Source: a virus | Taxonomy: Duplodnaviria; Caudoviricetes | Length of the DNA: 64,000 nucleotides | Virus record (IMG/VR): IMGVR_UViG_3300021400_000080 | Span: 1 to 64,000 of that record | Strand: one strand, 5' to 3' | Shown here: positions 1 through 64,000 of the stretch, piece by piece | Position numbering within the stretch: position 1 is the first letter of the stretch | Layout of the letters: each line of letters opens with the position of its first letter | Notes under the pieces: generated by a model | The model's database searches: none | Told to the model about the DNA's origin: nothing | The model's input: only the letters and a program-made list of their open reading frames with translations | Made by a program: the position numbers and the translations under genes

Positions 1-268
1 GGGATTGTTCCAGCATACGCTCGTATCCCTTGTCGATGGAATCCGAGACTTCAATATCGTACTCATACATATCCAGAATGTCGAACACCGTGGGTTCGTT
101 ACAATATTGGTTCCTGTCCGTTAATGGACATTCAATCTCATCGGCCAGATAGAAGTAGTCATCCTCATCGGTATCCTCCACGGGGATCGGATGGGTGCAG
201 ATGTAATCCCCCTCTTCTCCGTATCCGCGATAAGGGCATTTGAATCCGTGACAACATGGATTGCTCAT
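1..268 (-). CDS. Hypothetical acidic Cys-rich protein, truncated by window edge
   Basis: Manual translation MSNPCCHGFKCPYRGYGEEGDYICTHP..., open to position 1. Confidence 0.6.
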   Translation of the reverse strand, partial: MSNPCCHGFKCPYRGYGEEGDYICTHPIPVEDTDEDDYFYLADEIECPLTDRNQYCNEPTVFDILDMYEYDIEVSDSIDKGYERMLEQS

Positions 269-282
269 CTCGTCCTCTCCTT

Positions 283-513
283 TCAGTATCTCCCGTACCT
301 TTTCATAATCAGTTTGTTCTGCCTTTTGAGTTCCTTCATCTCGGATTTTTTTATGGCCTTGGAACACATATTGACAACGGGTTTTCCGTTCTCCTGTTCC
401 TTCTTGTCGGAACCCAGGATATGTCCGATGAGGATCAGTTCGGTCGCAACACGGCATATCTCTTCTGCGACCTCTTCAACGGTCTTGGCTCCGTTGGGAT
501 TGTCCTCGGTCAT
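283..513 (-). CDS. Hypothetical protein
   Basis: 76 aa ORF, TGA stop, fits operon packing. Confidence 0.6.
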   Translation of the reverse strand: MTEDNPNGAKTVEEVAEEICRVATELILIGHILGSDKKEQENGKPVVNMCSKAIKKSEMKELKRQNKLIMKRYGRY

Positions 514-547
514 CCGTCATGTCCTCCGGCTTTTATATCCGTCTTGC

Positions 548-585
548 ACTGATATACTTTATCCAGATCATCCCACGATGGCTCA
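548..585 (-). promoter_or_regulatory. Bipartite promoter-like element (TGAGCCATCGTGGGA-N14-TATATCAGT), copy 1
   Basis: Same two boxes with identical spacing at 2176-2213. Confidence 0.55.
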
Positions 586-843
586 TATCCATCCTATGCC
601 GTGTAATGTGGCTAACACGAAACACACGCAGACCGTGGCCGCGAATATGATCAGGGTCAGGGGGATGTATGAATCCCAATCGCCTTGGAGTCTCCACGCG
701 ATCTCCATCGGTCCGGGTGAATGAAGCTCGCTATGAGGGGTCTTGTCGTGGTACTCCTTCGCTTTCCTGTATGTGCGGAAGTACGAGACCTTGTAATCCT
801 TATCGTTGGTGATCTCCAACACTTTCCATCCTCTTCTCAACAT
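583..843 (-). CDS. Hypothetical protein with C-terminal TM helix
   Basis: 86 aa; hydrophobic LTLIIFAATVCVCFVLATL. Confidence 0.6.
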   Translation of the reverse strand: MLRRGWKVLEITNDKDYKVSYFRTYRKAKEYHDKTPHSELHSPGPMEIAWRLQGDWDSYIPLTLIIFAATVCVCFVLATLHGIGWI

Positions 844-1202
844 TTTCCATTCCTCCTTTTCGCCATCTGTACGATGTCGTTGCTATCGTCGAACCTCATC
901 CATGTCTCCAATTTGAAAGTGAACTCCGGGATGGATATGCTGTCGAACAGAACATCATGGTTAGCATTATCATATAGGGCGAGGGCCTCCGTGCCGTCAC
1001 CGTGGAACATAACCTTGATGACGTAGTAGTTGATGTCCAGACATCTTCCGTTGTCGGTGTATGTGTTGCGGTATGTCTCGGTCAGATTGCGTGCAACCTT
1101 GTCGGAAACGAAATCGACCTTGCCGTATGACCCTATCTTGTGCGTACCCGGTAGCCAGTATGCGGCGGTGTCGATGTATGCCCACGGTTCGTTCTCACTC
1201 AT
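837..1202 (-). CDS. Hypothetical protein
   Basis: 121 aa, overlapping start/stop with neighbours. Confidence 0.7.
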   Translation of the reverse strand: MSENEPWAYIDTAAYWLPGTHKIGSYGKVDFVSDKVARNLTETYRNTYTDNGRCLDINYYVIKVMFHGDGTEALALYDNANHDVLFDSISIPEFTFKLETWMRFDDSNDIVQMAKRRNGKC

Positions 1203-1606
1203 TCCCTGACCCCCAATCTCTCGAACAATAACGGATGTTCAGCGATCATCTTCCTTAGACTGTCGGGGTCGTAATGCCTTACCTCCCCGTCCCATTCCAC
1301 GAATCTTTTACAGTTATTCTCTCCGATGATGATATAGTATCCAGCACGCTTGCGAAGCACGATATACAGGATCTCCCCCAGGAATTTAGGGTTGTCACCG
1401 TAGATGCCGCACTCGATTTTGTTTCCGTGATACGATTGGCTGGATGCATACCATGAATGACGGTTGTTGCGATCTGTCCTACGTCTGTCGTAGTGGGGTA
1501 GTTGAAGCGTGTTCTTACAGTAGCTGCTGAATATCACTCCCAGGTCCCCGACATCGGTGTTCTCCAAACAGTCCTTGACCGACTGCAACAGCGATTCGTC
1601 CGTCAT
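1199..1606 (-). CDS. Hypothetical protein
   Basis: 135 aa, ATGA overlaps. Confidence 0.7.
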   Translation of the reverse strand: MTDESLLQSVKDCLENTDVGDLGVIFSSYCKNTLQLPHYDRRRTDRNNRHSWYASSQSYHGNKIECGIYGDNPKFLGEILYIVLRKRAGYYIIIGENNCKRFVEWDGEVRHYDPDSLRKMIAEHPLLFERLGVRE

Positions 1607-1878
1607 TCCTCTATCATCTCGTAGGAATCAACGATGATGCTCTGCCTACGGGTATAGACACGGCTGCTGACCGTCCCTCTGCTCGTTGCTCCTATCGACC
1701 CTCCGGATACGGATACGAAATCCAGGATGTGTTTTCCATCCATCGGGGTGATCTTGACCTTCCCTGATACGGTATAGACCTTGCTCTCCCCTTCCTCTCC
1801 GTTCTTGAGGATGTTCGTCACGATGACACGTCCCTTCTTGAAGAGACCGCCCTGAACAATCTTCGCCTTCTTCGTCAT
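1603..1878 (-). CDS. Hypothetical basic beta-rich protein
   Basis: GGGGTGA SD upstream of ATG 1878. Confidence 0.7.
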   Translation of the reverse strand: MTKKAKIVQGGLFKKGRVIVTNILKNGEEGESKVYTVSGKVKITPMDGKHILDFVSVSGGSIGATSRGTVSSRVYTRRQSIIVDSYEMIEE

Positions 1879-1890
1879 TTTCTTCACCCC

Positions 1891-2142
1891 TTAACAGACC
1901 TCGGAGATGTCCTATCCCCACTCCTTCTTCCAATAGGAATGAGGTCTCTTGTTCCAACAGGATACCGGCATATCCTTTCCGTTATATGGGATAAGCAATA
2001 GGAATCCGGTCGCACCGATCTCCGCAGCGTCCTTCTTCACCTTAGCCAGTATCTTGGACTTGGGTACTCCCTTGTATATCTTCACATCATGATATTCGGT
2101 AATGCCGAACCAATTTACGATCCATTCCCTTCCGTTAGCCAT
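1891..2142 (-). CDS. Hypothetical protein, probable amber read-through (TAG at 1912-1914)
   Basis: ...KKEWG*DISEVC then TAA that abuts the SD of the next gene. Confidence 0.55.
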
Positions 2143-2175
2143 TCTATCACTTCCGTTTTTTCATACCTTTTCCGT

Positions 2176-2213
2176 ACTGATATAGATTGTCATACATCTC
2201 CCACGATGGCTCA
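2176..2213 (-). promoter_or_regulatory. Bipartite promoter-like element, copy 2
   Basis: Matches 548-585. Confidence 0.55.
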
Positions 2214-2423
2214 CTTGCTCCGGGGTTTGCGTTTCTCGTAGCACTTCGGACACTTCATACCGTGGGTTCCGACAAACCAGCCGTCGTTCTTGATACTGCT
2301 GATTATATCCCTCTGGCTTGCTTCGAGATCGTATTCCCATTCCTCGGACAGACCGCACACGCAGCAAGTCCTACGGACTCCGATGAACATCTCCAGATAA
2401 CCGTTGAATAACGTCTTGGTCAT
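2211..2423 (-). CDS. Small Zn-finger protein
   Basis: CCVC...CPKC motifs. Confidence 0.65.
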   Translation of the reverse strand: MTKTLFNGYLEMFIGVRRTCCVCGLSEEWEYDLEASQRDIISSIKNDGWFVGTHGMKCPKCYEKRKPRSK

Positions 2424-2764
2424 TCTTTCGCACCCTCTCCGCAGCCGAGGAACAGATTATCCATGAGTTCCCTCATTTTCAGCCAGATCTTCTTACCCTT
2501 GGATGCCGGGTATTTCCTATAATATTCGGAAAACTCCGACATATAGATGGACTTCTCGACGATCGGACATACCCTATCGGTCCTGGGTATGTAATATGCG
2601 GTCAGAATGACATCGCTAAGAGTCTCCGACACAAAATACCCGGTAACGAAATACACGCTCTCGTATCCATCGTCCGGTTCATCGCGCACCCATGTCCCTA
2701 CGAGGGTCTTGGCCTTCTCTTCGAGTTTTGCAACGTACTCTCTGCACTCATCTTCGTAGGTCAT
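2420..2764 (-). CDS. Hypothetical protein
   Basis: 114 aa, ATGA overlaps. Confidence 0.7.
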   Translation of the reverse strand: MTYEDECREYVAKLEEKAKTLVGTWVRDEPDDGYESVYFVTGYFVSETLSDVILTAYYIPRTDRVCPIVEKSIYMSEFSEYYRKYPASKGKKIWLKMRELMDNLFLGCGEGAKE

Positions 2765-2925
2765 TCCTTATCCTTCCTCATCACTCCCTGTCCGGGATTG
2801 CTCATCGCAGCAAGGCACATCTGCAACAGCGACTCCGCATCCCCCAGGTCGGCCATGATGTAGGTATCGGTCTCTCTGACGATCTTGTCCTTGGGGATTT
2901 TGACAAACATGTGTTCGTCCGTCAC
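2761..2925 (-). CDS. Hypothetical protein
   Basis: GTG start overlapping the MTase stop; 54 aa. Confidence 0.55.
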   Translation of the reverse strand: MTDEHMFVKIPKDKIVRETDTYIMADLGDAESLLQMCLAAMSNPGQGVMRKDKE

Positions 2926-3587
2926 TCCATCCCCTCCTGACAGATTTCGTAGACGTGTTCGCACAACTTGACGGGGATGCGTGCGCGATCCCTCGCGCCC
3001 TTAATCGCCTGTGTTCCGCACTTGCTCCCCCTTGGCGCACGCTCATGGCATGGGTCTCCGTATCTGCACGGGGTCTTGAACCTCGGATTGGGGTGATTGG
3101 TCCATAGATCGGTCGGCTTCATCCTACTGTCTCCGTACTGGCAGTATGTTGTGGTGTAGCGTGTCATGAATCCATCCCTCTCTCTGTCGAGCATGAATCT
3201 CATGGTCCTCAATCCGGCACGGGGATTCTCGATGAAGAAATATTTGGGTGATAATTCCTCGATGAGTTCCAGCACATGCGCGTTCACACGGTCGCACATC
3301 CTCGCATAGTCGGTCTGCGGGTCCAGTTCCCCCGTCTCCTTGTTCTTGCGCCTGTGATGACCCATAGCCGCGACGGAATAGGAGCTGCAATCCGGGGATG
3401 CCCATATCACGTTCGGCTTGCCGCCGCACATCTTGATGCAATCCTCTGCGGTCAGCGAACCGATGTCAGCGTGGAGGGTGACATCGAATTGCTTATCCCA
3501 ATCCACGGTGTAAACCTCCCATCCGTGGGATCTGAATACATCTCCGACCGAGGACGTTCCGGCAAACAACTCTAACAATTTCGGCAT
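2922..3587 (-). CDS. Compact C5-cytosine DNA methyltransferase
   Basis: Motif I ELFAGTSS, motif IV WASPDCS, motif VI FIENP. Confidence 0.85.
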   Translation of the reverse strand: MPKLLELFAGTSSVGDVFRSHGWEVYTVDWDKQFDVTLHADIGSLTAEDCIKMCGGKPNVIWASPDCSSYSVAAMGHHRRKNKETGELDPQTDYARMCDRVNAHVLELIEELSPKYFFIENPRAGLRTMRFMLDRERDGFMTRYTTTYCQYGDSRMKPTDLWTNHPNPRFKTPCRYGDPCHERAPRGSKCGTQAIKGARDRARIPVKLCEHVYEICQEGME

Positions 3588-3589
3588 CT

Positions 3590-3745
3590 TCAGTCCTCAT
3601 TTATTTTACATTCAAACGGGATGTGTTCGAGGTCAATGTCTATTAAATACATGAACGCATCCATAACCTCGGAGTATTCCTTTTCAGTCGGAAAAGTGAG
3701 GTCTATCCTAACCGTGATTGCCTTTCTTGCCTTTCTTTTTGCCAT
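3590..3745 (-). CDS. Small hypothetical protein
   Basis: Manual ORF MAKRKARKAITVRIDLTFP..., 51 aa. Confidence 0.55.
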   Translation of the reverse strand: MAKRKARKAITVRIDLTFPTEKEYSEVMDAFMYLIDIDLEHIPFECKINED

Positions 3746-3750
3746 TCTTC

Positions 3751-3900
3751 TCAATCCTCCCTCGGCTCATAGCAAGGGCAGTCCGTGTCCTCGTCCATAT
3801 CGAACGGCACACGGGGATCCTCGCAGTCGCACACGAACATATCCTGTCCGTCCGGGAAACCGCCCACGGCTCCCGCCCACTTACAGTTATCACACTTCAT
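3751..3900 (-). CDS. Small Cys-rich protein
   Basis: MKCDNCKW...CDCEDP...CPCYE, 49 aa. Confidence 0.6.
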   Translation of the reverse strand: MKCDNCKWAGAVGGFPDGQDMFVCDCEDPRVPFDMDEDTDCPCYEPRED

Positions 3901-3904
3901 TCTC

Positions 3905-4027
3905 TCAATCCTCCTTCTCATGAACAAGAGCATCCCTGATCTCTGCCAGCATCTTGTTCTGTTCCTCAATCGCGTGCGCGATACGGATAATCGCGTGCAT
4001 GGCATCTATCTCGATGTTCGTCAGCAT
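3905..4027 (-). CDS. Small helical hypothetical protein
   Basis: Manual ORF MLTNIEIDAMHAIIRIAHAIEEQNK..., 40 aa. Confidence 0.5.
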   Translation of the reverse strand: MLTNIEIDAMHAIIRIAHAIEEQNKMLAEIRDALVHEKED

Positions 4028-4039
4028 TTTTTCACTTCC

Positions 4040-4300
4040 TTAACAACTCGTCTTGCCGCATACACGGTTGGATTGGTCGTAAACATGGAAGCATCCCTTG
4101 TAGATTCTCAGATTCCATTTTCCATCCCACTTGTCAAGCACGATACAAAGACAATCCAGATGAACCAACCTCAAGGTAATCTATATCCCGTGCTTGCTCT
4201 TCTTGAATAACTCGCGTATCTCCTTCGGGGTCATACGCTTGTGATAATGGTGTCCGTTGCGACCGTAGTAATCGGTCATGAACGTCTTACTGCTCTTCAT
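4040..4300 (-). CDS. Hypothetical protein with in-frame TAG (codon 40, 4181-4183); paralog of 9420-9698
   Basis: DYYGRNGHHYHKRMTPKEIRELFK aligns with DYKGRNGHWYQKQNMTAAEIRRIYK; read-through gives 86 aa vs 92 aa paralog. Confidence 0.75.
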
Positions 4301-4610
4301 TCTCCGTCTCCTCCTCTAACAGTCCCTCGACTGCCTTGGCGATCTTGTTCTTGACCCTCGCATCATCGCAGTAGTCGATATGGACCATACGATCCTCTGC
4401 ACCGATCCAAACCTTAGTGTTCTGAATGTATCTCTTGTAATGGTTGTTGGACATCTCCGTGCCGTCCTTCCACTCGACACAAGACACGTTGCCGGTGTTG
4501 TAGTAATAGACGGTCAATCCGATGAGGTCCATCCAGTTATTGATGTAGTATCTTGACTGCCCTCTGTCCGGTGTCCACAATTTCCCGATCTTCGCCAAAT
4601 CCACAGCCAT
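4287..4610 (-). CDS. Hypothetical phage protein
   Basis: 107 aa ORF. Confidence 0.7.
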   Translation of the reverse strand: MAVDLAKIGKLWTPDRGQSRYYINNWMDLIGLTVYYYNTGNVSCVEWKDGTEMSNNHYKRYIQNTKVWIGAEDRMVHIDYCDDARVKNKIAKAVEGLLEEETENEEQ

Positions 4611-4626
4611 TTTTTACCCCCTTCAC

Positions 4627-5175
4627 TCATACAGATAGTGCATCGCAGACCTCTTGGGTCTCGTAGCGCGCGATGTAGCCGTGATTGGGGAACATCGGAC
4701 CGCACAAGCCGTTCAGAGCCGGGCAACGCGCGAACTTGCGCGCATCATTGGGGTTGCCCTCGCACCTGACTCCGAACCTCTCGATGGCCTCGGATAAGCG
4801 CATCTCCTGAACCCCGTTCATATCACAGATCATCACGAGACCGTCCATCACATCCTCCAGTCCGAGAGTGTCCACGACCATCCAAAACCCATCGGATGAA
4901 TCGAGGATCACCTTGAAATCGCAATTGTCAAGATGTCCAGTCATGAACTCATCGAACGGAGTCCAGTTGTTGTTCTCCTTTTGTGCGAACCTGATCTTGT
5001 AAATCCTGTCCTCGCTCGTACTGACCTCGCACATCGACAGATTGTTCCAAGCGGGCGGGCAGCACTGACCTTCGCACACAATGGTATTGGCAAGGTCCTC
5101 AAGGCGCGTGTCGAAGTGTCCTCCCATAAGGTACTTCTTCTTCCAAGACAGGCAGTCAATCGTTTCGGTTGTCAT
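4627..5175 (-). CDS. Hypothetical protein (first gene of a promoter cassette)
   Basis: 182 aa, preceded by AGAGGAATCGAAATG leader. Confidence 0.75.
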   Translation of the reverse strand: MTTETIDCLSWKKKYLMGGHFDTRLEDLANTIVCEGQCCPPAWNNLSMCEVSTSEDRIYKIRFAQKENNNWTPFDEFMTGHLDNCDFKVILDSSDGFWMVVDTLGLEDVMDGLVMICDMNGVQEMRLSEAIERFGVRCEGNPNDARKFARCPALNGLCGPMFPNHGYIARYETQEVCDALSV

Positions 5176-5280
5176 TTCGATTCCTCTTTATCCGCAGCCG
5201 TTCCCGACTCGTTGTTTGGTATATAGCATTGAGTAGTATAAATAATTTACTGTCTAATTCTCCCTCTATTACGCGCGCGA
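5176..5280 (-). promoter_or_regulatory. Early-type promoter cassette: (CG)4 box, TATA, AGAGGAATCGAA leader
   Basis: Shares TATAGCATT, TATAAATAATTT and TTACGCGCGCG with 12151-12256. Confidence 0.65.
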
Positions 5281-5982
5281 TTATGAGGAGATAAATCCAG
5301 ACAATCCCCCATTAAGTAGTGATTGTTGGGTCTCCTTGATTCTCTGTTCTGCCGTCCTGTAATATCCGGGGTCTATCTCGCATCCGATGAAGTTGCGGCC
5401 TTCGAGGACGGCTGCGACCCCGGTTGTACCGGACCCCATAAAGGGATCGAAAACCGTACCGCCCGGAGGACATGAGTTGCGGATCATCGTGCGTATGATG
5501 TCCACGGGTTTGATGGTCGGATGGTTGTATAGCTTCTTGTCCTTGGTATTCAGGGGGGTTATCCAATAGGTGTGGTGATCCGCGAATCCCCCATACAATT
5601 TAACTCCCGGCGAGCGTGCAAATAAACAATATTCCGTGTCACCGAGAAATTTGTTTGAACACATTGGAACTGGATTTGTTTTATGCCACGATAATAAAGC
5701 CGTATTGCAATTTTTAAAGTAAGGCAGATACTCTATAATCGCTTTCCAATTTCCCCACAGATATATGTTTGTTTTATCCATAATGCTCAAGACATCATTC
5801 ATAAGTTTAGCATCTACTCCCTTGGAGATAGATACCAATTCATTCTGATACTCGCGATCCCCGAATGACCCCCCCCCCCTGGAAACATGTGGCATTACAT
5901 AAGGCGGGTCCATGATGATGAGGTCGGCCTTGACCTTGGGGATGTAGTCGCGGCAGTCCCCTTCGTAGATCGTAACGGTCAT
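5281..5982 (-). CDS. N6-adenine/N4-cytosine DNA methyltransferase (beta class) with internal G11 tract
   Basis: DPPY catalytic motif, HPTIKP, DPFMGSGTT SAM motif; C11 run at 5869-5879. Confidence 0.9.
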   Translation of the reverse strand: MTVTIYEGDCRDYIPKVKADLIIMDPPYVMPHVSRGGGSFGDREYQNELVSISKGVDAKLMNDVLSIMDKTNIYLWGNWKAIIEYLPYFKNCNTALLSWHKTNPVPMCSNKFLGDTEYCLFARSPGVKLYGGFADHHTYWITPLNTKDKKLYNHPTIKPVDIIRTMIRNSCPPGGTVFDPFMGSGTTGVAAVLEGRNFIGCEIDPGYYRTAEQRIKETQQSLLNGGLSGFISS

Positions 5983-6173
5983 TCTACCGCCCTCCTGTTC
6001 CACTTATCGACCAATTCACCGCGCGCGGATGTTTCGCGGCTCTCGTAACCCTCCAGGATGCACCCGTTGTCCGGATGTACGATTGAGTAGCGTTGGGTCT
6101 TTACAATTCTATAATCCCTGATCGCCATACTCATCTCGCACCCACAGAACGGGCACGGCTTTAATCCGGTCAT
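5979..6173 (-). CDS. Lar-family (restriction alleviation) Zn-binding protein
   Basis: LKPCPFCG ... WNRR signature. Confidence 0.7.
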   Translation of the reverse strand: MTGLKPCPFCGCEMSMAIRDYRIVKTQRYSIVHPDNGCILEGYESRETSARGELVDKWNRRAVE

Positions 6174-6391
6174 TCCTCTCTCCTCCGTAGGATGACAACC
6201 TCATCGAGATCGTGGAGGATGAGTACCCTGTCCCCCACGTTTATGGGTCCGTGATCCTCGTATCCTTGCAGCGAGTAACCCTCACATAGATGTCCTTTCC
6301 ATGTGAATAGATCGCGGTCGAGCAACATGGATTCACATTCCTCCGTGCCGTCGTAGGTCAGTATCTCTCCGTTCACATCTTGCCAGATCAT
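6170..6391 (-). CDS. Hypothetical protein
   Basis: 73 aa, ATGA overlaps. Confidence 0.65.
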   Translation of the reverse strand: MIWQDVNGEILTYDGTEECESMLLDRDLFTWKGHLCEGYSLQGYEDHGPINVGDRVLILHDLDEVVILRRREE

Positions 6392-6591
6392 TCCTTCACT
6401 TCCTTTATGTCGAAATCGAATACCCTTGCCACATCCGTTGCGGTTTGTGTGCGCTGGATCTCGGACTCTTTATGACCTACACCGTAGATGAACGCACGAT
6501 CCAGAATATCGCAGATAAGATTCTCCGCTTGTTCCCTGTCCTCGGCTATCACGTCGATTGTCACGGGGATAGAATACAGCGAATAAGTCAT
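6388..6591 (-). CDS. Hypothetical protein
   Basis: MTYSLYSIPVTIDVIAEDREQAE..., 67 aa. Confidence 0.6.
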   Translation of the reverse strand: MTYSLYSIPVTIDVIAEDREQAENLICDILDRAFIYGVGHKESEIQRTQTATDVARVFDFDIKEVKE

Positions 6592-6719
6592 TTCCAACAC
6601 TCTCCCCACAGAACGGGACACGAATCGCATGCCATCTCGTCCTCGTCCACGTTGCTGCGCCTTTCACACCATACGGTAGAACCGGCATAGGGACATCTGA
6701 ACGGTTTGATCTCACTCAT
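6588..6719 (-). CDS. Small Cys-rich protein
   Basis: Manual ORF MSEIKPFRCPYAGSTVWCE...CDSCP, 43 aa. Confidence 0.55.
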   Translation of the reverse strand: MSEIKPFRCPYAGSTVWCERRSNVDEDEMACDSCPVLWGECWK

Positions 6720-6924
6720 CTTTCCTCGTCTCCTTCCATGCAAACACTTTCAACGTGACCTCTACCTTGTAGGATGTGGGTCCGTATTTCAAGAGGATGT
6801 CCTCGGTCATTGGACCCATCGCATCCCTCATGGTCTCAAGCATTTTTTTACCGTATTTCTTCAGTTCACGGTCATTGAGATTGTCGGTTTTCACGATAGT
6901 TTCATAGACTGTTTCATATCCCAC
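6712..6924 (-). CDS. Hypothetical protein
   Basis: 70 aa ORF. Confidence 0.6.
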   Translation of the reverse strand: MGYETVYETIVKTDNLNDRELKKYGKKMLETMRDAMGPMTEDILLKYGPTSYKVEVTLKVFAWKETRKDE

Positions 6925-7047
6925 TCATTCACTCTCCTTGTATCCGCATCCGTCACATTCCCAAATTTGATAATAGGTCCTCTCATCCTCGCACAATACC
7001 ATCGCTTTACCGCATTTCGGACAGATTCTGCCCTCATGGAAAGTCAT
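6925..7047 (-). CDS. Zn-ribbon mini-protein
   Basis: Manual ORF ICPKCGK...WECDGCGY, 40 aa. Confidence 0.6.
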   Translation of the reverse strand: MTFHEGRICPKCGKAMVLCEDERTYYQIWECDGCGYKESE

Positions 7048-7250
7048 TCGTCAATCCCTCTATTGAATGTTTTTATGAGATTATCCAGTTCTTCTTGGCT
7101 GATATACAACTTTATGGACTTGGTTTGTTCCTTGTTCAAAATCCCAATCACCTTACCACCTGAAAGACTGTTGCCCAGGTTAATCATTGAATCCGGTTGG
7201 ATTTTGACAATTTCATAATCCCCCAATGTATTGTTAATCTCGATAATCAT
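7044..7250 (-). CDS. Hypothetical protein
   Basis: 68 aa, AT-rich ORF. Confidence 0.55.
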   Translation of the reverse strand: MIIEINNTLGDYEIVKIQPDSMINLGNSLSGGKVIGILNKEQTKSIKLYISQEELDNLIKTFNRGIDE

Positions 7251-7472
7251 TCATTCACTCTCCCCGGTGTAGGTCCACAGACGGATGCCCGGCCCTCCGT
7301 GGGGATCGGCTACGAGCCGCGATGTAACGAGGTTGTAGACCTCCATCCTCCGCAGTATCCCCATCAGGTGCGTGCGTGCCGCAGAGATTCTCGCGTTACC
7401 CACGTCAGGGCAGCATAGCCGGGCGAGGTCCTTGGTCGGGATGTCCGGATTCTCCTTGAGTATCGGGATCAT
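7251..7472 (-). CDS. Winged-helix DNA-binding protein
   Basis: IPTKDLARL...ILRRMEVYNLV...LWTY; similar to 7749-7988 and 20448-20699. Confidence 0.6.
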   Translation of the reverse strand: MIPILKENPDIPTKDLARLCCPDVGNARISAARTHLMGILRRMEVYNLVTSRLVADPHGGPGIRLWTYTGESE

Positions 7473-7652
7473 CTAATCCCTCATCGTCATCGCCATTCGA
7501 TCACTCTCCTTGTTTTCCTTGAATACCAATATATTGTCCGGCGAATCCCCTCCGCATGTGTTCCCGAACCTTTTTCTCACTATCTCGACCTCGTTCTCTC
7601 TCACGATGATGACTATCTTCCTTCCCCTGTTCGCTCTCAACCTGAATCTCAT
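7473..7652 (-). CDS. Hypothetical protein ending in TAG directly followed by the in-frame ATG of the wHTH gene
   Basis: Manual ORF MRFRLRANRGRKIVIIV...MRD*(TAG)MIP. Confidence 0.5.
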   Translation of the reverse strand: MRFRLRANRGRKIVIIVRENEVEIVRKRFGNTCGGDSPDNILVFKENKESDRMAMTMRD

Positions 7653-7747
7653 TCATCCTCCTCTCCGTCCGAGTACGGACATTCGCTGCACGACATCGGG
7701 GGTTCTTCCGATATGAACGGACATATCATGGATTCACAACGGCACAT
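7649..7747 (-). CDS. Cys-rich mini-protein
   Basis: MCRCESMICPF...CSECPY, 32 aa. Confidence 0.4.
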   Translation of the reverse strand: MCRCESMICPFISEEPPMSCSECPYSDGEEDE

Positions 7748-7748
7748 G

Positions 7749-7988
7749 TCAATCATCCGTCCAGTACCAGATCGCCAATCTCGTTCCAGGATTGGTCGGG
7801 TGTTGGGTGATCTCCCTGCGGACCATCTTGTATCTCATGAACATGTGGAGCTTCTTGGACACGGCTGCCCTCTTCGACGATTCATCCCACGGGTCCATAT
7901 CCGGATATATCTTATTGATAACGTCCAGGGTAGTCATCCCGCCCTTGTTCTCCTTGAGTACCTTCATCACTTCATCGGTTAGATTCAT
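7749..7988 (-). CDS. Winged-helix DNA-binding protein
   Basis: MTTLDVINKIY...VSKKLHMFMRYKMV...WYW. Confidence 0.65.
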   Translation of the reverse strand: MNLTDEVMKVLKENKGGMTTLDVINKIYPDMDPWDESSKRAAVSKKLHMFMRYKMVRREITQHPTNPGTRLAIWYWTDD

Positions 7989-8176
7989 ATCTCTTCCCTC
8001 CTCATAGCCACTATGATGTCCTCGATCCTCTCCCTGACCTCCGTGTAGAACTCGTCCCGGTTCCTTCTATGAAGTACCCATTCGTCCCTCTGCGCGCGCA
8101 CGGTATTCGCCTGTGTGGCCTTGAGGACCGAGATGATGTAATCGTCTACCTGTTTGTAGAACTCTTGATTCTCCAT
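7985..8176 (-). CDS. Hypothetical protein
   Basis: 63 aa helical ORF. Confidence 0.6.
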   Translation of the reverse strand: MENQEFYKQVDDYIISVLKATQANTVRAQRDEWVLHRRNRDEFYTEVRERIEDIIVAMRREEI

Positions 8177-8180
8177 CGTC

Positions 8181-8411
8181 TCACTCCGTCAGTCTGCGGT
8201 AGTGGATTCCGATCTCCCTGTCTACCTTCTCGATGAGATGCAGCAGATCGGTGTTGATGTCGATGATGGTATCCTTGAATTTCTCGTTATCCTCGAAATA
8301 CCCCTTGTTCAGTGCCAGTACGTCGGTGAACTCGATGTGCGCCCGAACCAGGCGATCCCTCATCTCCGTACTGAACTCGTACTCGGTCATTTCATGTTTG
8401 GTGATCGTCAT
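8181..8411 (-). CDS. Hypothetical protein
   Basis: 76 aa helical ORF. Confidence 0.65.
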   Translation of the reverse strand: MTITKHEMTEYEFSTEMRDRLVRAHIEFTDVLALNKGYFEDNEKFKDTIIDINTDLLHLIEKVDREIGIHYRRLTE

Positions 8412-8747
8412 TCATATCCTCTCCTCATTGATTGCATCCATTATCTCCTGAACCCTGTCCACTAATATGGGGTCATCATCGCCCTCTTCATCTATAAGAT
8501 CGCACAGGACTTTAAGGATGCGGTCATTGGTGACATCTTCGGTGAACGAGTCGGGAACCTTCATCCTCGGCATCCCTTTAGCAGTTGCCTCGCGGATTTC
8601 CCCCTCCGTGACTTCGTGAATGTCAAAGACATTCTTGTTGTGGAATGTGTACCACGCTTTGACCCACGACATAGACGGTCCGTCGCACAGATTCACGCTG
8701 GCAACTCCGTCGTCCACATACTCGTAGTTTACCTCGTATGTAGCCAT
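8412..8747 (-). CDS. Hypothetical protein
   Basis: Start MATYEVNYE after GAGGGGG SD. Confidence 0.65.
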   Translation of the reverse strand: MATYEVNYEYVDDGVASVNLCDGPSMSWVKAWYTFHNKNVFDIHEVTEGEIREATAKGMPRMKVPDSFTEDVTNDRILKVLCDLIDEEGDDDPILVDRVQEIMDAINEERI

Positions 8748-8758
8748 TTCGATCCCCC

Positions 8759-9109
8759 TCAGTAGAAGTACCCCTGATCCGGGCAGCCGTTGGACGGTCC
8801 GCACTTCTCGTAGACGGCATTGGAACGGCTCGCGATCTTGATGGGATACTTGAGAGCCGCGTTGTCCTTGTCGTAGCACGCGATGTCGATGCCCACATTC
8901 CTGTCGGTGACTCCCTTGTTCCAGTAGGCAACGAGGGAGTAGATGTCCTGTCCTCCGAACACTCCGTATCCCTCATAGTTGTCCTCGCGGATGTGTCCTC
9001 CCCCGAACTCCTTGGGGATGAGGACATAGACCGGGAAGGTCTTGCGGCCGGAGTAACGGTTGCAGATGCTCCTTCCAGTATCGCAGGTAAGCCATGAGAA
9101 GAACCCCAT
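8759..9109 (-). CDS. Hypothetical phage protein (MGFFSW-type N-terminus)
   Basis: MGFFSWLTCDT...YEGYGVFGGQDIY. Confidence 0.7.
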   Translation of the reverse strand: MGFFSWLTCDTGRSICNRYSGRKTFPVYVLIPKEFGGGHIREDNYEGYGVFGGQDIYSLVAYWNKGVTDRNVGIDIACYDKDNAALKYPIKIASRSNAVYEKCGPSNGCPDQGYFY

Positions 9110-9110
9110 C

Positions 9111-9380
9111 TCACTCACCCTCGCACACGATTCCGCAGTAATCCGCGACATCGGGGAGCAGTCCTCCTTCGGCAGCCGAATACACGGTATCGTCCAGCCA
9201 GATAAGGTCCAGGTTGTCGTAATCGTCCTTGCTCATCGGGAGGTCTCCGAGGAAGTCCCCGTCAGCGGATAGAACATCGAACGCATACGGTTCGATGTCA
9301 TCGGGGGTTTCACGGATTCCGTATCCGATCTCCACGTTGTTCACGGTCAGATTTCCGGTCTTGAGATAGTTTGTATCCAT
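9111..9380 (-). CDS. Hypothetical protein, member of a three-copy domain family
   Basis: Aligns with 10462-10713 and the C-terminus of 11116-11607 (LGxLP...AExGxLP). Confidence 0.7.
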   Translation of the reverse strand: MDTNYLKTGNLTVNNVEIGYGIRETPDDIEPYAFDVLSADGDFLGDLPMSKDDYDNLDLIWLDDTVYSAAEGGLLPDVADYCGIVCEGE

Positions 9381-9419
9381 TTTGATTCCTCTTGTTTTTT
9401 TGGGGTTTGGGAAGGGGTT

Positions 9420-9698
9420 TCAGCAATTGGTGTACTCGCAGAGGCAGTAGCCAATCTTGGTGATTCCGTTGTATCTCTCCGCAAAAATCCCGATGTAGTT
9501 GATGGACCTTGCTTGGAGACTGATGTGATTGTTTTGGTTCCAATAGGTCACAAATCCCTTATCGGTGTGGAGCCAAACATTGAATGTAGTGGGTTTGACC
9601 CTCTTGTATATGCGCCTGATTTCGGCAGCGGTCATGTTCTGTTTCTGATACCAGTGACCGTTGCGGCCCTTGTAATCGAAGTCAATTGCTCTAAACAT
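9420..9698 (-). CDS. Hypothetical protein, paralog of 4040-4300
   Basis: DYKGRNGHWY motif. Confidence 0.7.
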   Translation of the reverse strand: MFRAIDFDYKGRNGHWYQKQNMTAAEIRRIYKRVKPTTFNVWLHTDKGFVTYWNQNNHISLQARSINYIGIFAERYNGITKIGYCLCEYTNC

Positions 9699-9800
9699 TT
9701 TCGATTCCTCTTGTTTTTCTAAGGAGTTTTTCTGAAAGGGGTTTGCAGCCGTTCTTCACGGCTCGTTAAGTAATGTATTACTCGGTAGTATTTAATTCTT
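9699..9800 (-). promoter_or_regulatory. Early-type promoter cassette
   Basis: GTATTACTCGGTAGTAT (9775-9791) identical to 24741-24757; AGAGGAATCGAAA leader. Confidence 0.6.
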
Positions 9801-9811
9801 TCCTATCTCTG

Positions 9812-10150
9812 TCAGCAGTGTGTCTCGCAAGCGACCGCCCACCAGAGACCGCCTTCTCCCTTGAACTGAACCGCAGTCTGGCGGTAATCCCCGAAGGTTC
9901 CGTCGAGGTACTTGTACGCTTCCTCGCGCGTATCATAGATACGCGATGTGAAATAGATGGGGTCTTTCGGACCCTCCCACTTATCGAACCTCCTGACCTC
10001 TTCCTCGTCCTCGTCATCATCCCACGCTGGATCGCAGCTGAATCCATGCTCATAGGGATCGCAGTTGTGCTTCTGCCACTTGTAGCACTCTGCCACAATT
10101 TCCTTCTCCGGGGTTTCCGGACTGAACTCCAATATCTCGCAAGCGTGCAT
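9812..10150 (-). CDS. Hypothetical protein
   Basis: 112 aa with acidic insert. Confidence 0.65.
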   Translation of the reverse strand: MHACEILEFSPETPEKEIVAECYKWQKHNCDPYEHGFSCDPAWDDDEDEEEVRRFDKWEGPKDPIYFTSRIYDTREEAYKYLDGTFGDYRQTAVQFKGEGGLWWAVACETHC

Positions 10151-10159
10151 CTTTTCACC

Positions 10160-10387
10160 TCACTCGATGCTGTCGAGAGCATCAATGCAATCCGAAATGT
10201 AGGAGTCTGCATCCTCCAGATACCCGATGTTCTCCTGGAACCGATCTCCCTTCTCCCCATCGCGCAGCGAGTCAGGGAGGTTGTCGTACTTCTCTTCTTC
10301 CTCATCCCTGATCTCCTCGATCTCGCTCATGCAGTCGTTCAGTTTTTCAAGGATTTGGCTCAGTCTCTTTCTCTGTTCAGCGTTCAT
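10160..10387 (-). CDS. Hypothetical helical-hairpin phage protein
   Basis: MNAEQRKRL...EEEKYDNLPDSL..GEKG. Confidence 0.7.
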   Translation of the reverse strand: MNAEQRKRLSQILEKLNDCMSEIEEIRDEEEEKYDNLPDSLRDGEKGDRFQENIGYLEDADSYISDCIDALDSIE

Positions 10388-10461
10388 ACCGATTCCTTCT
10401 TTTCCGTGCCGGCTTGCGGCTCGTTATGTGTATGTATTACTTCCCTCTATTTATAGTTTAC

Positions 10462-10713
10462 TCATAAACCGCACTCGGTCGCAACTCCGGGCAAAAACCC
10501 ATATTCCGCTACGGATTGAACGGACTTAGCCAACCAATCCGGGTCGATCTCAGGGTTGCCGTCACTATACCACGGCAATTCGCCTAAATACGATCCAGAC
10601 TTGGAATAGAAGTCAAGGATGCCCTCATCGGTCTCGCTATGGGACTCTCTACACACCTTGTAGATGACCTCTACTCCGTTGATGACGATGGTTCCGGTTC
10701 TCATCAGCACCAA
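10462..10713 (-). CDS. Hypothetical protein, three-copy domain family
   Basis: YLGELP...VAEYGFLP. Confidence 0.7.
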   Translation of the reverse strand: MVLMRTGTIVINGVEVIYKVCRESHSETDEGILDFYSKSGSYLGELPWYSDGNPEIDPDWLAKSVQSVAEYGFLPGVATECGL

Positions 10714-11114
10714 ACCCCCAATGCCGCGTAACGGTCGGCCGAGAGACGGTGACTGTACTCTCCCACGATGACCGTGCGGCCATCCATTGTGCGGTAGTGT
10801 GTGACGATCTTCCTCTCCTCCGTCCCCTTGGATTCGGAGAACATTCTGAGGATGAACTTCGTACCGGGGATGTTGTGGGATGCCGTGTGCTTGGAAAGAA
10901 CCATTGAGAACGGAACCGCCAGATATGACGATGGCTGGTAAAGGATGCCCTTAAGACCGGATGCGGTCTCAATATACATCGTCTTGTAGTAGCGGAACTT
11001 CTTGTAGATCGCACGGACATCTTCTGCGTTTCCGACCTCGAATGTGTTGTCATATCCGTACTTGCCGCGGGTCTTGATTCTGACGATCCTCATGGGGTTG
11101 TCCTTGTACTCCAT
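10704..11114 (-). CDS. Hypothetical basic protein
   Basis: Start MEYKDNP after GAGTGAG. Confidence 0.6.
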   Translation of the reverse strand: MEYKDNPMRIVRIKTRGKYGYDNTFEVGNAEDVRAIYKKFRYYKTMYIETASGLKGILYQPSSYLAVPFSMVLSKHTASHNIPGTKFILRMFSESKGTEERKIVTHYRTMDGRTVIVGEYSHRLSADRYAALGVWC

Positions 11115-11115
11115 C

Positions 11116-11607
11116 TCACTCACCCCCGGTCTTGGTTTCAGCGATGTTGCACTCCTTCGCCAATTCGGGCAGCAGACCCATCTCGGCTGCGAGACGGACG
11201 GACTCCTTAAGGGAGTCCGGATTCGGGAACTTCCCATCATCCTTGTTAATGGGGAGGTTGCCGAGGTACTTCCAATCAATCGACCTGAACGAGACGATAC
11301 ACCCATCGGGGATGTCTTGCACGGCCTTGTACCTGATCGCGATTCCGTTCACCAAAAATGTATCGTATCCTTCCTTGAGTTTTTTCTGATCCTGCACATA
11401 TCTGCGTGCCTTGTTGAGATTGTTGTGAACCTTTACCAACGATGTGGCTGCATCATCCAGATACCCCTCCAGGGTAGGATCGCGCCCTGCAAGGGTGATG
11501 TCGTTGGCTTGCGTTATCACTTCATCAATTATTTTCAGCAGGTTGCGCCCTACTTCGTTCAAATGAATCAGTATGCCCTCAAAATCGGTCTCTATATCCA
11601 TACTCAT
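11116..11607 (-). CDS. Coiled-coil plus three-copy-family domain protein
   Basis: AGAGGAATCGAAATG leader; YLGNLP...AAEMGLLP. Confidence 0.7.
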   Translation of the reverse strand: MSMDIETDFEGILIHLNEVGRNLLKIIDEVITQANDITLAGRDPTLEGYLDDAATSLVKVHNNLNKARRYVQDQKKLKEGYDTFLVNGIAIRYKAVQDIPDGCIVSFRSIDWKYLGNLPINKDDGKFPNPDSLKESVRLAAEMGLLPELAKECNIAETKTGGE

Positions 11608-11650
11608 TTCGATTCCTCTTTTTTTTTGATTAATGGGTTTTAGAAGGGGT

Positions 11651-11968
11651 TTAACAACTCTTGGAGTGGTACTGGCCGTCAATCTCAATGAAGTGATAGC
11701 CGTTGATCTTGTATTCATTGATGTTCCCCATCTGCGTGCGGTAGTAAGGATAATCTCTGAACACCTTTTTCGAGATCTTGCCGTCATCACCGACAAAATG
11801 GGACATCTCGATGCGCCTTGCCGAACCGCACCAAACATCCACAAAGAAGTCGTTGATCCCGCGCTTGAGCAGTTTGCGGATGTACTCCCCTCCGGCATCG
11901 TTCTCACAATTCTTGGTGAACCAACGGCCAGTCGGCAGCTTGTATCCGATCGCGTAACTGATACTCAT
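11651..11968 (-). CDS. Hypothetical protein
   Basis: 105 aa ORF. Confidence 0.65.
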   Translation of the reverse strand: MSISYAIGYKLPTGRWFTKNCENDAGGEYIRKLLKRGINDFFVDVWCGSARRIEMSHFVGDDGKISKKVFRDYPYYRTQMGNINEYKINGYHFIEIDGQYHSKSC

Positions 11969-12150
11969 TCAACATCACCGGTTGAAACAGGGGGGTAGAT
12001 GTTTGCCGTGAACTTGTCGATGATGTGTGATTCGTATTCGCACCCGCAATACTCTGCGTATGCGAAAACGAAATCAATCTCGTTGTCGAACTTCTCCGTT
12101 CTCTCGTATTCCCCATTGTGTCCGAAGATGTGCAGCTTGTAGGTTGTCAT
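11965..12150 (-). CDS. Hypothetical protein (first gene of a cassette)
   Basis: AGAGGAATCGAAATG leader. Confidence 0.65.
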   Translation of the reverse strand: MTTYKLHIFGHNGEYERTEKFDNEIDFVFAYAEYCGCEYESHIIDKFTANIYPPVSTGDVE

Positions 12151-12256
12151 TTCGATTCCTCTTTTTCCCTTGCGCTTCTGCGCTTGTTATTTGAGATATA
12201 GCATTAAGCAATATAAATAATTTGTTATCAACCCCCCTTATTATTACGCGCGCGTA
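12151..12256 (-). promoter_or_regulatory. Early-type promoter cassette with ACGCGCGCGT box
   Basis: Homologous to 5176-5280. Confidence 0.65.
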
Positions 12257-12272
12257 TAATCACGCGATTGTT

Positions 12273-12524
12273 TCACTCATTGTTTTCTGATTCGACCTTT
12301 TCTGGTTCTACCGGACCCAAACCGTTCCACAATAGGATCGCGGTCTCGCGGTCCTGTGCCAGCGGTCCCCTGAATCCGCACCCGGCGCACTTGACCTGGA
12401 TGCCGAGGGGACGGAACGACCCCGTGGTCCATGTGCGGTCCGATCCGCACCGGGGACACGGCTGCACGTCCTCCCTCGGTCCGTGCTTCTCCCTGTGCGC
12501 TCTCCACTTCTCTCCTATGCTCAT
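12273..12524 (-). CDS. Lar-like Zn-binding protein
   Basis: PCPRCG...VKCAGCG...AILLWN. Confidence 0.65.
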   Translation of the reverse strand: MSIGEKWRAHREKHGPREDVQPCPRCGSDRTWTTGSFRPLGIQVKCAGCGFRGPLAQDRETAILLWNGLGPVEPEKVESENNE

Positions 12525-13231
12525 AATACCACCTTCTTGTCCAGTCTCTTGATGATGTTCTCGTCATTGACCATCCTCGGAGCCACATAGTAGGACATCC
12601 TTACACCGTAGGCATCCCATGTGAACTTCGCAATAGATTGATTCTCCCAATCCACGGTCACGTCCCCCTTGACCATCCTTGCCAGCTTCTTGAGGTAGGC
12701 CGCAGCGAACAACGTGTATCCGGGTTCCCCGATGTTCCCGTGCATCTTGACACGGATATTGTCCAGTATGCCCATGTAGTGACCTTCGGAGTCGTTCTTG
12801 ATGTAAATCACCGGATCGTCCTTGAGGTCTTGGGATGCCAGCACCTGGATGGTCTTGGAATCAACGGATGCCCGGTAAGGATAGGTCTTGACGAGGACCC
12901 TCTTGAGGTTCGGAGATAGACCCTCTATCACATACTGACGATGGCATACCGTGACATCCGCACCGATGTTGTGCGAACTGCCGTCCTCCGCGAAAGAGAT
13001 GGTCCCCTTGAATCTGTTAAGGCCTCTGCCCAACGTTTCTGCCGAGATCGTGAACGGCTGCGTAGCGATTACCGGACCCGTCTCAATGTTCTCGATGGTC
13101 AGCATGGTACTGCGTATGTTATCCAGCGCGTACATCATATCCTCGCCCAGCTGCGCTGCTGCATCCTTGTTCACGGTCATCAGACACTTGGCGATGTATT
13201 TGAGCCGGGTTGAATCAATTGCCGGATCCAT
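12521..13231 (-). CDS. Divergent PCNA-like sliding clamp
   Basis: 236 aa; C-terminal FAAAYLKKL...VTVDW...SYYVAPR resembles the PCNA YxxxYL...YYLAPR terminus. Confidence 0.6.
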   Translation of the reverse strand: MDPAIDSTRLKYIAKCLMTVNKDAAAQLGEDMMYALDNIRSTMLTIENIETGPVIATQPFTISAETLGRGLNRFKGTISFAEDGSSHNIGADVTVCHRQYVIEGLSPNLKRVLVKTYPYRASVDSKTIQVLASQDLKDDPVIYIKNDSEGHYMGILDNIRVKMHGNIGEPGYTLFAAAYLKKLARMVKGDVTVDWENQSIAKFTWDAYGVRMSYYVAPRMVNDENIIKRLDKKVVL

Positions 13232-13481
13232 ATTCGTTCCCTCCGTAGCGGTTCGCCCAATCCAGGATTCCGTGTAATGCTATCCTGTCCTCGTCCGTGG
13301 TCGCGGATATGCTCACGATGTCGGTTGAACGTATCAGCGTGGTACACGGCTCATCCTCATTATCGGTCGGCAGCTCCCATATCGGGATCCATACTTCCTC
13401 TTGCAGACTCGACAATATGTCCTCCCACAGATGAGGGGTAGCGAACTCCTTGCCGTCCCTTGTCCTGATTATTATGCTCAT
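13215..13481 (-). CDS. Hypothetical protein
   Basis: MSIIIRTRDG..., 88 aa. Confidence 0.6.
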   Translation of the reverse strand: MSIIIRTRDGKEFATPHLWEDILSSLQEEVWIPIWELPTDNEDEPCTTLIRSTDIVSISATTDEDRIALHGILDWANRYGGNEYGSGN

Positions 13482-14596
13482 TCCTTCTTCCTCTCCAATC
13501 TCTTGTATCTCTCGATGTCCTTCTCCGGGGGGTTGAAAACCCATCCCAGGAGCCATGTATCCTTATCGTCCTTGCCCTTCCTGTAAATCTGCCAACGGCT
13601 GCCCTTGATGTCCCCTGAAAGGGCATCGCAGCCGTAACCCGTGCGCGTGTCCTCGATGTAGCGGGTGAACACCCGATCCTCGGTATATCCCTCCACACGG
13701 AGGAAATTATCGAAATCGGTGAAATAATCCTCGGCTCCGTCCGACATGGTAGACCCCATGCTCGACCGCCATATCCAGTCGTTGCGCGGGGTCCTCGGTT
13801 TGTTCACGGGATCGGGATACGCTTGGGAACATACCTTGCAATACCTCTTCCCGTCCACCTGGATGTCCTCTCCGTACAATTCGTATCCGCGCCACTTCTT
13901 ATGGCACACGCAGCACTTCGGCTCGTAATCATCGGACAGATACTTGAAGTAGTCATTGACCGCATAGCACCACTTAGATATGTCGTAGTGCATCCCCCCG
14001 TTCTTGTCGCGGTATCCTCCGATACGGTGTCTCTTATCCCCTTCGGAGTCCTCAACGAATGTCAAGGGGAACAACTCGAACGGAATGTCCTCTTCTTTTC
14101 TTCCACACGGATGTTTGCCTCCGTTCCACGACACATCGCAGCGGTAGTCCTTATACTCCGGATTGCAGTACAGTACGTCCGGTATCTGATTGATAGGGTA
14201 TGTTCCCCAATAATTACCCGAACAATTCAGATGTTCGCACGTCTTGAGGTTGATACGGTACTTCTTGGGATCGGACCAATCCTCGCATGTAAATATACCG
14301 AGTGGCTTGTATTCGGGTATGATCTCCGCTTCTATCGTGGGTTCCTCTCCGCACCACGGACATACTTTTAAGTGAAGATCCAGCGACTCCTTGAGCCGGG
14401 CGGTAATCTCCTTCTCCATCTTCTTGGCCTTGAGGTACTGCTCGTGTTCCCTATCCTTCCTCTTCTTCTCCGTGTCTCTCAACTCCCGTAGGTTGTCTGC
14501 CGATTCCTGCAATAACCTCATAAGATTGTTATGGGCGCGTTGCTCCTTCTCGGCTTTCCTCTGCGCCCTTCTGTCCAGCATCCTTCTTACTCCCAT
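13478..14596 (-). CDS. Coiled-coil / multi-Zn-finger protein
   Basis: Charged N-terminus; CPWC, CCVC, CKVC; YWGTYPI motif shared with 15289-15654. Confidence 0.7.
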   Translation of the reverse strand: MGVRRMLDRRAQRKAEKEQRAHNNLMRLLQESADNLRELRDTEKKRKDREHEQYLKAKKMEKEITARLKESLDLHLKVCPWCGEEPTIEAEIIPEYKPLGIFTCEDWSDPKKYRINLKTCEHLNCSGNYWGTYPINQIPDVLYCNPEYKDYRCDVSWNGGKHPCGRKEEDIPFELFPLTFVEDSEGDKRHRIGGYRDKNGGMHYDISKWCYAVNDYFKYLSDDYEPKCCVCHKKWRGYELYGEDIQVDGKRYCKVCSQAYPDPVNKPRTPRNDWIWRSSMGSTMSDGAEDYFTDFDNFLRVEGYTEDRVFTRYIEDTRTGYGCDALSGDIKGSRWQIYRKGKDDKDTWLLGWVFNPPEKDIERYKRLERKKE

Positions 14597-14939
14597 CAGT
14601 CCACTTCCTCTCGAAATCCAGTTTTCTCTTCTCCCTTTCCATTTCCCCTTCTTTCCAACATTCGTGCCGCCATTCATCGTACATCTTGGACAGTTTGGCC
14701 GCGCATCTCGGACATACGGTCTCATAAACCTTCGCACGGGGTCTCCCACGGGATTTGCCGTGAATGATAGGGGGATAGCGACATATATTGAAGAACGGTC
14801 CTCCGGTCATCTTGATCTTCAGGGTCTTAGGGGACACATAGGACCAATCGTTGTATCCTCCGACGTACATGTTTTCTCTGTCAGCGATACGTCCACACAC
14901 ATCGCATAGCGTTCCCTCAAGAACGATCTTCTTCCTCAT
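14529..14939 (-). CDS. Zn-finger protein, tandem paralog of 14936-15292
   Basis: MRKKIVLEGTLCDVCG...VCPRC...LDFERKW. Confidence 0.7.
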   Translation of the reverse strand: MRKKIVLEGTLCDVCGRIADRENMYVGGYNDWSYVSPKTLKIKMTGGPFFNICRYPPIIHGKSRGRPRAKVYETVCPRCAAKLSKMYDEWRHECWKEGEMEREKRKLDFERKWTDGSKKDAGQKGAEESREGATRP

Positions 14940-15292
14940 TCCTCTCCCCCGGTTCTGCCTCCGTATTTCTGCTCGAAATCGAGTATGCGTTTGGCACGTT
15001 CCTCTTCGCCGGCCTTGTCACACTCTCTTATCCATTGATTATAATGGCTTAGAAAACGAGACACACATCTCGGACAGATCTGTTTCTTCCCCGTTCTGAT
15101 GTTGTGGTATCCGTATACCGTTTCGAGACCCCTGTACTTGAGGGGGGATGACATCTTCACGGTCAGTCTTTTTTCGCATACCCACGATATATCATGCCCT
15201 GTCACGGGATCCTTCTCCACAAGGATGCCCGGGTCTATCACACACCCGCACGTTTCGCAGATCGCTCCGTCCAACACCATCTTCTTTCTCAT
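14936..15292 (-). CDS. Zn-finger protein, tandem paralog of 14529-14939
   Basis: MRKKMVLDGAICETCG...ICPRC...LDFEQKY. Confidence 0.7.
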   Translation of the reverse strand: MRKKMVLDGAICETCGCVIDPGILVEKDPVTGHDISWVCEKRLTVKMSSPLKYRGLETVYGYHNIRTGKKQICPRCVSRFLSHYNQWIRECDKAGEEERAKRILDFEQKYGGRTGGEE

Positions 15293-15654
15293 ATCCTCAA
15301 CCTCAATTGCGTATCTATCGACATATCCCTCTGAACTTCATCGAGATGCTGGCTGATGGGATATGTTCCCCAATACGAATAATTCTCCGCATATTCCTTG
15401 ATAGTGCCGCAGCCGTCACCACAATAGAACTGTCTGCGCCATGTCCTCTTGATGTACCACGGCTCCGGGTCCCTTTTTTCGGACAATCTCTTCTTCTTGG
15501 ACCTCTGACCGCATGCACATGTCCAAATGCGCTTGTACTCCGGTCTGTATCCGTTCAGATGATGTTTGCGGTATAAGGGCGAATAGTCGCAATACGGACA
15601 GTATGTCCATTTGTAGTCGGGGTTGGTGATGTAGTCGGGGATGTAATCACTCAT
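15289..15654 (-). CDS. Zn-binding hypothetical protein
   Basis: CPYC, CACG, YWGTYPI. Confidence 0.6.
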   Translation of the reverse strand: MSDYIPDYITNPDYKWTYCPYCDYSPLYRKHHLNGYRPEYKRIWTCACGQRSKKKRLSEKRDPEPWYIKRTWRRQFYCGDGCGTIKEYAENYSYWGTYPISQHLDEVQRDMSIDTQLRLRI

Positions 15655-15856
15655 GTCTATCATCTGACACGATACGATGGATAGCGTACTTGATGTTGCA
15701 CATCGGACAATGGCACGGATACTCCCTTTCGTAGCTGTCCTTGTCGCAGCGTGAACAATGTCCGAGATAACGTTCCGCATATCCCTTGATAGGGATCTTC
15801 GTTCCGCACCACGGACATACGGTCTCGCCGGGTTGTTCTTTCCACTCCCAGGTCAT
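15647..15856 (-). CDS. Cys-rich Zn-finger protein
   Basis: CPWC, CSRC, CPMC. Confidence 0.65.
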   Translation of the reverse strand: MTWEWKEQPGETVCPWCGTKIPIKGYAERYLGHCSRCDKDSYEREYPCHCPMCNIKYAIHRIVSDDRHE

Positions 15857-16434
15857 GCGGCCCACTCGTCCATCGACCTCTGCGGGGTCTTGCCGTCCAT
15901 ATCATCGACGATCACACCTAGGATGGCCGCGAAACAATCCACGACCACACTGTTCCCTGCGAAACGGTAGATCGCACTGTTGGAGTAGGTCGGCTTTTCC
16001 GTGACCTTGCCGTTCTTGGCGGTCTTGACGGTCTTGGCATCCATCAGACGATCTATCTCATCGTCGTCGTACCCCATCAGGCGCATACATTCGCGCGGGG
16101 TCAGTTTACGCACGCGCAATCTGGATACGTCGGTCTCATCGAGGGCATCTCCTATCTCTCCGGCATCGGACATCTTGTAGCTGCCCGACTTGTCGCGGTA
16201 GACATAGCCGACGTAGGGGTTGCCGTCCTTGTCGGTGAACACACCATCCGCGACATCGCCCATATAGCCGACATGCCCTATCTCGTGACCGATCCCGTCG
16301 TAAACGGGGATGTCCGGACCGTGGACCTCGTGGATACCGTGGCGGTATTCCCATTCCGCGACCGCGCCCTTGAGGGCATCTGTCAGACTGTCGTATCTCT
16401 TCGCGTTCTCTTCCTTACTCAATGTGTATTCCAT
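15853..16434 (-). CDS. C5 methyltransferase C-terminal subunit (motifs IX-X)
   Basis: RVRKLTPRECMRLMGY and YRFAGNSVVVDC; no motifs I-VIII. Confidence 0.85.
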   Translation of the reverse strand: MEYTLSKEENAKRYDSLTDALKGAVAEWEYRHGIHEVHGPDIPVYDGIGHEIGHVGYMGDVADGVFTDKDGNPYVGYVYRDKSGSYKMSDAGEIGDALDETDVSRLRVRKLTPRECMRLMGYDDDEIDRLMDAKTVKTAKNGKVTEKPTYSNSAIYRFAGNSVVVDCFAAILGVIVDDMDGKTPQRSMDEWAA

Positions 16435-16470
16435 TGTAGCACACTCGTTGTTCTATCCAGTGATTGTAGG

Positions 16471-16499
16471 TATAAATACAATTCCATACAATCACATAC
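16471..16499 (-). promoter_or_regulatory. Promoter-like element shared with the ERF gene upstream region
   Basis: GTATGTGATTGTATGGAATTGTATTTATA vs GTATGTGATTGTATGGAAATGTATATAAT at 35725-35753. Confidence 0.6.
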
Positions 16500-16677
16500 A
16501 ATCAATTGCCTTGACTACTACTCCTACCCCGCCGCCGGACCATGTGGTGATGGAGTTGCTTCTGCCGTGGGTGACGGGTGATTTGCTCTTACCGGGGAAC
16601 TCCGTGAAGATGGAATCTCCCTCGTATGCCTACATATATCCCGTAGGGTTATCGGCTCTGATCCTTATGCACTGCAT
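16492..16677 (-). CDS. MTase TRD-like module 12, in-frame TAG at codon 16 (16630-16632)
   Basis: MQCIRIRADNPTGYM*AYEGDSIFTEFPGKSK...SNSITTWSGGGVGVVV; matches the GYxEAxEGDSI...NTLTT...GVV repeat of phage C5 MTases. Confidence 0.75.
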
Positions 16678-16825
16678 CCTCTCTCTCCGTCATAACCATC
16701 ACTGCCTGACCCCCTCCGTTAATCGACGTTATCGTGGGGGATATTCCTCTCGGTGAATAGATCCTCTTCGCCATTATGTAACCCGATGGGATGTCCAATT
16801 CGGCTGCGACGATTATCCGACACAT
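16649..16825 (-). CDS. MTase TRD-like module 11
   Basis: Manual ORF ...KRIYSPRGISPTITSINGGG..., 58 aa. Confidence 0.7.
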   Translation of the reverse strand: MCRIIVAAELDIPSGYIMAKRIYSPRGISPTITSINGGGQAVMVMTEREDAVHKDQSR

Positions 16826-16997
16826 CCCAAACCACTACTCCCAATTCACCGGGTCTTGCCGTTACGGTTCCCGCTACCCCTCCCCCCATAACGGGGGTAT
16901 GACGATCCCCTACATAGGTCAGGAACACACAATCCCAAACATGGGCCGTCTTGAACTTTCTCTCTTGGTTCGCCACTATCCTTACCACGTCGGACAT
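16719..16997 (-). CDS. MTase TRD-like module 10
   Basis: VMGGGVAGTVTARPGELGVVV. Confidence 0.6.
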   Translation of the reverse strand: MSDVVRIVANQERKFKTAHVWDCVFLTYVGDRHTPVMGGGVAGTVTARPGELGVVVWDVSDNRRSRIGHPIGLHNGEEDLFTERNIPHDNVD

Positions 16998-17167
16998 AAT
17001 ACCGTACCTCCTCCGTCCTTACTGCGGATCGTACTGCTCTATCCGTCTGCACTGATTATCGCCTCGCCTTTATAATGCGGGTCTGCTGCGATACGGATGA
17101 TCCCCGATTGGGGGGATATACGACCCAGGTTGCTCACCTTCCAATGATTGCGGGTATCTTCTTCCAT
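16982..17167 (-). CDS. MTase TRD-like module 9, in-frame TAG at codon 43 (17039-17041)
   Basis: ...AIISADG*SSTIRSKDGGG aligns with VYSDEGICPTIPTGGGG. Confidence 0.7.
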
Positions 17168-17168
17168 G

Positions 17169-17540
17169 TTAAACCTCCACCGCTATCCAACCCGGATGAT
17201 TGGCGGTTATGGTCGGGGACAATCCTCTTTCGTGATATGCTCTGCCGCCCATCTCGAACACGTTGGGAACGGGGATGCTCACCCCGACTGCATCCCATCC
17301 TTCGATGCCCAACAGATCGCGTACCCTCGGCCATATAGACACTTCCGGGGGTGCGTTGTATCTATCCGTCCTGAACCAATGTTCGGCCTCTGTGACAGGA
17401 ACGGAAAGAGCATCCGCTACGCTGCGGATCGTCATCCCCTTACGCATACGCGCATCTTTAAGGACACGGGCGAGTTCTATGGAATCGAAATCCGGACGAT
17501 GGGATACCGTGAACAACACATCCAATTCGATGAGTCTCAT
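17169..17540 (-). CDS. MTase TRD-like module 8 containing an XRE-type HTH
   Basis: LKDARMRKGMTIRSVADALSV HTH followed by RAYHERGLSPTITA. Confidence 0.7.
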   Translation of the reverse strand: MRLIELDVLFTVSHRPDFDSIELARVLKDARMRKGMTIRSVADALSVPVTEAEHWFRTDRYNAPPEVSIWPRVRDLLGIEGWDAVGVSIPVPNVFEMGGRAYHERGLSPTITANHPGWIAVEV

Positions 17541-17688
17541 ATCCTCTCACCAATATCTTCGGCATCACGTTACCTCCCCCGCCCGTAGGGATGGTCGGAC
17601 AGATACCCTCATCGGAATAGACCCTCTTGAGACAGTCGTAGCCGTTGAGGGCGGGCAACGTGCATACCTGTTCACATCTCTTCGTCAT
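17458..17688 (-). CDS. MTase TRD-like module 7
   Basis: KRVYSDEGICPTIPTGGGGNVMPKILV. Confidence 0.75.
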   Translation of the reverse strand: MTKRCEQVCTLPALNGYDCLKRVYSDEGICPTIPTGGGGNVMPKILVRGYETHRIGCVVHGIPSSGFRFHRTRPCP

Positions 17689-17830
17689 GTATCAGCACCT
17701 TGATCTGTGTCGTTCTCCCGATTGCCGTGTGTATGGTCGGGGAACAATAATCGGGATCGTAGACCCTCCTGTGTTGTTCCAGCCAGCCGGGCCAATCGAG
17801 GATGGCTATGACCTTGCAACGATTCTCCAT
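17672..17830 (-). CDS. MTase TRD-like module 6
   Basis: Manual ORF ...RRVYDPDYCSPTIHTAIG..., 52 aa. Confidence 0.7.
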   Translation of the reverse strand: MENRCKVIAILDWPGWLEQHRRVYDPDYCSPTIHTAIGRTTQIKVLIHDEEM

Positions 17831-17957
17831 ATACTGCCACCAGTTTAGGGTCCTTATAGTCCCTGGATTCTATCGTGGGGGATATTCCTCTCGAATCGTA
17901 TATCCTCCCGGCTTTCTCATAGCTGCAATCAAGGGTCCCTATCTGTCTGCATCTCAT
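17685..17957 (-). CDS. MTase TRD-like module 5
   Basis: GRIYDSRGISPTIESRDYKDPKLV. Confidence 0.75.
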   Translation of the reverse strand: MRCRQIGTLDCSYEKAGRIYDSRGISPTIESRDYKDPKLVAVYGESLQGHSHPRLARLAGTTQEGLRSRLLFPDHTHGNRENDTDQGADT

Positions 17958-18123
17958 CCTCTTCCCTCACGAATATCATGGGTTGGTTCGCCTTGGCGAA
18001 AGCCAATGTTATAGTAGGACACAAACCTCTTCCTCCCCATACGACATTACATTTGTCGAATCCGGACGGACGGTAGTTGGGGAGGACGGCTATCTTCACC
18101 AATGCCTTAATCGGAGTCATCAT
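17929..18123 (-). CDS. MTase TRD-like module 4
   Basis: VVWGGRGLCPTITLAFAK. Confidence 0.7.
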   Translation of the reverse strand: MMTPIKALVKIAVLPNYRPSGFDKCNVVWGGRGLCPTITLAFAKANQPMIFVREEDEMQTDRDP

Positions 18124-18568
18124 CTTCAATCCTCCTTATTATTCCAAGATGTCCGATGTCCGTAGGTACGAGGGTAGGACAGACACAATCCTCATCCAAT
18201 AGGTGAGTCACCTCGAAAGAGAGCTGCCCGAAAGCAATATCATACCCCATCGGTTCGGACTTATCGGCTACGCGATGCCCATTGGACCATTTTCTCGGAT
18301 GTCTGTAATCAAGATAACCTTTTGCCAACAAATCGTCCAACATGGCTTGCAGTCCGTCACAATCATACAATTCCCGGATCATCTCTGTTGTAAGAGGTCT
18401 GCCTTCCTCTCCGGGATAACGTCTCCATCTGGACAATCTGCGACCCCTCAATATTATGTCCAACAATTCCCTCTGTTCCTTAGAGACTTCTCCTTTCAAG
18501 CACATATCCCACGAATGGATGACATTCTCGCCTCCGCGCTTGTCCGTGACAGTCCATCCGAGATTCAT
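18107..18568 (-). CDS. MTase TRD-like module 3 (large, resembles the variable region of a bacterial C5 MTase)
   Basis: DKRGGENVIHSWD..KGEVS..Q.ELL...LDDL..KGYL...LSFEV..LLD...PTLV.TD. Confidence 0.7.
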   Translation of the reverse strand: MNLGWTVTDKRGGENVIHSWDMCLKGEVSKEQRELLDIILRGRRLSRWRRYPGEEGRPLTTEMIRELYDCDGLQAMLDDLLAKGYLDYRHPRKWSNGHRVADKSEPMGYDIAFGQLSFEVTHLLDEDCVCPTLVPTDIGHLGIIRRIEDDDSD

Positions 18569-18738
18569 TTTACACACTCTTCCGAGACCCATACAAGTAT
18601 GAGGGGAGGGGGACACTTGATCCCCCAATTGGCTAAGACCGTTGGAGCATCCCCGGACGGGTCGAGGACGAGATCGCGGTTCCCGTAGGTTCCTTTACCC
18701 GTCAATCCCCGTCCGATGATCTTCAATGCGTACTTCAC
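18565..18738 (-). CDS. MTase TRD-like module 2
   Basis: Manual ORF (GTG start) ...RDLVLDPSGDAPTVLANWG..., 57 aa. Confidence 0.65.
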   Translation of the reverse strand: MKYALKIIGRGLTGKGTYGNRDLVLDPSGDAPTVLANWGIKCPPPLILVWVSEECVK

Positions 18739-18891
18739 CGACATAGACCAGACCCTCGATCACATTCTTAGCGAAATGTGCCGTGATAGTGGGTGCTAAT
18801 CCCCCCCCCCGTAGACACGGCCGTTCTGACCGAAGTGATTATCACCGAACATAAAGACGATTATACTCTTTTTTGCTGCGGTGCGTGCCAT
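18695..18891 (-). pseudogene. MTase TRD-like module 1, frameshifted at a G10 tract (possible phase-variable OFF state)
   Basis: FGQNGRVY-(G10)-LAPTITAHFAK; one more G restores a 65 aa ORF with the Y-x4-LAPT spacing of sibling modules. Confidence 0.7.
18801..18810. repeat. C10/G10 homopolymer
   Basis: Read directly. Confidence 0.9.
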
Positions 18892-20135
18892 TCCAGGTTG
18901 CCTTCCGTTATGAGGTAATTGCTGGTCTTTCTGCCACCCTCATGACAACTTATGCACAATGCTTTCCGTTCTCCGTGTTGGGGGTTCCAGCAGAATCCTC
19001 GCCCATTCTCCTTCTCCCTCTCCGTGGACCATATCAGACCCTTCAGACGATCCTGACTAAGATAATACTTCTCGTCCACGGGTTCGGGTTCGAGGTAGTC
19101 CCTCATACACTTGGTAAGCGGTACGGGTTTGGGCAGCTCCGGGGGTTTGCCATTCAGTTTGCTTATCACGAACAACCTCTTACGGTTCTGTGCAACTCCG
19201 TAGTCGCACGCATTGAGGACCTTCCAGGTGTGCTGGTAGCCGATTGCGGATAACTCGTCCATCAACTCGTCGAAATTCGCCTTGAACTTCTTGGATACCA
19301 TCATGGGTACTTCTTCCATGACGAGGTACTTGGGTCTCTCCTTCTCTTCCGTATTGCGGAGGATACGAGGAACCTCGAAAGCCAGCGAGGATCTTGTTCC
19401 GCTGTCCTTCGCATTACCCGCCAACCGTCCGGCATTGGAGATGTCCTGACAGTTATGAACGATGATACCGTTCACCGTGAACGAATGGCTGTCCTTGACC
19501 GTGAGATCGTAGACATCCGTTTTCTCGAATCCGAAAGATAAATTCACTATTGGGAACCATGCGAATCCGTTTTTAAATGTGGACCCAGGATACAACGACC
19601 AATTCCCGGCGATAGCATCGGGCCGTCCGAGATAATGCGACATGGTAAGATTTTTCGCCTCTATCCATTCGGGTTCGGTAAGTGACCCATCTACTATCTT
19701 ACAAGCATAGAATTTATGGTCGAAAGTGGCTCCGATTTCCTCATTACCGGATGCCTTGATACGCATAATCTCCTTATGTCCGGTCTTGCCCGCCCATTCC
19801 ACGGGATGCCATTGGCCGTCGTGGGACATCACCATATTCCCGACCTCGACTTCCTCGATGGGGATGTATCCCCTCTCTTTCGTGAGGACCATATCACCCT
19901 TGCGGATGCACGGGGGTGTCCAGAACAGAACGTCCACTTGATTCTCCCCTCCGATGTCGCGTACCTGGGTGATGTCCCCCAGGTTGCGGGTCTCTCCATG
20001 AAGGGTATCATACGCGCGTGCGGTCGGAGGGTCGAACTCGCACTGGAATACCATCTGATAGTCGATCCCCAATCTGTCGGCAGCGGAATGGTGCGCTCCG
20101 ATCCCGGAAAAGAATCCTCCGATACGCATCATCAC
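18861..20135 (-). CDS. C5 methyltransferase N-terminal subunit (motifs I-VIII) with mini-intein
   Basis: FFSGIGA (I), TPP/CQD (IV), MEEVP (VI), LNACDYGVAQNRKRLFV (VIII); motifs IX-X absent. Confidence 0.9.
   Translation of the reverse strand: MMMRIGGFFSGIGAHHSAADRLGIDYQMVFQCEFDPPTARAYDTLHGETRNLGDITQVRDIGGENQVDVLFWTPPCIRKGDMVLTKERGYIPIEEVEVGNMVMSHDGQWHPVEWAGKTGHKEIMRIKASGNEEIGATFDHKFYACKIVDGSLTEPEWIEAKNLTMSHYLGRPDAIAGNWSLYPGSTFKNGFAWFPIVNLSFGFEKTDVYDLTVKDSHSFTVNGIIVHNCQDISNAGRLAGNAKDSGTRSSLAFEVPRILRNTEEKERPKYLVMEEVPMMVSKKFKANFDELMDELSAIGYQHTWKVLNACDYGVAQNRKRLFVISKLNGKPPELPKPVPLTKCMRDYLEPEPVDEKYYLSQDRLKGLIWSTEREKENGRGFCWNPQHGERKALCISCHEGGRKTSNYLITEGNLEWHAPQQKRV
19452..19910 (-). mobile_element. 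Mini-intein (153 aa, no homing endonuclease) inserted before the catalytic Cys
   Basis: Starts CIRKGDMVLT; block B ATFDHKFY; ends VYDLTVKDSHSFTVNGIIVHN followed by +1 Cys. Confidence 0.9.
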
Positions 20136-20278
20136 ACATACCTCTCTTCGTAGATGAGATCCCTCTTACAGCGCGGGCAGCGGTAGACCGTCCTGCATCT
20201 GATGACCTCTCCTGCCACGTCGTTCCTCTGTTCCGTAACGACCTCGCGGCCGCACATGCAACAAACCATCTTCGTCAT
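20132..20278 (-). CDS. Zn-ribbon protein
   Basis: CCMCG...CPRC. Confidence 0.6.
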   Translation of the reverse strand: MTKMVCCMCGREVVTEQRNDVAGEVIRCRTVYRCPRCKRDLIYEERYV

Positions 20279-20451
20279 TTCTCTTCCTCTTCCTGTTCTT
20301 CCTTGGGTATCTTGGTGAGTTTGACACGGACCATATCTCCGGGGTTGAGTCCCATCATGGCCATCTCCCTCGTGATACGCACGACATATCCCGTTCCGCA
20401 CGGGACGATCTTCTTGTCCGACTCAAGGCACTCCATATAGCCGTCGCTCAT
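20275..20451 (-). CDS. AbrB/SpoVT-like DNA-binding protein
   Basis: GTGYVVRITREMAMMGLNPGDMVRV. Confidence 0.7.
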   Translation of the reverse strand: MSDGYMECLESDKKIVPCGTGYVVRITREMAMMGLNPGDMVRVKLTKIPKEEQEEEEK

Positions 20452-20699
20452 TCCGTGCGCCTCCAATATGCGACCTTCATCTTGGAATCCGGGGAATAGT
20501 CCAGCCGGGTCTTGATGACCATCCCGTATTCAGCGAGTACCTTCAGGTATCCGTATGCTTTCGTGACCCTCATGGTCCTGTCCCCGTGGACACGGTTCTT
20601 CTCCCAATAGTCGGCCATGAGATCCGCAATCTCCTGGGTGGTGAACTCACGATCCCCCATTCCCTCGACCAACGTCCTTACATAGTCCAGATGTGACAT
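20448..20699 (-). CDS. Winged-helix DNA-binding protein
   Basis: FTTQEIAD...YLKVLAEYGMV...YWRR. Confidence 0.65.
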   Translation of the reverse strand: MSHLDYVRTLVEGMGDREFTTQEIADLMADYWEKNRVHGDRTMRVTKAYGYLKVLAEYGMVIKTRLDYSPDSKMKVAYWRRTE

Positions 20700-20700
20700 T

Positions 20701-20856
20701 TCACTTCTCTCCTGTTCTCCATTTCTTGACCTTGCCGCAGCTTGAACATACCGCTTGCCAGCGTTCCGGGGTCATATACCGGGTCTTGTAGACCGCCATC
20801 GTGTTGTGGCATTTCGGACACTCGATATACGAATCCAGGAACATCTTGACCTTCAT
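20701..20856 (-). CDS. Zn-ribbon protein
   Basis: Manual ORF ECPKCH...CSSCGK, 51 aa. Confidence 0.6.
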   Translation of the reverse strand: MKVKMFLDSYIECPKCHNTMAVYKTRYMTPERWQAVCSSCGKVKKWRTGEK

Positions 20857-21344
20857 CTCAATATCTCCGTGACGAATCTCCCGCTGTTCAGTCCCTTACG
20901 GAACCTGTCTGCCGAGATCGGCAGCTCGACTATCGTTCTCATCCCTCTTCCAGTAACCTCCGCTGGTATGTATACCCTCACGGGCGCACCGTCCTTGGTT
21001 ATGCGGTCTATCAGTCCGTTGTCGTTGATACGGACCGTGTAATCGTGGATTATATGATCCCCTTCGGACATGACCTTTGTCGGGCGGGTCCTTGCAGCCA
21101 GATCGGAACGGTACTCGTACATGGTCTTGCGCTCCGATTTGTCGTGCGCGATGTGACCCTTCTTCAACAGATTGCACAGGACCCCCGATATTGTGCGCGC
21201 ATACAGGGAATAACGGGAATCCCCGACCTCGCAGCCGGACACGGCCTTCGTGATGTCGCGTATCGTCATCGGTCCCTCGTCCTTGAGGATGGAGATGATG
21301 ATCTCTTCGTTCTCACGGCAGATGCTGTCCCTCTTGAATGTCAT
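20853..21344 (-). CDS. wHTH plus C-terminal domain protein
   Basis: ILKDEGPMTIRDITKAV...LCNLLKKGHI. Confidence 0.7.
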   Translation of the reverse strand: MTFKRDSICRENEEIIISILKDEGPMTIRDITKAVSGCEVGDSRYSLYARTISGVLCNLLKKGHIAHDKSERKTMYEYRSDLAARTRPTKVMSEGDHIIHDYTVRINDNGLIDRITKDGAPVRVYIPAEVTGRGMRTIVELPISADRFRKGLNSGRFVTEILR

Positions 21345-21478
21345 ACCTTCACTCCCTTGATTTCTAATTTAGTGACCTGAACGGTCTCGGTGTGACCCTC
21401 GATCCTCACCACGGGGGTAGCATGGGGATAATGGAAACAGTAGATGTATCCCTTGGATTGGCATTTCTCACATCTCAT
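21341..21478 (-). CDS. Small hypothetical protein
   Basis: Manual ORF MRCEKCQSKG..., 45 aa. Confidence 0.5.
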   Translation of the reverse strand: MRCEKCQSKGYIYCFHYPHATPVVRIEGHTETVQVTKLEIKGVKV

Positions 21479-21842
21479 CTCCGGTATCCTCCTTCGGCTT
21501 TTCATCCTCGGTATCTTCCTTCCGCTTTATCACGGAACGATAGAAGTCCGGCAAGTCGATGTTCTTCGCTGCATCTGACACATCCCTATTGAGTAAATCC
21601 ATGCGTATCTTGAAGTAATCATCCATTTCTTTTTTTGCCGTGAGCATACCGTCCTTCGCCTTACGGATGGAAAGGGCGGTGTCTATCATCCCGGCCATGC
21701 AGCGGTCACACAGATAGAATACCTCTCCGCGATAAAGTATTCCTTCGGGTGCGAGACGGAGTTGCGGCTCGTGGATGAACCTATGCCAGAGTACGGTGTC
21801 CGTGCTGCCGCAGACCTTACATGCGGTGGGTGTGACATTCAT
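21468..21842 (-). CDS. Zn-finger/coiled-coil protein
   Basis: CKVC...LCDRC. Confidence 0.65.
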   Translation of the reverse strand: MNVTPTACKVCGSTDTVLWHRFIHEPQLRLAPEGILYRGEVFYLCDRCMAGMIDTALSIRKAKDGMLTAKKEMDDYFKIRMDLLNRDVSDAAKNIDLPDFYRSVIKRKEDTEDEKPKEDTGDEM

Positions 21843-22123
21843 TCTACCTTCTCCCCCAGGTCGATGGTGTCTATCTGCTTCGGCTTGCTGCCGAACAATC
21901 CGTTGAGGGTCGCGCTGACGATCTGCTCGATCTCGGACGGTTCGCGCACGTCCTCTTCCTTGGCCTCGATGGCCGCGATGTTGCGTAGATTGATGAACAC
22001 GGTGTTACCCTCGACGGTGCGTATGCGTATCCATTCCGTACCGGGTCTGAAAAGGTCGCACTCGATGTCCTGACTGGTCGTGTATGTGCGCCCGTTCCCG
22101 GCTATGATCTTGTAGAAGGTCAT
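21839..22123 (-). CDS. Hypothetical protein
   Basis: MTFYKIIAGNG... Confidence 0.6.
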   Translation of the reverse strand: MTFYKIIAGNGRTYTTSQDIECDLFRPGTEWIRIRTVEGNTVFINLRNIAAIEAKEEDVREPSEIEQIVSATLNGLFGSKPKQIDTIDLGEKVE

Positions 22124-22284
22124 CGGCTCATCTCCTGGATGATGTCCTCGACATGATAGAGCATATTGAGTTGATCGTCGAATCCCTCGATGCCGTGCTT
22201 GGCGCACACATCCTTGGCGACGGCTTCCATGAGGGAACGGTACTCGCCCGCGCGCCTTAACTCGTCCATCGTGTATTCCTTCAT
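22120..22284 (-). CDS. Hypothetical protein
   Basis: MKEYTMDEL..., 54 aa. Confidence 0.55.
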   Translation of the reverse strand: MKEYTMDELRRAGEYRSLMEAVAKDVCAKHGIEGFDDQLNMLYHVEDIIQEMSR

Positions 22285-22320
22285 TATCCATTCCCTGCAT
22301 ATCTCCGGATGGGGTAACAT

Positions 22321-22677
22321 TCACATCACGTTCTCCTTAATCCATTTTTCAATGCAGATGTCTGCATGCTCTCCGCAGTGGATATAGGCACGCGGCATCT
22401 TGTATTCTTTCGCGTTTATCTTGATGATGATCTCTTCCTCGCACGGCCTGGCGGTCAATACGGAATCCGAGGGTCCGAACTTCATGAGGACGATCGCGTT
22501 GTTGTATTCACACACATTGGATAGTCCCTTGAGGTCATCGGTCGTGTCCTCCGGGTTCATTGGGGGGTATCCGATGGGCGCGAACCCCATATCCTCAAGT
22601 GCCTGGATGTCGTGGTAGGTTGCCCATACCCTTACCCTCATCTCCTGTTCTCTCTCGATCTCGTTCTGTCTCATCAT
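22321..22677 (-). CDS. Hypothetical protein
   Basis: MMRQNEIE..., 118 aa. Confidence 0.6.
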   Translation of the reverse strand: MMRQNEIEREQEMRVRVWATYHDIQALEDMGFAPIGYPPMNPEDTTDDLKGLSNVCEYNNAIVLMKFGPSDSVLTARPCEEEIIIKINAKEYKMPRAYIHCGEHADICIEKWIKENVM

Positions 22678-23075
22678 GTGAACCTCACATCGTAGTCGGT
22701 ATTGTACTTGACAACTCCGCTGACCGAGACCTTGCGCGCGTAGGTGATCTCCCCCCCGGTGTCGGAGTAGTCGCACCAATACGCGCCCGGATTGAGACCG
22801 CAGTAGTCCTCGCAGTCCTCCGGGGTTGCCCAAACCATCGCACCGATGGGCGCGTAGTGGTTCTCGGTCTTGTCCTTCTGCCCCTTGAACTGGAAGTAAC
22901 CCAGGACGTAACCGGGGGTGTAGATGAGGACATCAGCGGTCAGTTGGGTGTCGCGGTCGATGTTGCCATGTCTTGCCAGCTTCTTATACTCGCGTATGAA
23001 GAACGCACGCACGCTGTTGATGTCGGTCGAGGTATATTCCTCCCCCGTAGGGGGAATGACGATCTTGAACTGCAT
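22674..23075 (-). CDS. Hypothetical protein, related to the C-terminus of 23085-23867
   Basis: GLNPGAYW vs GLRPGAYF; both end V(R/K)FT. Confidence 0.7.
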   Translation of the reverse strand: MQFKIVIPPTGEEYTSTDINSVRAFFIREYKKLARHGNIDRDTQLTADVLIYTPGYVLGYFQFKGQKDKTENHYAPIGAMVWATPEDCEDYCGLNPGAYWCDYSDTGGEITYARKVSVSGVVKYNTDYDVRFT

Positions 23076-23084
23076 TTTTCTCCC

Positions 23085-23867
23085 TCATGTGAATTTAACG
23101 TAAATCCTTCCGAGTCTGCCCTTGTCAGTGATGTTCTTGGCATATCCGTTGAGATCCCCGAAATATGCTCCGGGCCGCAGACCCCCGTAATCGGCTGCCC
23201 ATTCCAGATTGACCCAACTGCATGAGTCATAGTCGTACCATGATCCCGCAACGTACTGCTCGTACTTGCTCTCCGGTATGACGGGGACGTTGGCATACCC
23301 CTTGGGATCGTTCTTGTAGGTTTTCAGGCGGGTCTTGCAATTCTCTCTGAACGATGCCCTCAAGACATCAAGGTCATCGAAGATCTCGTCCTCGCCCAAT
23401 CCGTCCTTGGACCACAACAGACGATACTTGGAGTCACGGTTGGCCTTATCGTCTCTCTCCCATAGAGATTTCCATTCCTCAACGGGGTATTCCGGATCCT
23501 CCAGCCACCTATCTTTCCATTCCTCCGTTTCGGTATTGTATAGGTAATGCGTGGACAGATTGCGACCCCACTCGATATGGAACTTCCCCCCTCTCTTGAT
23601 GACCTTTCCGTAGCGTGTTCCCTTGTAGGTATCGCCATCATCGGTCTCGTCCACAGGACCGAAATAGATGGAGACGAACGACCCCTCCCCGGCTTCGGAC
23701 AATTCCTCGACCGCTTTAGCGGTCAGTTTCTCAAATGCCCAAAATTCAAATCTATGAATGAACCTCGGACCGTTGTCCATAGGGGTCTCGATGCTGTCAG
23801 CATCCATCCCGACAGAACTGAAATATCCCCACTCGTTTGAGGACCCATGATACCTCTCGTTGATCAT
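23085..23867 (-). CDS. Hypothetical two-domain protein
   Basis: 260 aa ORF. Confidence 0.7.
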   Translation of the reverse strand: MINERYHGSSNEWGYFSSVGMDADSIETPMDNGPRFIHRFEFWAFEKLTAKAVEELSEAGEGSFVSIYFGPVDETDDGDTYKGTRYGKVIKRGGKFHIEWGRNLSTHYLYNTETEEWKDRWLEDPEYPVEEWKSLWERDDKANRDSKYRLLWSKDGLGEDEIFDDLDVLRASFRENCKTRLKTYKNDPKGYANVPVIPESKYEQYVAGSWYDYDSCSWVNLEWAADYGGLRPGAYFGDLNGYAKNITDKGRLGRIYVKFT

Positions 23868-24235
23868 TCGTTGCACTTCCTTTTATCGTAATAAATGTCC
23901 AACTTCTCGGCAGGTATCTCCTCGTAGGATACGCGGCATCCCGTCTCATCGAATACCTCCGAGGTATAGACAACAGGGCAATTACGCTCTACCTCCGATG
24001 TGAACGCGCCTCTCAATTCCCACGGGTCCTTGTATATGCTCACCAGTGCAAGACCACCCTTGTTACCGCGATCGAAATACAGGGCAAAATCCGGTTGGAG
24101 GATGTCATAGACCCCATCGAGGTAGATTCCCCACCTCATATCGTGTGCCTTGAGCAGCTCGATCTCCTTCACCGCCTCGGCCAAATGGAGATATGACCCC
24201 ATAGGAATTCCACGGTCACGGACGATGTAGGTCAC
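23864..24235 (-). CDS. Hypothetical protein, paralog of 24232-24459
   Basis: YIVRD..PMGSY.HLAEAVKEIE...HD vs FYVRE..MMGPY..IEDAIESIE...HD. Confidence 0.65.
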   Translation of the reverse strand: MTYIVRDRGIPMGSYLHLAEAVKEIELLKAHDMRWGIYLDGVYDILQPDFALYFDRGNKGGLALVSIYKDPWELRGAFTSEVERNCPVVYTSEVFDETGCRVSYEEIPAEKLDIYYDKRKCNE

Positions 24236-24459
24236 GCGACCACCCCTGTGTCTGCGGGATTGATAAGGTTGCCCTTGGAATCATAGACCTCCTCGGCACG
24301 AAATTCCTCGTTGAAATGGATGATTCTGTAACTGTCCTCAACGAACGCGCCAATGCGCCGGTCGTGTTGCTCGAACACTTCGATGGATTCAATCGCATCT
24401 TCGATGCAGCCGTAAGGACCCATCATTATCTCATCCATCTCACGGACGTAGAACGGCAT
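24232..24459 (-). CDS. Hypothetical protein
   Basis: 75 aa. Confidence 0.65.
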   Translation of the reverse strand: MPFYVREMDEIMMGPYGCIEDAIESIEVFEQHDRRIGAFVEDSYRIIHFNEEFRAEEVYDSKGNLINPADTGVVA

Positions 24460-24464
24460 CCCTC

Positions 24465-24698
24465 TCAGGCCTCCTGTCCGGCGATGTATTCGCGGATCTC
24501 TCCGACGGTCACGGAACCGATACACTTACAGTCGATGTCGAACAGGTCCACCTGGGCATCGCTCTTGTAATTGTCGCAGATGATCTCCAAAATCAATGAT
24601 AATCCGTAACCATCAATCTCCTCTTCGGGGTAGTCGATTGCATCATCGCCCGCCCATACAAGAAGGGAGGCAATCTTGTCTGAATCAAGGGTTGTCAT
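24465..24698 (-). CDS. Hypothetical acidic protein (first gene of left arm)
   Basis: GAGGAATCGAAAATG leader. Confidence 0.7.
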   Translation of the reverse strand: MTTLDSDKIASLLVWAGDDAIDYPEEEIDGYGLSLILEIICDNYKSDAQVDLFDIDCKCIGSVTVGEIREYIAGQEA

Positions 24699-24967
24699 TT
24701 TCGATTCCTCATTTGGCCGTTTCCGGCTTGTTGTGTATAAGTATTACTCGGTAGTATATATATCTATTGTCTATCCCCGTTCGGGTCCGATTGACCGCAG
24801 CCGTTCCGATCCCCCGTCATATATACGCGCGCGTAACTATAATGCGCGAGTGTAAACAAATTGGTTGTAATTCCGTATCAATGCGAACTTATTTATATTA
24901 GCGAGTAATATATTCATTCAGAACCGCGAAAGGCGGCTCACCCGACAGGGATAAAAGAGGAATCGAA
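24699..24967. promoter_or_regulatory. Central divergent promoter region
   Basis: Strand switch; TATA boxes on both strands; ACGCGCGCGT at 24825-24834; GAGGAATCGAA leaders on both sides. Confidence 0.75.
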
Positions 24968-25426
24968 ATGACTGAAGAACTCAGAACTGTGCCGACCGGT
25001 CTCACCGGTCCGAAAGCGAACGACATCCTTAACTCCGTCATCGGACAGCTGTCCGACGGGATCTGGGAGGAAGCGAACAACCTAAGAAGGTTCTGGCATT
25101 ACGCACACGTCGGAGAGGACAACTCCATCCTCGTGTCCGAGAGTTACGGCTCCGCTTACCGCGGCAAGACCGATGACTATGTGCGCGGATATTTCGCCAA
25201 GAAGATCGTCCAGATCGTCAAGATATGGAAGGAGGATAACCCCGGACTCGTTGGGGACGAGGATGCGGATGTCAGTTACCTCTCCTACGGAGAGCATATC
25301 ACCGTTGCGGATGCCAAGGCCGTTGCCAAGGCACTCCGTCACTACGGGGAGACCTCCAAGGCGGCCGGAACGGTCAAGGACTGCGCCGCTGCGAAGAAGA
25401 TCAGGACTCTGGACTGCTTTTTCTGA
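24968..25426 (+). CDS. Hypothetical protein
   Basis: 152 aa, AGAGGAATCGAAATG leader. Confidence 0.75.
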   Translation: MTEELRTVPTGLTGPKANDILNSVIGQLSDGIWEEANNLRRFWHYAHVGEDNSILVSESYGSAYRGKTDDYVRGYFAKKIVQIVKIWKEDNPGLVGDEDADVSYLSYGEHITVADAKAVAKALRHYGETSKAAGTVKDCAAAKKIRTLDCFF

Positions 25427-25436
25427 GGTGAGACGA

Positions 25437-25730
25437 ATGGATTACAAGGGGATGAAATTCGAGGTCGGCAAGGTCTATGAGGCCACAACCTACCATGGCA
25501 GCAAGAAACTCTACAAGGTCATCAAGAGGTCCGAGTCCGGTTACATCACATTCGAGGAGGTATTCTCGACACAATACTGCAAGCCGAAGAAGTTTGCCAG
25601 AATCCCTCTCAAGGGATGGGAACACGCAGACGAGCGCGTGACTATCCAGAAGGGAACATTCGGAAGGGTCTGCTGGACCGGGGGATACGACCTCTACGCA
25701 AGAGACCTCGTGACCGAGCCGAACGAGTGA
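25437..25730 (+). CDS. Hypothetical SH3-like beta protein, paralog of 25740-26024
   Basis: KFEVGKVY...YKVIKRSE. Confidence 0.7.
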   Translation: MDYKGMKFEVGKVYEATTYHGSKKLYKVIKRSESGYITFEEVFSTQYCKPKKFARIPLKGWEHADERVTIQKGTFGRVCWTGGYDLYARDLVTEPNE

Positions 25731-25739
25731 GGCGAGAAG

Positions 25740-26024
25740 ATGGGATCGAAATTTGAAGTCGGACAGATATATGCGGAACACAGGAAACACATCCTGGAGG
25801 AATACATCGTGAGGTATAAGGTAGTCAGGCGCACCGAAAAGACCGTGTGGGTCTGCCGTATCAAGGACGATGGGACGGAGTGTCTGCCGGAGGGTCATAG
25901 GGTAGAACCTTTCGGGGACTGCGAATATATCCACGGACGCGGCATCGGGAACCCCCGGTCCGTATGGTACTCCGACGGTCTCAATCTGTTCTCGAAGGAC
26001 ATAATCGAGGAGGGATCGGAATGA
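25740..26024 (+). CDS. Hypothetical SH3-like beta protein
   Basis: KFEVGQIY...YKVVRRTEKTVW. Confidence 0.7.
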   Translation: MGSKFEVGQIYAEHRKHILEEYIVRYKVVRRTEKTVWVCRIKDDGTECLPEGHRVEPFGDCEYIHGRGIGNPRSVWYSDGLNLFSKDIIEEGSE

Positions 26025-26680
26025 TCACCGAAGAACGTCTCAACGAGATCATGTCGGAGGTCGGAGCCGAGTACGGCTACGAATCCGCAACCGCCTACCT
26101 CGTGCCGATGACCGAGGTCAAGGCGAACTGGCGCAGAACGTCCGAATGGGTCCAGATGGACCTCCCGGACTATCTCGTCCACGCACCCGAAGATGCAATC
26201 AGGAGCATCATCGTGACCGCTTTCCGTCATACCCAGGGCGAACACCCGAAGGGGTATGGGGATGCAGCCGACAAATGGCTCTGCTCCGATGATTTCGTCC
26301 GTCAGAACCAAGCCGTCTATCTGGCGCGCCGCGGCGCGGATACCGTGACGGATGCCGACAAGCTGCACGCGGCTCTGGAGAGGATCAAGGCATACACAAC
26401 AGTCCCCCCTATGGCGGTTGTCGCATGGGACGATCCGGTCAATGCGAAGATCACCGGGATGTCCTCTCTGCTGATGAGGTCGGTACTCCTGAACCCGGAT
26501 CTCAAGGATGTCCCCGACTACGTTCTGGACTACATCCTCATCGAGAGGGTCGTTCCCCTGACCTGCCCGTATTTCTGCCGTCCGTTCACCATCGAACGGA
26601 GGACCGAGAAGGCATTGGCAACCTACCCCGACCGTGAGAGGGCGGCCGAATGGCTGGAGGACAGAGGGCTGCCGAGGTGA
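26021..26680 (+). CDS. YgjP/DUF45-like metalloprotease homolog with degenerate HExxH
   Basis: LLNPDLKDVPDYVLDYILIERVV, where the family has YVIxHELxH. Confidence 0.6.
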   Translation: MITEERLNEIMSEVGAEYGYESATAYLVPMTEVKANWRRTSEWVQMDLPDYLVHAPEDAIRSIIVTAFRHTQGEHPKGYGDAADKWLCSDDFVRQNQAVYLARRGADTVTDADKLHAALERIKAYTTVPPMAVVAWDDPVNAKITGMSSLLMRSVLLNPDLKDVPDYVLDYILIERVVPLTCPYFCRPFTIERRTEKALATYPDRERAAEWLEDRGLPR

Positions 26681-26894
26681 TCGGGATGGACTGGACTGCG
26701 ATAAAGGTAAATCTGTTGAACATCATGGTATTCTGGAAGGTAAATGACTGAGTGAATACCATCCCCGGTACGGACGGAACGAGGGGTCTCGCGAGCATCC
26801 CCATTGTACGCGCAGGTCCTATTCCTACCTGATCCCCGCCCCTCCCGTAAACCGTGCCGGGTATGTAATTATATACTTCAAACAAAATTCAAGA

Positions 26895-27287
26895 ATGGTG
26901 AGCAATATGGCTACTGCGAAAAAGCAAGAGATCGGATTTTATGCCGGAGACATTCCCTCCAACGCGAAAATCTATGAAATATCCATCGAACAGATCAAGG
27001 TCGGTTCCAAGTGGCAGACTGTCAAGGTGAAAGGTTCGACGATCACCAAGGAATACTACCTCAACACCGTGTCCAATGACACTCTCAAGTGGTTCAGGGC
27101 AATCGGAGGAACGGAGGTCCGTAAGACTAACTTCACCCCCTACGGAGTCATCGCAACGCAGCTGAACTCTACCGACCCCACTAAGACCAACAGACACATC
27201 CGCGAATACTACTTCAAGGGTCAGGAGGACTCCTACAAATTCTATCTGGAAAAATGGAAGAGTCAGATCAAGAAGGAGAAGAGGTGA
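26895..27287 (+). CDS. Hypothetical basic protein
   Basis: 130 aa, TATA upstream. Confidence 0.7.
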   Translation: MVSNMATAKKQEIGFYAGDIPSNAKIYEISIEQIKVGSKWQTVKVKGSTITKEYYLNTVSNDTLKWFRAIGGTEVRKTNFTPYGVIATQLNSTDPTKTNRHIREYYFKGQEDSYKFYLEKWKSQIKKEKR

Positions 27288-27292
27288 CGAAC

Positions 27293-27601
27293 ATGGGTTA
27301 CTATATTCCAGTTGGAAACAGTCACAGGGTTTTCGAGAACAATCTCAAGGATGCATACCTGACCGCAGCCAAGGTTCTGATTGGCAAGTACCGTTTTACA
27401 AACGGACAGATTCACAAGGAGATCCCCGAATATACTGGATCGTATGGTATTCCGATATACGATTCCGCGACCGGCAAGGCAACTTCCCATTGGGTCAAAT
27501 TCCACAATGGGAGCAACCCCAAGGACGGCTACGAGGAGTGTTCTTACAACAAGAACATAGGGATGAGTACCAAATCCAAGTCGTTCCCGAAGAACTGGTA
27601 A
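27293..27601 (+). CDS. Small basic K/Y-rich protein (paralog family)
   Basis: NLKDAYLTAAKVL helix motif. Confidence 0.65.
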   Translation: MGYYIPVGNSHRVFENNLKDAYLTAAKVLIGKYRFTNGQIHKEIPEYTGSYGIPIYDSATGKATSHWVKFHNGSNPKDGYEECSYNKNIGMSTKSKSFPKNW

Positions 27602-27640
27602 AACCTCTTCCCTTTAAAGGGGATCAAAAGGTGATCTCAA

Positions 27641-28021
27641 ATGGGCGCAGTAATATTCGTTGGGACAAGTTATGAGTCGTGGGTTGATCTCAAAAAGATT
27701 GCCCAAACGTCTAACCTGAACAAGAAGTATTCCAAGGTCGCTACAACATATCGGAGTCTGGAAGAATGTAGGCATCGCGTAGCCGATGTCGGCAGCTGGA
27801 GTGCTTTCCATTCCGAGAGACAACAGGGTTTCGTTTATGATGCCAAGACCGGCAAACTGAAAGGGATGATTAAAGGAGACGGCTGGTATTTCTTCCGTGA
27901 TGGTATGTGGTATCACAGATTCATCAACAAAGGCGGCAAATTGGATTCACGCTACCCCGCCCGCCCGCATCCCGAAATCAAGATTGACCCTGATTCAAGA
28001 CTCAATGTGGGGAGAGAGTGA
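27641..28021 (+). CDS. Small basic K/Y-rich protein (paralog family)
   Basis: YRSLEECR motif. Confidence 0.7.
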   Translation: MGAVIFVGTSYESWVDLKKIAQTSNLNKKYSKVATTYRSLEECRHRVADVGSWSAFHSERQQGFVYDAKTGKLKGMIKGDGWYFFRDGMWYHRFINKGGKLDSRYPARPHPEIKIDPDSRLNVGRE

Positions 28022-28024
28022 AGT

Positions 28025-28315
28025 ATGTTCTACTTCTACGACGGTACGATCGACAAGGGGTTCCACGGATACAGGACGGAGAAGGCCGCCATCCGTGAGG
28101 CCATCATCTATGCCAAGAGGTTCCCCCGGAGATACATCGGGGTCTATGAGGAACATAACTACGGAGGGGAGTTCCTCGGCCGTGTGTATATCGGCACTAT
28201 CAAGGGTAAAGAAACGGCCAAATACGAGTCCCATTCGGGAACGTACCGGCTGAACAAGGACGGATCGCTCGGCAAATATCTGAACGGCAACAGATATTCC
28301 TGTCCGAGAAATTGA
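28025..28315 (+). CDS. Small basic K/Y-rich protein (paralog family)
   Basis: YRTEKAAIREAIIYAK; ends YRLNKDGSLG. Confidence 0.7.
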   Translation: MFYFYDGTIDKGFHGYRTEKAAIREAIIYAKRFPRRYIGVYEEHNYGGEFLGRVYIGTIKGKETAKYESHSGTYRLNKDGSLGKYLNGNRYSCPRN

Positions 28316-28371
28316 TCCTCGACCCCCTTCGGGGGTTTTCCTTTTAAATATGCCAATCGGGATTACTTATC

Positions 28372-28857
28372 ATGCCCTATAAAGTCGGATTCAAACTCGA
28401 TGACGGAAGAACCTTATGGCTCAAACAGACCTACGCATCCAAGTCGTATGCGGAGAAGGTGATGAAGAGGGAACGCGCCAAGCTGCTCGAAATGGGGATC
28501 AAACTCACCATCCCCTATGTGGTGAAGGTCGATGACGGCAATCTCAAACTGGCTACACGTTCGACCGCACCCTCCAGCACCTCGAAGGTCCCCTCCGGCA
28601 AGGCATCGTCCGAGATCTACATCAAACCGTGGTACTGCGCGAAATACCCCACGGATAGTATGGGTCAGGACATCAATCCCAAGGCAACGTTCAAGGGCGC
28701 GATGGATGTCCTGAAACATACCAAGACCTCTTCCGACTTCTATAACTATGTCGATGTCCACGACTCCGTTGTACGCGAACGCATCTTCGATGAACTGGCG
28801 AGGAGGAGGAACCAATCCTACGATACAATCTACCGCGCGTGGTTAGGAGAGATTTGA
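28372..28857 (+). CDS. Two-domain basic protein (shared N-terminal domain family A)
   Basis: N-domain ends AKLLEMGIK. Confidence 0.75.
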   Translation: MPYKVGFKLDDGRTLWLKQTYASKSYAEKVMKRERAKLLEMGIKLTIPYVVKVDDGNLKLATRSTAPSSTSKVPSGKASSEIYIKPWYCAKYPTDSMGQDINPKATFKGAMDVLKHTKTSSDFYNYVDVHDSVVRERIFDELARRRNQSYDTIYRAWLGEI

Positions 28858-28927
28858 TCCACTGAACTGTCTAAAAACCTTTTACCCTCTGGGGTCTTTT
28901 TTAATACCGGTATTCGGATTATCAACC

Positions 28928-29404
28928 ATGTCATATACTGTATATGCCAAGCTGCCTAACGGCAAGGTCATCAAGTACGGAAAACCGCTGCAGACTCTCC
29001 CGGAGGTCAATAATGCTAAGGCCGAGATGAAATCCGATCTCGAAAAAGCCGGAATCAAGGCGAAGGTCGAGGTATCCATTGATGCCTACGCGACCGGGGG
29101 ACCTACTGTCAAGAAACCATCCATCTGCACCGCCAAGAATCCGAGAGGAGGGGACATCGCTGTCAATGGCAACCCCTACAAGCACGATTACTCTGCCGTA
29201 CTGAAAAATGCCCGGAGATTCTACAAGGATGCCGTTGTCGTGGTATGCTATAATAAAGCGGAACTGTGGGGGAGCCGCAGGGATGCGATGTCCTTCTATA
29301 TGGAGGGCATCTATGCGTGCGAGGGAGCCGAACGCGAACGCTACGAGAACATCTACTTCGATCTCCAGGATAAGAAAGACGTTGCCCTCGATGAGTGGTA
29401 CTGA
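28928..29404 (+). CDS. Two-domain protein (family A)
   Basis: N-domain ends SDLEKAGIK. Confidence 0.75.
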   Translation: MSYTVYAKLPNGKVIKYGKPLQTLPEVNNAKAEMKSDLEKAGIKAKVEVSIDAYATGGPTVKKPSICTAKNPRGGDIAVNGNPYKHDYSAVLKNARRFYKDAVVVVCYNKAELWGSRRDAMSFYMEGIYACEGAERERYENIYFDLQDKKDVALDEWY

Positions 29405-29464
29405 AACCCTTTACCCCTTCAAGGGGGATTTTCCTTTAAATATCTGAATGGGGATATTTTCATT

Positions 29465-30067
29465 ATGTCCGATGAGCGGCGCACATACGCTTTGATCTAC
29501 GTCGATGGGGAGAGGAAACTTATCAAAACCAAACCCCATTCTTTTTATTATTCTGACGAAGCCAAAAATGAATTAATACGGGATTTAAAAAAATCCGGAC
29601 TCAAATATAATTTCCTTGGCGAAAGTAAGACCCATATAACAATGGCCTCCATAACCAGAGTAGAAAAACTCGCCAGCAGAATCAACCCTCCGGTCGGAAC
29701 GTGGTTCGCTACAAACGCAACTCGCAATTACACAAAATACAATTTTATGAGGATTGCCAAGAAGTGCGGAAATCCTTTCCCCCTCCAAGTCTATGTAAAC
29801 CAAACCCCATATATTGTCCAAGAAGTCGTGATGTCCTTTTATTCCAGCAAACTTCTGAAATCAGAAGGGCCGGGTTACGACAATTACAGCTGGTATCTGC
29901 CCGATAAAAAGACAAACGAAACCGAAACCGGCTACATCAGAATCTCTCCCAATGGCGAACTTACCGTCAATCCCGCACCAACCATGCAGAGTTGGCCTAT
30001 ATGGGAACGGTGGGATGATCGCAAAAAGGAACCGATAGTTGTCCACACAGCTTACGACCCTTGGTGA
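29465..30067 (+). CDS. Two-domain protein (family A)
   Basis: YVDGERKLIKTK...AKNELIRDLKKSGLK. Confidence 0.75.
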   Translation: MSDERRTYALIYVDGERKLIKTKPHSFYYSDEAKNELIRDLKKSGLKYNFLGESKTHITMASITRVEKLASRINPPVGTWFATNATRNYTKYNFMRIAKKCGNPFPLQVYVNQTPYIVQEVVMSFYSSKLLKSEGPGYDNYSWYLPDKKTNETETGYIRISPNGELTVNPAPTMQSWPIWERWDDRKKEPIVVHTAYDPW

Positions 30068-30134
30068 ACACCTTTTCAAACCCTTTACCCCTTCGGGGGT
30101 TTTCCTTTTAATACGGAAACGTGGATTATCATCT

Positions 30135-30701
30135 ATGCCGCAATATGCATACGCAGTCGTAATCGTAGACGGGAAGAAGAAGGTCATCAAGACCAAGGGA
30201 TATTCCGATGCCAAGGTCATACTTGCCAAGAACGAATTGGAGAAGGATTTGAAAGCCGCCGGGATCAAATACACCTACATCGGCATCAGCGAACATCCCC
30301 CGACCGCTGCCGACTTGGATGCCTCGAAGAGAGAAATTCGCAGGACAGAAAAACAGAAGGACACCATATCGAAAATGGGGAAAAAGACCCCAAGAAAGAG
30401 TGCATACGATGAAAAACTGCCCAAAAACGGAGATATTTATGTTTGCACCTACGGACCCTACTCAACCGTAGAATTTTATATGGTTAAAGGAACTAAAGAA
30501 TCCTCTCTGTATAACCTCGTCTCCATATCGAAAGAGATGTATGATGATGAAAACGTAATCCCTGATCCTCACGATGTCTTGACAGTTGGAAAATGGTACA
30601 AATACAACCCCGAATCAAGATCGTTCCAGATATATCCCCATATTCACGCAATAAAATGGGATGGTAAACCCGTTTATACCAGCGATTTTGAATACGCATA
30701 A
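30135..30701 (+). CDS. Two-domain protein (family A)
   Basis: IVDGKKKVIKTK...AKNELEKDLKAAGIK. Confidence 0.75.
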   Translation: MPQYAYAVVIVDGKKKVIKTKGYSDAKVILAKNELEKDLKAAGIKYTYIGISEHPPTAADLDASKREIRRTEKQKDTISKMGKKTPRKSAYDEKLPKNGDIYVCTYGPYSTVEFYMVKGTKESSLYNLVSISKEMYDDENVIPDPHDVLTVGKWYKYNPESRSFQIYPHIHAIKWDGKPVYTSDFEYA

Positions 30702-30761
30702 ATCCATTCCCCCCTCCACGGGGGATTCATTCTTTTTATACTCCCGTGACCATCCGCAATC

Positions 30762-30977
30762 ATGGTATTCTTTGTCATCGGTGGACACTATCACAAGGAC
30801 AACACGCACATAATCATCACCGGGATAAGCAAGGATCACGTCACCTATATGCGTGCCAACGGGCGCACGGAGTACCGCGCGAAACTCTATTGGGCGAAGA
30901 TGAAACATTCCCAACACGTCCTCCAATACATCCGGCTGGACGGCAAGAGGATCTACTCGGTCAATGTGGGCGATTAA
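30762..30977 (+). CDS. Small hypothetical protein
   Basis: 71 aa, own TATA. Confidence 0.6.
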   Translation: MVFFVIGGHYHKDNTHIIITGISKDHVTYMRANGRTEYRAKLYWAKMKHSQHVLQYIRLDGKRIYSVNVGD

Positions 30978-31061
30978 TGGTATTGCTTTAAATACGCACG
31001 CATTGATAAGGAGATTGCGGCCTACCGTTCAAGGGTTGTCGCGGGAGGCCGCCCTCGTACC

Positions 31062-31883
31062 ATGTCAAGGAGTCTTTCTGTTCTGACGGGAATATGTGTC
31101 GGAACGATCATCTTCCTGACCATCGTTTTCCCCGCGCAGATATGCTCCTGTTACAAGGACGTGAAGGTCTCCGAATACGAAGGGGACAGTATCGTATCGT
31201 GGTATATGCCCGTGTTCGACGATTCCGGGATGGTGAAGTTACAATACCCCGTCACCACGGATACCGGTATCACCGAAGAGGATTTCCGGGAGGCGATGGA
31301 TTCCCCCATGTGCCGTAGGATCCTCGGCTCCACGGGGTACGGGATGTCCGACATACCCGACTGCCCTCAAGGGGTCGTGGACGGCATAGACGATGCCCTG
31401 GGACGGGTAGGGATGACCGCTGCGGACCTCACGGAGCATCAGCTGTGCGTGGTGATCTCGGCTTTCGTGAGGACGGGGATAGGATACGCTTACGATGACG
31501 ATCTCTACGGCTGCCCGGATTACGCGGCATCGCCTACGGAGACGGTCTATCTCGGACGGGGTGACTGCGAGGACGTCGCCATATTGTTCGTGTCCATCGC
31601 GCGCGCATACGGGATAGATGCCGTCCTGATAGGTTACTCGGACCATTGTAATGCCGGGATCAGGGTAAGCGGATGGGAAGGGTGGAACACCGTGGAGGGA
31701 TACACGGTCGTGGAATGTACGTCCTCGTATTGGTACGTCGATAGGATCTTCTCACCGGACTGCGGAGAGGGAAGGGTACTCGGTCAATCCGCTGCGGACC
31801 GCATCGTGGACTCCTATGTGACGTTCTGCGACCGTACCCTGCCGTTCAACCCCATTCTTTATATCGCACGGATGCTTTCGTAA
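31062..31883 (+). CDS. Secreted/membrane-anchored transglutaminase-like cysteine protease
   Basis: N-terminal TM; GDCED catalytic Cys, DHCNAG His, VECT acidic residue. Confidence 0.8.
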   Translation: MSRSLSVLTGICVGTIIFLTIVFPAQICSCYKDVKVSEYEGDSIVSWYMPVFDDSGMVKLQYPVTTDTGITEEDFREAMDSPMCRRILGSTGYGMSDIPDCPQGVVDGIDDALGRVGMTAADLTEHQLCVVISAFVRTGIGYAYDDDLYGCPDYAASPTETVYLGRGDCEDVAILFVSIARAYGIDAVLIGYSDHCNAGIRVSGWEGWNTVEGYTVVECTSSYWYVDRIFSPDCGEGRVLGQSAADRIVDSYVTFCDRTLPFNPILYIARMLS

Positions 31884-32345
31884 TTCCGCGATTAGAATGA
31901 TCTCCGAAATCGGTAGGAATTAACGATTTGCCCGCTTGACCGGGCGAAAAGGTCTCCCGGACCGTATTTTGTAATACGGAAGTCCGGTTCTGTATTTCAT
32001 GTATTACGTTCTGTATTGCTTCTGTATTACTTCTGTATTGCACCCCGCTACAATCGCGCGCCTTTAAAGATTTAAACGCTCGCGCGTGCGCGCCCGCAGG
32101 AAAACCTATTGTATGGATATGACCTATATCTGCCCTATATAGTTTTTATAAATTCCTTGTTCTGTATTACACTTTAAATACTCTTTAAATACTAACCTAC
32201 TAAAATGATAATACAGAAGTAATACAGAAGCACTACGGAAGGCAAAAATGTAATACAGAAGCACTACGGAACAAGGGATGCGAGCCGGAAATGTGGGAAA
32301 ATTAGGTATTTCGTTAAATAGTGTGAGAAACGATAAGTCCAACCG
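31884..32345. other. Candidate replication origin (inverted iteron arrays around an AT-rich core)
   Basis: TTCTGTATT at 31988, 32009, 32020, 32031, 32160; inverse AATACAGAA at 32210, 32221, 32252; 11-bp spacing; directly upstream of the helicase. Confidence 0.7.
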
Positions 32346-33851
32346 ATGCCCGAAAACGACAACCCGCAGACAGATTACCGCCCTATCGAGGTTCCCACTC
32401 CCGATCCCACACGGTATTCGATTTTCAAGCAGGGTCCGAAGGGCGGTCTGACGTTCTATCCCAGGAACATCATCAAGTACCTCGCGGCGAAATGGATCGT
32501 CTACGACGGTCATACCCCACGCATATTCAACGGGCGGTCATATCAGGTCATCCCCGACAATAAGTTCGTCGCCATGGTCGCGGATTCCGTCGATGCCTAC
32601 ATGACGGACACGCTCGTATCGAAAGGGCAATACCAATCAATCTTCTTCAATGCCGAGGCGATCCTGGACTTCGACAGGGTCCCGTACTTCGAGGACCCCG
32701 AACAGAGGGACGATTACTCCGTGGTCGAGGATCAGCGCATAGCCGGGGGTCTCTTCGCTTTCGAGAACGGCATCCTGAACACCGCCAACGACAAGTTCCT
32801 CCCCTTCACCCATCATCTCATGGTGAGGTCGTGCTACAACTGCCGCTACGACCCCTCCGTGGAGACGTGCCGTGCGGAGAGCATAATCGAGGGGATATTG
32901 CCTGATGCCGACACGAGGAGGTTCTTCTTCGAGATGGTAGGGTCCATCCTCTTCGGGGACATGAACCCGCCCGCCATCTTTGTCATATACGGTCCGGGTG
33001 AGACGGGTAAATCCGCATTGGCGAACATGCTGACCACACTCATGGGCGACGATATGGTATCGAGGGAAACCCTCAAGCAGCTCGGCACGGATAAATACTC
33101 CCCCGCAGAATTGGAGGGCAAACGTCTCAACGTGTCAGGGGAGACGGGTGCTGTGAAGAACAAGTACACCACCCCCGACGGGGAATTGATAAAACAGCTT
33201 TCGGACGGTCAGGAGATCTCGGTCCAGCGCAAATACGGGCATCCCTATAAGATCCGCAACACCGCCAAACTGTTGTTCCTCACCAACACCGTACCGGACT
33301 TCGGTGACACATCCAGCGGTCTCTACCGCCGCCTTTATACCATCCCATGCCGCACGAAACAGGATCCGGCACTCAACATCTACAAACTCATGACAGACCC
33401 CCAATCCCTTTCATGGCTGACTAACCGCGCCCTTGAGGGATACATGAGGGTCAAATCCAGGGGATTCAAGTTCGAGCCGTCCGAAGAGATGCAGAAGGAA
33501 TGGCAGAACATGAGGGTCCAGGACCCCGTGTTCGACTTCCTCTACACGACATTCGATTCCACGGACATCCACGATATATGCGGTCAGATCGTAGCGCACT
33601 CCGAGTACAAGAGGACGAAGTTCATCTACGACAGATACCGCGAGTTCTGTTACGCGAACAACGTGACCCCGTTGGGATCGCGCAAGTTCTACGAGAAGAT
33701 GAGGAACGAGACCGAATTGGACATCGGGAAGAACCCCGTTATGTTCCGTGTGGACGGAGTACCTACGAGTACCCGTGTGTTCCAATGGAAAGAATCGGTC
33801 CTCAAGGCGCATTTACAGTCCAAGACGGGTAAGGACAAGGGGAAGCCATGA
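32346..33851 (+). CDS. D5/P4-like SF3 helicase (D5_N + ATPase; no primase domain evident)
   Basis: AFENGIL (D5_N), Walker A GPGETGKS, GKRLNVSGE, LFLTN motif C. Confidence 0.9.
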   Translation: MPENDNPQTDYRPIEVPTPDPTRYSIFKQGPKGGLTFYPRNIIKYLAAKWIVYDGHTPRIFNGRSYQVIPDNKFVAMVADSVDAYMTDTLVSKGQYQSIFFNAEAILDFDRVPYFEDPEQRDDYSVVEDQRIAGGLFAFENGILNTANDKFLPFTHHLMVRSCYNCRYDPSVETCRAESIIEGILPDADTRRFFFEMVGSILFGDMNPPAIFVIYGPGETGKSALANMLTTLMGDDMVSRETLKQLGTDKYSPAELEGKRLNVSGETGAVKNKYTTPDGELIKQLSDGQEISVQRKYGHPYKIRNTAKLLFLTNTVPDFGDTSSGLYRRLYTIPCRTKQDPALNIYKLMTDPQSLSWLTNRALEGYMRVKSRGFKFEPSEEMQKEWQNMRVQDPVFDFLYTTFDSTDIHDICGQIVAHSEYKRTKFIYDRYREFCYANNVTPLGSRKFYEKMRNETELDIGKNPVMFRVDGVPTSTRVFQWKESVLKAHLQSKTGKDKGKP

Positions 33852-33897
33852 AAAATGCCTTAGAAGGCGATTCCGATAGATTAGGAGGGAGATCACG

Positions 33898-35394
33898 ATG
33901 ACACGCACATACGCACAACCGCTGCACAATCCGGAGAAGTTCACGCTCAAGGAACATCAGACCTTCGCATCAGAGATGATGGAGAACGTGGAATGTCTCG
34001 CCCTTTTCTACGAGGCGGGAACAGGAAAGACCATGTGCGTACTCGATTGGGCCTACCGCGCGGTCGAGAGAGGGGATCTGAACTCCCTCCTGGTGATATG
34101 TCCCGCCAACATCGTGGGGGTATGGACATCAGCGGTCGATAAGATGATCGAGTTCGAGGGATACACCAAGGACGGCATCGCCCGGCTCAAGAGCATCATG
34201 ACCGTCCGTTCGTTCCAAAAGACCTACAAGACGGAGACCCGCGAGGTACAGCACAGGAACGGCAGCAAGGGACAGAAAAAGACCCGCGACATCCGTCCGG
34301 ACATCAACCGCTATTGGGGAGCCATAGTCGTGGACGAGTCGCACAGTATTGGCGCGCACCAATCCGTCCAGACGAAGGCCGCCCTCGCCCTCGCCATGAA
34401 AGCATCCAAACGGTTCATCCTCACAGGCACACCCGTGTCGGGAGGAGGAGGCGCGGGAGATTATAAGAAACTCTACGGACAACTGAAATTCCTGGACAAC
34501 ACGGTATGGGCATCGTGGACGGACTTCTGCAAGAGGTATGTGCTGGCTTTCGACGTGTTCCGCAACCCCGTCCGTTACCGCGAGGCCGAGTTGAAGAAAC
34601 TGATGGAGGACTACGGGATCGTCGCAAGACTGGACATGTGCTACGACATGCCGGATTCGTCCGAGATCGTCATCCCGTGCGAGTTGAAGGAACCCCAGGC
34701 ATACAAGCGTATCCGTGAGGGAGATACCGCCACCTACGGATTCGAGATACGCACGGGAGGGGGTCAGTACATCAAGCTGCTGGAACTCGTGTCCGGATTC
34801 GTCAAGACCGACGATAAGGAGGTATCCCCCGGCAAATTCACCAAGGAAGTGCTGAAATTCAAGTGCGAGAAACAGGATGCCCTCAAGACCATCATCACGG
34901 GAACGGACGATAAGGTCGTGGTATTCTGCAAATTCCGTGAGAGCATAGACGATGCCTACGAGGTATGCTCCAAGATGGGCGAGACGGTCGTGTTCGACGG
35001 TCGGTCCAACAAGGACACATGGCGCGACTTCCAGTACGGGGATGCCCGCTATCTGATCTGCCAGTACCAGTCGGGAGGGGTCGGACTCGATCTCTACGCG
35101 AGTCACACGATGGTATTCTACGAACCGGAATGGTCCTCCCTGCTGCTGGAACAGGCGAAGGCGCGTATCCGGAGGAAAGGTCAGACCAAACGCTGCATCT
35201 ACTACTGGCTGTCCACGAAGGGGACCATCGAGGAAGATGCGATCCAGTCCGTGAGGAACGGAGTCACCGTCACCACCGAACTCCTTGAGATGTGGGCGAA
35301 ACGCGAGATGAAGAACACGGTCAGCAACGACGATGAAGATGAGGACAACCCCGACACCGACAACCCGGATGAGACGGGAGAATCCGAGATATGA
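33898..35394 (+). CDS. SNF2-like SF2 helicase
   Basis: EAGTGKT, VVDESH, LTGTP, GGVGLDL, EQAKARIRRKGQ. Confidence 0.9.
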   Translation: MTRTYAQPLHNPEKFTLKEHQTFASEMMENVECLALFYEAGTGKTMCVLDWAYRAVERGDLNSLLVICPANIVGVWTSAVDKMIEFEGYTKDGIARLKSIMTVRSFQKTYKTETREVQHRNGSKGQKKTRDIRPDINRYWGAIVVDESHSIGAHQSVQTKAALALAMKASKRFILTGTPVSGGGGAGDYKKLYGQLKFLDNTVWASWTDFCKRYVLAFDVFRNPVRYREAELKKLMEDYGIVARLDMCYDMPDSSEIVIPCELKEPQAYKRIREGDTATYGFEIRTGGGQYIKLLELVSGFVKTDDKEVSPGKFTKEVLKFKCEKQDALKTIITGTDDKVVVFCKFRESIDDAYEVCSKMGETVVFDGRSNKDTWRDFQYGDARYLICQYQSGGVGLDLYASHTMVFYEPEWSSLLLEQAKARIRRKGQTKRCIYYWLSTKGTIEEDAIQSVRNGVTVTTELLEMWAKREMKNTVSNDDEDEDNPDTDNPDETGESEI

Positions 35395-35720
35395 CATGGA
35401 GAGAACGCAAGGCAAGGCGCACGATATGGAGATACTGGAACCGCAGGATGTCCCTCATCGGGCGCAGATTGAGGGAGACCACGACATCCGACGAGGATCT
35501 TGTGGGGTAGTGGGATGCGTGTTCCTCCGAGAGCAAGGACAGATTCGTGAAGGACATCAGGTCGCAGTTGGAGAACCAGCACACGGAATACGGGGAGGAC
35601 TACCGCACGTTCGCCATCCTGGACGAGTCGTGCGCGGTCCTGTTGGGTATCGAGTACACCATAGCCATGGCGAGGGTGAGGATAGCCAAGAAGAGGGCAT
35701 CCCGTGTATTCCTCAATTGA
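35391..35720 (+). CDS. Hypothetical protein with in-frame TAG at codon 40 (35508-35510)
   Basis: ATGA overlap with the SNF2 stop; MTWRERK...DLVG*WDACSSESKDRFV...VFLN-TGA; coding-type codon usage on both sides of the TAG. Confidence 0.7.
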
Positions 35721-35724
35721 CCGA

Positions 35725-35753
35725 GTATGTGATTGTATGGAAATGTATATAAT
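35725..35753 (+). promoter_or_regulatory. Promoter-like element shared with the MTase C-subunit gene
   Basis: 18-bp identity plus TATA-like tail. Confidence 0.6.
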
Positions 35754-35793
35754 CGTACGAGATAATCGAGGAATACCGAAAGGTGAAATGCGA

Positions 35794-36531
35794 ATGACAG
35801 ACGAGAATAAAGCGATTCTGGATAAGGTCGCGCAACTGTCCGAGAGGATAGCCGCGTGCGACTGGACCCCGGACGGAGAGTACCCCGTGAAGGGCAAACC
35901 CCTCCGTTATGTCACCGGGAAGAAGATCAAGCGCACCCTCCGTCCTATCCTCAACGAGATGGGCATCGTGTTCCGCTACGACATGGCAGACGTTCAGTCG
36001 CTACCGGCATGCGGGGTCAAGGAGAACCACGTCCTCATCAGGGGATTCGTCACCCTGACCGACAAGGTAACGGGTCAGTCCATCCAATACTCCGTCATAT
36101 CGGAGGGCGCGGATGCGGGCGATAAGGCGGTCATGTCGGGAGCCGCGTATGCGAAGAGGTTGTTCTGGATAAGCAATTTCGACATCGTGGACGGCATGGA
36201 GAACACCGAGGACGAGGGAGGGGTCTCATCCTCCGATGTCGCGGCCAATCTCATCAGACAGGCGATCCCCGAAACCCCCGCACCGACCCCGACCCCCGTC
36301 CATCCCGTCACCGGATCCGCGGGCGAACCCGTCACATCGCCCGGAGAGGGCAACATCGCCAAGATGCAGGTCCGTGCTATGGACAACGCACTGGCGGCCA
36401 TCAAGAGGGCAGACGACGAGGGACGTATCCTCCACGAATACTACGAGAAGGCACTTGAGATCCGCAAGAAGGCATCCTGCAAGGAGGATGTCGAAGCTCT
36501 GCTCAACATCAAGAGGGAACTCGGACTATGA
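35794..36531 (+). CDS. ERF-family single-strand annealing protein
   Basis: LRPILNEMGI...GADAGDKAV..GAAYAKRLF..SNFDI. Confidence 0.75.
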   Translation: MTDENKAILDKVAQLSERIAACDWTPDGEYPVKGKPLRYVTGKKIKRTLRPILNEMGIVFRYDMADVQSLPACGVKENHVLIRGFVTLTDKVTGQSIQYSVISEGADAGDKAVMSGAAYAKRLFWISNFDIVDGMENTEDEGGVSSSDVAANLIRQAIPETPAPTPTPVHPVTGSAGEPVTSPGEGNIAKMQVRAMDNALAAIKRADDEGRILHEYYEKALEIRKKASCKEDVEALLNIKRELGL

Positions 36532-37565
36532 GGAACTATGTGGCTCCCCGCTATCCGTTCACCATCGCGGATAACCGTGTCTACACGGAGGCCGACGAAG
36601 TATACCATGTGACGGGGACATCCATCGGTGCGCTGCTCGGTCAGTCACCGTGGGAATCCCCGTTCACGGCATCCGCGAAACTGCTCGGATTGTGGCTCGA
36701 AGCGGATGTCGGGGACAAGCCGGCAGTGAACACCGGAAAGGTACTCGAAGAGAGGATCATCGACTACGTTGCGGAGAAACACCCGGATGTCGGACAGTTC
36801 TTCCGTGCGGAGGATCTGTTCGCACCCCGCGAGGGGGACCATGAGAAGTGGCCCTCCGATTTCGAGGATGAGGATTTCCACGGCCATGTCGATGGTATAA
36901 TCTCGAAGGACGGAGTGGACTACATCCTTGAGGTCAAGACCGTGAACGAACGCGGCCTTTCCGCATGGAACGGCTCGATCCCCGCCCATTACCTCTGGCA
37001 AGTGTATCTCTACAATCACTTCCTGACCCAACAGGATAAGGCATATTTCGCTATCGGACTCGTGAACAGCGACACCTACGCGAACCCCTATGTGTGGGTC
37101 CCGAACAAGAACAACTGCCTGCTCATCGAGGTCCCGATAGACCGCGAGATGGTAGCCGCCAAGATCGAAGAGGTACGCGCTATCCGTCATAAGATCGTGG
37201 AGGAACGTGCTACGCTCCCCGCTGATTTCAACGATCCGCGCGATAAGGAACTCATGGTACATCTCATGGACATCTCCGGGGACACCGACAGACTGTTGGA
37301 TGCCACCGCACGTTATGAGGAACTCATGAGACAGATCGACGAGGCCGAGTCGAGGATAAAGCCGCTGAAGGACCAAGCCGAGGACTACAAGACACGCATC
37401 AAGGACATGATGGTCGCACATTCGCTGTCCAGGTGCGCCAATCTCAATCTGACTACGCAGACCCGCGAAACGTTCGATTTCGCCAAGGCGCGCGCGGATG
37501 GATTGAACATCGACCCGTACACCAAAACCACAACCACGAAGATATTAAGGAGGTCTAAGATATGA
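36528..37565 (+). CDS. YqaJ/lambda-exonuclease-family nuclease
   Basis: TGTSIGALLG..PWES, GHVDG, LEVKT, YLWQVYLY. Confidence 0.85.
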   Translation: MRNYVAPRYPFTIADNRVYTEADEVYHVTGTSIGALLGQSPWESPFTASAKLLGLWLEADVGDKPAVNTGKVLEERIIDYVAEKHPDVGQFFRAEDLFAPREGDHEKWPSDFEDEDFHGHVDGIISKDGVDYILEVKTVNERGLSAWNGSIPAHYLWQVYLYNHFLTQQDKAYFAIGLVNSDTYANPYVWVPNKNNCLLIEVPIDREMVAAKIEEVRAIRHKIVEERATLPADFNDPRDKELMVHLMDISGDTDRLLDATARYEELMRQIDEAESRIKPLKDQAEDYKTRIKDMMVAHSLSRCANLNLTTQTRETFDFAKARADGLNIDPYTKTTTTKILRRSKI

Positions 37566-38014
37566 TTACACCTACACCCTGGATTCTAAGCAGCATGGTC
37601 GCAAAAGCAACCGTCCCTCTCTGCGAGGGCAACCACACCCTTCAGATCACGGAGGCATCGTTCAAGGACGATGAGAACTACTACTCCCTCACCCTCAAGT
37701 CCCTCGACGAAGAGGACGAGCAGTCCACCCTCCGCTACTACATCATCAAGAAGGACGGGACCAGGAACGAACAGGCCATCGGCACGCTGAACAAACTCGG
37801 ACACTGCATTTTCGGACTTCCGGAGGATCAGGTCGGAATCCCCAACCCGGAGGACATCGTGAACGGCATCGTCAGGGGATTCGTCAAGCACAATGTCTAC
37901 GAGGGCAAGGAGTTCGTGAACATCTACGAGTACACCCCCGTAGACAAAAAGACCCTTGAGATCGCCAAGGAATCCGGCATCACCGTTCTGGACCAGTACG
38001 CAATCGAGGGATGA
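37562..38014 (+). CDS. Putative OB-fold ssDNA-binding protein (DUF669-like)
   Basis: EGNHTLQITEA...VKHNVYEGKEFVNI; located in the recombination module. Confidence 0.55.
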   Translation: MITPTPWILSSMVAKATVPLCEGNHTLQITEASFKDDENYYSLTLKSLDEEDEQSTLRYYIIKKDGTRNEQAIGTLNKLGHCIFGLPEDQVGIPNPEDIVNGIVRGFVKHNVYEGKEFVNIYEYTPVDKKTLEIAKESGITVLDQYAIEG

Positions 38015-38304
38015 GTATGGTATTCGTCCGTACATCCACCATCAAGAACAAGGGGAACGGACGGGTAATCTACATCCCCGCAGAATGGGGATTCAAGGCG
38101 GGGGATTGGGTCACTATCCGCATGGCTAAAACCGGTGCGACGTGGCCCTATTCCCTCACGACCCGTATCAAGCCGCAGAAAACGGGATCGGATTACATCA
38201 ATATCCCCCCCGAATGGCCGTTGTTCATCGGGGATATGGTCGATGTGAAGATCACCTATGCAGACATCCCCAGGACGGAGATGGCGAAGGATGCCAACCC
38301 CTGA
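38011..38304 (+). CDS. Tandem AbrB-like DNA-binding protein
   Basis: IYIPAEWGFKAGDWV and INIPPEWPLFIGDMV repeats. Confidence 0.6.
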   Translation: MSMVFVRTSTIKNKGNGRVIYIPAEWGFKAGDWVTIRMAKTGATWPYSLTTRIKPQKTGSDYINIPPEWPLFIGDMVDVKITYADIPRTEMAKDANP

Positions 38305-38620
38305 ACAGCTCATCAAGAGGGACCTCAAGAGGTTCATCGAGGGCATCGGGGGTTATTGGGTATCCGTCCAAGGGGGACCCGGCTCCAAGCCGGGGGACCC
38401 CGACATCATCGCATGTATCGACGGAAGGTTCATCGGCATCGAGGCCAAGACCGACACGGGAAGATAGTCGGAGATCCAAAAGCACCGCTGCGAACAGATA
38501 ATGTCGGCAGGGGGAGTCTATCTTACTGTGCGGTCGTTGGAGGACCTTAGACAAGGACTCCGCGATGCGGGGATTCCCGGACTCCGAGACGGGCGCGAAA
38601 CCCGTCCTAAAACCCCTTAA
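38291..38620 (+). CDS. VRR-NUC (PD-D/ExK) nuclease/resolvase with in-frame TAG at codon 59 (38465-38467)
   Basis: GDPDIIACIDGRFIGIEAKTDTGR*SEIQKHRCEQIMSAGGVYLTVRSLEDL; the conserved SxxQ...GG...RS.ED half lies after the TAG. Confidence 0.9.
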
Positions 38621-38692
38621 CCACTTTTCGATTATCCATTAGTCCTAACACCACGAAATACCTTAAATAGTCCATATTTTGATTCATTCATC

Positions 38693-38935
38693 ATGGCAGA
38701 TATGATGGACAAAACCATTAGCGCGATACTCACTGCGTTCGTCGCGGTGATATTGATCGCTTCTGCGTTCATCCCTACTGCCATTCAGCAGATCGACACT
38801 CTCAACGACAAGTACGGGTCGGATGTAGCGGGTTACACCGCACTCATCTCGACGGTCATCATTGTGACGATTGTCGGTATCATAATCGGCATAGTGAAAA
38901 CCTACTCCTCCGGAAAAGGCGATGGAGACCGTTGA
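38693..38935 (+). CDS. Two-helix hydrophobic protein, spindle-virus capsid-like (minor/divergent)
   Basis: Two hydrophobic helices, F-I-P turn motif, 80 aa. Confidence 0.6.
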   Translation: MADMMDKTISAILTAFVAVILIASAFIPTAIQQIDTLNDKYGSDVAGYTALISTVIIVTIVGIIIGIVKTYSSGKGDGDR

Positions 38936-38962
38936 TCTGACGAATATCGGAAGGTATGAACA

Positions 38963-39205
38963 ATGAACACCGAAGATTTCACCAGCAAAGTTGTCGGCAT
39001 CGTGATTGCCGTCATCGTGATCGCGGTCGTTGCCATCCCCATCATCAATGGCATGATCGGAACCGACGGAACCCCTGAGGGATCCACCTACCCCATCCAG
39101 TCCGGCTCCACCGAAGCTACCATCATCAAGGTCATCCCCATCTTCCTCATCCTGGCCGTCCTGATGGGAGTCGTCTACATGTTCCTCAACGGAAAGAAGA
39201 ACTGA
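38963..39205 (+). CDS. Spindle-shaped-virus-type major capsid protein (SSV1 VP1/VP3-like)
   Basis: VVGIVIAVIVIAVVAIPIIN...TIIKVIPIFLILAVL parallels SSV1 VP1 as I recall it (LFIFILIGIVLLPVIV...TLLNLVPLFYILVLI). Confidence 0.7.
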   Translation: MNTEDFTSKVVGIVIAVIVIAVVAIPIINGMIGTDGTPEGSTYPIQSGSTEATIIKVIPIFLILAVLMGVVYMFLNGKKN

Positions 39206-39218
39206 AGGAGGCATGAAA

Positions 39219-39434
39219 ATGAACACCGAAGATTTCACCAGCAAGGTTGTCACCGTTGTCATCGCGGTCATCGTGATTGCTGTCGTGGCCATCCCCGTCA
39301 TCAATCAGGCGGCCGAGGAAAGCGGAGCCGACAACACCACCAAGACCATCCTGGGAGTCATTCCCATCTTCCTCATCCTGGCCGTCCTCATGACCGTGGT
39401 CTACATGTTCATGAACGGCAAGAAGGACAACTGA
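39219..39434 (+). CDS. Second spindle-virus-type capsid protein paralog
   Basis: Near-identical helices to 38963-39205; two 26-bp identical DNA blocks. Confidence 0.7.
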   Translation: MNTEDFTSKVVTVVIAVIVIAVVAIPVINQAAEESGADNTTKTILGVIPIFLILAVLMTVVYMFMNGKKDN

Positions 39435-39444
39435 TCGCAGAACC

Positions 39445-39478
39445 ACGGGGGGTAGGGTTTACCCCCCAACCTTTTTTC
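39445..39478 (+). terminator. GC hairpin plus T-tract after the capsid operon
   Basis: GGGGGGTAGGGTTTACCCCCC-AACCTTTTTT. Confidence 0.7.
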
Positions 39479-39616
39479 ACGACTGCGTAGTTTTTATACA
39501 TCCCACTCATTAGGAGGATTGAGGTTGCCTACATCCTCCGGGGGGTTCTCGATTCCTCCCCCCGATATTCCTTTTTTGTATGCACGTTTTATAAACCACG
39601 TTTCCGATAATCGAGT

Positions 39617-42127
39617 ATGCAGACAGGAATGAAAGCGGGTCTTGCAATCGTCCTCGCGGTATTCCTCACGGGCATCGTGGGGTTCCTCACCGCAGTCGTG
39701 CCGGAGGACGAGGAAAGGACCTATTACGACCAAGTGAGCGATCTGACTCCGATTGTGGATGCCAGCGCAATCGACTCGTACACGGAATATAACCCGGTGA
39801 CGAATGTCAGCGGATGGGCGAACATAGAAGGTGTGACGATCCCCACATTAACGACTGGCATATCTGCATATCCGTACAGATATACCACTGCCGGAGAGGA
39901 TAGCGATATATCCAGATCGGTGAAGTTCGCAGCAGTCCTCGATGAATATCCTGATGATCCAGAGAAGTCATATTTCTGGCCCGTTGCTAAAATCTATTCG
40001 TTGTATGAATCCTCAATCCCTAACAGTATCGAGTACAACGATGTAGAGATAGCAACGTCGGGCAGAGGTAATATAAGCGTAACCAAGGAGTATCAGGAAG
40101 GGGAATCGTTCGCAATCTGCATACTCCACATAGATACGCAAACGGCACAGCCAATCCATCAATTCACATACGAGGTCCACGTTAGTCCAACGTCTCAAAA
40201 CAATTTCCGTCAGACCATCTCGACACTGGCGGTATTGGATAACCAGACATCGAGGACGATAACCGTGGGATGGGGGGAGAACTTCGAGTTACAGATCAAT
40301 GTGTCATTGGGCGCACATCAGACCATCCGTGTGGACATGTTATCCCACGAAGGATATAGAGGACAGAATATCTTGTTAGATAATGGCGAGATCGTCAATG
40401 GTTTTTCATCGAATCCGGTATCGCCTAAAGAATATTACGGAGGGGGATTGGATCAGCAGTATGCCCAAGGCGCACCTTCCACACGCACGACCTCTATCTC
40501 CAATTATCTTGTAGTGGACGGCCGCCATCTGACTACCGAATACGGAGCATACACCGTATATCCGCTGTCCATGTATTTCCCGCAGTCGGCATCCATCCAG
40601 GACGGGACCTTCATATCCATAGCCGGACTGAAATATGCGATGCCCACAACGTTCTATCATGGCACACGGACATGGGACGGCGGAGATTCAGGAGATGATG
40701 TATCGGGAACGTGCCGTACCAACATATCCTCGATAGGGTATGACCATCTTGTTTATGTCAAGGATAACGAGAAGTGGTATCCGGGAGTATTGTCCGAGAA
40801 CGGGTTGTATTATGAGGCCGACATGACTAAACCGGGATATGGTATCGACGAGATATTCATGTTCGCATACGGGTTCAAGCAAGCTGCGACAATCAATGCA
40901 ACGGAGATCGAGGTACAGTACGAATATATCGACGGTACTAAATTCGTTACAGTTGCAGACGGTATCACTGCGAAATGGTCCAATTACATGGACAGTACGG
41001 TAGGCGGCAAGACGGTGACGGTTCCCTATAACAACGGAGCAATCGTGCTTTTGACCGAGCCGGGAACAACCATATCGTCCGATAAAGTGTTCTATAAGGA
41101 CACCGACGGCAACGTGACCCAAGGTAGTATGACACTTACCGTTCCTACATCCATCCCCTACTCGATGGCCCGTGTGACGTTGGACTTCCAGAACAATACC
41201 TACTATGCACAGGGTATCGTGTGGGGATCCATCGACGAGGACGAGAGGGGAACGGGCAACTGGACCCTCCGTCCTTACCAGTATCCGATCTCAATCGGAC
41301 TGAATGGCATCCCTGACGTATCCTACGTCCAGGGGATCTCCGTTGAAAAAGCCGGGGGAACCAAGGTATTCGTTCTTGAGACCAGCGTGCAGACCGACCC
41401 GATGGGCAGATTATGGGGTGATCCCACCATCTATCTCGGATACTTCTTCCCTGACTACTTCACCCACGACAGTGCAACCGGCAACACGGGAGTACCTACG
41501 ACCGCCATCCGTATGCTCATCAACGGAGTTGTGAGTTACGGGACCTCGCTGACTATCAACGGACAGTATATGCCCGTGGCAGACGGGAACATCACGTTCA
41601 CCTACTACACCTACGAGACGGAGACCATTCCCTCCACCGACCCGAACGTCCCGCCTACAACCAACACGATCACCGTCACCAACGAGGGCAACATGCCGGT
41701 CAAGGGTATGGCGATAGATTGGGAGGATGGGCATGTCTATCTTGTGTTCACCGAACAGGGTAAGACCCGTTACGATCTCGGAGAATACGATACGACCGCG
41801 GCCAATGTGGTCATCGCGGGTACGGACACAGGGAAGGACACCGTTGTAACGGACATCATAAGCGGAACGGGGACATGGTATTGGCAGTCCAACCTCTACA
41901 CGATTAACCACGAGATCGAAACGGTCCTCAAACTCGACCTCACACAAGGTTTGTCGGGTTGGGGAATGACGTTACAGGTCTCGATGCTGCTCTTCGCGGG
42001 TATGCTCATCGTGGGGGTTGCCATCGTCCACTACTACTACCGCGACTCCGACGAACCGATGGGAATCCTTGATTGGGTTATTATAGGATTAGCGATATTG
42101 TTATGCTTAGGAGTTGCAGCAATATGA
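39617..42127 (+). CDS. Large membrane-anchored virion protein (tail/terminal fibre candidate)
   Basis: 836 aa; N-terminal TM, Thr/Tyr/Gly-rich beta body, two C-terminal TMs. Confidence 0.7.
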   Translation: MQTGMKAGLAIVLAVFLTGIVGFLTAVVPEDEERTYYDQVSDLTPIVDASAIDSYTEYNPVTNVSGWANIEGVTIPTLTTGISAYPYRYTTAGEDSDISRSVKFAAVLDEYPDDPEKSYFWPVAKIYSLYESSIPNSIEYNDVEIATSGRGNISVTKEYQEGESFAICILHIDTQTAQPIHQFTYEVHVSPTSQNNFRQTISTLAVLDNQTSRTITVGWGENFELQINVSLGAHQTIRVDMLSHEGYRGQNILLDNGEIVNGFSSNPVSPKEYYGGGLDQQYAQGAPSTRTTSISNYLVVDGRHLTTEYGAYTVYPLSMYFPQSASIQDGTFISIAGLKYAMPTTFYHGTRTWDGGDSGDDVSGTCRTNISSIGYDHLVYVKDNEKWYPGVLSENGLYYEADMTKPGYGIDEIFMFAYGFKQAATINATEIEVQYEYIDGTKFVTVADGITAKWSNYMDSTVGGKTVTVPYNNGAIVLLTEPGTTISSDKVFYKDTDGNVTQGSMTLTVPTSIPYSMARVTLDFQNNTYYAQGIVWGSIDEDERGTGNWTLRPYQYPISIGLNGIPDVSYVQGISVEKAGGTKVFVLETSVQTDPMGRLWGDPTIYLGYFFPDYFTHDSATGNTGVPTTAIRMLINGVVSYGTSLTINGQYMPVADGNITFTYYTYETETIPSTDPNVPPTTNTITVTNEGNMPVKGMAIDWEDGHVYLVFTEQGKTRYDLGEYDTTAANVVIAGTDTGKDTVVTDIISGTGTWYWQSNLYTINHEIETVLKLDLTQGLSGWGMTLQVSMLLFAGMLIVGVAIVHYYYRDSDEPMGILDWVIIGLAILLCLGVAAI

Positions 42128-42390
42128 TGTCACCGCAGGAGTTCATCGACATGCTTGCCCAGGCCTTCTTCCAGGGCAATACGCAGATCGCGGGCATAGT
42201 CGTGTTCACCGCTGTCCTCGCCATCATATACCTCCTGTTCGCGCAGAGGAATATCACCGTAGGTCTTATCCTTACCCTCCCTACGACCCTCGTGTTCTCG
42301 CTGATGGGTATTCTGCCGGAGGTCCTGACCATCCTCGTGGTGATCGTAACCATCCTCGCCCTCGTCCATAAGTTCAAGGAGATGTCGTGA
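42124..42390 (+). CDS. Small multi-TM virion membrane protein
   Basis: 88 aa, hydrophobic, ATGA-coupled. Confidence 0.75.
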   Translation: MMSPQEFIDMLAQAFFQGNTQIAGIVVFTAVLAIIYLLFAQRNITVGLILTLPTTLVFSLMGILPEVLTILVVIVTILALVHKFKEMS

Positions 42391-43619
42391 TGATAAGCAG
42401 TATGGGGGGTTCCATGCTCGCCAATGCCCTTTCGGGCGGCGGCGGAGCATCGGAATGGATGCACAAATGGATGCTCATAGGTTTGGGTATCCTGGTATTC
42501 ACCCCCCTGCTGTTCAGTCTGTGGTTCCCTACGGAGTATGAAGGCGAATATGCGGATGTTCAGAACGATATAGAGGAACAGTACCTCCACATGACCGGAT
42601 CCTACTCCACACCCCAACAGAACATCTGGACCCTGACGGGAATCTATACACCATACAATTCCGAGAAATTCGGCTGGACCGATGATGGCTGGCTGTATGG
42701 TTCGGAGGTCAAGACCTATTCCCCGTCGCAGTATCAATCGACCGATCAATTCCCCGGAACGCTGACAGTGAAAAAAGCGGATAACGGGATCTGGTATTAC
42801 ACGTCCGTACCCAACAACTTCCAGGGGATAACCCTCGCCACATGGGACGGGGATAAGGTCACCAATCCGAAGGAGGCATCCGTCTATTCGAGCATCTATT
42901 TCGATAATGCCCACAAGTCGGACAGATTCTTCACCACTACCACGAAAACGGAGACCGCCCAGGGATACTACTACGATTATTCGGGATACAGATACACCTA
43001 TCAGCCGTTGAGCAACTACAATATCGACGTGTCAGGTACGATCACCAAGGTGGATAGGGATACGACATCCCTTTCCCTGATATGGTATCAGTATTCCACG
43101 TTAAGCGGCATAGCCGGGCAGCTCACTATATCGGGCAGCGATTCAGGGGTCAGTTATATCACGTCGGATGACATCATAAGAGTGTTCAACTCCGCGAACA
43201 GCACCGCAGTGTTCGACATGACCTTCAACGGGGTTCCCATGCATCTCCTTATCAGAATGGATCCCTCGCGCCTCGCGTGGTTGAGCGTAGCGGATTGTTA
43301 CAACAGCGGATACTGGAACGTCATGGTATACAGCGATGCGGTCGCGGCATCCCTCTCCGGGGACACCTACGAGTTCAACATCAATACGATGTGGGACACC
43401 ATCGTCAATATCTTCACATTCAACCTCGCCAATGAATACGACATCGACGGTTGGGAGGGATTCGTGGTATCCGTCCTGTTCTCGATGGTCCTCTACTCCG
43501 TCCTGCTCATCATCGCTATGGATCACCCCTTCGTGTTCATAATCATCGGACTGATAGGACTCATTCAGGCAGCTACATCGTTCCTCGGCAGCGGTTCGGG
43601 GTTGTTCGATTTCCTGTGA
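42387..43619 (+). CDS. Membrane-anchored structural protein
   Basis: 410 aa; N-terminal TM, beta-rich body, C-terminal TMs. Confidence 0.75.
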   Translation: MMISSMGGSMLANALSGGGGASEWMHKWMLIGLGILVFTPLLFSLWFPTEYEGEYADVQNDIEEQYLHMTGSYSTPQQNIWTLTGIYTPYNSEKFGWTDDGWLYGSEVKTYSPSQYQSTDQFPGTLTVKKADNGIWYYTSVPNNFQGITLATWDGDKVTNPKEASVYSSIYFDNAHKSDRFFTTTTKTETAQGYYYDYSGYRYTYQPLSNYNIDVSGTITKVDRDTTSLSLIWYQYSTLSGIAGQLTISGSDSGVSYITSDDIIRVFNSANSTAVFDMTFNGVPMHLLIRMDPSRLAWLSVADCYNSGYWNVMVYSDAVAASLSGDTYEFNINTMWDTIVNIFTFNLANEYDIDGWEGFVVSVLFSMVLYSVLLIIAMDHPFVFIIIGLIGLIQAATSFLGSGSGLFDFL

Positions 43620-43663
43620 TAAACCTCTTAATCCTTTTATATGGACAACCGCGATACGAAAGT

Positions 43664-44080
43664 ATGGCAGAATATTGGCTCTATTGGAGCAAGTTCGAGG
43701 ACAACAATAAACGTCCCGGACTGCCCGGAGGATTCAGGACCCTAAAGGATGCGCGCGAATGTGCGTATGAGAACGTTGTCACCAACCATCCCATCGAGAT
43801 CGACGGGTCGGGCGAGGTCATCAAGAAGATCAAGGGCATCGTCTACTCCGAGAAGTCGGGTCGTTCGGGACCTGTCCGTCAGCGTGTCCTCAAGGACGGT
43901 TCCGTGTCCAAGACCAAGATTTTCGTCAATCCCGTCAATACCGCAGCCAAACTTAAAGCCAAGACTGCATCCAAGACATCCTCCAAGACCAAGACCGCGC
44001 CCAAGAAGAAACGCAAATACGGGGAGATCCTGGGCGATGCAGCGGTCGAGTTCGGGTCCGGACTCCTTTCACATCTCTGA
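43664..44080 (+). CDS. Small basic protein (paralog family) with Lys-rich tail
   Basis: FRTLKDARECAY; KTASKTSSKTKTAPKKKRK. Confidence 0.7.
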   Translation: MAEYWLYWSKFEDNNKRPGLPGGFRTLKDARECAYENVVTNHPIEIDGSGEVIKKIKGIVYSEKSGRSGPVRQRVLKDGSVSKTKIFVNPVNTAAKLKAKTASKTSSKTKTAPKKKRKYGEILGDAAVEFGSGLLSHL

Positions 44081-44160
44081 AACCCCTTATCCCCCCTACG
44101 GGGGGAATCTACCCGTCCTTTTTATATGCGCTATCGTGATTACTTCATAAAGTGATAGCC

Positions 44161-45744
44161 ATGCTCAACAAGAAGATCGTATCCGTCCTCGCAGTCACGC
44201 TCATGCTGACTATGGGGGTCGGAGTTGTTTTCATCGGTAATGACGAGTCGGAGGCAGTCACGTCCGAAATGCCTGTTTCGTCAGTCGTGGGGGACGTGGA
44301 GACGTTGTTCTATACTTCCGTCCCGCCTGTACTGACAATGACTCAAAAGGTCGCTAACGGTACTTATTTCAATATCACCAACACATATAACGGACCTTGG
44401 GAATTTCTCATCAAAGGGATTAACGGCACGGCTACGGCAATCGGTTCGACTTCAGATGGCCTTCTTCATACTGCCCAGGGAATCTCTGGAACGTTATCGA
44501 CCAACCTGTCCACCCTTTCTATCGAGTGGGTGGCGCACAATGAGACAGAGGGAGTGGTTGAAGAAGAAGAATATTCATCTGTTTTCACCGTGGTAGACAC
44601 GGGAAGTTCGCAGAACAACCCCTATCTCGATACAATCTCCCTACCAGTCAAGATCTTCCAAATGACACAGGACTACTATGCTAACGTGGGAATCACGGTC
44701 AACCTCACCCACGAGACTGTGAACGGTCTTGAATACGGTGTGACTTCAGTCACATCTGGTTTCGGCTTGACTGTGGACAGCAACACTACAAGTCTATCGG
44801 GAACAATCTCGCACGCTGGAACGATTACCGTGGAGACTTATGTTACGGATGGACATGATATTGAGGAAGAAACTCACACAATCTACGTTACCGACTATAC
44901 TCACGCGGATGTCCGTATGATCGGAGGGGAGACGTGGACGTACACCCCCTCGACCAATATGACCTCTGTCCTGTCCATCTCCGGCACGGCTACCTCCTGG
45001 GTCTCCCTGACATCGGGAACGGTCAGTGGGACCGCGCCCACGAACACTTCCGTTGGGCAGACCTACGACCTCACCATAACCGCCTCGACCTCCGACCCCA
45101 ATCAGAACGTCACGCAGACGGTCACGTTCACCGTGGACCCGCAGATCACCCTGACCGCACCCGCCACTTACACCGTCCAGTTCGGCACGGATACCAGCAA
45201 CGTCCTCGGCAGCAACTTCGAGGACGGAACCAGGAACATCTACTCCATCACCGGGGGTACTGCCACGGGATTCACCGTGAACGCGGCAACGGGGGTATTG
45301 GGATGGAATAACCCCTCTGCGGGAACGATCACATTCACCGCTGCATCCCCCTACACATACACCAGCGGCGCGACCAACACGGCAACGGCTACCGTGGACG
45401 TGACCGTGACGGGTATCCTCACGGCATCCGTCTCCAGCACGCTCTACCTCGTTACGGGGAAAACGGTTCCCAACACCCCTGCCGAGGCAGTCACCCTCAA
45501 CCACAATGATGTCGGGGTTGGAACCTACACCTGGGCGGTCGTGGGAACGAACAACAGCGGAGTCACAGTGGCATCGGACGGCACATTGGGGGGTACTCCG
45601 GGAGCCGTCGGCAGCTACACCGTAACCATTCGCTGCACGTCCGTGGTAGGGAGTACGACACAGACCGCTGACACTACCCTCAACATCGTCATCGTCCAGG
45701 TCCTCGCTTTCACGTCCTTGCCCTCTTCGGGAACCGTCAGGTGA
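44161..45744 (+). CDS. Secreted Ig-like repeat (He_PIG-type) adhesin-like protein
   Basis: Signal peptide ending NDESEA; repeats such as VASDGTLGGTPGAVGSYTVTI. Confidence 0.75.
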   Translation: MLNKKIVSVLAVTLMLTMGVGVVFIGNDESEAVTSEMPVSSVVGDVETLFYTSVPPVLTMTQKVANGTYFNITNTYNGPWEFLIKGINGTATAIGSTSDGLLHTAQGISGTLSTNLSTLSIEWVAHNETEGVVEEEEYSSVFTVVDTGSSQNNPYLDTISLPVKIFQMTQDYYANVGITVNLTHETVNGLEYGVTSVTSGFGLTVDSNTTSLSGTISHAGTITVETYVTDGHDIEEETHTIYVTDYTHADVRMIGGETWTYTPSTNMTSVLSISGTATSWVSLTSGTVSGTAPTNTSVGQTYDLTITASTSDPNQNVTQTVTFTVDPQITLTAPATYTVQFGTDTSNVLGSNFEDGTRNIYSITGGTATGFTVNAATGVLGWNNPSAGTITFTAASPYTYTSGATNTATATVDVTVTGILTASVSSTLYLVTGKTVPNTPAEAVTLNHNDVGVGTYTWAVVGTNNSGVTVASDGTLGGTPGAVGSYTVTIRCTSVVGSTTQTADTTLNIVIVQVLAFTSLPSSGTVR

Positions 45745-45748
45745 CGGA

Positions 45749-46021
45749 ATGAAAGTGGATCCCGTAGCGATATTGGCCGTCGCCCTCTTCCTCGCGGGGA
45801 TGGCTGGCATAGCGATAGCGCACGCAGAAACCTACGACAACCCTCAAGACGAACCTAACCCCGTTGAACCGGAGATCGTGTCGCAGACGGAGGGATAGAC
45901 CCTCTACCGCCTTGACCTTCAGGGCGGTCCTCTCTACTACTACGAATGTGACACCGAGGACGGCACGATCACCAAGATAGTGGCGATAAAGACCGTCACG
46001 ATGGATATAGAAGTCGCGTAA
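45749..46021 (+). CDS. Small secreted/TM protein with in-frame TAG at codon 50 (45896-45898)
   Basis: MKVDPVAILAVALFLAG...QTEG*TLYRLDLQGGPLYYYECDTEDG...EVA-TAA; the TAA overlaps the AAACCTCTT end motif. Confidence 0.7.
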
Positions 46022-46121
46022 AACCTCTTAAAAATCCCCCTTCCTCAATATATCTATAATAAATGTTGCAGATAAGTTCAACATGGCATTGAACACGGCT
46101 TGTTCGTTGAATGAGCAAGGC

Positions 46122-49100
46122 ATGAGCATAAAATGGGTCGGTATCCTGATTTTAGGTATGGCCGCCCTATTTGGATGTATCGTAGCATTTGAATCGGATG
46201 ATGCGGATGCAGCTACCGCCAACCCCAATTATAGGGATGGGGATTGGGGTTATGATCTCGTTACGGAAAACGGTCTTACTACCGCCAAGATCGTATCATA
46301 CTCCGGAACAGGCGGGGGTGCGATAACCATCCCCACTACAATCGGAGGATATACCGTAACCCAGGTCGGTAAAAATGCAGACTACGGTAACAACAATGTT
46401 TTTGAACCGACATTGGTCGCAACCGATCTCATAATCCCCGATGGGATTTTGAAAATCAATAAGTTCGCATGTCAGAATCTTTCCAATTTCACGGGTACGT
46501 TAAGTCTCGGTAACACAGTAACTACGCTTGGGCTTAGTTGTTTTAGTAATGGTGGTTTTACAGGAACTCTGACACTGCCAAGAAGTATTACCACAATTAT
46601 TTATTCAACAGGTAATTACGCAGCATTTTACAATTGTGCCGGTTTCACGGAATTAGTTATCGAGAACGGTATGTCGGGGGACATCGGACATGATATGTTC
46701 CGTAATTGTACGGGATTCACGGGTGCATTGGTGATACCGGATAGTGTAACTTATATCGGAATGAGGGCATTTCAGGGTTGTTCCGGATTCACATCCTTGT
46801 CGATAGGATCCAACGTGACTACGATATATGATAGCGCATTTTACAATTGTACCGGATTCAAGGGCAGTCTCACGATTCCCGACAGTGTTACGACATTCGG
46901 AGGATATTATTCGAGTACCAACCAGGGTATATTCCAGAATTGCAGAGGATTCGACGGAGTATTGAAAATCGGTAATGGAATCACTAAAATTCCAGCAGCA
47001 TGTTTCATGAATTGCAGCGGATTCACCGAATTGATCTTAGGAAATTCCTTGACCGAGATTCAGGATTATTCGGATTATGGTGTATTTAAAGGTTGTACGG
47101 GATTGACGGGTAATCTTACGCTACCGAATACGCTTACCAAGATAGGTAACAGTGCGTTCGATGGATGCAGCGGCCTTACTGGAGCATTAGTGATACCCAA
47201 CAATGTAACATACATCGGATCAGTGGCTTTCAGGAATTGCAGCGGTTTCACTTCATTGACATTGAGTAACAGTCTTACCGAAATCAAGTCAAGTACGTTC
47301 AGCGGATGCACATCCATGACGGGTGATCTGATCATCCCTGACAGTGTGACAACCATATACTACCCATTCAGTTCTTCTTCTTCTACGAGCAGTCCTTTTT
47401 ACAATTGCGGTTTCGGAGGATCGTTGATTATAGGCGATGGACTTACAGCGGTTGGACAATACATGTTCGACGGATGCGTGTTCAACGATAATCTGGTTAT
47501 CGGAGATTCGATTACGGACATCCCATCTGGTGCATTTGCATGTTGTAAGACTGCGACAGGTACGCTTACCATCGGAAGCGGGGTTCAATCAATCGGAAAC
47601 AGCGTATTCTATCAGTATAAATTCACAGGGTCTCTCGTATTACCCAACGGTCTGAAAACCATCAGGGATCAGGCATTTGCTCAATGCACCGGATTCACGG
47701 GATCTCTTGTAATCCCGTCCACCGTGACAACGATCGGAGTCCATAGTTCATCCACATCAAATTCATCCGGAGCATTTAGAGGATGTACCGGATTCACGGG
47801 TGCATTGGTGATACCGGATAGCGTGACTTTACTCGGAGATAGGACATTCCAGGGATGCACGGGACTTACCGGAACATTGACGATAGGTACGGGGGTCACG
47901 GACATCAATCCGTATTGTTTCTATGGTTGTAAATTCACGGGTAATCTGAATATTCCCGGGAACGTGGTTAAGATTCTTGATTATGCGTTCGGCAACAATA
48001 CCGGATTCACATCCCTTACATTACAGGAAGGTCTCGATCTGATTTGGACCCGTGCATTTTCGGAGTGTACCGGGATGACGGGAGTGTTGGCAATACCTGA
48101 TTCCGTGACCACGTTGGGTCCGAAGTCGTATGCGAATGGTTGTTTCTACAATTGTTCCGGATTCACCGGACTGAACCTTGGAGACGGAGTGGAAATCATC
48201 GGGGATACCTGTTTCTGGAATTGTACCGCTATGGCAGGAAGTCTGATCATCCCGGATAGTGTGGAATATATCGGAAAGTGTGCATTTTATGAATGTGCCT
48301 TCGATGGTACTCTTACTATCGGGAATAATGTATCGGAGATAGGATACGGAGCATTTTACAGTTATAATCACGGATCGTTCATAGGCGATCTGGTAATCCC
48401 TGATAGTGTGACTGTGTTCGGGAATCCCAACAGTCAGGGTTATAATCAAGAGCCGATTTTCTGGTATGCGGGATTCACGGGTTCGCTGACTATCGGGAAC
48501 GGGATAACCGTCATTCCCCAAGGCACGTTCTATGGATGCGGATTCACAGGTACGCTTACCATCGGGAATAACGTGACACAGATAGGATCATACGATGGAA
48601 ATACAGGTGCTTTTGAGAATGTACCGTTCACAGGCGCATTGGTCATCCCGGATAGTGTGACTAAGATCATGGGACGTTCATTCAAGGGATGCAGCGGATT
48701 CACGACATTATCCCTCGGTTCGGGATTGACACAGATCACGGGATATGATACATTTAGGGATTGCACCGGATTCACGGGTGCATTGGTGATACCCGATACC
48801 GTCCAGTATCTCGGACCCAAAAATACATCAGGTACTACCTTTACAGGAGGTCGTGCGTTCATGGGATGTACGGGATTCACATTCCTTACCATCGGTAAGA
48901 ATGTGGAACTCATCGGACCCGGAACGTTCAGTGGATGTACGGGATTCAGAGGGGACCTGGTGATTCCCGACAGTGTTGTAGAGATCGCGTATGGATCATA
49001 TTATCATCCGGATACAACCACTCCCTTCTATAATTGCGGATTCGACGGTTCGCTCATCATCGGAGACGGGTTGTCAGCTGTTTATGACTATATGTTCAAC

Positions 49101-50087
49101 GGCTGTGCGTTCCAGAACGACCTTGTAATCGGAGATTCCATCGTAGGTATTCCCATAGGTACTTTTGACAGTTGCAGGAATTGTACGGGTACTCTGACCC
49201 TGGGAAACGGTCTGAAATCAATAGAGAGACAAGCGTTCAGCGGTTATAAATTCACAGGGGAATTGATACTTCCCGAAGGAATGACTGAATTGAAATACGG
49301 TGCTTTTGAGAATTGCAAGGGATTCACGGGACCTCTTGTCATTCCGGATAGCATGATAACCTTGGGTAATAACAATTCATCGAATAATGATGGGGTATTC
49401 GCAGGTTGTTCCGGATTCACATCCCTTGTCCTCGGCAGCTCGCTTGAGATGATAGGCCGCAGTACTTTTGCATCATGCACCGGTATGACAGGCGATCTGA
49501 TAATCCCGGATAGCGTGACTGTGATCGGATACAATGCGTTCAACGGTTGTTCATTCACATCATTGGATATAGGCAGCGGATTAACGTCCATTCCCGGACA
49601 GGCATTTTACGGAAATAAATTCGCAGGAACACTGGTGATCCCGGATAATATACAGACGATAGCAAGCCACGCATTTTATTTCAATAATAATTCAAGAGTG
49701 GATACATTGGTGTTGGGTAGGGGACTCACATCCATCGGAACTTACTCATTCGATACAGCGTATGCAGCACAATCCAGACTGGATAATATCGTGGCATTAT
49801 CCGACCCCACTATCGGCACGGGTGCGTTCAGAGGATCAACAGTATCCCAAATCCTGAATCTGACTGGTTCGGATCTGACCAATGTCGTACCTGGAAACGG
49901 AGACATCCCCTCGACAGCTACGATCCGCACAGCTTTCGAGGATACGGCTATGCTCCAACACACTACCGAGACCATCGTGGTAGATAAAGAAGGGATGGAA
50001 TACAGTATCATGCGGGTGATCCCGATTATAATGGCATTGGCAATACTGATCGGGGTTGCATATTACATCAGGGGGAATAAGATATGA
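46122..50087 (+). CDS. BspA-type (LRR_5) leucine-rich repeat adhesin ending in a capsid-like helix
   Basis: Dozens of LxIPDSVTxIGxxAFxxCxGFTG repeats; signal ...SDDADA; C-terminus SIMRVIPIIMALAILIGVAY. Confidence 0.9.
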   Translation: MSIKWVGILILGMAALFGCIVAFESDDADAATANPNYRDGDWGYDLVTENGLTTAKIVSYSGTGGGAITIPTTIGGYTVTQVGKNADYGNNNVFEPTLVATDLIIPDGILKINKFACQNLSNFTGTLSLGNTVTTLGLSCFSNGGFTGTLTLPRSITTIIYSTGNYAAFYNCAGFTELVIENGMSGDIGHDMFRNCTGFTGALVIPDSVTYIGMRAFQGCSGFTSLSIGSNVTTIYDSAFYNCTGFKGSLTIPDSVTTFGGYYSSTNQGIFQNCRGFDGVLKIGNGITKIPAACFMNCSGFTELILGNSLTEIQDYSDYGVFKGCTGLTGNLTLPNTLTKIGNSAFDGCSGLTGALVIPNNVTYIGSVAFRNCSGFTSLTLSNSLTEIKSSTFSGCTSMTGDLIIPDSVTTIYYPFSSSSSTSSPFYNCGFGGSLIIGDGLTAVGQYMFDGCVFNDNLVIGDSITDIPSGAFACCKTATGTLTIGSGVQSIGNSVFYQYKFTGSLVLPNGLKTIRDQAFAQCTGFTGSLVIPSTVTTIGVHSSSTSNSSGAFRGCTGFTGALVIPDSVTLLGDRTFQGCTGLTGTLTIGTGVTDINPYCFYGCKFTGNLNIPGNVVKILDYAFGNNTGFTSLTLQEGLDLIWTRAFSECTGMTGVLAIPDSVTTLGPKSYANGCFYNCSGFTGLNLGDGVEIIGDTCFWNCTAMAGSLIIPDSVEYIGKCAFYECAFDGTLTIGNNVSEIGYGAFYSYNHGSFIGDLVIPDSVTVFGNPNSQGYNQEPIFWYAGFTGSLTIGNGITVIPQGTFYGCGFTGTLTIGNNVTQIGSYDGNTGAFENVPFTGALVIPDSVTKIMGRSFKGCSGFTTLSLGSGLTQITGYDTFRDCTGFTGALVIPDTVQYLGPKNTSGTTFTGGRAFMGCTGFTFLTIGKNVELIGPGTFSGCTGFRGDLVIPDSVVEIAYGSYYHPDTTTPFYNCGFDGSLIIGDGLSAVYDYMFNGCAFQNDLVIGDSIVGIPIGTFDSCRNCTGTLTLGNGLKSIERQAFSGYKFTGELILPEGMTELKYGAFENCKGFTGPLVIPDSMITLGNNNSSNNDGVFAGCSGFTSLVLGSSLEMIGRSTFASCTGMTGDLIIPDSVTVIGYNAFNGCSFTSLDIGSGLTSIPGQAFYGNKFAGTLVIPDNIQTIASHAFYFNNNSRVDTLVLGRGLTSIGTYSFDTAYAAQSRLDNIVALSDPTIGTGAFRGSTVSQILNLTGSDLTNVVPGNGDIPSTATIRTAFEDTAMLQHTTETIVVDKEGMEYSIMRVIPIIMALAILIGVAYYIRGNKI

Positions 50088-50785
50088 GCCAAGAGGAACT
50101 GTCCAATAACATAGCCGGTATCGCGGTGTGCGTGGTCGTGTTCGCGGTCATAGCCATACCGATCTTCTACGGACTTACCACCGAACCGTATACCAATGTG
50201 AATGAAGATGCGATAGGTGAATTACGTCTCGGATACCAGGAACAGGTTTTCAGGGAGGAGATCATAGAAGCCGAGACGGAGGAAGAAGAGGACGAAGTGA
50301 TATTGGTCGATATTACTGCCTATGTTGCAAAATCGTATCTCTTCACGATCAACGGAGATACTATATCGGTATCGGGTGATTGGACGGGCGAATTATCCTT
50401 GTCCGACAATCAGATCATCATCGGCTCCGACAATTACCAATTGACCATCCAGTACGGAAAACTGATCGAGTCTGTCGATGGATATGGTGTGGAAGTGTTT
50501 TCACCCCTCCAAGTGTCCATCCACGACGGTTCCGTGAAGGATGTTCCGTACACGTTCCTCTATTATCCGGATGCGAAAGGCCCGTATGCCAATTACCAAT
50601 CCTATCGGTATGACATCACCGACCACTATTCTGTCGGAACATTCGCAGGGGTAACGGTTTCCGCGATCAATGACGAGGTAAAGGGCGATAACCAATACGG
50701 TTTCGGAGCCGAGACACAGACCGAAGATGGTACAACGACCGGAGTGGTATATTCGCCAAGAACGGAAGAACAGACCGAATCGTAA
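50084..50785 (+). CDS. Membrane protein beginning with capsid-like helix 1
   Basis: IAGIAVCVVVFAVIAIPIF; no second TM. Confidence 0.75.
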   Translation: MSQEELSNNIAGIAVCVVVFAVIAIPIFYGLTTEPYTNVNEDAIGELRLGYQEQVFREEIIEAETEEEEDEVILVDITAYVAKSYLFTINGDTISVSGDWTGELSLSDNQIIIGSDNYQLTIQYGKLIESVDGYGVEVFSPLQVSIHDGSVKDVPYTFLYYPDAKGPYANYQSYRYDITDHYSVGTFAGVTVSAINDEVKGDNQYGFGAETQTEDGTTTGVVYSPRTEEQTES

Positions 50786-50871
50786 ACCTCTTACCCCCCT
50801 ACGGGGGATTTATATTCTATCACCATAATTTCCGTTCCATAGGGTATTTATAACCTTACGAGGCCGAGAAT

Positions 50872-52830
50872 ATGGCAGAAGAAAAGAGCATAACGAGTAT
50901 GGCGATCACCGTGGTCATCGCGTTGGTCGTGACATGCACCGTACTCTTCCCGGTCATCAACAGTGTTAATGATGGCGGGAACGGGGGAGGCAGCGGAGGT
51001 GGAAGTGCAGTAGGGTCCGCAGCCGGTCCGCTGACCTACACCAACGAGGGGGACTACTACTACCAGGATTATGATAAGGCAACGGCAGATGCTATGGCGA
51101 TCAGTATGTCCTTGTCCAGTGGCAGCGATGTCGGAATGAGCATCAATGTAGGGGGAGATGTGATCAACACCCCCACATATCCTGCAACCTGGACATCAGC
51201 AGTAGGAGACCCCAACGAATGTCAGATTATTCTGCCTCTCTTATACATCGAGCAAATTCCTGGGAATTTTAGCGGAATTTTGATGTATCTCAACGGGCAT
51301 TATGAACTGCCTGGTCCTGCATATACATTCGACATATGTTTCCTTGCAACTGGGACATCCGGCGGGAATCCGATGGCGATTTCGATGGGTATGCCACTCA
51401 CTAACGAGATGCTTGCAGGGGTTACATCGGTAAACACACTTTTGGGATTGTTGCCATTCTTCCCTCCAGGTACAACGATAAGTTACGATACCATTCGCCT
51501 ACTGGCTTCTGAAGGAGATTATGTTTCAGCCAAGAATCCTGTGGTCGGGAACGAAAGCGATGCGTGGCTGTTCAATGCAACGTATGATTATTCCTGGGAT
51601 GAAAGTGAGATTTACGGCATATACAAGTATTATGTATGGTGGATTGATGGTGTGGAGACTCATACCGAGATTTCATACAATGGTGGATCCGGATACAGCC
51701 AGTATGGGAACGATCCTACAATAGTCGTGAACAGATCTACAATCAACGATTTGTCAAGAGTGGATAGCTTCACGGTCCAGTATGTCGGAACTTCCTCTGA
51801 TCGTCACGCGTATCTCGATTATTCCGATGTTTATGCGATTATACCTAAGACCGTAGAATACACGCTTGCATCGGGCGATAATTCAGATAATGTGACCGCA
51901 CATGCGACATATTATGAGACTGCACCTAATCTGAATATCGCAGTGTCCTATACCACGGAAACACGCGAGGCCGCTGTTTGGGGTGAAACTAATACTGTGA
52001 CTTCAGTTGATACTCTTACATTATCCTATGACGGACATTCAATCACAGTCGATAACCGCGCTAATCTTAATGAGTATTTCACCAGGATGGCGAGTGCAAC
52101 GACCAATGATGAGTGGACCGAGATAGATAATTGGATGTATTCGGTTAATTCTGTTCCTATCTTATTCAATCCACCTATCAATAATGAGACAAGTTCGTTG
52201 AGTGATAGGATAGTCACGATTTGGCTACCTTATGCAGTGCCACAAGGGGAGTTTGAAAATGTTTCTTCCGACATACCCACCTCAATATCCATTACCCCTA
52301 CGCAGGTCACTGTAACATCGCCTAACGACTCGCGGGATTATCCCATAGATGGCCCGTGCTATATTATCAGTGACACGGGGGATTACGGAGTATTCACCCA
52401 AAACAATCTGTCCGAGGGAGTTTATGTGGGTTCCGATATTCTGACCGATTTCAACGGCCCTATTACCGGACAAGATTCGGTTTTGAGATTCGTTCAGATA
52501 TTCAATATGAATTTCAGTACGAGTATGTATGAGACTTCCTCACGTCTCCAGGACACCTATGCCTTGACCATCGAGGACGGTATGCTCAAGGACATAGGAT
52601 GGGAGGGAGGATACAGGCAGACGGGCAACAATCCCATGGCCGAATACGGACACATCTCCGCGCAGTATGTCATTCTGCCCTTATCCGCAGACAACGGTTC
52701 GGGAGGCGGTTCCTCCGGCAACGGAAACCTCGGAGTAGCCGGAACGATCCTCGCGGTCGTACCAATCTTCGTGGTCCTGGGCATCCTAATGTATGCCGTC
52801 CAGTATTTCCGCGATCCCCGGAAGCTTTGA
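50872..52830 (+). CDS. Capsid-like hairpin with a ~570 aa inserted passenger domain
   Basis: Helix 1 + GGNGGGSGGGS linker + passenger + GSGGGSSGNG linker + helix 2 (TILAVVPIFVVLGILM). Confidence 0.8.
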   Translation: MAEEKSITSMAITVVIALVVTCTVLFPVINSVNDGGNGGGSGGGSAVGSAAGPLTYTNEGDYYYQDYDKATADAMAISMSLSSGSDVGMSINVGGDVINTPTYPATWTSAVGDPNECQIILPLLYIEQIPGNFSGILMYLNGHYELPGPAYTFDICFLATGTSGGNPMAISMGMPLTNEMLAGVTSVNTLLGLLPFFPPGTTISYDTIRLLASEGDYVSAKNPVVGNESDAWLFNATYDYSWDESEIYGIYKYYVWWIDGVETHTEISYNGGSGYSQYGNDPTIVVNRSTINDLSRVDSFTVQYVGTSSDRHAYLDYSDVYAIIPKTVEYTLASGDNSDNVTAHATYYETAPNLNIAVSYTTETREAAVWGETNTVTSVDTLTLSYDGHSITVDNRANLNEYFTRMASATTNDEWTEIDNWMYSVNSVPILFNPPINNETSSLSDRIVTIWLPYAVPQGEFENVSSDIPTSISITPTQVTVTSPNDSRDYPIDGPCYIISDTGDYGVFTQNNLSEGVYVGSDILTDFNGPITGQDSVLRFVQIFNMNFSTSMYETSSRLQDTYALTIEDGMLKDIGWEGGYRQTGNNPMAEYGHISAQYVILPLSADNGSGGGSSGNGNLGVAGTILAVVPIFVVLGILMYAVQYFRDPRKL

Positions 52831-52895
52831 AACCTCTTACCCCCTATGGGGGTTCATGGGATAATCTAATATCCGACAACCCTGTTTTTCACATT

Positions 52896-53156
52896 ATGAG
52901 ATATATCCTGTCATATTCGGATAAAGCTGCGGAACAGATAGACGGCACGGCAACCTTCGACGATCTGGACAAGGCGAGGAAGAGGGCATGCTCCCTGCTC
53001 CGCGCGGAATCGCTGGTGCGCGTGCATCTGTTCCGCAACGGACGTTATATGGGGTGGGTATCGCACAACACGGCCTACAACTGGTTCCCCCATCACGACG
53101 GTCAGAAGGAGTGGGAAGTCTATCAACTCGACCCCGCAACGGGCAAGGTCGTGTAA
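52896..53156 (+). CDS. Small basic protein (paralog family)
   Basis: FDDLDKARKRAC. Confidence 0.65.
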   Translation: MRYILSYSDKAAEQIDGTATFDDLDKARKRACSLLRAESLVRVHLFRNGRYMGWVSHNTAYNWFPHHDGQKEWEVYQLDPATGKVV

Positions 53157-53189
53157 GACGTTTTTATACCGCAATTGGGATATGAGTCT

Positions 53190-53705
53190 ATGGACATGCA
53201 GAAGAGCATCAACCCCATCATACTGGCATTTATCGGTATGGTCATAGTGGGTATGCTCCTGATCCCGTTCCTGCTGGATGTCACCCATGAGCCGGACATC
53301 AACCAGGGCAGTACGGTCAGTTACCAACCCCGTACCAACCTCGATGCCGACTTCACCTATTCGGGTACGCTGCTCGAACATTCGCAGTACACTATCGACC
53401 CGGAGACGGACGGGATAACGATCACATTCACCGAAGAGGGAACATTCACCCTTATAGTGACCGCGACATCCCATAACCCCTATCAGACCGCCACACAGAC
53501 GATAGAATACGAAGTAGGGGAATACGGGGAATACCACGATTACAAACCGCTGCTGCTCCTCGTTCCCACTATGTTCCTCGTAGCGTTCATGATGCTGGTC
53601 CTCGGACGTAAATCAGGCGGTGACGGGTTCGGGGATGACTCCGGGTTCGGAGGGGGATCGGACATCGCCGGGAAGTTCGGCAGAGGCGGATTCGGGAAAC
53701 GCTGA
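53190..53705 (+). CDS. Capsid-like hairpin with a single Ig-like insert and Gly/Phe-rich tail
   Basis: Helix 1 (LLIPF), Ig domain like that in 44161-45744, helix 2 (LLLLVPTMFLV). Confidence 0.7.
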   Translation: MDMQKSINPIILAFIGMVIVGMLLIPFLLDVTHEPDINQGSTVSYQPRTNLDADFTYSGTLLEHSQYTIDPETDGITITFTEEGTFTLIVTATSHNPYQTATQTIEYEVGEYGEYHDYKPLLLLVPTMFLVAFMMLVLGRKSGGDGFGDDSGFGGGSDIAGKFGRGGFGKR

Positions 53706-53773
53706 TACCGTTCATCTTATATATGGTCGGGAACGATTAATCTGCATAGAACCTACAAGGTTTGGTGATTAAT

Positions 53774-54109
53774 ATGGCAGAGACCAAATATGCGGTTGTC
53801 AAGGGATTGAGTTGTAACGATCCCTCTAAATTGAAGAAGATGACCTTGACTGAGGCGCGTATAGAAGCGTGCAGACTGGCGAAAAAGCATCTTAATTCTC
53901 ACACGAGGATCGGTATTTTCGCAGAGGACAAATATCACATCTCCGGCGGCAGATATATGCCGAAATGTATTGAGGATGTGCGTTATGTTGATGATGGGAT
54001 AGGCCGTAAGGGGTTCTATCTGCTTCAGTGGGAAAAGAACAGGAATTATAGGGTATCCCCTACATCCGGACGTTTGATGGATTACAGCCGCGAGTGGAAG
54101 TACATTTGA
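53774..54109 (+). CDS. Small basic protein (paralog family)
   Basis: MTLTEARIEAC. Confidence 0.7.
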   Translation: MAETKYAVVKGLSCNDPSKLKKMTLTEARIEACRLAKKHLNSHTRIGIFAEDKYHISGGRYMPKCIEDVRYVDDGIGRKGFYLLQWEKNRNYRVSPTSGRLMDYSREWKYI

Positions 54110-54119
54110 GGCGAAAGAT

Positions 54120-54461
54120 ATGGCGAAACGCGGCTCCGATCTGCTCCCCCACAATGCGCCCGGTTATGTCTGGAAACTCGGTTCGAGGTTCGGCACGGGG
54201 AAGAAGATGACCTACGGTCAGTACCTCAAGACGGGCAGCGGATTCAGTTGGGGAGGTCAGGACGGTCCGCAGATAACGAGGGATCGTAAGGTCTACAACT
54301 ACTCCGATGAGTTCATAACCAAGACCTATCGTGGCGAGGAATATGTGTTCTACTCCGTCCAGGTGTATGTGGATGGTTCCCGCAGATACATCCTACCCGG
54401 AACAAGGACGGGAAGAGGATACAAGGACTGGAAGAAGGACGGCATCGTGAGGTTCTATTAA
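54120..54461 (+). CDS. Hypothetical G/Y/K-rich protein
   Basis: 113 aa. Confidence 0.7.
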   Translation: MAKRGSDLLPHNAPGYVWKLGSRFGTGKKMTYGQYLKTGSGFSWGGQDGPQITRDRKVYNYSDEFITKTYRGEEYVFYSVQVYVDGSRRYILPGTRTGRGYKDWKKDGIVRFY

Positions 54462-54470
54462 GGTGAAGAT

Positions 54471-54836
54471 ATGGTGTATAGCATCGAGACATATTCAATG
54501 GGGGATAGGAAGTTCATCGTACTTAGAGACGATATAAAGACCATCAAGACCGCAAGGATTTTAGCATGCAGATATGCTAAAGAATACAGTAAGGTTGCAA
54601 TCTACCCCGCACGCAAAAGCGATCTTCAAAAATTCGGACAAAAAGTTTTCACGGAAGGAGCATTTGCGAAAGAGGAAATCTATTATAACAGGTCGAAAGC
54701 GTGTTATATCTCTGAAAAAAAGGAAGAGATCCTCGATGGAAAAAAGGGTTACAGTCCCATTGTCAATAAGTATTACAAGGTCAATGGAAGAACAGGGGAG
54801 ATCACACTTATTGAAGAATATCGCAAAAAATGGTAA
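54471..54836 (+). CDS. Small basic protein (paralog family)
   Basis: IKTIKTARILAC; ends YKVNGRTGEI. Confidence 0.7.
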   Translation: MVYSIETYSMGDRKFIVLRDDIKTIKTARILACRYAKEYSKVAIYPARKSDLQKFGQKVFTEGAFAKEEIYYNRSKACYISEKKEEILDGKKGYSPIVNKYYKVNGRTGEITLIEEYRKKW

Positions 54837-54853
54837 ACTATCGAGGTGATGAT

Positions 54854-55207
54854 ATGGCATATTACGTCCGTAATGCTAAATGGTGGAACAGGGAGAGCAA
54901 AAGCGAATACACATCCTACTCTACGCTTTCGGAGGCGAGGGTTGCAGCGGCCCGTCTCCTATCCCACGAATACTATGACGGAGAGAGTGTTCCGATCTAC
55001 ATCAAGAAAAGCAACAGATATTCCATCTATGCTTTCGTCCGTGAGGTCATTGGATCTTACGAGGGAGAGGATGAGGACATTCCTGTGGGTTCATCCAAAT
55101 TCGTATATCGTACCGCTTCCGGAACGGAATGTCTCATGTCCAAATCGGGTGAGTTGGGCAAGACCAGATGGAGATCGTGGTTCAAACTCGAATATCCGAG
55201 ACACTGA
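54854..55207 (+). CDS. Small basic protein (paralog family)
   Basis: YSTLSEARVAAARLL. Confidence 0.7.
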   Translation: MAYYVRNAKWWNRESKSEYTSYSTLSEARVAAARLLSHEYYDGESVPIYIKKSNRYSIYAFVREVIGSYEGEDEDIPVGSSKFVYRTASGTECLMSKSGELGKTRWRSWFKLEYPRH

Positions 55208-55220
55208 AAGGCGAAACAAG

Positions 55221-55556
55221 ATGGCTGGATGTGAGGACGTTTTGGAGAAGATCGTTAAGCCGGGGTATTTGGAGATTCCGTCCCTGGATGCCTACGTTGA
55301 GGTCACGGGCGATGATGATTTCGATGATGAATATCTTAGCGTGACCCTTGGCGGGTGGATCTCGTTCCTATTCACAAGGGACGGTTCCAGATGTATCGAG
55401 ATATGGGACATCCATACCGGGGAGGAAACGATCTTCGAGGAGGATGAGGTCGGGGATGCCATAAAGGAATGGTATTCGGCCGCATACGAGAAGAGGGTAT
55501 TGCCGACTCTCCGTGAGTTCTTGAAGGGGGAAAAGAATGAAGATACCCAACAGTGA
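55221..55556 (+). CDS. Acidic hypothetical protein
   Basis: 111 aa. Confidence 0.65.
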   Translation: MAGCEDVLEKIVKPGYLEIPSLDAYVEVTGDDDFDDEYLSVTLGGWISFLFTRDGSRCIEIWDIHTGEETIFEEDEVGDAIKEWYSAAYEKRVLPTLREFLKGEKNEDTQQ

Positions 55557-55845
55557 AGCGCGTTTGATGATCGGGAAAAGGGTACTCTACGAGGTCTGCC
55601 GTACCGTGCAGGCAGAGGTAAGGCACGAAGGGGATAATGTCAAGGCATATCATTACTTCTACTCCGATCGGGATTCCGCTATCGCCAAGTATGATGAGCT
55701 GTGCTGCAAATATCCGTATCCGAAGTCCAGACATATCACGTTGAAGAGATGGAATACATCAGGGATGCTCGTTACCGACATCTATACGAACAGATTTCTT
55801 CATAACGACGGCAAGACGTACCGTGATGTTTCGAAACTGAAATGA
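55537..55845 (+). CDS. Hypothetical protein
   Basis: 102 aa. Confidence 0.6.
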   Translation: MKIPNSEARLMIGKRVLYEVCRTVQAEVRHEGDNVKAYHYFYSDRDSAIAKYDELCCKYPYPKSRHITLKRWNTSGMLVTDIYTNRFLHNDGKTYRDVSKLK

Positions 55846-55893
55846 TCGTTTTAAACCCCTTCTTTTTTTATATGATGATTCGGATTATTTATT

Positions 55894-56250
55894 ATGTCCA
55901 AAACATCGAAAGTCCACGGACCTTATTATCTGGAGTACAAGGGATGGAGTGGCGGTTACAAACCCGTCAGGGATGCCAAGACACCCGGATATGCGACACA
56001 GTACAAGACCATCACCGAGGCGAGGAAGAAGGCGGTCCTCTTCATCAAGCACAACTCCTGCCAGTTGGTCGGGATTCAGGGAGAGGTCGGCAAGAGGACA
56101 TACGGCCGCGATGGGAGGCCCATCGTCCAGGGCGGCACCGCCGGTATCGTGGAGAGGGAGTACGACGGATACACGTTCATCTACCGCGACTACAATTCCG
56201 GCAATACCTACCGTATCAACAAGGACGGATCGGTCAAGAAGATGGAGTGA
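55894..56250 (+). CDS. Small basic protein (paralog family)
   Basis: YKTITEARKKA; ends YRINKDGSV. Confidence 0.75.
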   Translation: MSKTSKVHGPYYLEYKGWSGGYKPVRDAKTPGYATQYKTITEARKKAVLFIKHNSCQLVGIQGEVGKRTYGRDGRPIVQGGTAGIVEREYDGYTFIYRDYNSGNTYRINKDGSVKKME

Positions 56251-56255
56251 GAGAT

Positions 56256-56972
56256 ATGGGAAGATTCACAGTCAAGATCGGCGGCGAGGAAAAGGTATTC
56301 AAGGATGCCGACAACCTCCGCAGATACGTTATGCGTTACGGAGACAAGACCAAGAGATATACCTATCAGGGAGAGGGCGGTCAGTTCATTGACGGCTATG
56401 GGGTCATGTATTACACGCAGAAGGACGGTTGGAAAGTCAAACTCAAGACCGGAAGCATATATCAGATTGACAGAAGGTCTGGAGAGATTTTCGAGGGTGG
56501 CAGATACACAGTCAGGATGGCAGGAAAGGGTGAGTCAAATCCTCGCATCTTCTCTACTGATGATTTCTCCGATGCGATCAACAAGGCAATCACTCAGTAT
56601 GCCCGGAACCGTGGAAGAAAAGTCTATATCTACGATAAGGACAAGAAACTCGGACGTATCGGAGAGAGAAGCGGATACGCAACGTGGATAGACCACAAGA
56701 CCAAGAGAACGACATCGTTCAAGGATGATGATTACGAAGTGCCGAGGAAACCCGCCGGACTTACCCCCAAGCAGCCCGGTTGGATCATCGCCGGCAGGAG
56801 AGCCGGAAGCAAGGGCGCGTTCAAATACTTCTCCGGAGAGTCATTCGCGGCCAAGAAGTATGCGATGGTATGGCCTTACAACAAGTACGAACAGGCAGAG
56901 AAAACCATCGAGGAGCTGCGCTGGTACGGTGAGTATGAACATTACGAGTTCAAGATCGTAAGAGAGTCTTGA
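56256..56972 (+). CDS. Basic protein with three tandem family-like domains
   Basis: FKDADNLRRY, FSDAINKAITQY, YEQAEKTIEEL. Confidence 0.7.
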   Translation: MGRFTVKIGGEEKVFKDADNLRRYVMRYGDKTKRYTYQGEGGQFIDGYGVMYYTQKDGWKVKLKTGSIYQIDRRSGEIFEGGRYTVRMAGKGESNPRIFSTDDFSDAINKAITQYARNRGRKVYIYDKDKKLGRIGERSGYATWIDHKTKRTTSFKDDDYEVPRKPAGLTPKQPGWIIAGRRAGSKGAFKYFSGESFAAKKYAMVWPYNKYEQAEKTIEELRWYGEYEHYEFKIVRES

Positions 56973-56992
56973 TTTCGGAAAGGTGTCCAAAT

Positions 56993-57349
56993 ATGGCAGA
57001 ATATCAGTTCAGACTGGAACAGTGGGTTCTACATTCTGTTAAGAACAGTCGTGGATACTACGATTACACATCGGAATACACCCCCATCGGTAAGATGTCC
57101 AAGAAGTATAAGTCTCTTCAAGAGTGCCGTGCCGCTGCCCGGAAGTATCTTATCGACAATAAGATCTCGTCAGGCACATCAAGTCCGAGGAAAGTGGCCG
57201 TCATCTATCTCAATGGGAAAAAGAGTACCGGGTACGATCTGGTATGTTATGGTGGTATGGTCTTGCTTTTCGGAGCATCGGGCGAGACGGTCGTTTCCGA
57301 GAACGGCAACACGTTCAAATTGAGGACATTCGGTGGAATGTATCACTGA
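56993..57349 (+). CDS. Small basic protein (paralog family)
   Basis: YKSLQECRAAARKYL. Confidence 0.7.
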   Translation: MAEYQFRLEQWVLHSVKNSRGYYDYTSEYTPIGKMSKKYKSLQECRAAARKYLIDNKISSGTSSPRKVAVIYLNGKKSTGYDLVCYGGMVLLFGASGETVVSENGNTFKLRTFGGMYH

Positions 57350-57398
57350 TTGGGAATTGATGGGATTTCCTTAAATACCCAATGTCCGATTCTATCTA

Positions 57399-57460
57399 TG
57401 CCGTCCTTGAAGGATGGGTCAGGGACGGCAATCCGATAGTAGCGATCGTGTCACTTTTCC
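57399..57460 (+). ncRNA. Putative small structured RNA 1
   Basis: TTAAATA box at 57371; 12-bp stem 57399-57410/57419-57430 (one G-U); T-tract at about 57455. Confidence 0.4.
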
Positions 57461-57520
57461 TATGCACCTCTCCCATCCGCTTATCACACTTTTATATACC
57501 CCGACACGGATTCATAATAC

Positions 57521-57650
57521 GGAGGATAGCCGCGGTCCGTCTCCTCCTAACGCAGTCCGAACATCAGACGGCCGCGCGACGAGGGTTCCTTGTAGCCACG
57601 ATGCCGGGTCCCGAAGTCGGTCATTTCGCCCGGCATCAACACTTTTCTTT
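57521..57650 (+). ncRNA. Putative small structured RNA 2
   Basis: TTTATATA at about 57491; GGAGGA/TCCTCC, CGCGGTCCGTCT/AGACGGCCGCG and GATGCCGGG/CCCGGCATC stems; T-tract. Confidence 0.45.
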
Positions 57651-57677
57651 TTATATAGCCATTCTAATTTATGAACT

Positions 57678-58031
57678 ATGCCGCCATCGTCGATTCGCAG
57701 ATTCAAACCTTCGACATTCTATTTCTACGACTATCCCCACAACGGAGATATGATATACGTCCTCAAGAGGGAACTTGTGAAATCCAGTCCGGACACTTGG
57801 CGCATCACATTCGTGGATACGGACAATTATTTTGACGAAGAAGATGGAATGATGCGTATCACAAGCGCAACCGTAAGTCTGGCAGATTATGGGTATTACA
57901 TTACCGAAGTGTTGAACAGCCATAGGGTTTCTGCAACCAGAAGTATGTCCAATAAGGACAGTTACTACAAACCTTTCAAAAAGCACGTTCAGTCTTTTTT
58001 AAAGCGTTCTAAAGCGAAAGGCAAGTATTAA
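57678..58031 (+). CDS. Hypothetical basic protein
   Basis: 117 aa, own TATA and terminator. Confidence 0.7.
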   Translation: MPPSSIRRFKPSTFYFYDYPHNGDMIYVLKRELVKSSPDTWRITFVDTDNYFDEEDGMMRITSATVSLADYGYYITEVLNSHRVSATRSMSNKDSYYKPFKKHVQSFLKRSKAKGKY

Positions 58032-58084
58032 TCTGATAAACAACCCCCCATCTATGATGGGGGGAAAGGGGATAATACATACTA

Positions 58085-58720
58085 TCAATCGTTCTTGAGG
58101 ATCACATACAAGAACACGTTTTGCGCGGTCCTTCCGCTGCCGTCATCGTAGTGTGCAGTAATGGATATGTCCACAACTCCGTCAGCGGAATAATACCAGC
58201 CGTCATGATCCACGACATCCTTGAAGTTGGATCTGTTCCACTGTTCCGTGCCGTCGATGTAGTGGCAGAGATACCTGTTGAATCCGCTTAGCTGCGTGTT
58301 CGCACCATAGGAATGGGAACTGGACTGACCGTTGATGATCACATTGTCAATATCCACATAGGTCACTATACGGTAGTCCTCCCCGTTGTATATCCTTATC
58401 ACGAACGGGGTGTTCTCCGGGATGCTCAATGCGACATTCACATTCCCGTCGGAGTCTGCGATACCTCCGTTGGCATTGTCCTTACTGGATATGGTTATCA
58501 TGTCGTATTCGACCCCTTTATAGGTTGTGGAACCGCCCTCCGTGTTATAATCGGGGGTAGAAGGGTCAATCGTTATGGGGATGTTCGAGGATATGTACGT
58601 CACGGAGATCGTGTTGCCGTCTATCGTGGTGACGGACGTAATAGGAAGTGCGGAGACGATTGTGACGGGAACGAGCAGCAAGGCGGTCAGAAGAACACAT
58701 GCGACGATTCCTTTTCTCAT
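58085..58720 (-). CDS. Secreted beta-rich protein
   Basis: Signal peptide; T..T..NT. motif shared with the neighbour. Confidence 0.7.
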   Translation of the reverse strand: MRKGIVACVLLTALLLVPVTIVSALPITSVTTIDGNTISVTYISSNIPITIDPSTPDYNTEGGSTTYKGVEYDMITISSKDNANGGIADSDGNVNVALSIPENTPFVIRIYNGEDYRIVTYVDIDNVIINGQSSSHSYGANTQLSGFNRYLCHYIDGTEQWNRSNFKDVVDHDGWYYSADGVVDISITAHYDDGSGRTAQNVFLYVILKND

Positions 58721-58771
58721 TCCTTCGTCCTCCGAGATAGAATAGATGGGGTCCGAGGACCCCTAAAGGGT

Positions 58772-59407
58772 TTAAGGTTCGGGGATCTCCGCAACGAATG
58801 TGAAGATACTGCCGGGGTTCTGTGCATCCTGGTAGTTGGTGAATCCGAGGGTAGCACCGGGGTTGGTGTCGATGGACTGCGCCTGTGCGTTGGTATACGC
58901 AACGTAGAGTTCAACATCGTATTCCGTGGAGAGGGCAAGACTCGTGAAGAGCCATCCCGACTGGCCGCGGTCGTTGTGTGCCTGGTATGTGGCAACTTCG
59001 CTGCCGACGGTCATGATGTAGTCCAGTCCGGTAACGGGGGTGAACAGGGTGCAGGTGACGAACAGGTCGAAAGAGGACCCGACATCGCCCGTGGGGGTGA
59101 CGGTGAAGGATATGGCATCCGTGTTGGAGATCTTCGCACATGCCTTTCCGTCCACGGTATTGTCCGTGTTCAGTTTGTATGTGATGGTCTGCGTGTTCCC
59201 GGCGGGTCCATTGACAACGGTGTCGAATTTCGCGCTGCCCAGGAAGTCGGACGTGTCGGTCGCAGAGATGACGATGTACTCGTTGTCGAGAGTGTTGTCC
59301 GTGACATCCGTCTGCGACTTGATGAGATATGCGGCAGTGACCGATCCGGCAGTGAACAGAATCACGAACAGGACAACGGCCACGATAGCGGTTGTTTTCT
59401 TGATCAT
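58772..59407 (-). CDS. Secreted protein with TasA/SipW-substrate-like N-terminus
   Basis: ...GSVTAAYLIKSQTDVTDNTL. Confidence 0.65.
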   Translation of the reverse strand: MIKKTTAIVAVVLFVILFTAGSVTAAYLIKSQTDVTDNTLDNEYIVISATDTSDFLGSAKFDTVVNGPAGNTQTITYKLNTDNTVDGKACAKISNTDAISFTVTPTGDVGSSFDLFVTCTLFTPVTGLDYIMTVGSEVATYQAHNDRGQSGWLFTSLALSTEYDVELYVAYTNAQAQSIDTNPGATLGFTNYQDAQNPGSIFTFVAEIPEP

Positions 59408-59523
59408 AGAGATACCTCTTGTCAGCAGTCTGACATATTACAATCTGTGTGAGGGATTAAAAGCATATCCCAACAATCCCCATTTCCGCAATCCTTTTTA
59501 TTCCCTCCCTCCCATACTTATTC

Positions 59524-61383
59524 ATGGAACAGAATGTTCTTATTACGAAAATGATAGGGATAATCGTTGCCGTTATCGTGGCAGCGGTTGTCCTTGTACC
59601 GATATGCAACTCCCTGACCGAAGGGAACGGGGGTAGCGGAGGAGGAGGAGTAACAGGGATTCAGGTTGCCAATCCCAACTATGTTTCCCCCTCCGTATTC
59701 ATGACAGATGAGATAGGTTGGACGGCTATGACAAATACGGATATGGAGGCATATTTCCCCACATCCGGAGATTACATCGAAGGATATTCCAATATCGTAT
59801 CCGGGAGGAACAAGATCGCATTTGTAGATGATATTTCCATGACCGAATGTACCCTTACCTATTGGAACAGATACCTTGATTCAAGCAGTAATGGTAATCC
59901 TATATGGTATATCTCATTCCCCGGACAGGTGGAAGGATTCGGAGATGCGTCCTCTTGGAGTCTTTCGTCCGATGGTAATATCACGATAACCTACAAGGTT
60001 TCAGGAATGTCGAATTATACCACAAAAACATTCAAGGCATTGTATCTATGGTATGATGCTCCCACGGGTAATTACCACAACCTTAGTGGTATCACATACG
60101 ATCAGAATCTTGAAAAACTCGGAGGTTTCGCTGGTGTCGGTGATTACATCGGAATATCCGGACAAGTCCAGAGTCAGTATAACCCCGGAATGTTACCGTT
60201 CGTATATATGGGTCAGATTCCTGAAAGCATGAATGTATCCATATCATACACGGACTATCAGTTCGATCAAGCCACTGAAACTATCACCCCTATCCCGTCC
60301 ACGGCCAATATCGACCTGACGGCTATATCCTACTCGGTTCAGTTGGAGGATGGCAGATACTATTTCCCTACTGCGTTCGCGGTTGCTCCGACCTATACGT
60401 TCGAGGGTCACTACGAGGATCGTGTCATGACACTGGATTGGATAAAACAGAAAATGTCGGAGGACGATGGTCTATGGGGATTCGATTATTCTGATGCACC
60501 GGGATACGAGGATACTATCCTATGTTTCAACGGGTTCGGTAAGATCGGGACGATGGCGCAGTATTGGGTCTATCCTACGGACGGTCAATGGAGTGAAGGC
60601 AGAATGGAACGTGTAGCCACTACCGCAGCGGATTTCGCTATGGTTTTCGACAATGGTTATGGAACCGGATGCCTTTTGCAGATTGAACGTGAAAAAGAAG
60701 TAGGTAGTGAGACTTGGAGTTATCAGGGTCTTGAGATAACAGAGGATATTGTATTGGGTGAGGTCAATATCAGTTCTTACGACACTGCATATCTCTCGAA
60801 AGCGAATATGGGGAATGTGATGTACTATCGTGATACATTCATGAACAATCAGTTTACAGGACAGTATATCGCGCAGTTCTCGGAAAATGCTAACGGATTT
60901 TGGCTCATTCCTAATTCGGAGGTCATATCGGATGAGGATTTCGATTGGAGCAGTGTTCCTGAAGATTTCCTTATCCCCAATCCCGTATCGTGGGAAACCG
61001 CGCTTGCTAACAACCCAATAACCATAACAAATCTGGCGGTAAAGGATGCTATCTACCCCTATTATGATTTCATCCTTGATAATACAGGAAAGGCATACAT
61101 GTTTGAATCTCCTTCTTCGGAGTATGAGCGTCAGGGACCCGAATACAATGAAGTTGCAATTTGGACACCTGGAACGTCTCCGTTGAATTGTGCAATACCC
61201 ATGTCATACGATTATAGGGTACTCGCAGCCGGAGAGGGGGATTCGTCTAATGGCGGCGGTTCTTCGGGAGGTAACGACCTCGGAGTAGCCGGAACGATCA
61301 TCGGCATCATCCCCGTGTTCGTGATACTCGCCATCCTAATGGGAGCTGCCGGACTGTTCTACCAGAACCGTAAGACGATCTGA
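59524..61383 (+). CDS. Capsid-like hairpin with a ~540 aa inserted passenger domain
   Basis: KMIGIIVAVIVAAVVLVPICN + GNGGSGGGG ... NGGGSSGG + GTIIGIIPVFVILAILMG. Confidence 0.8.
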   Translation: MEQNVLITKMIGIIVAVIVAAVVLVPICNSLTEGNGGSGGGGVTGIQVANPNYVSPSVFMTDEIGWTAMTNTDMEAYFPTSGDYIEGYSNIVSGRNKIAFVDDISMTECTLTYWNRYLDSSSNGNPIWYISFPGQVEGFGDASSWSLSSDGNITITYKVSGMSNYTTKTFKALYLWYDAPTGNYHNLSGITYDQNLEKLGGFAGVGDYIGISGQVQSQYNPGMLPFVYMGQIPESMNVSISYTDYQFDQATETITPIPSTANIDLTAISYSVQLEDGRYYFPTAFAVAPTYTFEGHYEDRVMTLDWIKQKMSEDDGLWGFDYSDAPGYEDTILCFNGFGKIGTMAQYWVYPTDGQWSEGRMERVATTAADFAMVFDNGYGTGCLLQIEREKEVGSETWSYQGLEITEDIVLGEVNISSYDTAYLSKANMGNVMYYRDTFMNNQFTGQYIAQFSENANGFWLIPNSEVISDEDFDWSSVPEDFLIPNPVSWETALANNPITITNLAVKDAIYPYYDFILDNTGKAYMFESPSSEYERQGPEYNEVAIWTPGTSPLNCAIPMSYDYRVLAAGEGDSSNGGGSSGGNDLGVAGTIIGIIPVFVILAILMGAAGLFYQNRKTI

Positions 61384-61442
61384 AACCTCTTACCCCCGAA
61401 AGGGGGTTTACTTTTTTTATATATCTATCTACATTTTCAATT

Positions 61443-61754
61443 ATGGTAAAATACTACCTATGTTACATGAAAGATGACCGTCATGGGGGTAACAATCTGA
61501 AAAAGAGTACCCTCATTGAAGTCAGCAGTATCGTGGTTGCGCGTGCAAAAGCGATAAAGTACCTAAAGGACAACATGAAGAGCAATCGGGATTATGTAGA
61601 GATTCAGAAGGTTGTCCGTAACGGGGTTAAGGATGTTTGCGAGGTCTATTTCAAGAAGGGAAATTACGTTGCCTATTATTACGATAGAAACGGTGAGATC
61701 GTCAGCAAATACCTGAATGTGAAAGGATCATTGGGTAAATCATTCTCTTATTGA
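61443..61754 (+). CDS. Small basic protein (paralog family)
   Basis: SSIVVARAKAIKYL; ends YLNVKGSLG. Confidence 0.7.
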   Translation: MVKYYLCYMKDDRHGGNNLKKSTLIEVSSIVVARAKAIKYLKDNMKSNRDYVEIQKVVRNGVKDVCEVYFKKGNYVAYYYDRNGEIVSKYLNVKGSLGKSFSY

Positions 61755-61843
61755 GATTCGAGGGGGGATTCCTCCCCCCATAAACGGTTTACTTTTTTCC
61801 TTTTTCCATAATTTATATATTCTCTACCCCCGATATTTTTATC

Positions 61844-62143
61844 ATGGTATCATACTACCTTGTCAGATATAAAAACAAGAAGAGGATCGAGGACCCCCGT
61901 GAGTTCTCTACCCTTGATGCAGCACGCAAGGCCGCGATGCGTATGGGTATTCCCGAAGGGGAAAACGTATATGTGTTCCGTTTGGTTGATTCCAAGTCCG
62001 AGGATAAGAAATTCGGGATTGTGGAAAACTACGGAGACCATTGGGTATGGGTCAAGTACGTCCCCGGTAAAGGCGGCCGTCTTTCATACCCCTCATACCC
62101 GATTTACAGAAACGGCAGTATAGGTAAAGAATTCAGATATTGA
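61844..62143 (+). CDS. Small basic protein (paralog family)
   Basis: FSTLDAARKAA; ends IYRNGSIG. Confidence 0.7.
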   Translation: MVSYYLVRYKNKKRIEDPREFSTLDAARKAAMRMGIPEGENVYVFRLVDSKSEDKKFGIVENYGDHWVWVKYVPGKGGRLSYPSYPIYRNGSIGKEFRY

Positions 62144-62169
62144 GGGGGTTCTACCCCCTCATAAACGGT

Positions 62170-63222
62170 TTAATCCTTTTTCCCGTCCTCGTTCTCCGTC
62201 CTCGGATCGCACAGCTCTTTTGCATAGCCGTCCGTGTCGAAGAAGGCGAACACATGGCCGTTGTGCTTGTTATTGAGTGTGACGAGCAGATAGGTCATCA
62301 GGAAGAACAGGAACACATTGGAGATCGCCATCACATATCCCCAAATATCCCATACCGGCTTGATCGGTTCGATGACGATATACGAAAGGACGGTACAGAG
62401 TACCGAATACCCGACCATCATCAGCAGACCGTATTTCGCACCCTCCTCATAGCGCATCGCACCGTGGAGGACCGCGCTGGACACAGGCCAATAGACGTAT
62501 GTGCGGAGCATGAAAGCACCCACGATGAAAGCGAGGAAGAACGCAACGGTCGCTCCGTCCCCGGAATCGAGATGCTTCCCGATTGTCGCAACGATGGACA
62601 GTAAGACCATCATGGAGATGAACGCGGCAGAATACCTCTTGACGTTCACATAGGTGCGATGACCGTCCCAACTGACCTCGGCCTTGCCCGGATTGGGCAG
62701 ATCCATTTCCGACCGGGACTCCATGACCTCTCTCTCGGTGAACCGCTTGATGCGGAGTTTCAGGGTTTTCTCTTTGGCTTCCCTCTCGATCCTGTCCTCG
62801 TATTTCTCTCCGTTCTTATCCTTGCGTTGGAGCATGTATACCCATACCCCGATTATCACGGTTGCAGCAAGGAGATAGAGTCCGATCTCTACCCAATCAA
62901 CGTCATCCCTTTTCATCACGTCAAGCATCGCAATAAGGAATACCGCGAACAGGATCCAATAGAATATTTTAAGGGTCAGACGGATCAACGGATGGATGTT
63001 GTCGCATCCGTTGATGAATCTGTCGGAAATCAGATTGATAAACAGTCCACAGGCCAATGCGGAGATATAGATCACATCTTCCGGGGAGTATCTCTCTCTC
63101 GGTTCCATCCATCCGTAATGGGTGCAAATGGCGATGATGGTGAATATCATGCACAGAACACTCAAATATCCGTAGTACAACAACTGAGTTGGATTCTTTT
63201 CTCTTTTTTCGTTTTCAGTCAT
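62170..63222 (-). CDS. Polytopic membrane protein
   Basis: About 9 hydrophobic helices in two blocks separated by a charged loop. Confidence 0.75.
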   Translation of the reverse strand: MTENEKREKNPTQLLYYGYLSVLCMIFTIIAICTHYGWMEPRERYSPEDVIYISALACGLFINLISDRFINGCDNIHPLIRLTLKIFYWILFAVFLIAMLDVMKRDDVDWVEIGLYLLAATVIIGVWVYMLQRKDKNGEKYEDRIEREAKEKTLKLRIKRFTEREVMESRSEMDLPNPGKAEVSWDGHRTYVNVKRYSAAFISMMVLLSIVATIGKHLDSGDGATVAFFLAFIVGAFMLRTYVYWPVSSAVLHGAMRYEEGAKYGLLMMVGYSVLCTVLSYIVIEPIKPVWDIWGYVMAISNVFLFFLMTYLLVTLNNKHNGHVFAFFDTDGYAKELCDPRTENEDGKKD

Positions 63223-63242
63223 TTTTCTCACCTTATAATCAG

Positions 63243-63653
63243 TTAGTCAGTTAGGTGCGTTACGTTCCAAATGTGGATCACTCTAAGTATAGCGTACCCT
63301 ATCAAGGGTAATGGGTAGCCGAAGGCCACGAATACGAGTCCCGCGACCGCATCCATCATATCGAACAGGGCGAGTATACTTAGAATCGCCGCGCATCCGA
63401 TCATTACGACCAGATATACATCAAGGACGGTAAGGGCGATCAGATAACGGTCTATGTATCCGTTTTTCGGCATCATCAGACATCTGCCGCCTGTCAGCAT
63501 ACCAAGAAGGATTGAGCATATCGCTATGCACCCTACGGCCAATCTTGAATCCTCCTCGTCTATCACCGATGCTATGGATAACACGATGAATCCGAATAGG
63601 AAGAAGAACAGGATCGTAACCGTTCTCTTGTCAGCGATTATCGACTTGCACAT
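63243..63653 (-). CDS. Four-TM membrane protein
   Basis: 136 aa, hydrophobic. Confidence 0.7.
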   Translation of the reverse strand: MCKSIIADKRTVTILFFFLFGFIVLSIASVIDEEDSRLAVGCIAICSILLGMLTGGRCLMMPKNGYIDRYLIALTVLDVYLVVMIGCAAILSILALFDMMDAVAGLVFVAFGYPLPLIGYAILRVIHIWNVTHLTD

Positions 63654-63669
63654 TTTTCAGCACCTATAA

Positions 63670-63888
63670 TTAGTTGGATGTATATTCCACCCAAAAACCT
63701 ACACACGCGCACGCGCATACGCACGCACGGGCGCGGATGCCCGGCAGATCGCTTTTCTCCGGGGGGAGGGGGGAGGCAACCCCGACCGACACGGGAATGG
63801 TGACGGAGGGGTTATCGGGAAGTCCGAAAGGGTTATCGTCAAGGACCCCACAATCGAACACGGCACGATTACCCCTAACCGAACACAT
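63670..63888 (-). CDS. Hypothetical protein
   Basis: GGAGG SD; tail overlaps an alternating purine-pyrimidine tract. Confidence 0.4.
   Translation of the reverse strand: MCSVRGNRAVFDCGVLDDNPFGLPDNPSVTIPVSVGVASPLPPEKSDLPGIRARACVCACACVGFWVEYTSN
63700..63728. repeat. 29-bp alternating purine-pyrimidine tract (Z-DNA-prone)
   Basis: TACACACGCGCACGCGCATACGCACGCAC. Confidence 0.7.
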
Positions 63889-63892
63889 TACC

Positions 63893-64000
63893 TTACTCCT
63901 CCTTACCCTTACCGATTACTACCCTTGCCGAACACTCGTATGCGGCCTTCACGGCCTCCAATCTGCCCGTTGCTTTCAGCAGCTCGTAGAAGGTCGATTG
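63893..64000 (-). CDS. C-terminus of a gene truncated by the window edge
   Basis: ...QSTFYELLKATGRLEAVKAAYECSARVVIGKGKEE-TAA. Confidence 0.5.
   Translation of the reverse strand, partial: QSTFYELLKATGRLEAVKAAYECSARVVIGKGKEE

Follow-up and report, generated by a model that had tools for sequence, protein, structure and literature searches.

The window analysed here is a stretch of 64,000 nucleotides (positions 1 to 64,000 of the IMG/VR virus record IMGVR_UViG_3300021400_000080), and coordinates refer to it unless stated otherwise. Three tandem genes on the + strand, at 38693-38935 (80 aa, hairpin A), 38963-39205 (80 aa, hairpin B1) and 39213-39434 (73 aa, hairpin B2), each encode a small protein with two hydrophobic stretches scoring 2.7-3.4 on the Kyte-Doolittle scale. 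They are followed on the same strand by genes for membrane proteins of 836 aa (39617-42127), 87 aa (42127-42390) and 410 aa (42387/42390-43619, the ATG at 42390 being the likely start). This confirms the arrangement proposed in a sequence-only reading, although the length range of 71-80 aa given there for the small proteins is slightly off, the shortest being 73 aa, and the protein described as 88 aa has 87 residues.

The three small proteins are paralogues. All share I27-P28 after helix 1. Across 15 homologues A18, V19, A23 and P28 are invariant, and across 91 homologues P28 is the only invariant column. Hairpin A is the most conserved of the three (59-100% identity among relatives), with 35 close homologues on contigs of up to 76 kb, and an AlphaFold2 model predicts a two-helix hairpin (helices 2-41 and 43-73, pLDDT 78), like SSV19 VP1 as described in PMC9351363. 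Hairpin B1, with a longer and variable loop, is 24-27% identical to A and clearly related to B2, which matches the family profile at E 1.3e-31.

The three genes form their own short unit. A TATA-box-like element, TTAAATA (38663-38669, + strand), is centred 27 nt upstream of the ATG of hairpin A, with no Shine-Dalgarno sequence between, and is the presumed archaeal promoter of a leaderless transcript. A similar TTWAWAW box lies at -25 to -32 of the ATG in 9 of 24 + strand genes, against a background of 0.0096 per window (P about 8e-13). Directly after the third gene, a GC-rich stem-loop (39447-39477, + strand; 9-bp stem with 6 GC pairs) followed by TTTTTT resembles a terminator. RNA-library contigs from three studies end at 39386-39440, and in these libraries the only or deepest contigs lie on the hairpin genes. 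However, this is only a weak hint; assembled contigs cannot rank expression, and parts of the stretch without contig cover are not evidence of silence.

The hairpins are sequence relatives of capsid proteins of spindle-shaped archaeal viruses, although this homology emerges only with profiles. Hairpin A matches Pfam His1_capsid (PF25665) at E 2.1e-5 and 24.8 bits, just under the curated cut-off of 27; B1 gives a weak hit to VP1_VP3 (PF06281; E 0.014, 15.8 bits against a cut-off of 25) and B2 has no specific hit. Of 91 family members, 26 hit His1_capsid and no other family is hit by more than 4. The best PDB hit of the family profile is SSV19 VP1 (7xdi_A; 7XDI is identified as SSV19 in PMC9351363) at E 4.7e-5, the next hit being at 0.014. 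In hhalign comparisons the profile matches His1 VP21 at 92.4% (E 5.2e-7), over 62 columns spanning both helices, and SSV1 VP1 at 93.2% (E 3e-7). In contrast, 24 control sequences, comprising 21 other His1 and SSV1 small or membrane proteins together with the 87-aa protein and the C-terminal tails of the 410- and 836-aa proteins, score 13% or less. The match to VP3 is also weak (6%). Moreover, against 1.84 billion proteins the profile retrieves a protein, P0137 (E 6.3e-6), that is a bona fide His1_capsid member (E 8.6e-29). Foldseek searches with the hairpin model against the PDB and BFVD returned only generic helical hairpins (E of 0.58 or worse), a 75-residue hairpin being too simple for fold search. 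No SMV1 or ATV capsid chain appeared among the PDB hits of the hairpin profiles, a comparison by sequence only that does not exclude a relationship.

The window is part of a complete record of 75,709 bp with 107-bp direct terminal repeats (CheckV 100%). Scans of its ORFs and six-frame searches of the complete genome with Pfam models for terminase, portal and HK97 capsid (PF05065, PF03354, PF03237 and PF04860) found nothing, whereas these models give hits in control genomes; the absence noted in the sequence-only reading for 64 kb thus extends to the whole record. A tailed virus whose head and packaging genes are too diverged to detect, with the hairpins as accessory membrane proteins, is therefore very unlikely, even though most ORFs have no annotation. 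Similarly, VirB4, coupling protein and HerA/DUF87 ATPases (PF03135, PF02534 and PF01935) are absent in six frames. This argues against the hairpins being pilins of an archaeal conjugation or DNA-import apparatus, or holin- or viroporin-like proteins, of a plasmid-like element. Small two-helix membrane proteins are common in many systems, the genome carries a serine recombinase, and 2 of the 91 family members hit T4SS_pilin at E about 8e-4. However, the far more frequent His1_capsid hits, the specificity of the profile among the small membrane proteins of His1 and SSV1, and the position of the three genes at the head of a large conserved block of exported proteins make this alternative improbable as well.

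The gene order is conserved in two diverged lineages from other samples (relatives L004, L005, L006, L007 and L009-L013), with 3-4 hairpin genes followed by proteins of 814-1113 aa, 88-89 aa and 384-426 aa. The 836-aa protein has one N-terminal and two C-terminal hydrophobic helices and is 39-58% identical to its orthologues, with conserved ends and few invariant columns between about residues 90 and 380. It carries 12 N-x-S/T sequons per 1000 aa, against 2-6 in the replication proteins. The 87-aa protein has three hydrophobic helices (residues 21-39, 45-63 and 65-83), and the start of its gene overlaps the stop of the 836-aa gene, as B78 overlaps C792 in SSV1; its orthologues overlap the upstream gene by 4 nt. 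The 410-aa protein is the most conserved hallmark of the group, being 64-96% identical among the aligned relatives, with 425 homologue clusters, none of which has a Pfam domain or a name. Its AlphaFold2 model (pLDDT 73.6) predicts a helix at 21-46, strands within 78-317 and helices within 332-401, with hydrophobic helices at both ends of a beta-rich core.

No similarity of these three proteins to known virion components was detected. The 836-aa protein has no Pfam, PHROG or PDB match and no similarity to SSV1 C792 or His1 ORF27, and the 87-aa protein none that is significant to B78 or His1 ORF24. No hhalign hit exceeded 2.3% between the 410- or 836-aa profiles and any His1 or SSV1 ORF of 100 aa or more, PDB sequence searches with both profiles gave no hit, fold searches gave no clear match, and ESM Atlas searches no usable hit. 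Homologues of VP4, B210 or C131 are not detectable, but such proteins are not conserved between the known families either. Neither hairpin A nor the 410-aa protein found a tblastn match in 50,697 deposited phage and archaeal-virus records, and IMG/VR holds only one relative of the 410-aa protein. By position and topology alone, the 836-aa protein is a candidate tail-spike or receptor-binding protein (an inferred VP4-like role) and the 410-aa protein a candidate capsid-to-tail adaptor or structural anchor. A further P-loop protein of 291 aa (record positions 67172-68047) hits phrog_5484, 'DnaA-like replication initiation protein', at E 1.2e-7 and Pfam Zot/nSTAND3 weakly; it resembles SSV1 B251 only over 41 residues around the P-loop.

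Abutting the capsid operon is a recombination block (33898-38620, + strand) encoding a SNF2 helicase, an Erf-like annealing protein, a YqaJ/RecE exonuclease, a 150-aa protein and an Hjc resolvase. It is collinear with positions 45272-50024 of Caudoviricetes sp. vir335 (BK063680.1; 83 kb, baboon faeces, host recorded as Methanomassiliicoccales), with identities of 41.7%, 26%, 41%, 32% and 46%. A D5-type primase (30%) and a C5 methyltransferase (43%) are also shared. The tailed-phage-like replication module suggested by the sequence-only reading is therefore real. However, vir335 has readily annotated HK97 capsid, protease, portal, TerL, tape-measure and major tail genes, none of which has a BLASTP hit at E<1e-5 in the present genome, and it lacks the 410-aa hallmark.

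Several observations support a Methanomassiliicoccales-like host in addition to this link. The Hjc-type Holliday-junction resolvase gene (38291-38620, + strand) contains an in-frame TAG at 38465-38467 that must be read as a residue: with TAG=K the product matches Pfam Hjc across the TAG (E 6.9e-5, 23.2 bits, cut-off 21.1) and aligns without a gap, at 47% identity, to the 121-aa vir335_00047. TAG almost never ends genes in this genome. A genome-wide list of ORFs extended through TAG was too noisy to use, and only the Hjc case was validated; readthrough in the 530-aa gene was rejected, because that gene ends in TGA. The archaeal-type promoters and the origin of relatives from bovine and sheep gut point in the same direction. 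Scans of GTDB species genomes for a provirus or host link were uninformative: the 410-aa alignment found nothing and the D5 alignment only a 26%-identical gene in a Lachnospiraceae MAG.

Taken together, these data support, with reasonable confidence, the interpretation that 38693-43619 is the core virion module of a double-stranded DNA archaeal virus whose coat is built from hydrophobic alpha-hairpin proteins of the kind that forms the lemon-shaped shells of Fuselloviridae, Halspiviridae and Thaspiviridae. Hairpin A, possibly together with B1 and B2, may pack through its hydrophobic helices into helical strands enclosing the DNA, as SSV19 VP1 does. In SSV19 the tail proteins dock to VP1 through hydrophobic three-helix bundles (PMC9351363). 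Here, the presumably translationally coupled 836-, 87- and 410-aa proteins each carry three hydrophobic helices in total and could form the terminal structure that nucleates the hairpin lattice and binds the host, with the 836-aa protein as the variable host-recognition component. The host would be an archaeon that decodes TAG as a residue, most probably a gut Methanomassiliicoccales, and the virus a chimera of a recombination block shared with a head-tailed virus of that host order and a virion module of the archaea-specific spindle type.

The spindle morphology itself is inferred from the rule that characterised viruses with this capsid family are spindle-shaped. The fold does not by itself dictate a spindle, since the rod-shaped virus APBV1 also uses a hydrophobic alpha-hairpin capsid protein (PMC9351363). 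A rod-shaped, pleomorphic or vesicle-like particle, for example with a lipid-containing envelope wrapping a large genome that encodes many membrane-anchored display proteins, is possible but unlikely: the sequence similarity is specifically to His1 VP21 and SSV VP1, no pleolipovirus family was hit in the Pfam and PHROG scans, and the fusion-protein resemblance is below the noise level of the tool itself. Size is no obstacle, as metagenomic ANME-1 viruses predicted to be spindle-shaped reach 72.6 kb (PMC9894754).

His1 VP21 is similar in size (73 aa), and its gene is also followed by small proteins with three transmembrane helices and larger proteins with a signal sequence and a C-terminal anchor (ORF23-27). 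However, His1 has a 14.5-kb linear genome, a protein-primed PolB, a single capsid gene and a halophilic host, whereas the present genome has three paralogues and a D5/SNF2/RecE/Erf replication-recombination set. SSV1 likewise has paralogous capsid genes and a large exported protein followed by an overlapping small hydrophobic one, but SSV genomes are circular, 15-24 kb long and integrate through a tyrosine integrase, and no N-terminal propeptide like that of SSV1 VP1 is evident here. The ANME-1 viruses (Itzamnaviridae and the candidate Tepeuviridae; PMC9894754) share hydrophobic alpha-helical capsid proteins, large genomes, a split into structural and enzymatic arms and, in some cases, several capsid genes. 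They come from deep-sea hydrothermal sediments and encode family B DNA polymerases; the tepeuvirus PBV144 (72.6 kb) is incomplete and has one capsid gene. Eurekaviridae (Methanosarcina spindle-shaped virus 1; PMC12451623) is the classified spindle-type virus of a methanogen, and its taxonomy proposal, which counts it among small spindle-shaped viruses, states that none had been classified before it. Its host order is different (Methanosarcina) and it comes from anaerobic digesters; neither hairpin A nor the 410-aa protein found a match in the phage collection, but it is not known whether this genome is included.

The capsid profile also matches five other proteins encoded on the + strand. Proteins of 652 aa (50872-52830) and 619 aa (59524-61383) are capsid hairpins with about 590 and about 550 aa inserted in the loop. 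In the former, residues 5-33 match profile positions 6-34 and residues 624-647 match positions 49-72 (whole-protein E 3.3e-8), with Gly/Ser-rich stretches at both ends of the insert. In the latter, residues 2-37 match positions 4-39 (E 7.9e-7) and residues 588-616 match positions 47-75 (E 4.2e-5; whole-protein E 2.6e-13). A 176-aa protein (53175-53705) has a small inserted domain (two matched stretches, whole-protein E 2.8e-6). The C-terminal anchor of a 1334-aa BspA-type leucine-rich-repeat protein (46083-50087; Pfam LRR_5 E 1.1e-166) matches helix 2 only (residues 1293-1328 to positions 34-71, E 2.6e-4), and the N-terminus of the 233-aa protein whose gene overlaps its stop (50084-50785) matches helix 1 only (residues 3-39 to positions 5-41, E 8.1e-5). 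Of the 150 best hits of the profile in the 1.84-billion-protein library, 62 share the architecture of helix 1, insert, helix 2. It seems possible, although this remains tentative, that the capsid hairpin doubles as a modular display scaffold. If these subunits co-polymerise with the plain hairpins, the shell itself would carry adhesins and other binding domains over its whole surface, a natural capsid-display system in an archaeal gut virus, combined with use of the host's pyrrolysine codon and a recombination module exchanged with tailed viruses.

Methanomassiliicoccales are among the main methylotrophic methanogens of animal guts, including the rumen. In the papers and deposited genomes that could be searched, the latter appearing to include those deposited by Medvedeva et al. 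2023 (Nat Microbiol), since vir335 was found among them, their recorded viruses are head-tailed or pleomorphic, and in the 2025 ICTV update the only spindle-type family for a methanogen is Eurekaviridae (PMC12451623). The present genome would extend the His1/SSV capsid lineage to a gut methanogen order and, at 75.7 kb, would be the largest complete genome of that capsid type among those covered by the literature consulted. It also gives a clean case of module exchange between virus realms, the same recombination cassette abutting an HK97 head-tail module in one virus and a hairpin-capsid module in another, apparently in the same host order. The 410-aa hallmark protein is a practical marker for finding this widespread but uncatalogued group in gut metagenomes, and the loop-insertion proteins suggest how such shells acquire host-binding functions.

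Three ORFs on the + strand, at 38693-38935 (80 aa), 38963-39205 (80 aa) and 39213-39434 (73 aa), each encode two strongly hydrophobic stretches and share an Ile-Pro directly after the first helix; Pro28 remains the only invariant column across 91 homologues. The second and third genes are close paralogues and the first, hairpin A, is 24-27% identical to them. AlphaFold2 models hairpin A as a two-helix hairpin with helices 2-41 and 43-73 (pLDDT 78). A TTAAATA box is located 27 nt upstream of the first ATG with no intervening Shine-Dalgarno sequence, and a 9-bp GC-rich stem followed by TTTTTT lies directly after the third gene, at 39447-39477. Downstream are genes for an 836-aa protein (39617-42127) with one N-terminal and two C-terminal hydrophobic helices, an 87-aa protein (42127-42390) with three hydrophobic helices, whose start overlaps the preceding stop, and a 410-aa protein (42387/42390-43619) with hydrophobic helices at both ends. 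The sequence-only reading, which had described three tandem hydrophobic hairpins of 71-80 aa followed by three membrane proteins, is therefore correct apart from the trivial "71 aa".

The window represents bases 1-64000 of a 75,709-bp IMG/VR virus record with 107-bp direct terminal repeats and a CheckV completeness of 100%, so that the whole genome could be examined. Six-frame Pfam searches revealed no TerL_ATPase, Terminase_6N, HK97 Phage_capsid or Phage_portal and no VirB4, T4SS coupling protein or HerA/DUF87, although the same models gave hits in the control genomes. Pfam and PHROG scans of the ORFs identified a D5-type primase-helicase, an SNF2 helicase, an Erf-like annealing protein, a YqaJ/RecE exonuclease, two DNA methyltransferases, a transglutaminase-like protein, a BspA-type LRR protein, a serine recombinase, two P-loop ATPases and an HNH nuclease, none of which belongs to a head-tail module. 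One of the methyltransferases, a C5 cytosine methyltransferase (18861-20135, - strand), is interrupted by an intein (Pfam Intein_splicing E 5.6e-10, Hint_2). The small serine recombinase (genome 63893-64717, - strand, partly beyond the window; Resolvase E 7.9e-32) and a DnaA-like/Zot-like P-loop ATPase (genome 67172-68047; phrog_5484 E 1.2e-7) lie in the 11.7 kb outside the window, and the ATPase may correspond to the AAA+ ATPase shared by spindle-shaped viruses.

Several independent lines of evidence indicate that the hairpins are capsid proteins of the spindle type. Hairpin A hits Pfam His1_capsid at E 2.1e-5 (24.8 bits, just under the 27-bit cut-off); individual hairpins remain below the curated threshold. 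A profile of 15 family members, run against 1.84 billion proteins, retrieved 257 relatives. Among 91 small members, 26 hit His1_capsid at E of 0.01 or better, whereas no other family was hit by more than four and T4SS_pilin was hit by two. Against all PDB sequences, the best hit of the 91-member profile is 7xdi_A "VP1" at E 4.7e-5, the next being 300-fold weaker; 7XDI is the SSV19 structure (PMC9351363). Comparison of the profile using hhalign gave 92.4% (E 5.2e-7, 62 columns across both helices) against His1 VP21 and 93.2% (E 3e-7) against SSV1 VP1. As a specificity control, the same profile was compared with 21 other small or membrane proteins of His1 and SSV1, including five with two or three transmembrane helices, and with the 87-aa protein and the C-terminal helices of the 836- and 410-aa proteins. 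None scored above 13%. The signal is therefore not mere hydrophobic composition. Moreover, one protein retrieved by the profile (P0137, E 6.3e-6 library-wide) is a tandem bona fide His1_capsid member (E 8.6e-29). Fold searches with so small a hairpin were uninformative.

The order of three or four hairpin genes followed by genes for a large protein, an 88-89-aa protein and a 384-426-aa protein recurs in relatives from other samples, down to 59% capsid identity (locus L004) and in a second lineage at about 49% identity (loci L009-L013), always directly downstream of the D5, SNF2 and YqaJ genes. One second-lineage relative (L010, positions 48734-68958 of an ENA scaffold of 106,931 bp) resides on a contig longer than the present genome, which may be a larger virus, a concatemer or an integrated copy with host flanks. 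Two close relatives carry a reverse-transcriptase gene (Pfam RVT_1; L005:17795-18619 and L007:9343-10356) just upstream of a 727-aa protein in the structural arm. This may be a diversity-generating retroelement acting on a binding protein. The ORF scans found no reverse transcriptase in the window itself. Runs containing the stretch or its relatives are animal-gut metagenomes, largely bovine and sheep, from ten studies. In RNA libraries of three studies the only or deepest contigs fall on the hairpin genes and stop at 39386-39440, just before the terminator-like hairpin; since these are assembled contigs, this provides only a weak hint of high expression.

The 410-aa protein is the most conserved component (64-96% identity among the aligned relatives), with 425 homologue clusters, none of which has a Pfam domain or a name. 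Its predicted structure (pLDDT 73.6) has an N-terminal hydrophobic helix, a beta-rich core (78-317) and C-terminal hydrophobic helices (332-401). The 836-aa protein has conserved ends and a variable region at about residues 90-380 and is rich in N-x-S/T sequons compared with the replication proteins, a pattern typical of host-recognition proteins. No sequence or structural relative was found for any of the three downstream proteins, and the comparison with known spindle viruses is one of arrangement only. In SSV1, the 792-aa terminal-fibre gene C792 is overlapped by the small hydrophobic B78 gene. In His1, the capsid gene is followed by small three-helix proteins and by larger proteins with a signal sequence and a C-terminal anchor. 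In SSV19, the tail-spike VP4 and the adaptor B210 dock to VP1 through hydrophobic three-helix bundles (PMC9351363). Here, each of the three proteins has three hydrophobic helices in total. It is therefore proposed, by inference, that they form the terminal structure that nucleates the hairpin lattice, of which the 836-aa protein would be the receptor-binding component.

A multi-copy family of small soluble proteins, beginning M-x-x-Y-(Y/W) and with a conserved A-R-(K/R)-x-A motif about 30-40 residues in, is scattered between the structural genes (window 43664-44080, 54471-54836, 55894-56250, 56969-57349 and 61443-61754; genome 70446-70805 and 71167-71496). These have no Pfam or PHROG match, and their resemblance was judged by eye only. 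Two 211-aa proteins with N-terminal signal or anchor sequences (58085-58720 and 58772-59407) are encoded on the - strand inside the + strand structural arm, where the overlapping 379-aa + strand ORF (58313-59452) looks spurious.

Among 50,697 deposited phage and archaeal-virus genomes, the best matches of the D5 (29.7% identity, E 1e-46), SNF2 (41% identity, E 9e-112) and YqaJ/RecE (41% identity, E 2e-73) proteins are in BK063680.1, "Caudoviricetes sp. vir335", whose host is recorded as Methanomassiliicoccales; for YqaJ/RecE this is the only match. vir335 is a genuine head-tailed virus with annotated HK97 capsid, protease, portal, TerL, tape-measure and major tail proteins. All-against-all BLASTP reveals a collinear shared block in which window 33898-38620 (SNF2, Erf, RecE, a 150-aa protein and Hjc) corresponds to vir335 45272-50024. 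The primase and the C5 methyltransferase (43% identity) are also shared, but no structural protein is. In vir335 this block abuts tail genes, whereas here it abuts the hairpin operon.

The last gene of the block, encoding the Hjc-type resolvase (38291-38620), carries an in-frame TAG (38465-38467). Read through, it passes the Pfam Hjc cut-off across the TAG and aligns at 47% identity, without a gap, to the 121-aa vir335 homologue across the TAG. Moreover, TAG ends only 2 of 96 selected ORFs, against 72 for TGA and 22 for TAA, although the trinucleotide is not rare. Both points fit pyrrolysine decoding by the host. A TTWAWAW box is located 25-32 nt upstream of the ATG of 9 of 24 + strand genes, against a background of 0.0096 (P about 8e-13), which is the architecture of archaeal TATA promoters with leaderless mRNAs. 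A GC-rich hairpin with a T-run, followed by a TTTAWATA-like box 25-32 nt before the ATG, recurs between + strand genes of window 24000-62000, whereas many - strand genes instead have GGAGG-like sites and a repeated AAGAGGAATCGAAATG start context. Although no CRISPR or provirus link could be obtained and the inference rests on four indirect lines, the vir335 link, the TAG evidence and the archaeal-type promoters together with the ruminant-gut origin make a pyrrolysine-decoding gut archaeon, most likely Methanomassiliicoccales, the probable host.

The hairpin is not confined to the three small proteins. A search of all 649 ORFs of the genome with the capsid profile identified five further proteins, within window 46083-61383. 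In three of them large domains are inserted in the loop: a 619-aa protein (residues 2-37 match helix 1 and residues 588-616 match helix 2, E 2.6e-13), a 652-aa protein (E 3.3e-8) and a 176-aa protein (E 2.8e-6). In the other two the hairpin is split over overlapping genes: the C-terminus of the 1334-aa BspA-LRR protein matches helix 2 only and the N-terminus of the 233-aa protein, whose gene overlaps the stop of the LRR gene, matches helix 1 only. The hydrophobic helices of the 836-, 87- and 410-aa proteins are not hit. In the library-wide search, 62 of the 150 best hits are proteins of 143-651 aa, nearly all with helix 1 at the N-terminus and helix 2 at the C-terminus and commonly with Gly/Ser-rich stretches next to the helices; one, P0137, is instead a tandem of two hairpins. 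Their inserts match no Pfam family. This supports the view that the hairpin is an assembly element rather than a generic anchor, and it also underlies a more tentative "capsid display" interpretation.

Spindle-type viruses with this capsid family are known from Sulfolobales, halophiles, Thaumarchaeota and Thermococcales, to which metagenomics has added Asgard archaea, Bathyarchaeia, ANME-1 and Methanosarcina (PMC9894754, PMC12451623). Large predicted members exist in ANME-1, where PBV144, at 72.6 kb, is incomplete; they have a structural arm, an enzymatic arm and sometimes several capsid genes. Size and layout are therefore not unprecedented. No description of such a virus for Methanomassiliicoccales was found in the literature surveyed, which did not extend to the key paper on methanogen viruses (Medvedeva et al. 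2023), and no deposited genome among those searched carries the hallmark 410-aa protein. Although particle morphology is inferred, the virus probably represents a new family-level group of hairpin-capsid viruses in gut methanogens, with a recombination module shared with tailed viruses, use of TAG as a sense codon and a widespread loop-insertion architecture.

Follow-up and report, generated by a model that had tools for sequence, protein, structure and literature searches.

The coats of spindle-shaped archaeal viruses are built from small hairpin proteins (SSV1 and SSV19 VP1 and VP3, PF06281; His1 VP21, PF25665; 7XDI chain A) in which a short loop joins two helices, helix 1 having a proline close to its end and helix 2 one close to its start. 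In the solved structure of SSV19, VP1 forms the outside of the shell with its loop and points both termini toward the interior. Large outward domains are contributed by the SSV19 tail spike VP4, for which receptor recognition has been proposed, and by the adaptor B210; both join the hydrophobic coat lattice via terminal helical bundles, on which VP1 stacks. In His1, VP26 and VP27 are minor virion proteins in which an ectodomain lies between a hydrophobic N-terminal segment and a C-terminal anchor; they are encoded just 3′ of the coat gene. The Thermococcales spindle viruses encode in their conserved core the variable, modular lectin-domain proteins ConA1 and ConA2, which have transmembrane helices and differ between close relatives (PMC12934983).

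The DNA analyzed here (64,000 nucleotides, hereafter the window) comes from a 76-kb virus that is probably a spindle-type archaeal virus of a pyrrolysine-using gut methanogen, the host assignment coming from metagenomic binning only. Two of its proteins, p652 and p619, are chimeras in which the two helices of a coat hairpin (the arms) are separated by a large passenger. The reading we favor, with a probability of about 0.6, is that they belong to a large, previously undescribed "split-hairpin" family derived from the two-helix major coat protein, and that these coat-derived hairpins with a passenger in the loop are co-assembled into the shell as a minor mosaic component with a role in attachment. 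The literature searched describes no loop-insertion coat paralogue from SSV, His1, or any other spindle virus and yielded no published account of a split-hairpin coat architecture, in agreement with the sequence-only reading of this DNA, which knew of none for spindle viruses.

Free hairpins and chimeras in the window

The free hairpins (38693-39434; all features given here are on the + strand) are ~70 to 90 aa long, with two hydrophobic helices and a short loop, as in spindle-virus coat proteins. The A-type paralogue (80 aa, 38693-38935) matched Pfam His1_capsid with an E value of 2.1e-5 and 24.8 bits, under the 27-bit cut-off, and aligned to the B/C-type profile across the entire hairpin (hhalign 93%). 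The B-type hairpin (80 aa, 38963-39205), which carries TIIKVIPIFLILAVLMG and is the scaffold that the chimera arms resemble, matched VP1_VP3 with an E value of 0.014; the C-type paralogue (~71 aa, 39219-39434) is 73% identical to it. For a family profile of 54 free hairpins, the top PDB match was SSV19 VP1 (7xdi_A, E = 1.8e-4), covering both helices and both proline kinks, and His1_capsid matches occurred in 8 of the 54 (best E = 2.3e-6). The signal from established coat families was thus consistent, yet under curated thresholds, and the SSV19 VP1 and His1_capsid matches suggest that the arm scaffold is a spindle-virus coat protein. A conserved morphogenetic block of 836-, 105-, and 410-aa membrane proteins (39617-43619) lies 5′ of the chimeras in every related genome (synteny in G001, L014, L015, L017, L018, L019, and C372), and in eight genomes the chimera genes are placed in the structural module just 3′ of this block. 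The transmembrane helices of p836, p410, and p105 did not match the coat profile and scored z ≤ 1.8 against the hairpin in the shuffle test.

The hydrophobic helices of p652 (50872-52830) and p619 (59524-61383) are limited to the two ends of each protein, with one per end. The sequence-only reading, in which the coordinates, lengths, and quoted motifs were all exact, held that these proteins start with coat helix 1 and finish with coat helix 2, and two comparisons bear this out. First, when the arms were compared with the B-type hairpin, z-scores from composition-preserving shuffles were 7.2 (p652) and 9.1 (p619) for helix 1 and 9.4 and 11.6, respectively, for helix 2. Second, a coat-only profile made from nine free hairpins, with no chimera included, matched the terminal helices in a search of 894 ORFs of four genomes: it hit p619 with an E value of 2.7e-14, profile positions 1 to 36 aligning to aa 1 to 36 and positions 47 to 74 to aa 590 to 617, and p652 with an E value of 2.1e-8, in two collinear pieces at the extreme termini. 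In a library of 1.84 billion proteins, the database copy of p619 (P0001) reached an E value of 2.1e-6 by itself; p652 scored 29.9 bits, which alone is below significance.

As first described, Gly/Ser linkers are seen on both sides of the passengers, which are ~530 to 570 aa long. In p652, arm 1 with coat helix 1 (aa 1 to 33, 50872-50970) is followed by linker 1 (50971-51015), a ~560-aa passenger (51016-52680), and linker 2 with arm 2, in which coat helix 2 is followed by a short basic tail (52681-52830). The order is the same in p619: arm 1 (aa 1 to 33, 59524-59622), linker 1 (59623-59658), a ~530-aa passenger (59659-61233), and linker 2 with an arm 2 of the same makeup (61234-61383). Both passengers are acidic and mostly beta, with no match in Pfam, PHROG, or NCBIfam, and they are indeed unrelated to each other by blastp; a profile-profile comparison likewise aligned nothing beyond arm 1 and the linker. 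The p619 passenger is homologous (27 to 29%) to the passengers of P0002, P0003, and L014_632. The mean AF2 pLDDT of the p652 passenger was 36.8. An identity as BspA-type LRR adhesins was rejected for both proteins, neither of which has LRR_5 repeats (Pfam).

p652 and p619 are derivatives of the spindle coat family and not ordinary coat proteins, because they are 652 and 619 aa long, with ~530 to 570 aa between the helices. A TATA-like box lies ~25 to 30 nt upstream of p619, and a separate promoter-like box is seen for each chimera gene. Translation from the first ATG, and with it a coat-like 9-aa N-terminal tail, is backed by synonymous changes in codons 2 to 9 and by a relative without Met10. 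Arm 1 of p619 differs from that of L014_378 by 12 synonymous compared to 2 nonsynonymous codon changes, which argues that the arm protein sequence is under purifying selection.

A family with exchangeable passengers

The same coat-only profile gave 156 matches at E ≤ 1e-3 among the 1.84 billion proteins, comprising at least 97 two-stretch chimeras and 59 free hairpins. Whereas the arms of the chimeras are homologous to the coat helices, the 13- to 31-aa loop of the hairpin coats is replaced by linkers and a passenger of 160 to 890 aa, for a total length of 235 to 973 aa. The passengers fall into 38 clusters and are mostly beta, with a net charge of about −11 per 100 aa; an internal transmembrane segment occurs in only 2 of the 97, and LRR_5 in the passenger of 2 of the 97. 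The acidic charge and the near-absence of internal transmembrane segments suggest that the passengers are ectodomain-like. The only invariant columns across the 97 chimeras are the two prolines. The N-terminal tail is 9 aa in chimeras and coat proteins alike and the C-terminal tail is 6 aa in chimeras compared to 4 aa in coat proteins, a comparison that is partly circular because matches were classed by whether the termini matched. Judged by these alignments, the chimeras keep the short inward-facing tails and both kink prolines of the coat, with linkers and passenger in place of the loop.

Two other origins for the termini were rejected. For an archaeosortase/exosortase sorting signal (PGF-CTERM and relatives), no NCBIfam CTERM model matched at E ≤ 10 when p652, p619, the coat proteins, and three further chimeras were searched; the arm motif P-[IV]-F sits inside the helix, whereas the sorting signature is a tripeptide at the helix start, and it is common to the free coat protein, where there is no cargo to be sorted. 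An archaeal type IV pilin-like protein does not fit, there being no Gly/Ala cleavage motif before the helix and a second, C-terminal helix in all 97 chimeras; over helix 1, the coat profile does show a weak likeness to a pilin helix (8pfb_G, E = 0.009).

In the related contigs, the helices were conserved and the passengers swapped, as the sequence-only reading had anticipated. First, among pairs with near-identical arms, the passengers were unrelated in 60 of 68. For example, nucleotide identity was 85 to 93% between arm 1 of p652 and that of L014_632, and 93 to 98% between arm 2 of p619 and that of L014_378, and in both cases the passengers are unrelated. Second, passengers 85 to 95% identical were found between arms of only 43 to 48% identity; the p652 passenger is 85% identical to that of P0019, the arms of which differ. 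Third, the switch in identity falls in the linkers. Between p652 and L014_657, identity rises from ~50% to ~90% at nt 100 to 120, in linker 1, and a second breakpoint of p652 lies at nt ~1820 to 1850, in the linker 2 region. The GC content of p652 is 0.47 in the passenger compared to 0.55 to 0.59 in the arms. These patterns indicate that arms and passengers evolve independently and that recombination within the linkers exchanges them. T-even tail-fiber adhesins, in which conserved flanks permit the recombinational swap of specificity, offer an analogy only. ConA1 and ConA2, putative attachment proteins that would bind glycans and that have membrane helices, are likewise modular and variable, but they have no stated relation to the coat and change by gain and loss of lectin domains rather than by whole-passenger swaps between hairpin arms (PMC12934983).

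Predicted place of the chimeras in the virion

We infer that the chimeras co-assemble into the virion. A chimera would insert into the host membrane with both termini inside and the passenger outside, as the coat protein would. During assembly or budding, the two arms would pair as a coat-type hairpin and occupy the position of a coat subunit within the helical strands or where these begin, leaving the passenger tethered on the outer surface of the shell as a minor, mosaic component. The passengers would most likely serve attachment to the host or another surface, two members having BspA-type LRR adhesin repeats, and cassette exchange would alter attachment specificity without disturbing shell contacts. 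The original display proposal had the passengers as receptor-binding or shielding domains, a role that would follow from exposure on the shell. Its outward topology is consistent with the outside position of the SSV19 VP1 loop and with the alignment of the free-hairpin profile to VP1 over both helices; its comparison to pVIII display holds as an analogy only. In filamentous phages, pIII (naturally) and pVIII (in engineered mosaics) carry an exposed binding domain on a hydrophobic coat-type anchor. However, these and the T-even phages are bacterial viruses with no homology to the chimeras and a different virion architecture, and only in the chimeras is the insert flanked by both halves of the coat fold.

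Coat-hairpin chimeras look like a natural device for mounting variable attachment modules on a virus shell. That a mosaic "capsid display" exists naturally among spindle-shaped archaeal viruses, with coat paralogues bearing folded loop domains co-polymerized into the shell and cassettes swapped at Gly/Ser joints, is a broader claim that we advance tentatively, at a little under even odds. If true, it would explain how attachment diversifies in spindle viruses without recognizable fibers.

A precedent for a virion location is His1 VP26 and VP27, which have the same topology and gene position as the chimeras. The resemblance is one of architecture only: p652 and p619 gave blastp E values of ≥ 0.12 against VP26 and VP27 in a four-sequence database, and in a negative control the terminal helices of VP26 and VP27 were unlike the His1 coat protein (z ≤ 1.8, with no His1_capsid match). 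The best structural precedent for virion anchoring is SSV19 VP4 and B210. However, these carry a C-terminal Z-shaped three-helix bundle at one end only, whereas the chimeras have the coat-hairpin halves at opposite ends, and no exchange of cassettes at linkers is reported for VP4 or B210.

The question of where on the shell the chimeras would sit leads to the most serious alternative. A polar, pIII- or VP4-like location is as possible as a pVIII-like spread. In the strict form, the chimeras would be confined to one pole of the virion and not scattered, forming tail spikes with hairpins that initiate or cap the coat strands in the manner of the VP4 and B210 bundles or of filamentous-phage pIII. 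In SSV19, a tail protein supplies the hydrophobic helical bundle on which each of the seven strands starts; attachment of spindle viruses is by way of the tail, and a genome has only 2 to 4 chimera genes, all with promoters of their own. Given the very small footprint of the subunit, a passenger of up to ~60 kDa could also be sterically hard to place except sparsely or at a pole, where bulky passengers fit more easily. The arms, however, are full coat-type hairpins and not an adaptor fold of another kind, so that their sequence gives no reason for confinement to a pole; no VP4 or B210 match came from profile searches of the PDB, and for a fixed tail structure the stronger candidates are the conserved membrane proteins of 836, 105, and 410 aa. 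We consider this strict form rather unlikely, though worth keeping in view.

It is unlikely that the chimeras are instead ordinary two-anchor membrane proteins at the surface of the infected or lysogenic cell, acting in adhesion, lysogenic conversion, or superinfection exclusion outside the virion, with the likeness of the anchors due to common descent and shared membrane insertion. Coat protein and chimeras alike must first enter the host membrane, BspA-type LRR passengers are typical surface adhesins of gut microbes, related methanogens have host-type proteins with N- and C-terminal anchors, and one relative, G001, has been classified as a provirus. Moreover, it is not clear that the arms follow the coat protein encoded in the same genome (7 of 11, with one coat group scoring best for nearly all), so that the co-evolution signal expected of lattice partners was not seen. 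On the other hand, a mere anchor would not need the kink prolines invariant in 97 proteins or the two short tails, the arms are under purifying selection, the genes are always in the structural module, and the His1 proteins of the same topology are virion components. Nor do the arms appear to be a generic host anchor, since 60 relatives of the candidate host MAG gave only two marginal one-helix matches to them and the same-topology proteins of His1 are unlike their own coat.

Single-arm neighbors and the 171-aa protein

Coat-like arms also occur singly next to the chimeras. A 1334-aa BspA-type LRR protein (46083-50087; Pfam LRR_5, E = 1e-166) has only the helix 2-like arm at its C-terminal end, coat profile positions 36 to 68 aligning to aa 1296 to 1328 (E = 4.9e-5; helix 2 z = 11.1). 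A 233-aa protein (50084-50785), the gene start of which overlaps the LRR gene stop (ATGA), has only the helix 1-like arm at its N-terminal end, positions 1 to 36 aligning to aa 1 to 36 (E = 2.8e-6; z = 11.9). Such proteins bear on whether helix 1 of the chimeras is a cleavable signal peptide, the mature protein being a type I spike held by helix 2 alone, as in pleolipovirus spikes or the annotation of His1 VP26 and VP27, with no coat-type hairpin. This is improbable even though His1 ORF26 and ORF27 are annotated with a signal sequence and a C-terminal anchor, SSV1 VP1 is N-terminally processed, and the LRR protein joins arm 2 to an unrelated signal-peptide-like N-terminal end, which means that arm 2 can work without arm 1: helix 1 is a ~20-residue hydrophobic stretch with an acidic or neutral N-terminal tail and no Ala-x-Ala-type site, its alignment to coat helix 1 runs collinearly from residue 1, it is conserved as much as helix 2 and under purifying selection (the 12 synonymous to 2 nonsynonymous changes given above), its proline is invariant in all 97 proteins, and in the 233-aa protein it is the sole hydrophobic segment.

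A conserved two-helix protein of 171 aa (53190-53705) had been read as a hairpin bearing a single Ig domain. The two hydrophobic helices are there, and helix 1 resembles that of the A-type coat paralogue (hhalign 87.6%, E = 3.5e-6); helix 2, however, had no coat-protein match, so that a full coat hairpin is not established. Between the helices lies a ~90-aa beta domain with weak PKD/Ig-like matches (E = 0.023), and helix 2 is followed by a Gly/Phe-rich tail of ~32 aa. The gene is a conserved core gene, not a variable cassette.

Coat helices at both termini of the chimeric proteins

Three hairpin coat genes lie in tandem on the plus strand (38693-38935, A-type; 38963-39205, B-type; and 39213-39434, C-type), each encoding 73 to 80 aa with two hydrophobic helices. 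The A-type hairpin matched the Pfam family His1_capsid slightly below the cut-off (E 2.1e-5, 24.8 bits), a family matched by 8 of the 54 free (stand-alone) hairpins of the clade, and the B-type hairpin gave a weak match to VP1_VP3. The top PDB match of a profile of these 54 hairpins was SSV19 VP1 (7xdi_A, E 1.8e-4), with both helices and both proline kinks covered, and the A-type protein aligned with its B- and C-type paralogues across the entire hairpin (hhalign 93%). Because of these matches and the whole-hairpin alignment, which are sub-threshold in significance but consistent, the scaffold is classed from its sequence as a spindle-virus-type coat protein. No terminase, portal, or HK97-type capsid genes were found in this virus, whose complete record is 75,709 bp with direct terminal repeats. 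Neither the coat protein nor a conserved 410-aa membrane protein of the morphogenetic block (39617-43619) had a match in the GenBank phage and archaeal-virus collection, and an alignment of the 410-aa protein found none in the GTDB genomes. In the related provirus G001, the loop of the B-type coat protein (L013 12394-12663) exceeds that of its counterpart here by 9 aa, and the L015 paralogues have yet other loops, so loop length is unconstrained even among the free coat proteins.

The 652-aa protein (p652, 50872-52830) and the 619-aa protein (p619, 59524-61383), whose coordinates, lengths, and motifs had been quoted exactly in the sequence-only reading, begin with a helix resembling coat helix 1 (arm 1) and end with one resembling coat helix 2 (arm 2), and linkers flank the passenger on both sides. 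In Smith-Waterman comparisons with the coat hairpin, scored against composition-preserving shuffles, the z values for p652 and p619 were 7.2 and 9.1, respectively, for helix 1 and 9.4 and 11.6 for helix 2, compared to 1.8 or less for control transmembrane helices from three other proteins of the same module. A tblastn search of the window with the coat protein recovered both p619 ends. For a coat-only HMM, nine free hairpins from four related genomes were used. Among the 894 ORFs of these genomes, the HMM matched p619 (E 2.7e-14) and p652 (E 2.1e-8), in both cases as two collinear segments: positions 1-36 of the profile aligned to residues 1-36 and positions 47-74 to the last 30 residues. The claim that the terminal helices are coat-like was thus borne out by profile comparison, and because the HMM matches both ends, the possibility that the termini lack such a match can be set aside. 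From these sequence comparisons, we conclude that both arms are homologous to the coat protein. The two passengers were unrelated by blastp, as had been supposed, and profile-profile comparison aligned arm 1 and the linker only.

The third proposed coat hairpin, with a single Ig domain (p171, 171 aa, 53190-53705), stood only in part. Its helix 1 is coat-like (A-type, hhalign 87.6%), whereas its helix 2 matched nothing and is followed by a long Gly/Phe-rich tail. The Ig/PKD assignment rests on an E value of 0.023. p171 is a conserved core gene, with identities of 99%, 89%, and 38% in three relatives.

Other membrane-anchored proteins served as controls. Among 60 relatives of the methanogen MAG, the coat profile gave two marginal one-helix matches only, the better of which was to a transglutaminase-like surface protein of ordinary type that lacks the proline motifs. 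The His1 proteins ORF23, VP26, and VP27 (the last two being minor virion proteins) have the topology and gene position of the chimeras without the coat likeness, since their ends are unlike the His1 coat protein (z ≤ 1.8) and none of the three matched His1_capsid. Two other identities were rejected for the chimeras: no archaeosortase sorting model matched, and a pilin-like protein was ruled out by the lack of a Gly/Ala cleavage motif before the helix and by the presence of a second, C-terminal helix.

AlphaFold2, run with few homologues, gave mean pLDDT values of 31 for p619 and 37 for p652, so these models are unusable beyond secondary structure. A fold search of 48,161 PDB chains with the p652 model was uninformative (best Z 4.4), the p619 passenger had no usable match in the ESM Atlas, and profile searches of the PDB with either chimera alignment gave nothing significant.

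Exchange of arms and passengers across the family

A single coat-protein query had found no longer proteins, a result superseded by an exhaustive search of 1.84 billion representative proteins with the coat-only profile, which gave 156 matches at E ≤ 1e-3. Local re-analysis divided these into 59 free hairpins (≤130 aa) and at least 97 chimeras (235 to 973 aa), a class defined by helix 1 at the N end and helix 2 at the C end. The passengers of the 97 chimeras fell into 38 clusters with a median length of 289 aa and were strongly acidic; only 2 chimeras contained an internal hydrophobic segment, and only 2 contained a Pfam domain, the BspA-type LRR_5. N-glycosylation sequons in the passengers were not enriched (387 observed versus 348 expected). 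Two prolines were the sole invariant columns of the alignment. The N- and C-terminal tails were 9 and 6 aa in the chimeras compared to 9 and 4 aa in the coat protein, a partly circular test. Arms matched the coat protein of their own genome best in 7 of 11 cases, a count confounded by one coat group that scored best throughout. In P0083, a metagenomic protein of 940 aa, the middle of the coat profile matched in part seven times, at a regular spacing of ∼129 aa; repeats or a false-positive match may account for this.

Several patterns of exchange were apparent. First, of the proteins retrieved with p619 as the query, two were full-length relatives and 13, of 352 to 425 aa, matched at the two ends only, with 76 to 97% identity across 5 to 8% of the query. 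These 13 have near-identical arms and Gly/Ser linkers and different passengers. Second, among 24 members with 13 passenger clusters, 60 of the 68 pairs whose arms were both at least 80% identical had no detectable passenger similarity; the check on related contigs proposed in the sequence-only reading thus found conserved helices with swapped passengers. Conversely, arms only 43 to 48% identical surrounded passengers that were 85 to 95% identical. Third, mixed proteins were found. A good example is the metagenomic relative P0019, in which the p652 passenger lies inside p619-type arms (81% identity to p652 over the whole protein and 85% over the passenger alone); another relative, P0015, combines arm 1 of the p619 type with arm 2 of the p652 type. 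Fourth, DNA identity between p652 and its L014 counterparts switched sharply at nt ∼100-120 and ∼1820-1850, within the linkers. Finally, GC content was lower in passengers (0.45 to 0.47) than in arms (0.50 to 0.59); it was ∼0.45 at 46001-48000 (a leucine-rich repeat [LRR] passenger) and 60001-62000 (the p619 passenger), compared to ∼0.51 for the genome, which fits imported cassettes. As judged from these alignments, passengers evolve independently, and exchange is located in the linkers. A use as recombination handles does not alone account for the conservation of the arms: arm 1 of p619 differed from that of L014_378 by 12 synonymous and only 2 nonsynonymous codons among 33.

Gene position, expression signals, and proposed virion display

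The hairpin genes are followed by genes for proteins of ∼800, 89, and 406 aa, a block kept in eight genomes of 27 to 76 kb (the window, G001, L014, L015, L017, L018, L019/L020, and C372), with chimeras directly after it. The chimera genes are thus positioned in the structural module. A "split hairpin" is encoded at 46083-50785 on the plus strand by two genes with an ATGA overlap. The first product, a 1,334-aa BspA LRR protein with a signal-peptide-like N end, has coat helix 2 only, at its C end (E 4.9e-5), and the second, of 233 aa, has coat helix 1 only, at its N end (E 2.8e-6). In P0135, a 973-aa relative from L017, an intact hairpin encloses an LRR_5 passenger.

Each chimera gene has a TATA-like box ∼25 to 30 nt upstream of its ATG and no ribosome-binding site (50827-50871, 59479-59523, and the L014 and L015 equivalents), which together suggest leaderless transcripts; the coat genes, unlike the chimera genes, are preceded by GGAGG-type sites. 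The upstream motif CCATACTT is conserved in p619-type genes. The first ATG is likely the start codon, because codons 2-9 change synonymously with the amino acids kept, one relative lacks Met10, and the TATA-like box lies upstream.

The spindle is among the commonest archaeal virus shapes. To our knowledge, one solved fusellovirus tail is the main case that shows how host-recognition modules are attached to a shell made of a tiny hydrophobic hairpin. The chimera family is a concrete candidate for a further solution, in which the shell subunit itself, split around the displayed domain, would be the anchor. The outer surface of SSV19 consists of the VP1 loop, and both VP1 termini point inward. 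SSV1 leaves the cell by budding through the membrane. Chimeras would be inserted in the same way as the coat protein, with both termini inside. Their two arms would form a coat-type hairpin that occupies a subunit position within the strands or at their start, over the virion body or at one pole, and the passenger would face outward as an attachment module that can be exchanged. The case for the evolution and modularity of the chimeras is solid; virion display by them is plausible, and we put the probability that they are incorporated into the virion at roughly 0.6. A role purely at the cell surface is unlikely; that helix 1 is cleaved off is more doubtful still.

Hairpin coat proteins are the source from which the chimeras derive. 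Virion display by the chimeras would have the principle of hydrophobic helical docking in common with SSV19 VP4 and B210 (tail), which hydrophobic helical bundles, with VP1 stacked on them, tie into the lattice, but the docking module differs. Filamentous-phage display on pIII/pVIII and adhesin swapping in T-even phages are no more than analogies. Among the papers that could be searched, we found no description of coat hairpins with loop-inserted domains. The variable lectin proteins with transmembrane helices of Thermococcales spindle viruses (PMC12934983) are among the closest known systems, along with the hairpin coat proteins, SSV19 VP4 and B210, and His1 VP26 and VP27. The ∼40 unrelated, uncharacterized ectodomain types, probably ligands for methanogen or gut surfaces, bear on the host range of viruses of methane-producing gut archaea. 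Conserved arms, flexible linkers, and tolerated inserts of 160 to 890 aa offer a natural design for displaying domains on the particles of archaeal viruses, and a coat-only profile matching both extreme termini is a search signature for attachment proteins in other spindle-virus genomes.

Host and neighboring genes

All members of the chimera family come from metagenomes, and the window DNA was present in animal gut metagenomes of one study, whereas no RNA run was listed as containing it. The bin of the methanogen MAG CALAVG01 (G002; contigs C109, C233, C372, C276, and C253) includes three contigs of the virus group, two of them short and near-identical and the third a related viral contig of 24 kb. 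This MAG encodes PylD (187 bits) and McrA despite its Methanomicrobiales label, so that the label may lack resolution or the bin may combine more than one organism. On metagenomic binning alone, a pyrrolysine-using gut methanogen would fit as the host, in agreement with the TAG read-through proposed from the window sequence.

A 273-aa transglutaminase-like protein of the virus (31062-31883) has a Cys-core motif in common with a 525-aa two-anchor surface protein (L029 1507-3084) of the related methanogen genome G033. Between p171 and p619, the minus strand encodes two neighboring paralogues of 211 aa (58085-58720 and 58772-59407), both with one hydrophobic segment, at the N terminus. Many paralogous small ORFs of ∼95 to 130 aa occur genome-wide on the plus strand, several of them between the two chimeras (27254-28315, 53762-57349, and 61443-62143).
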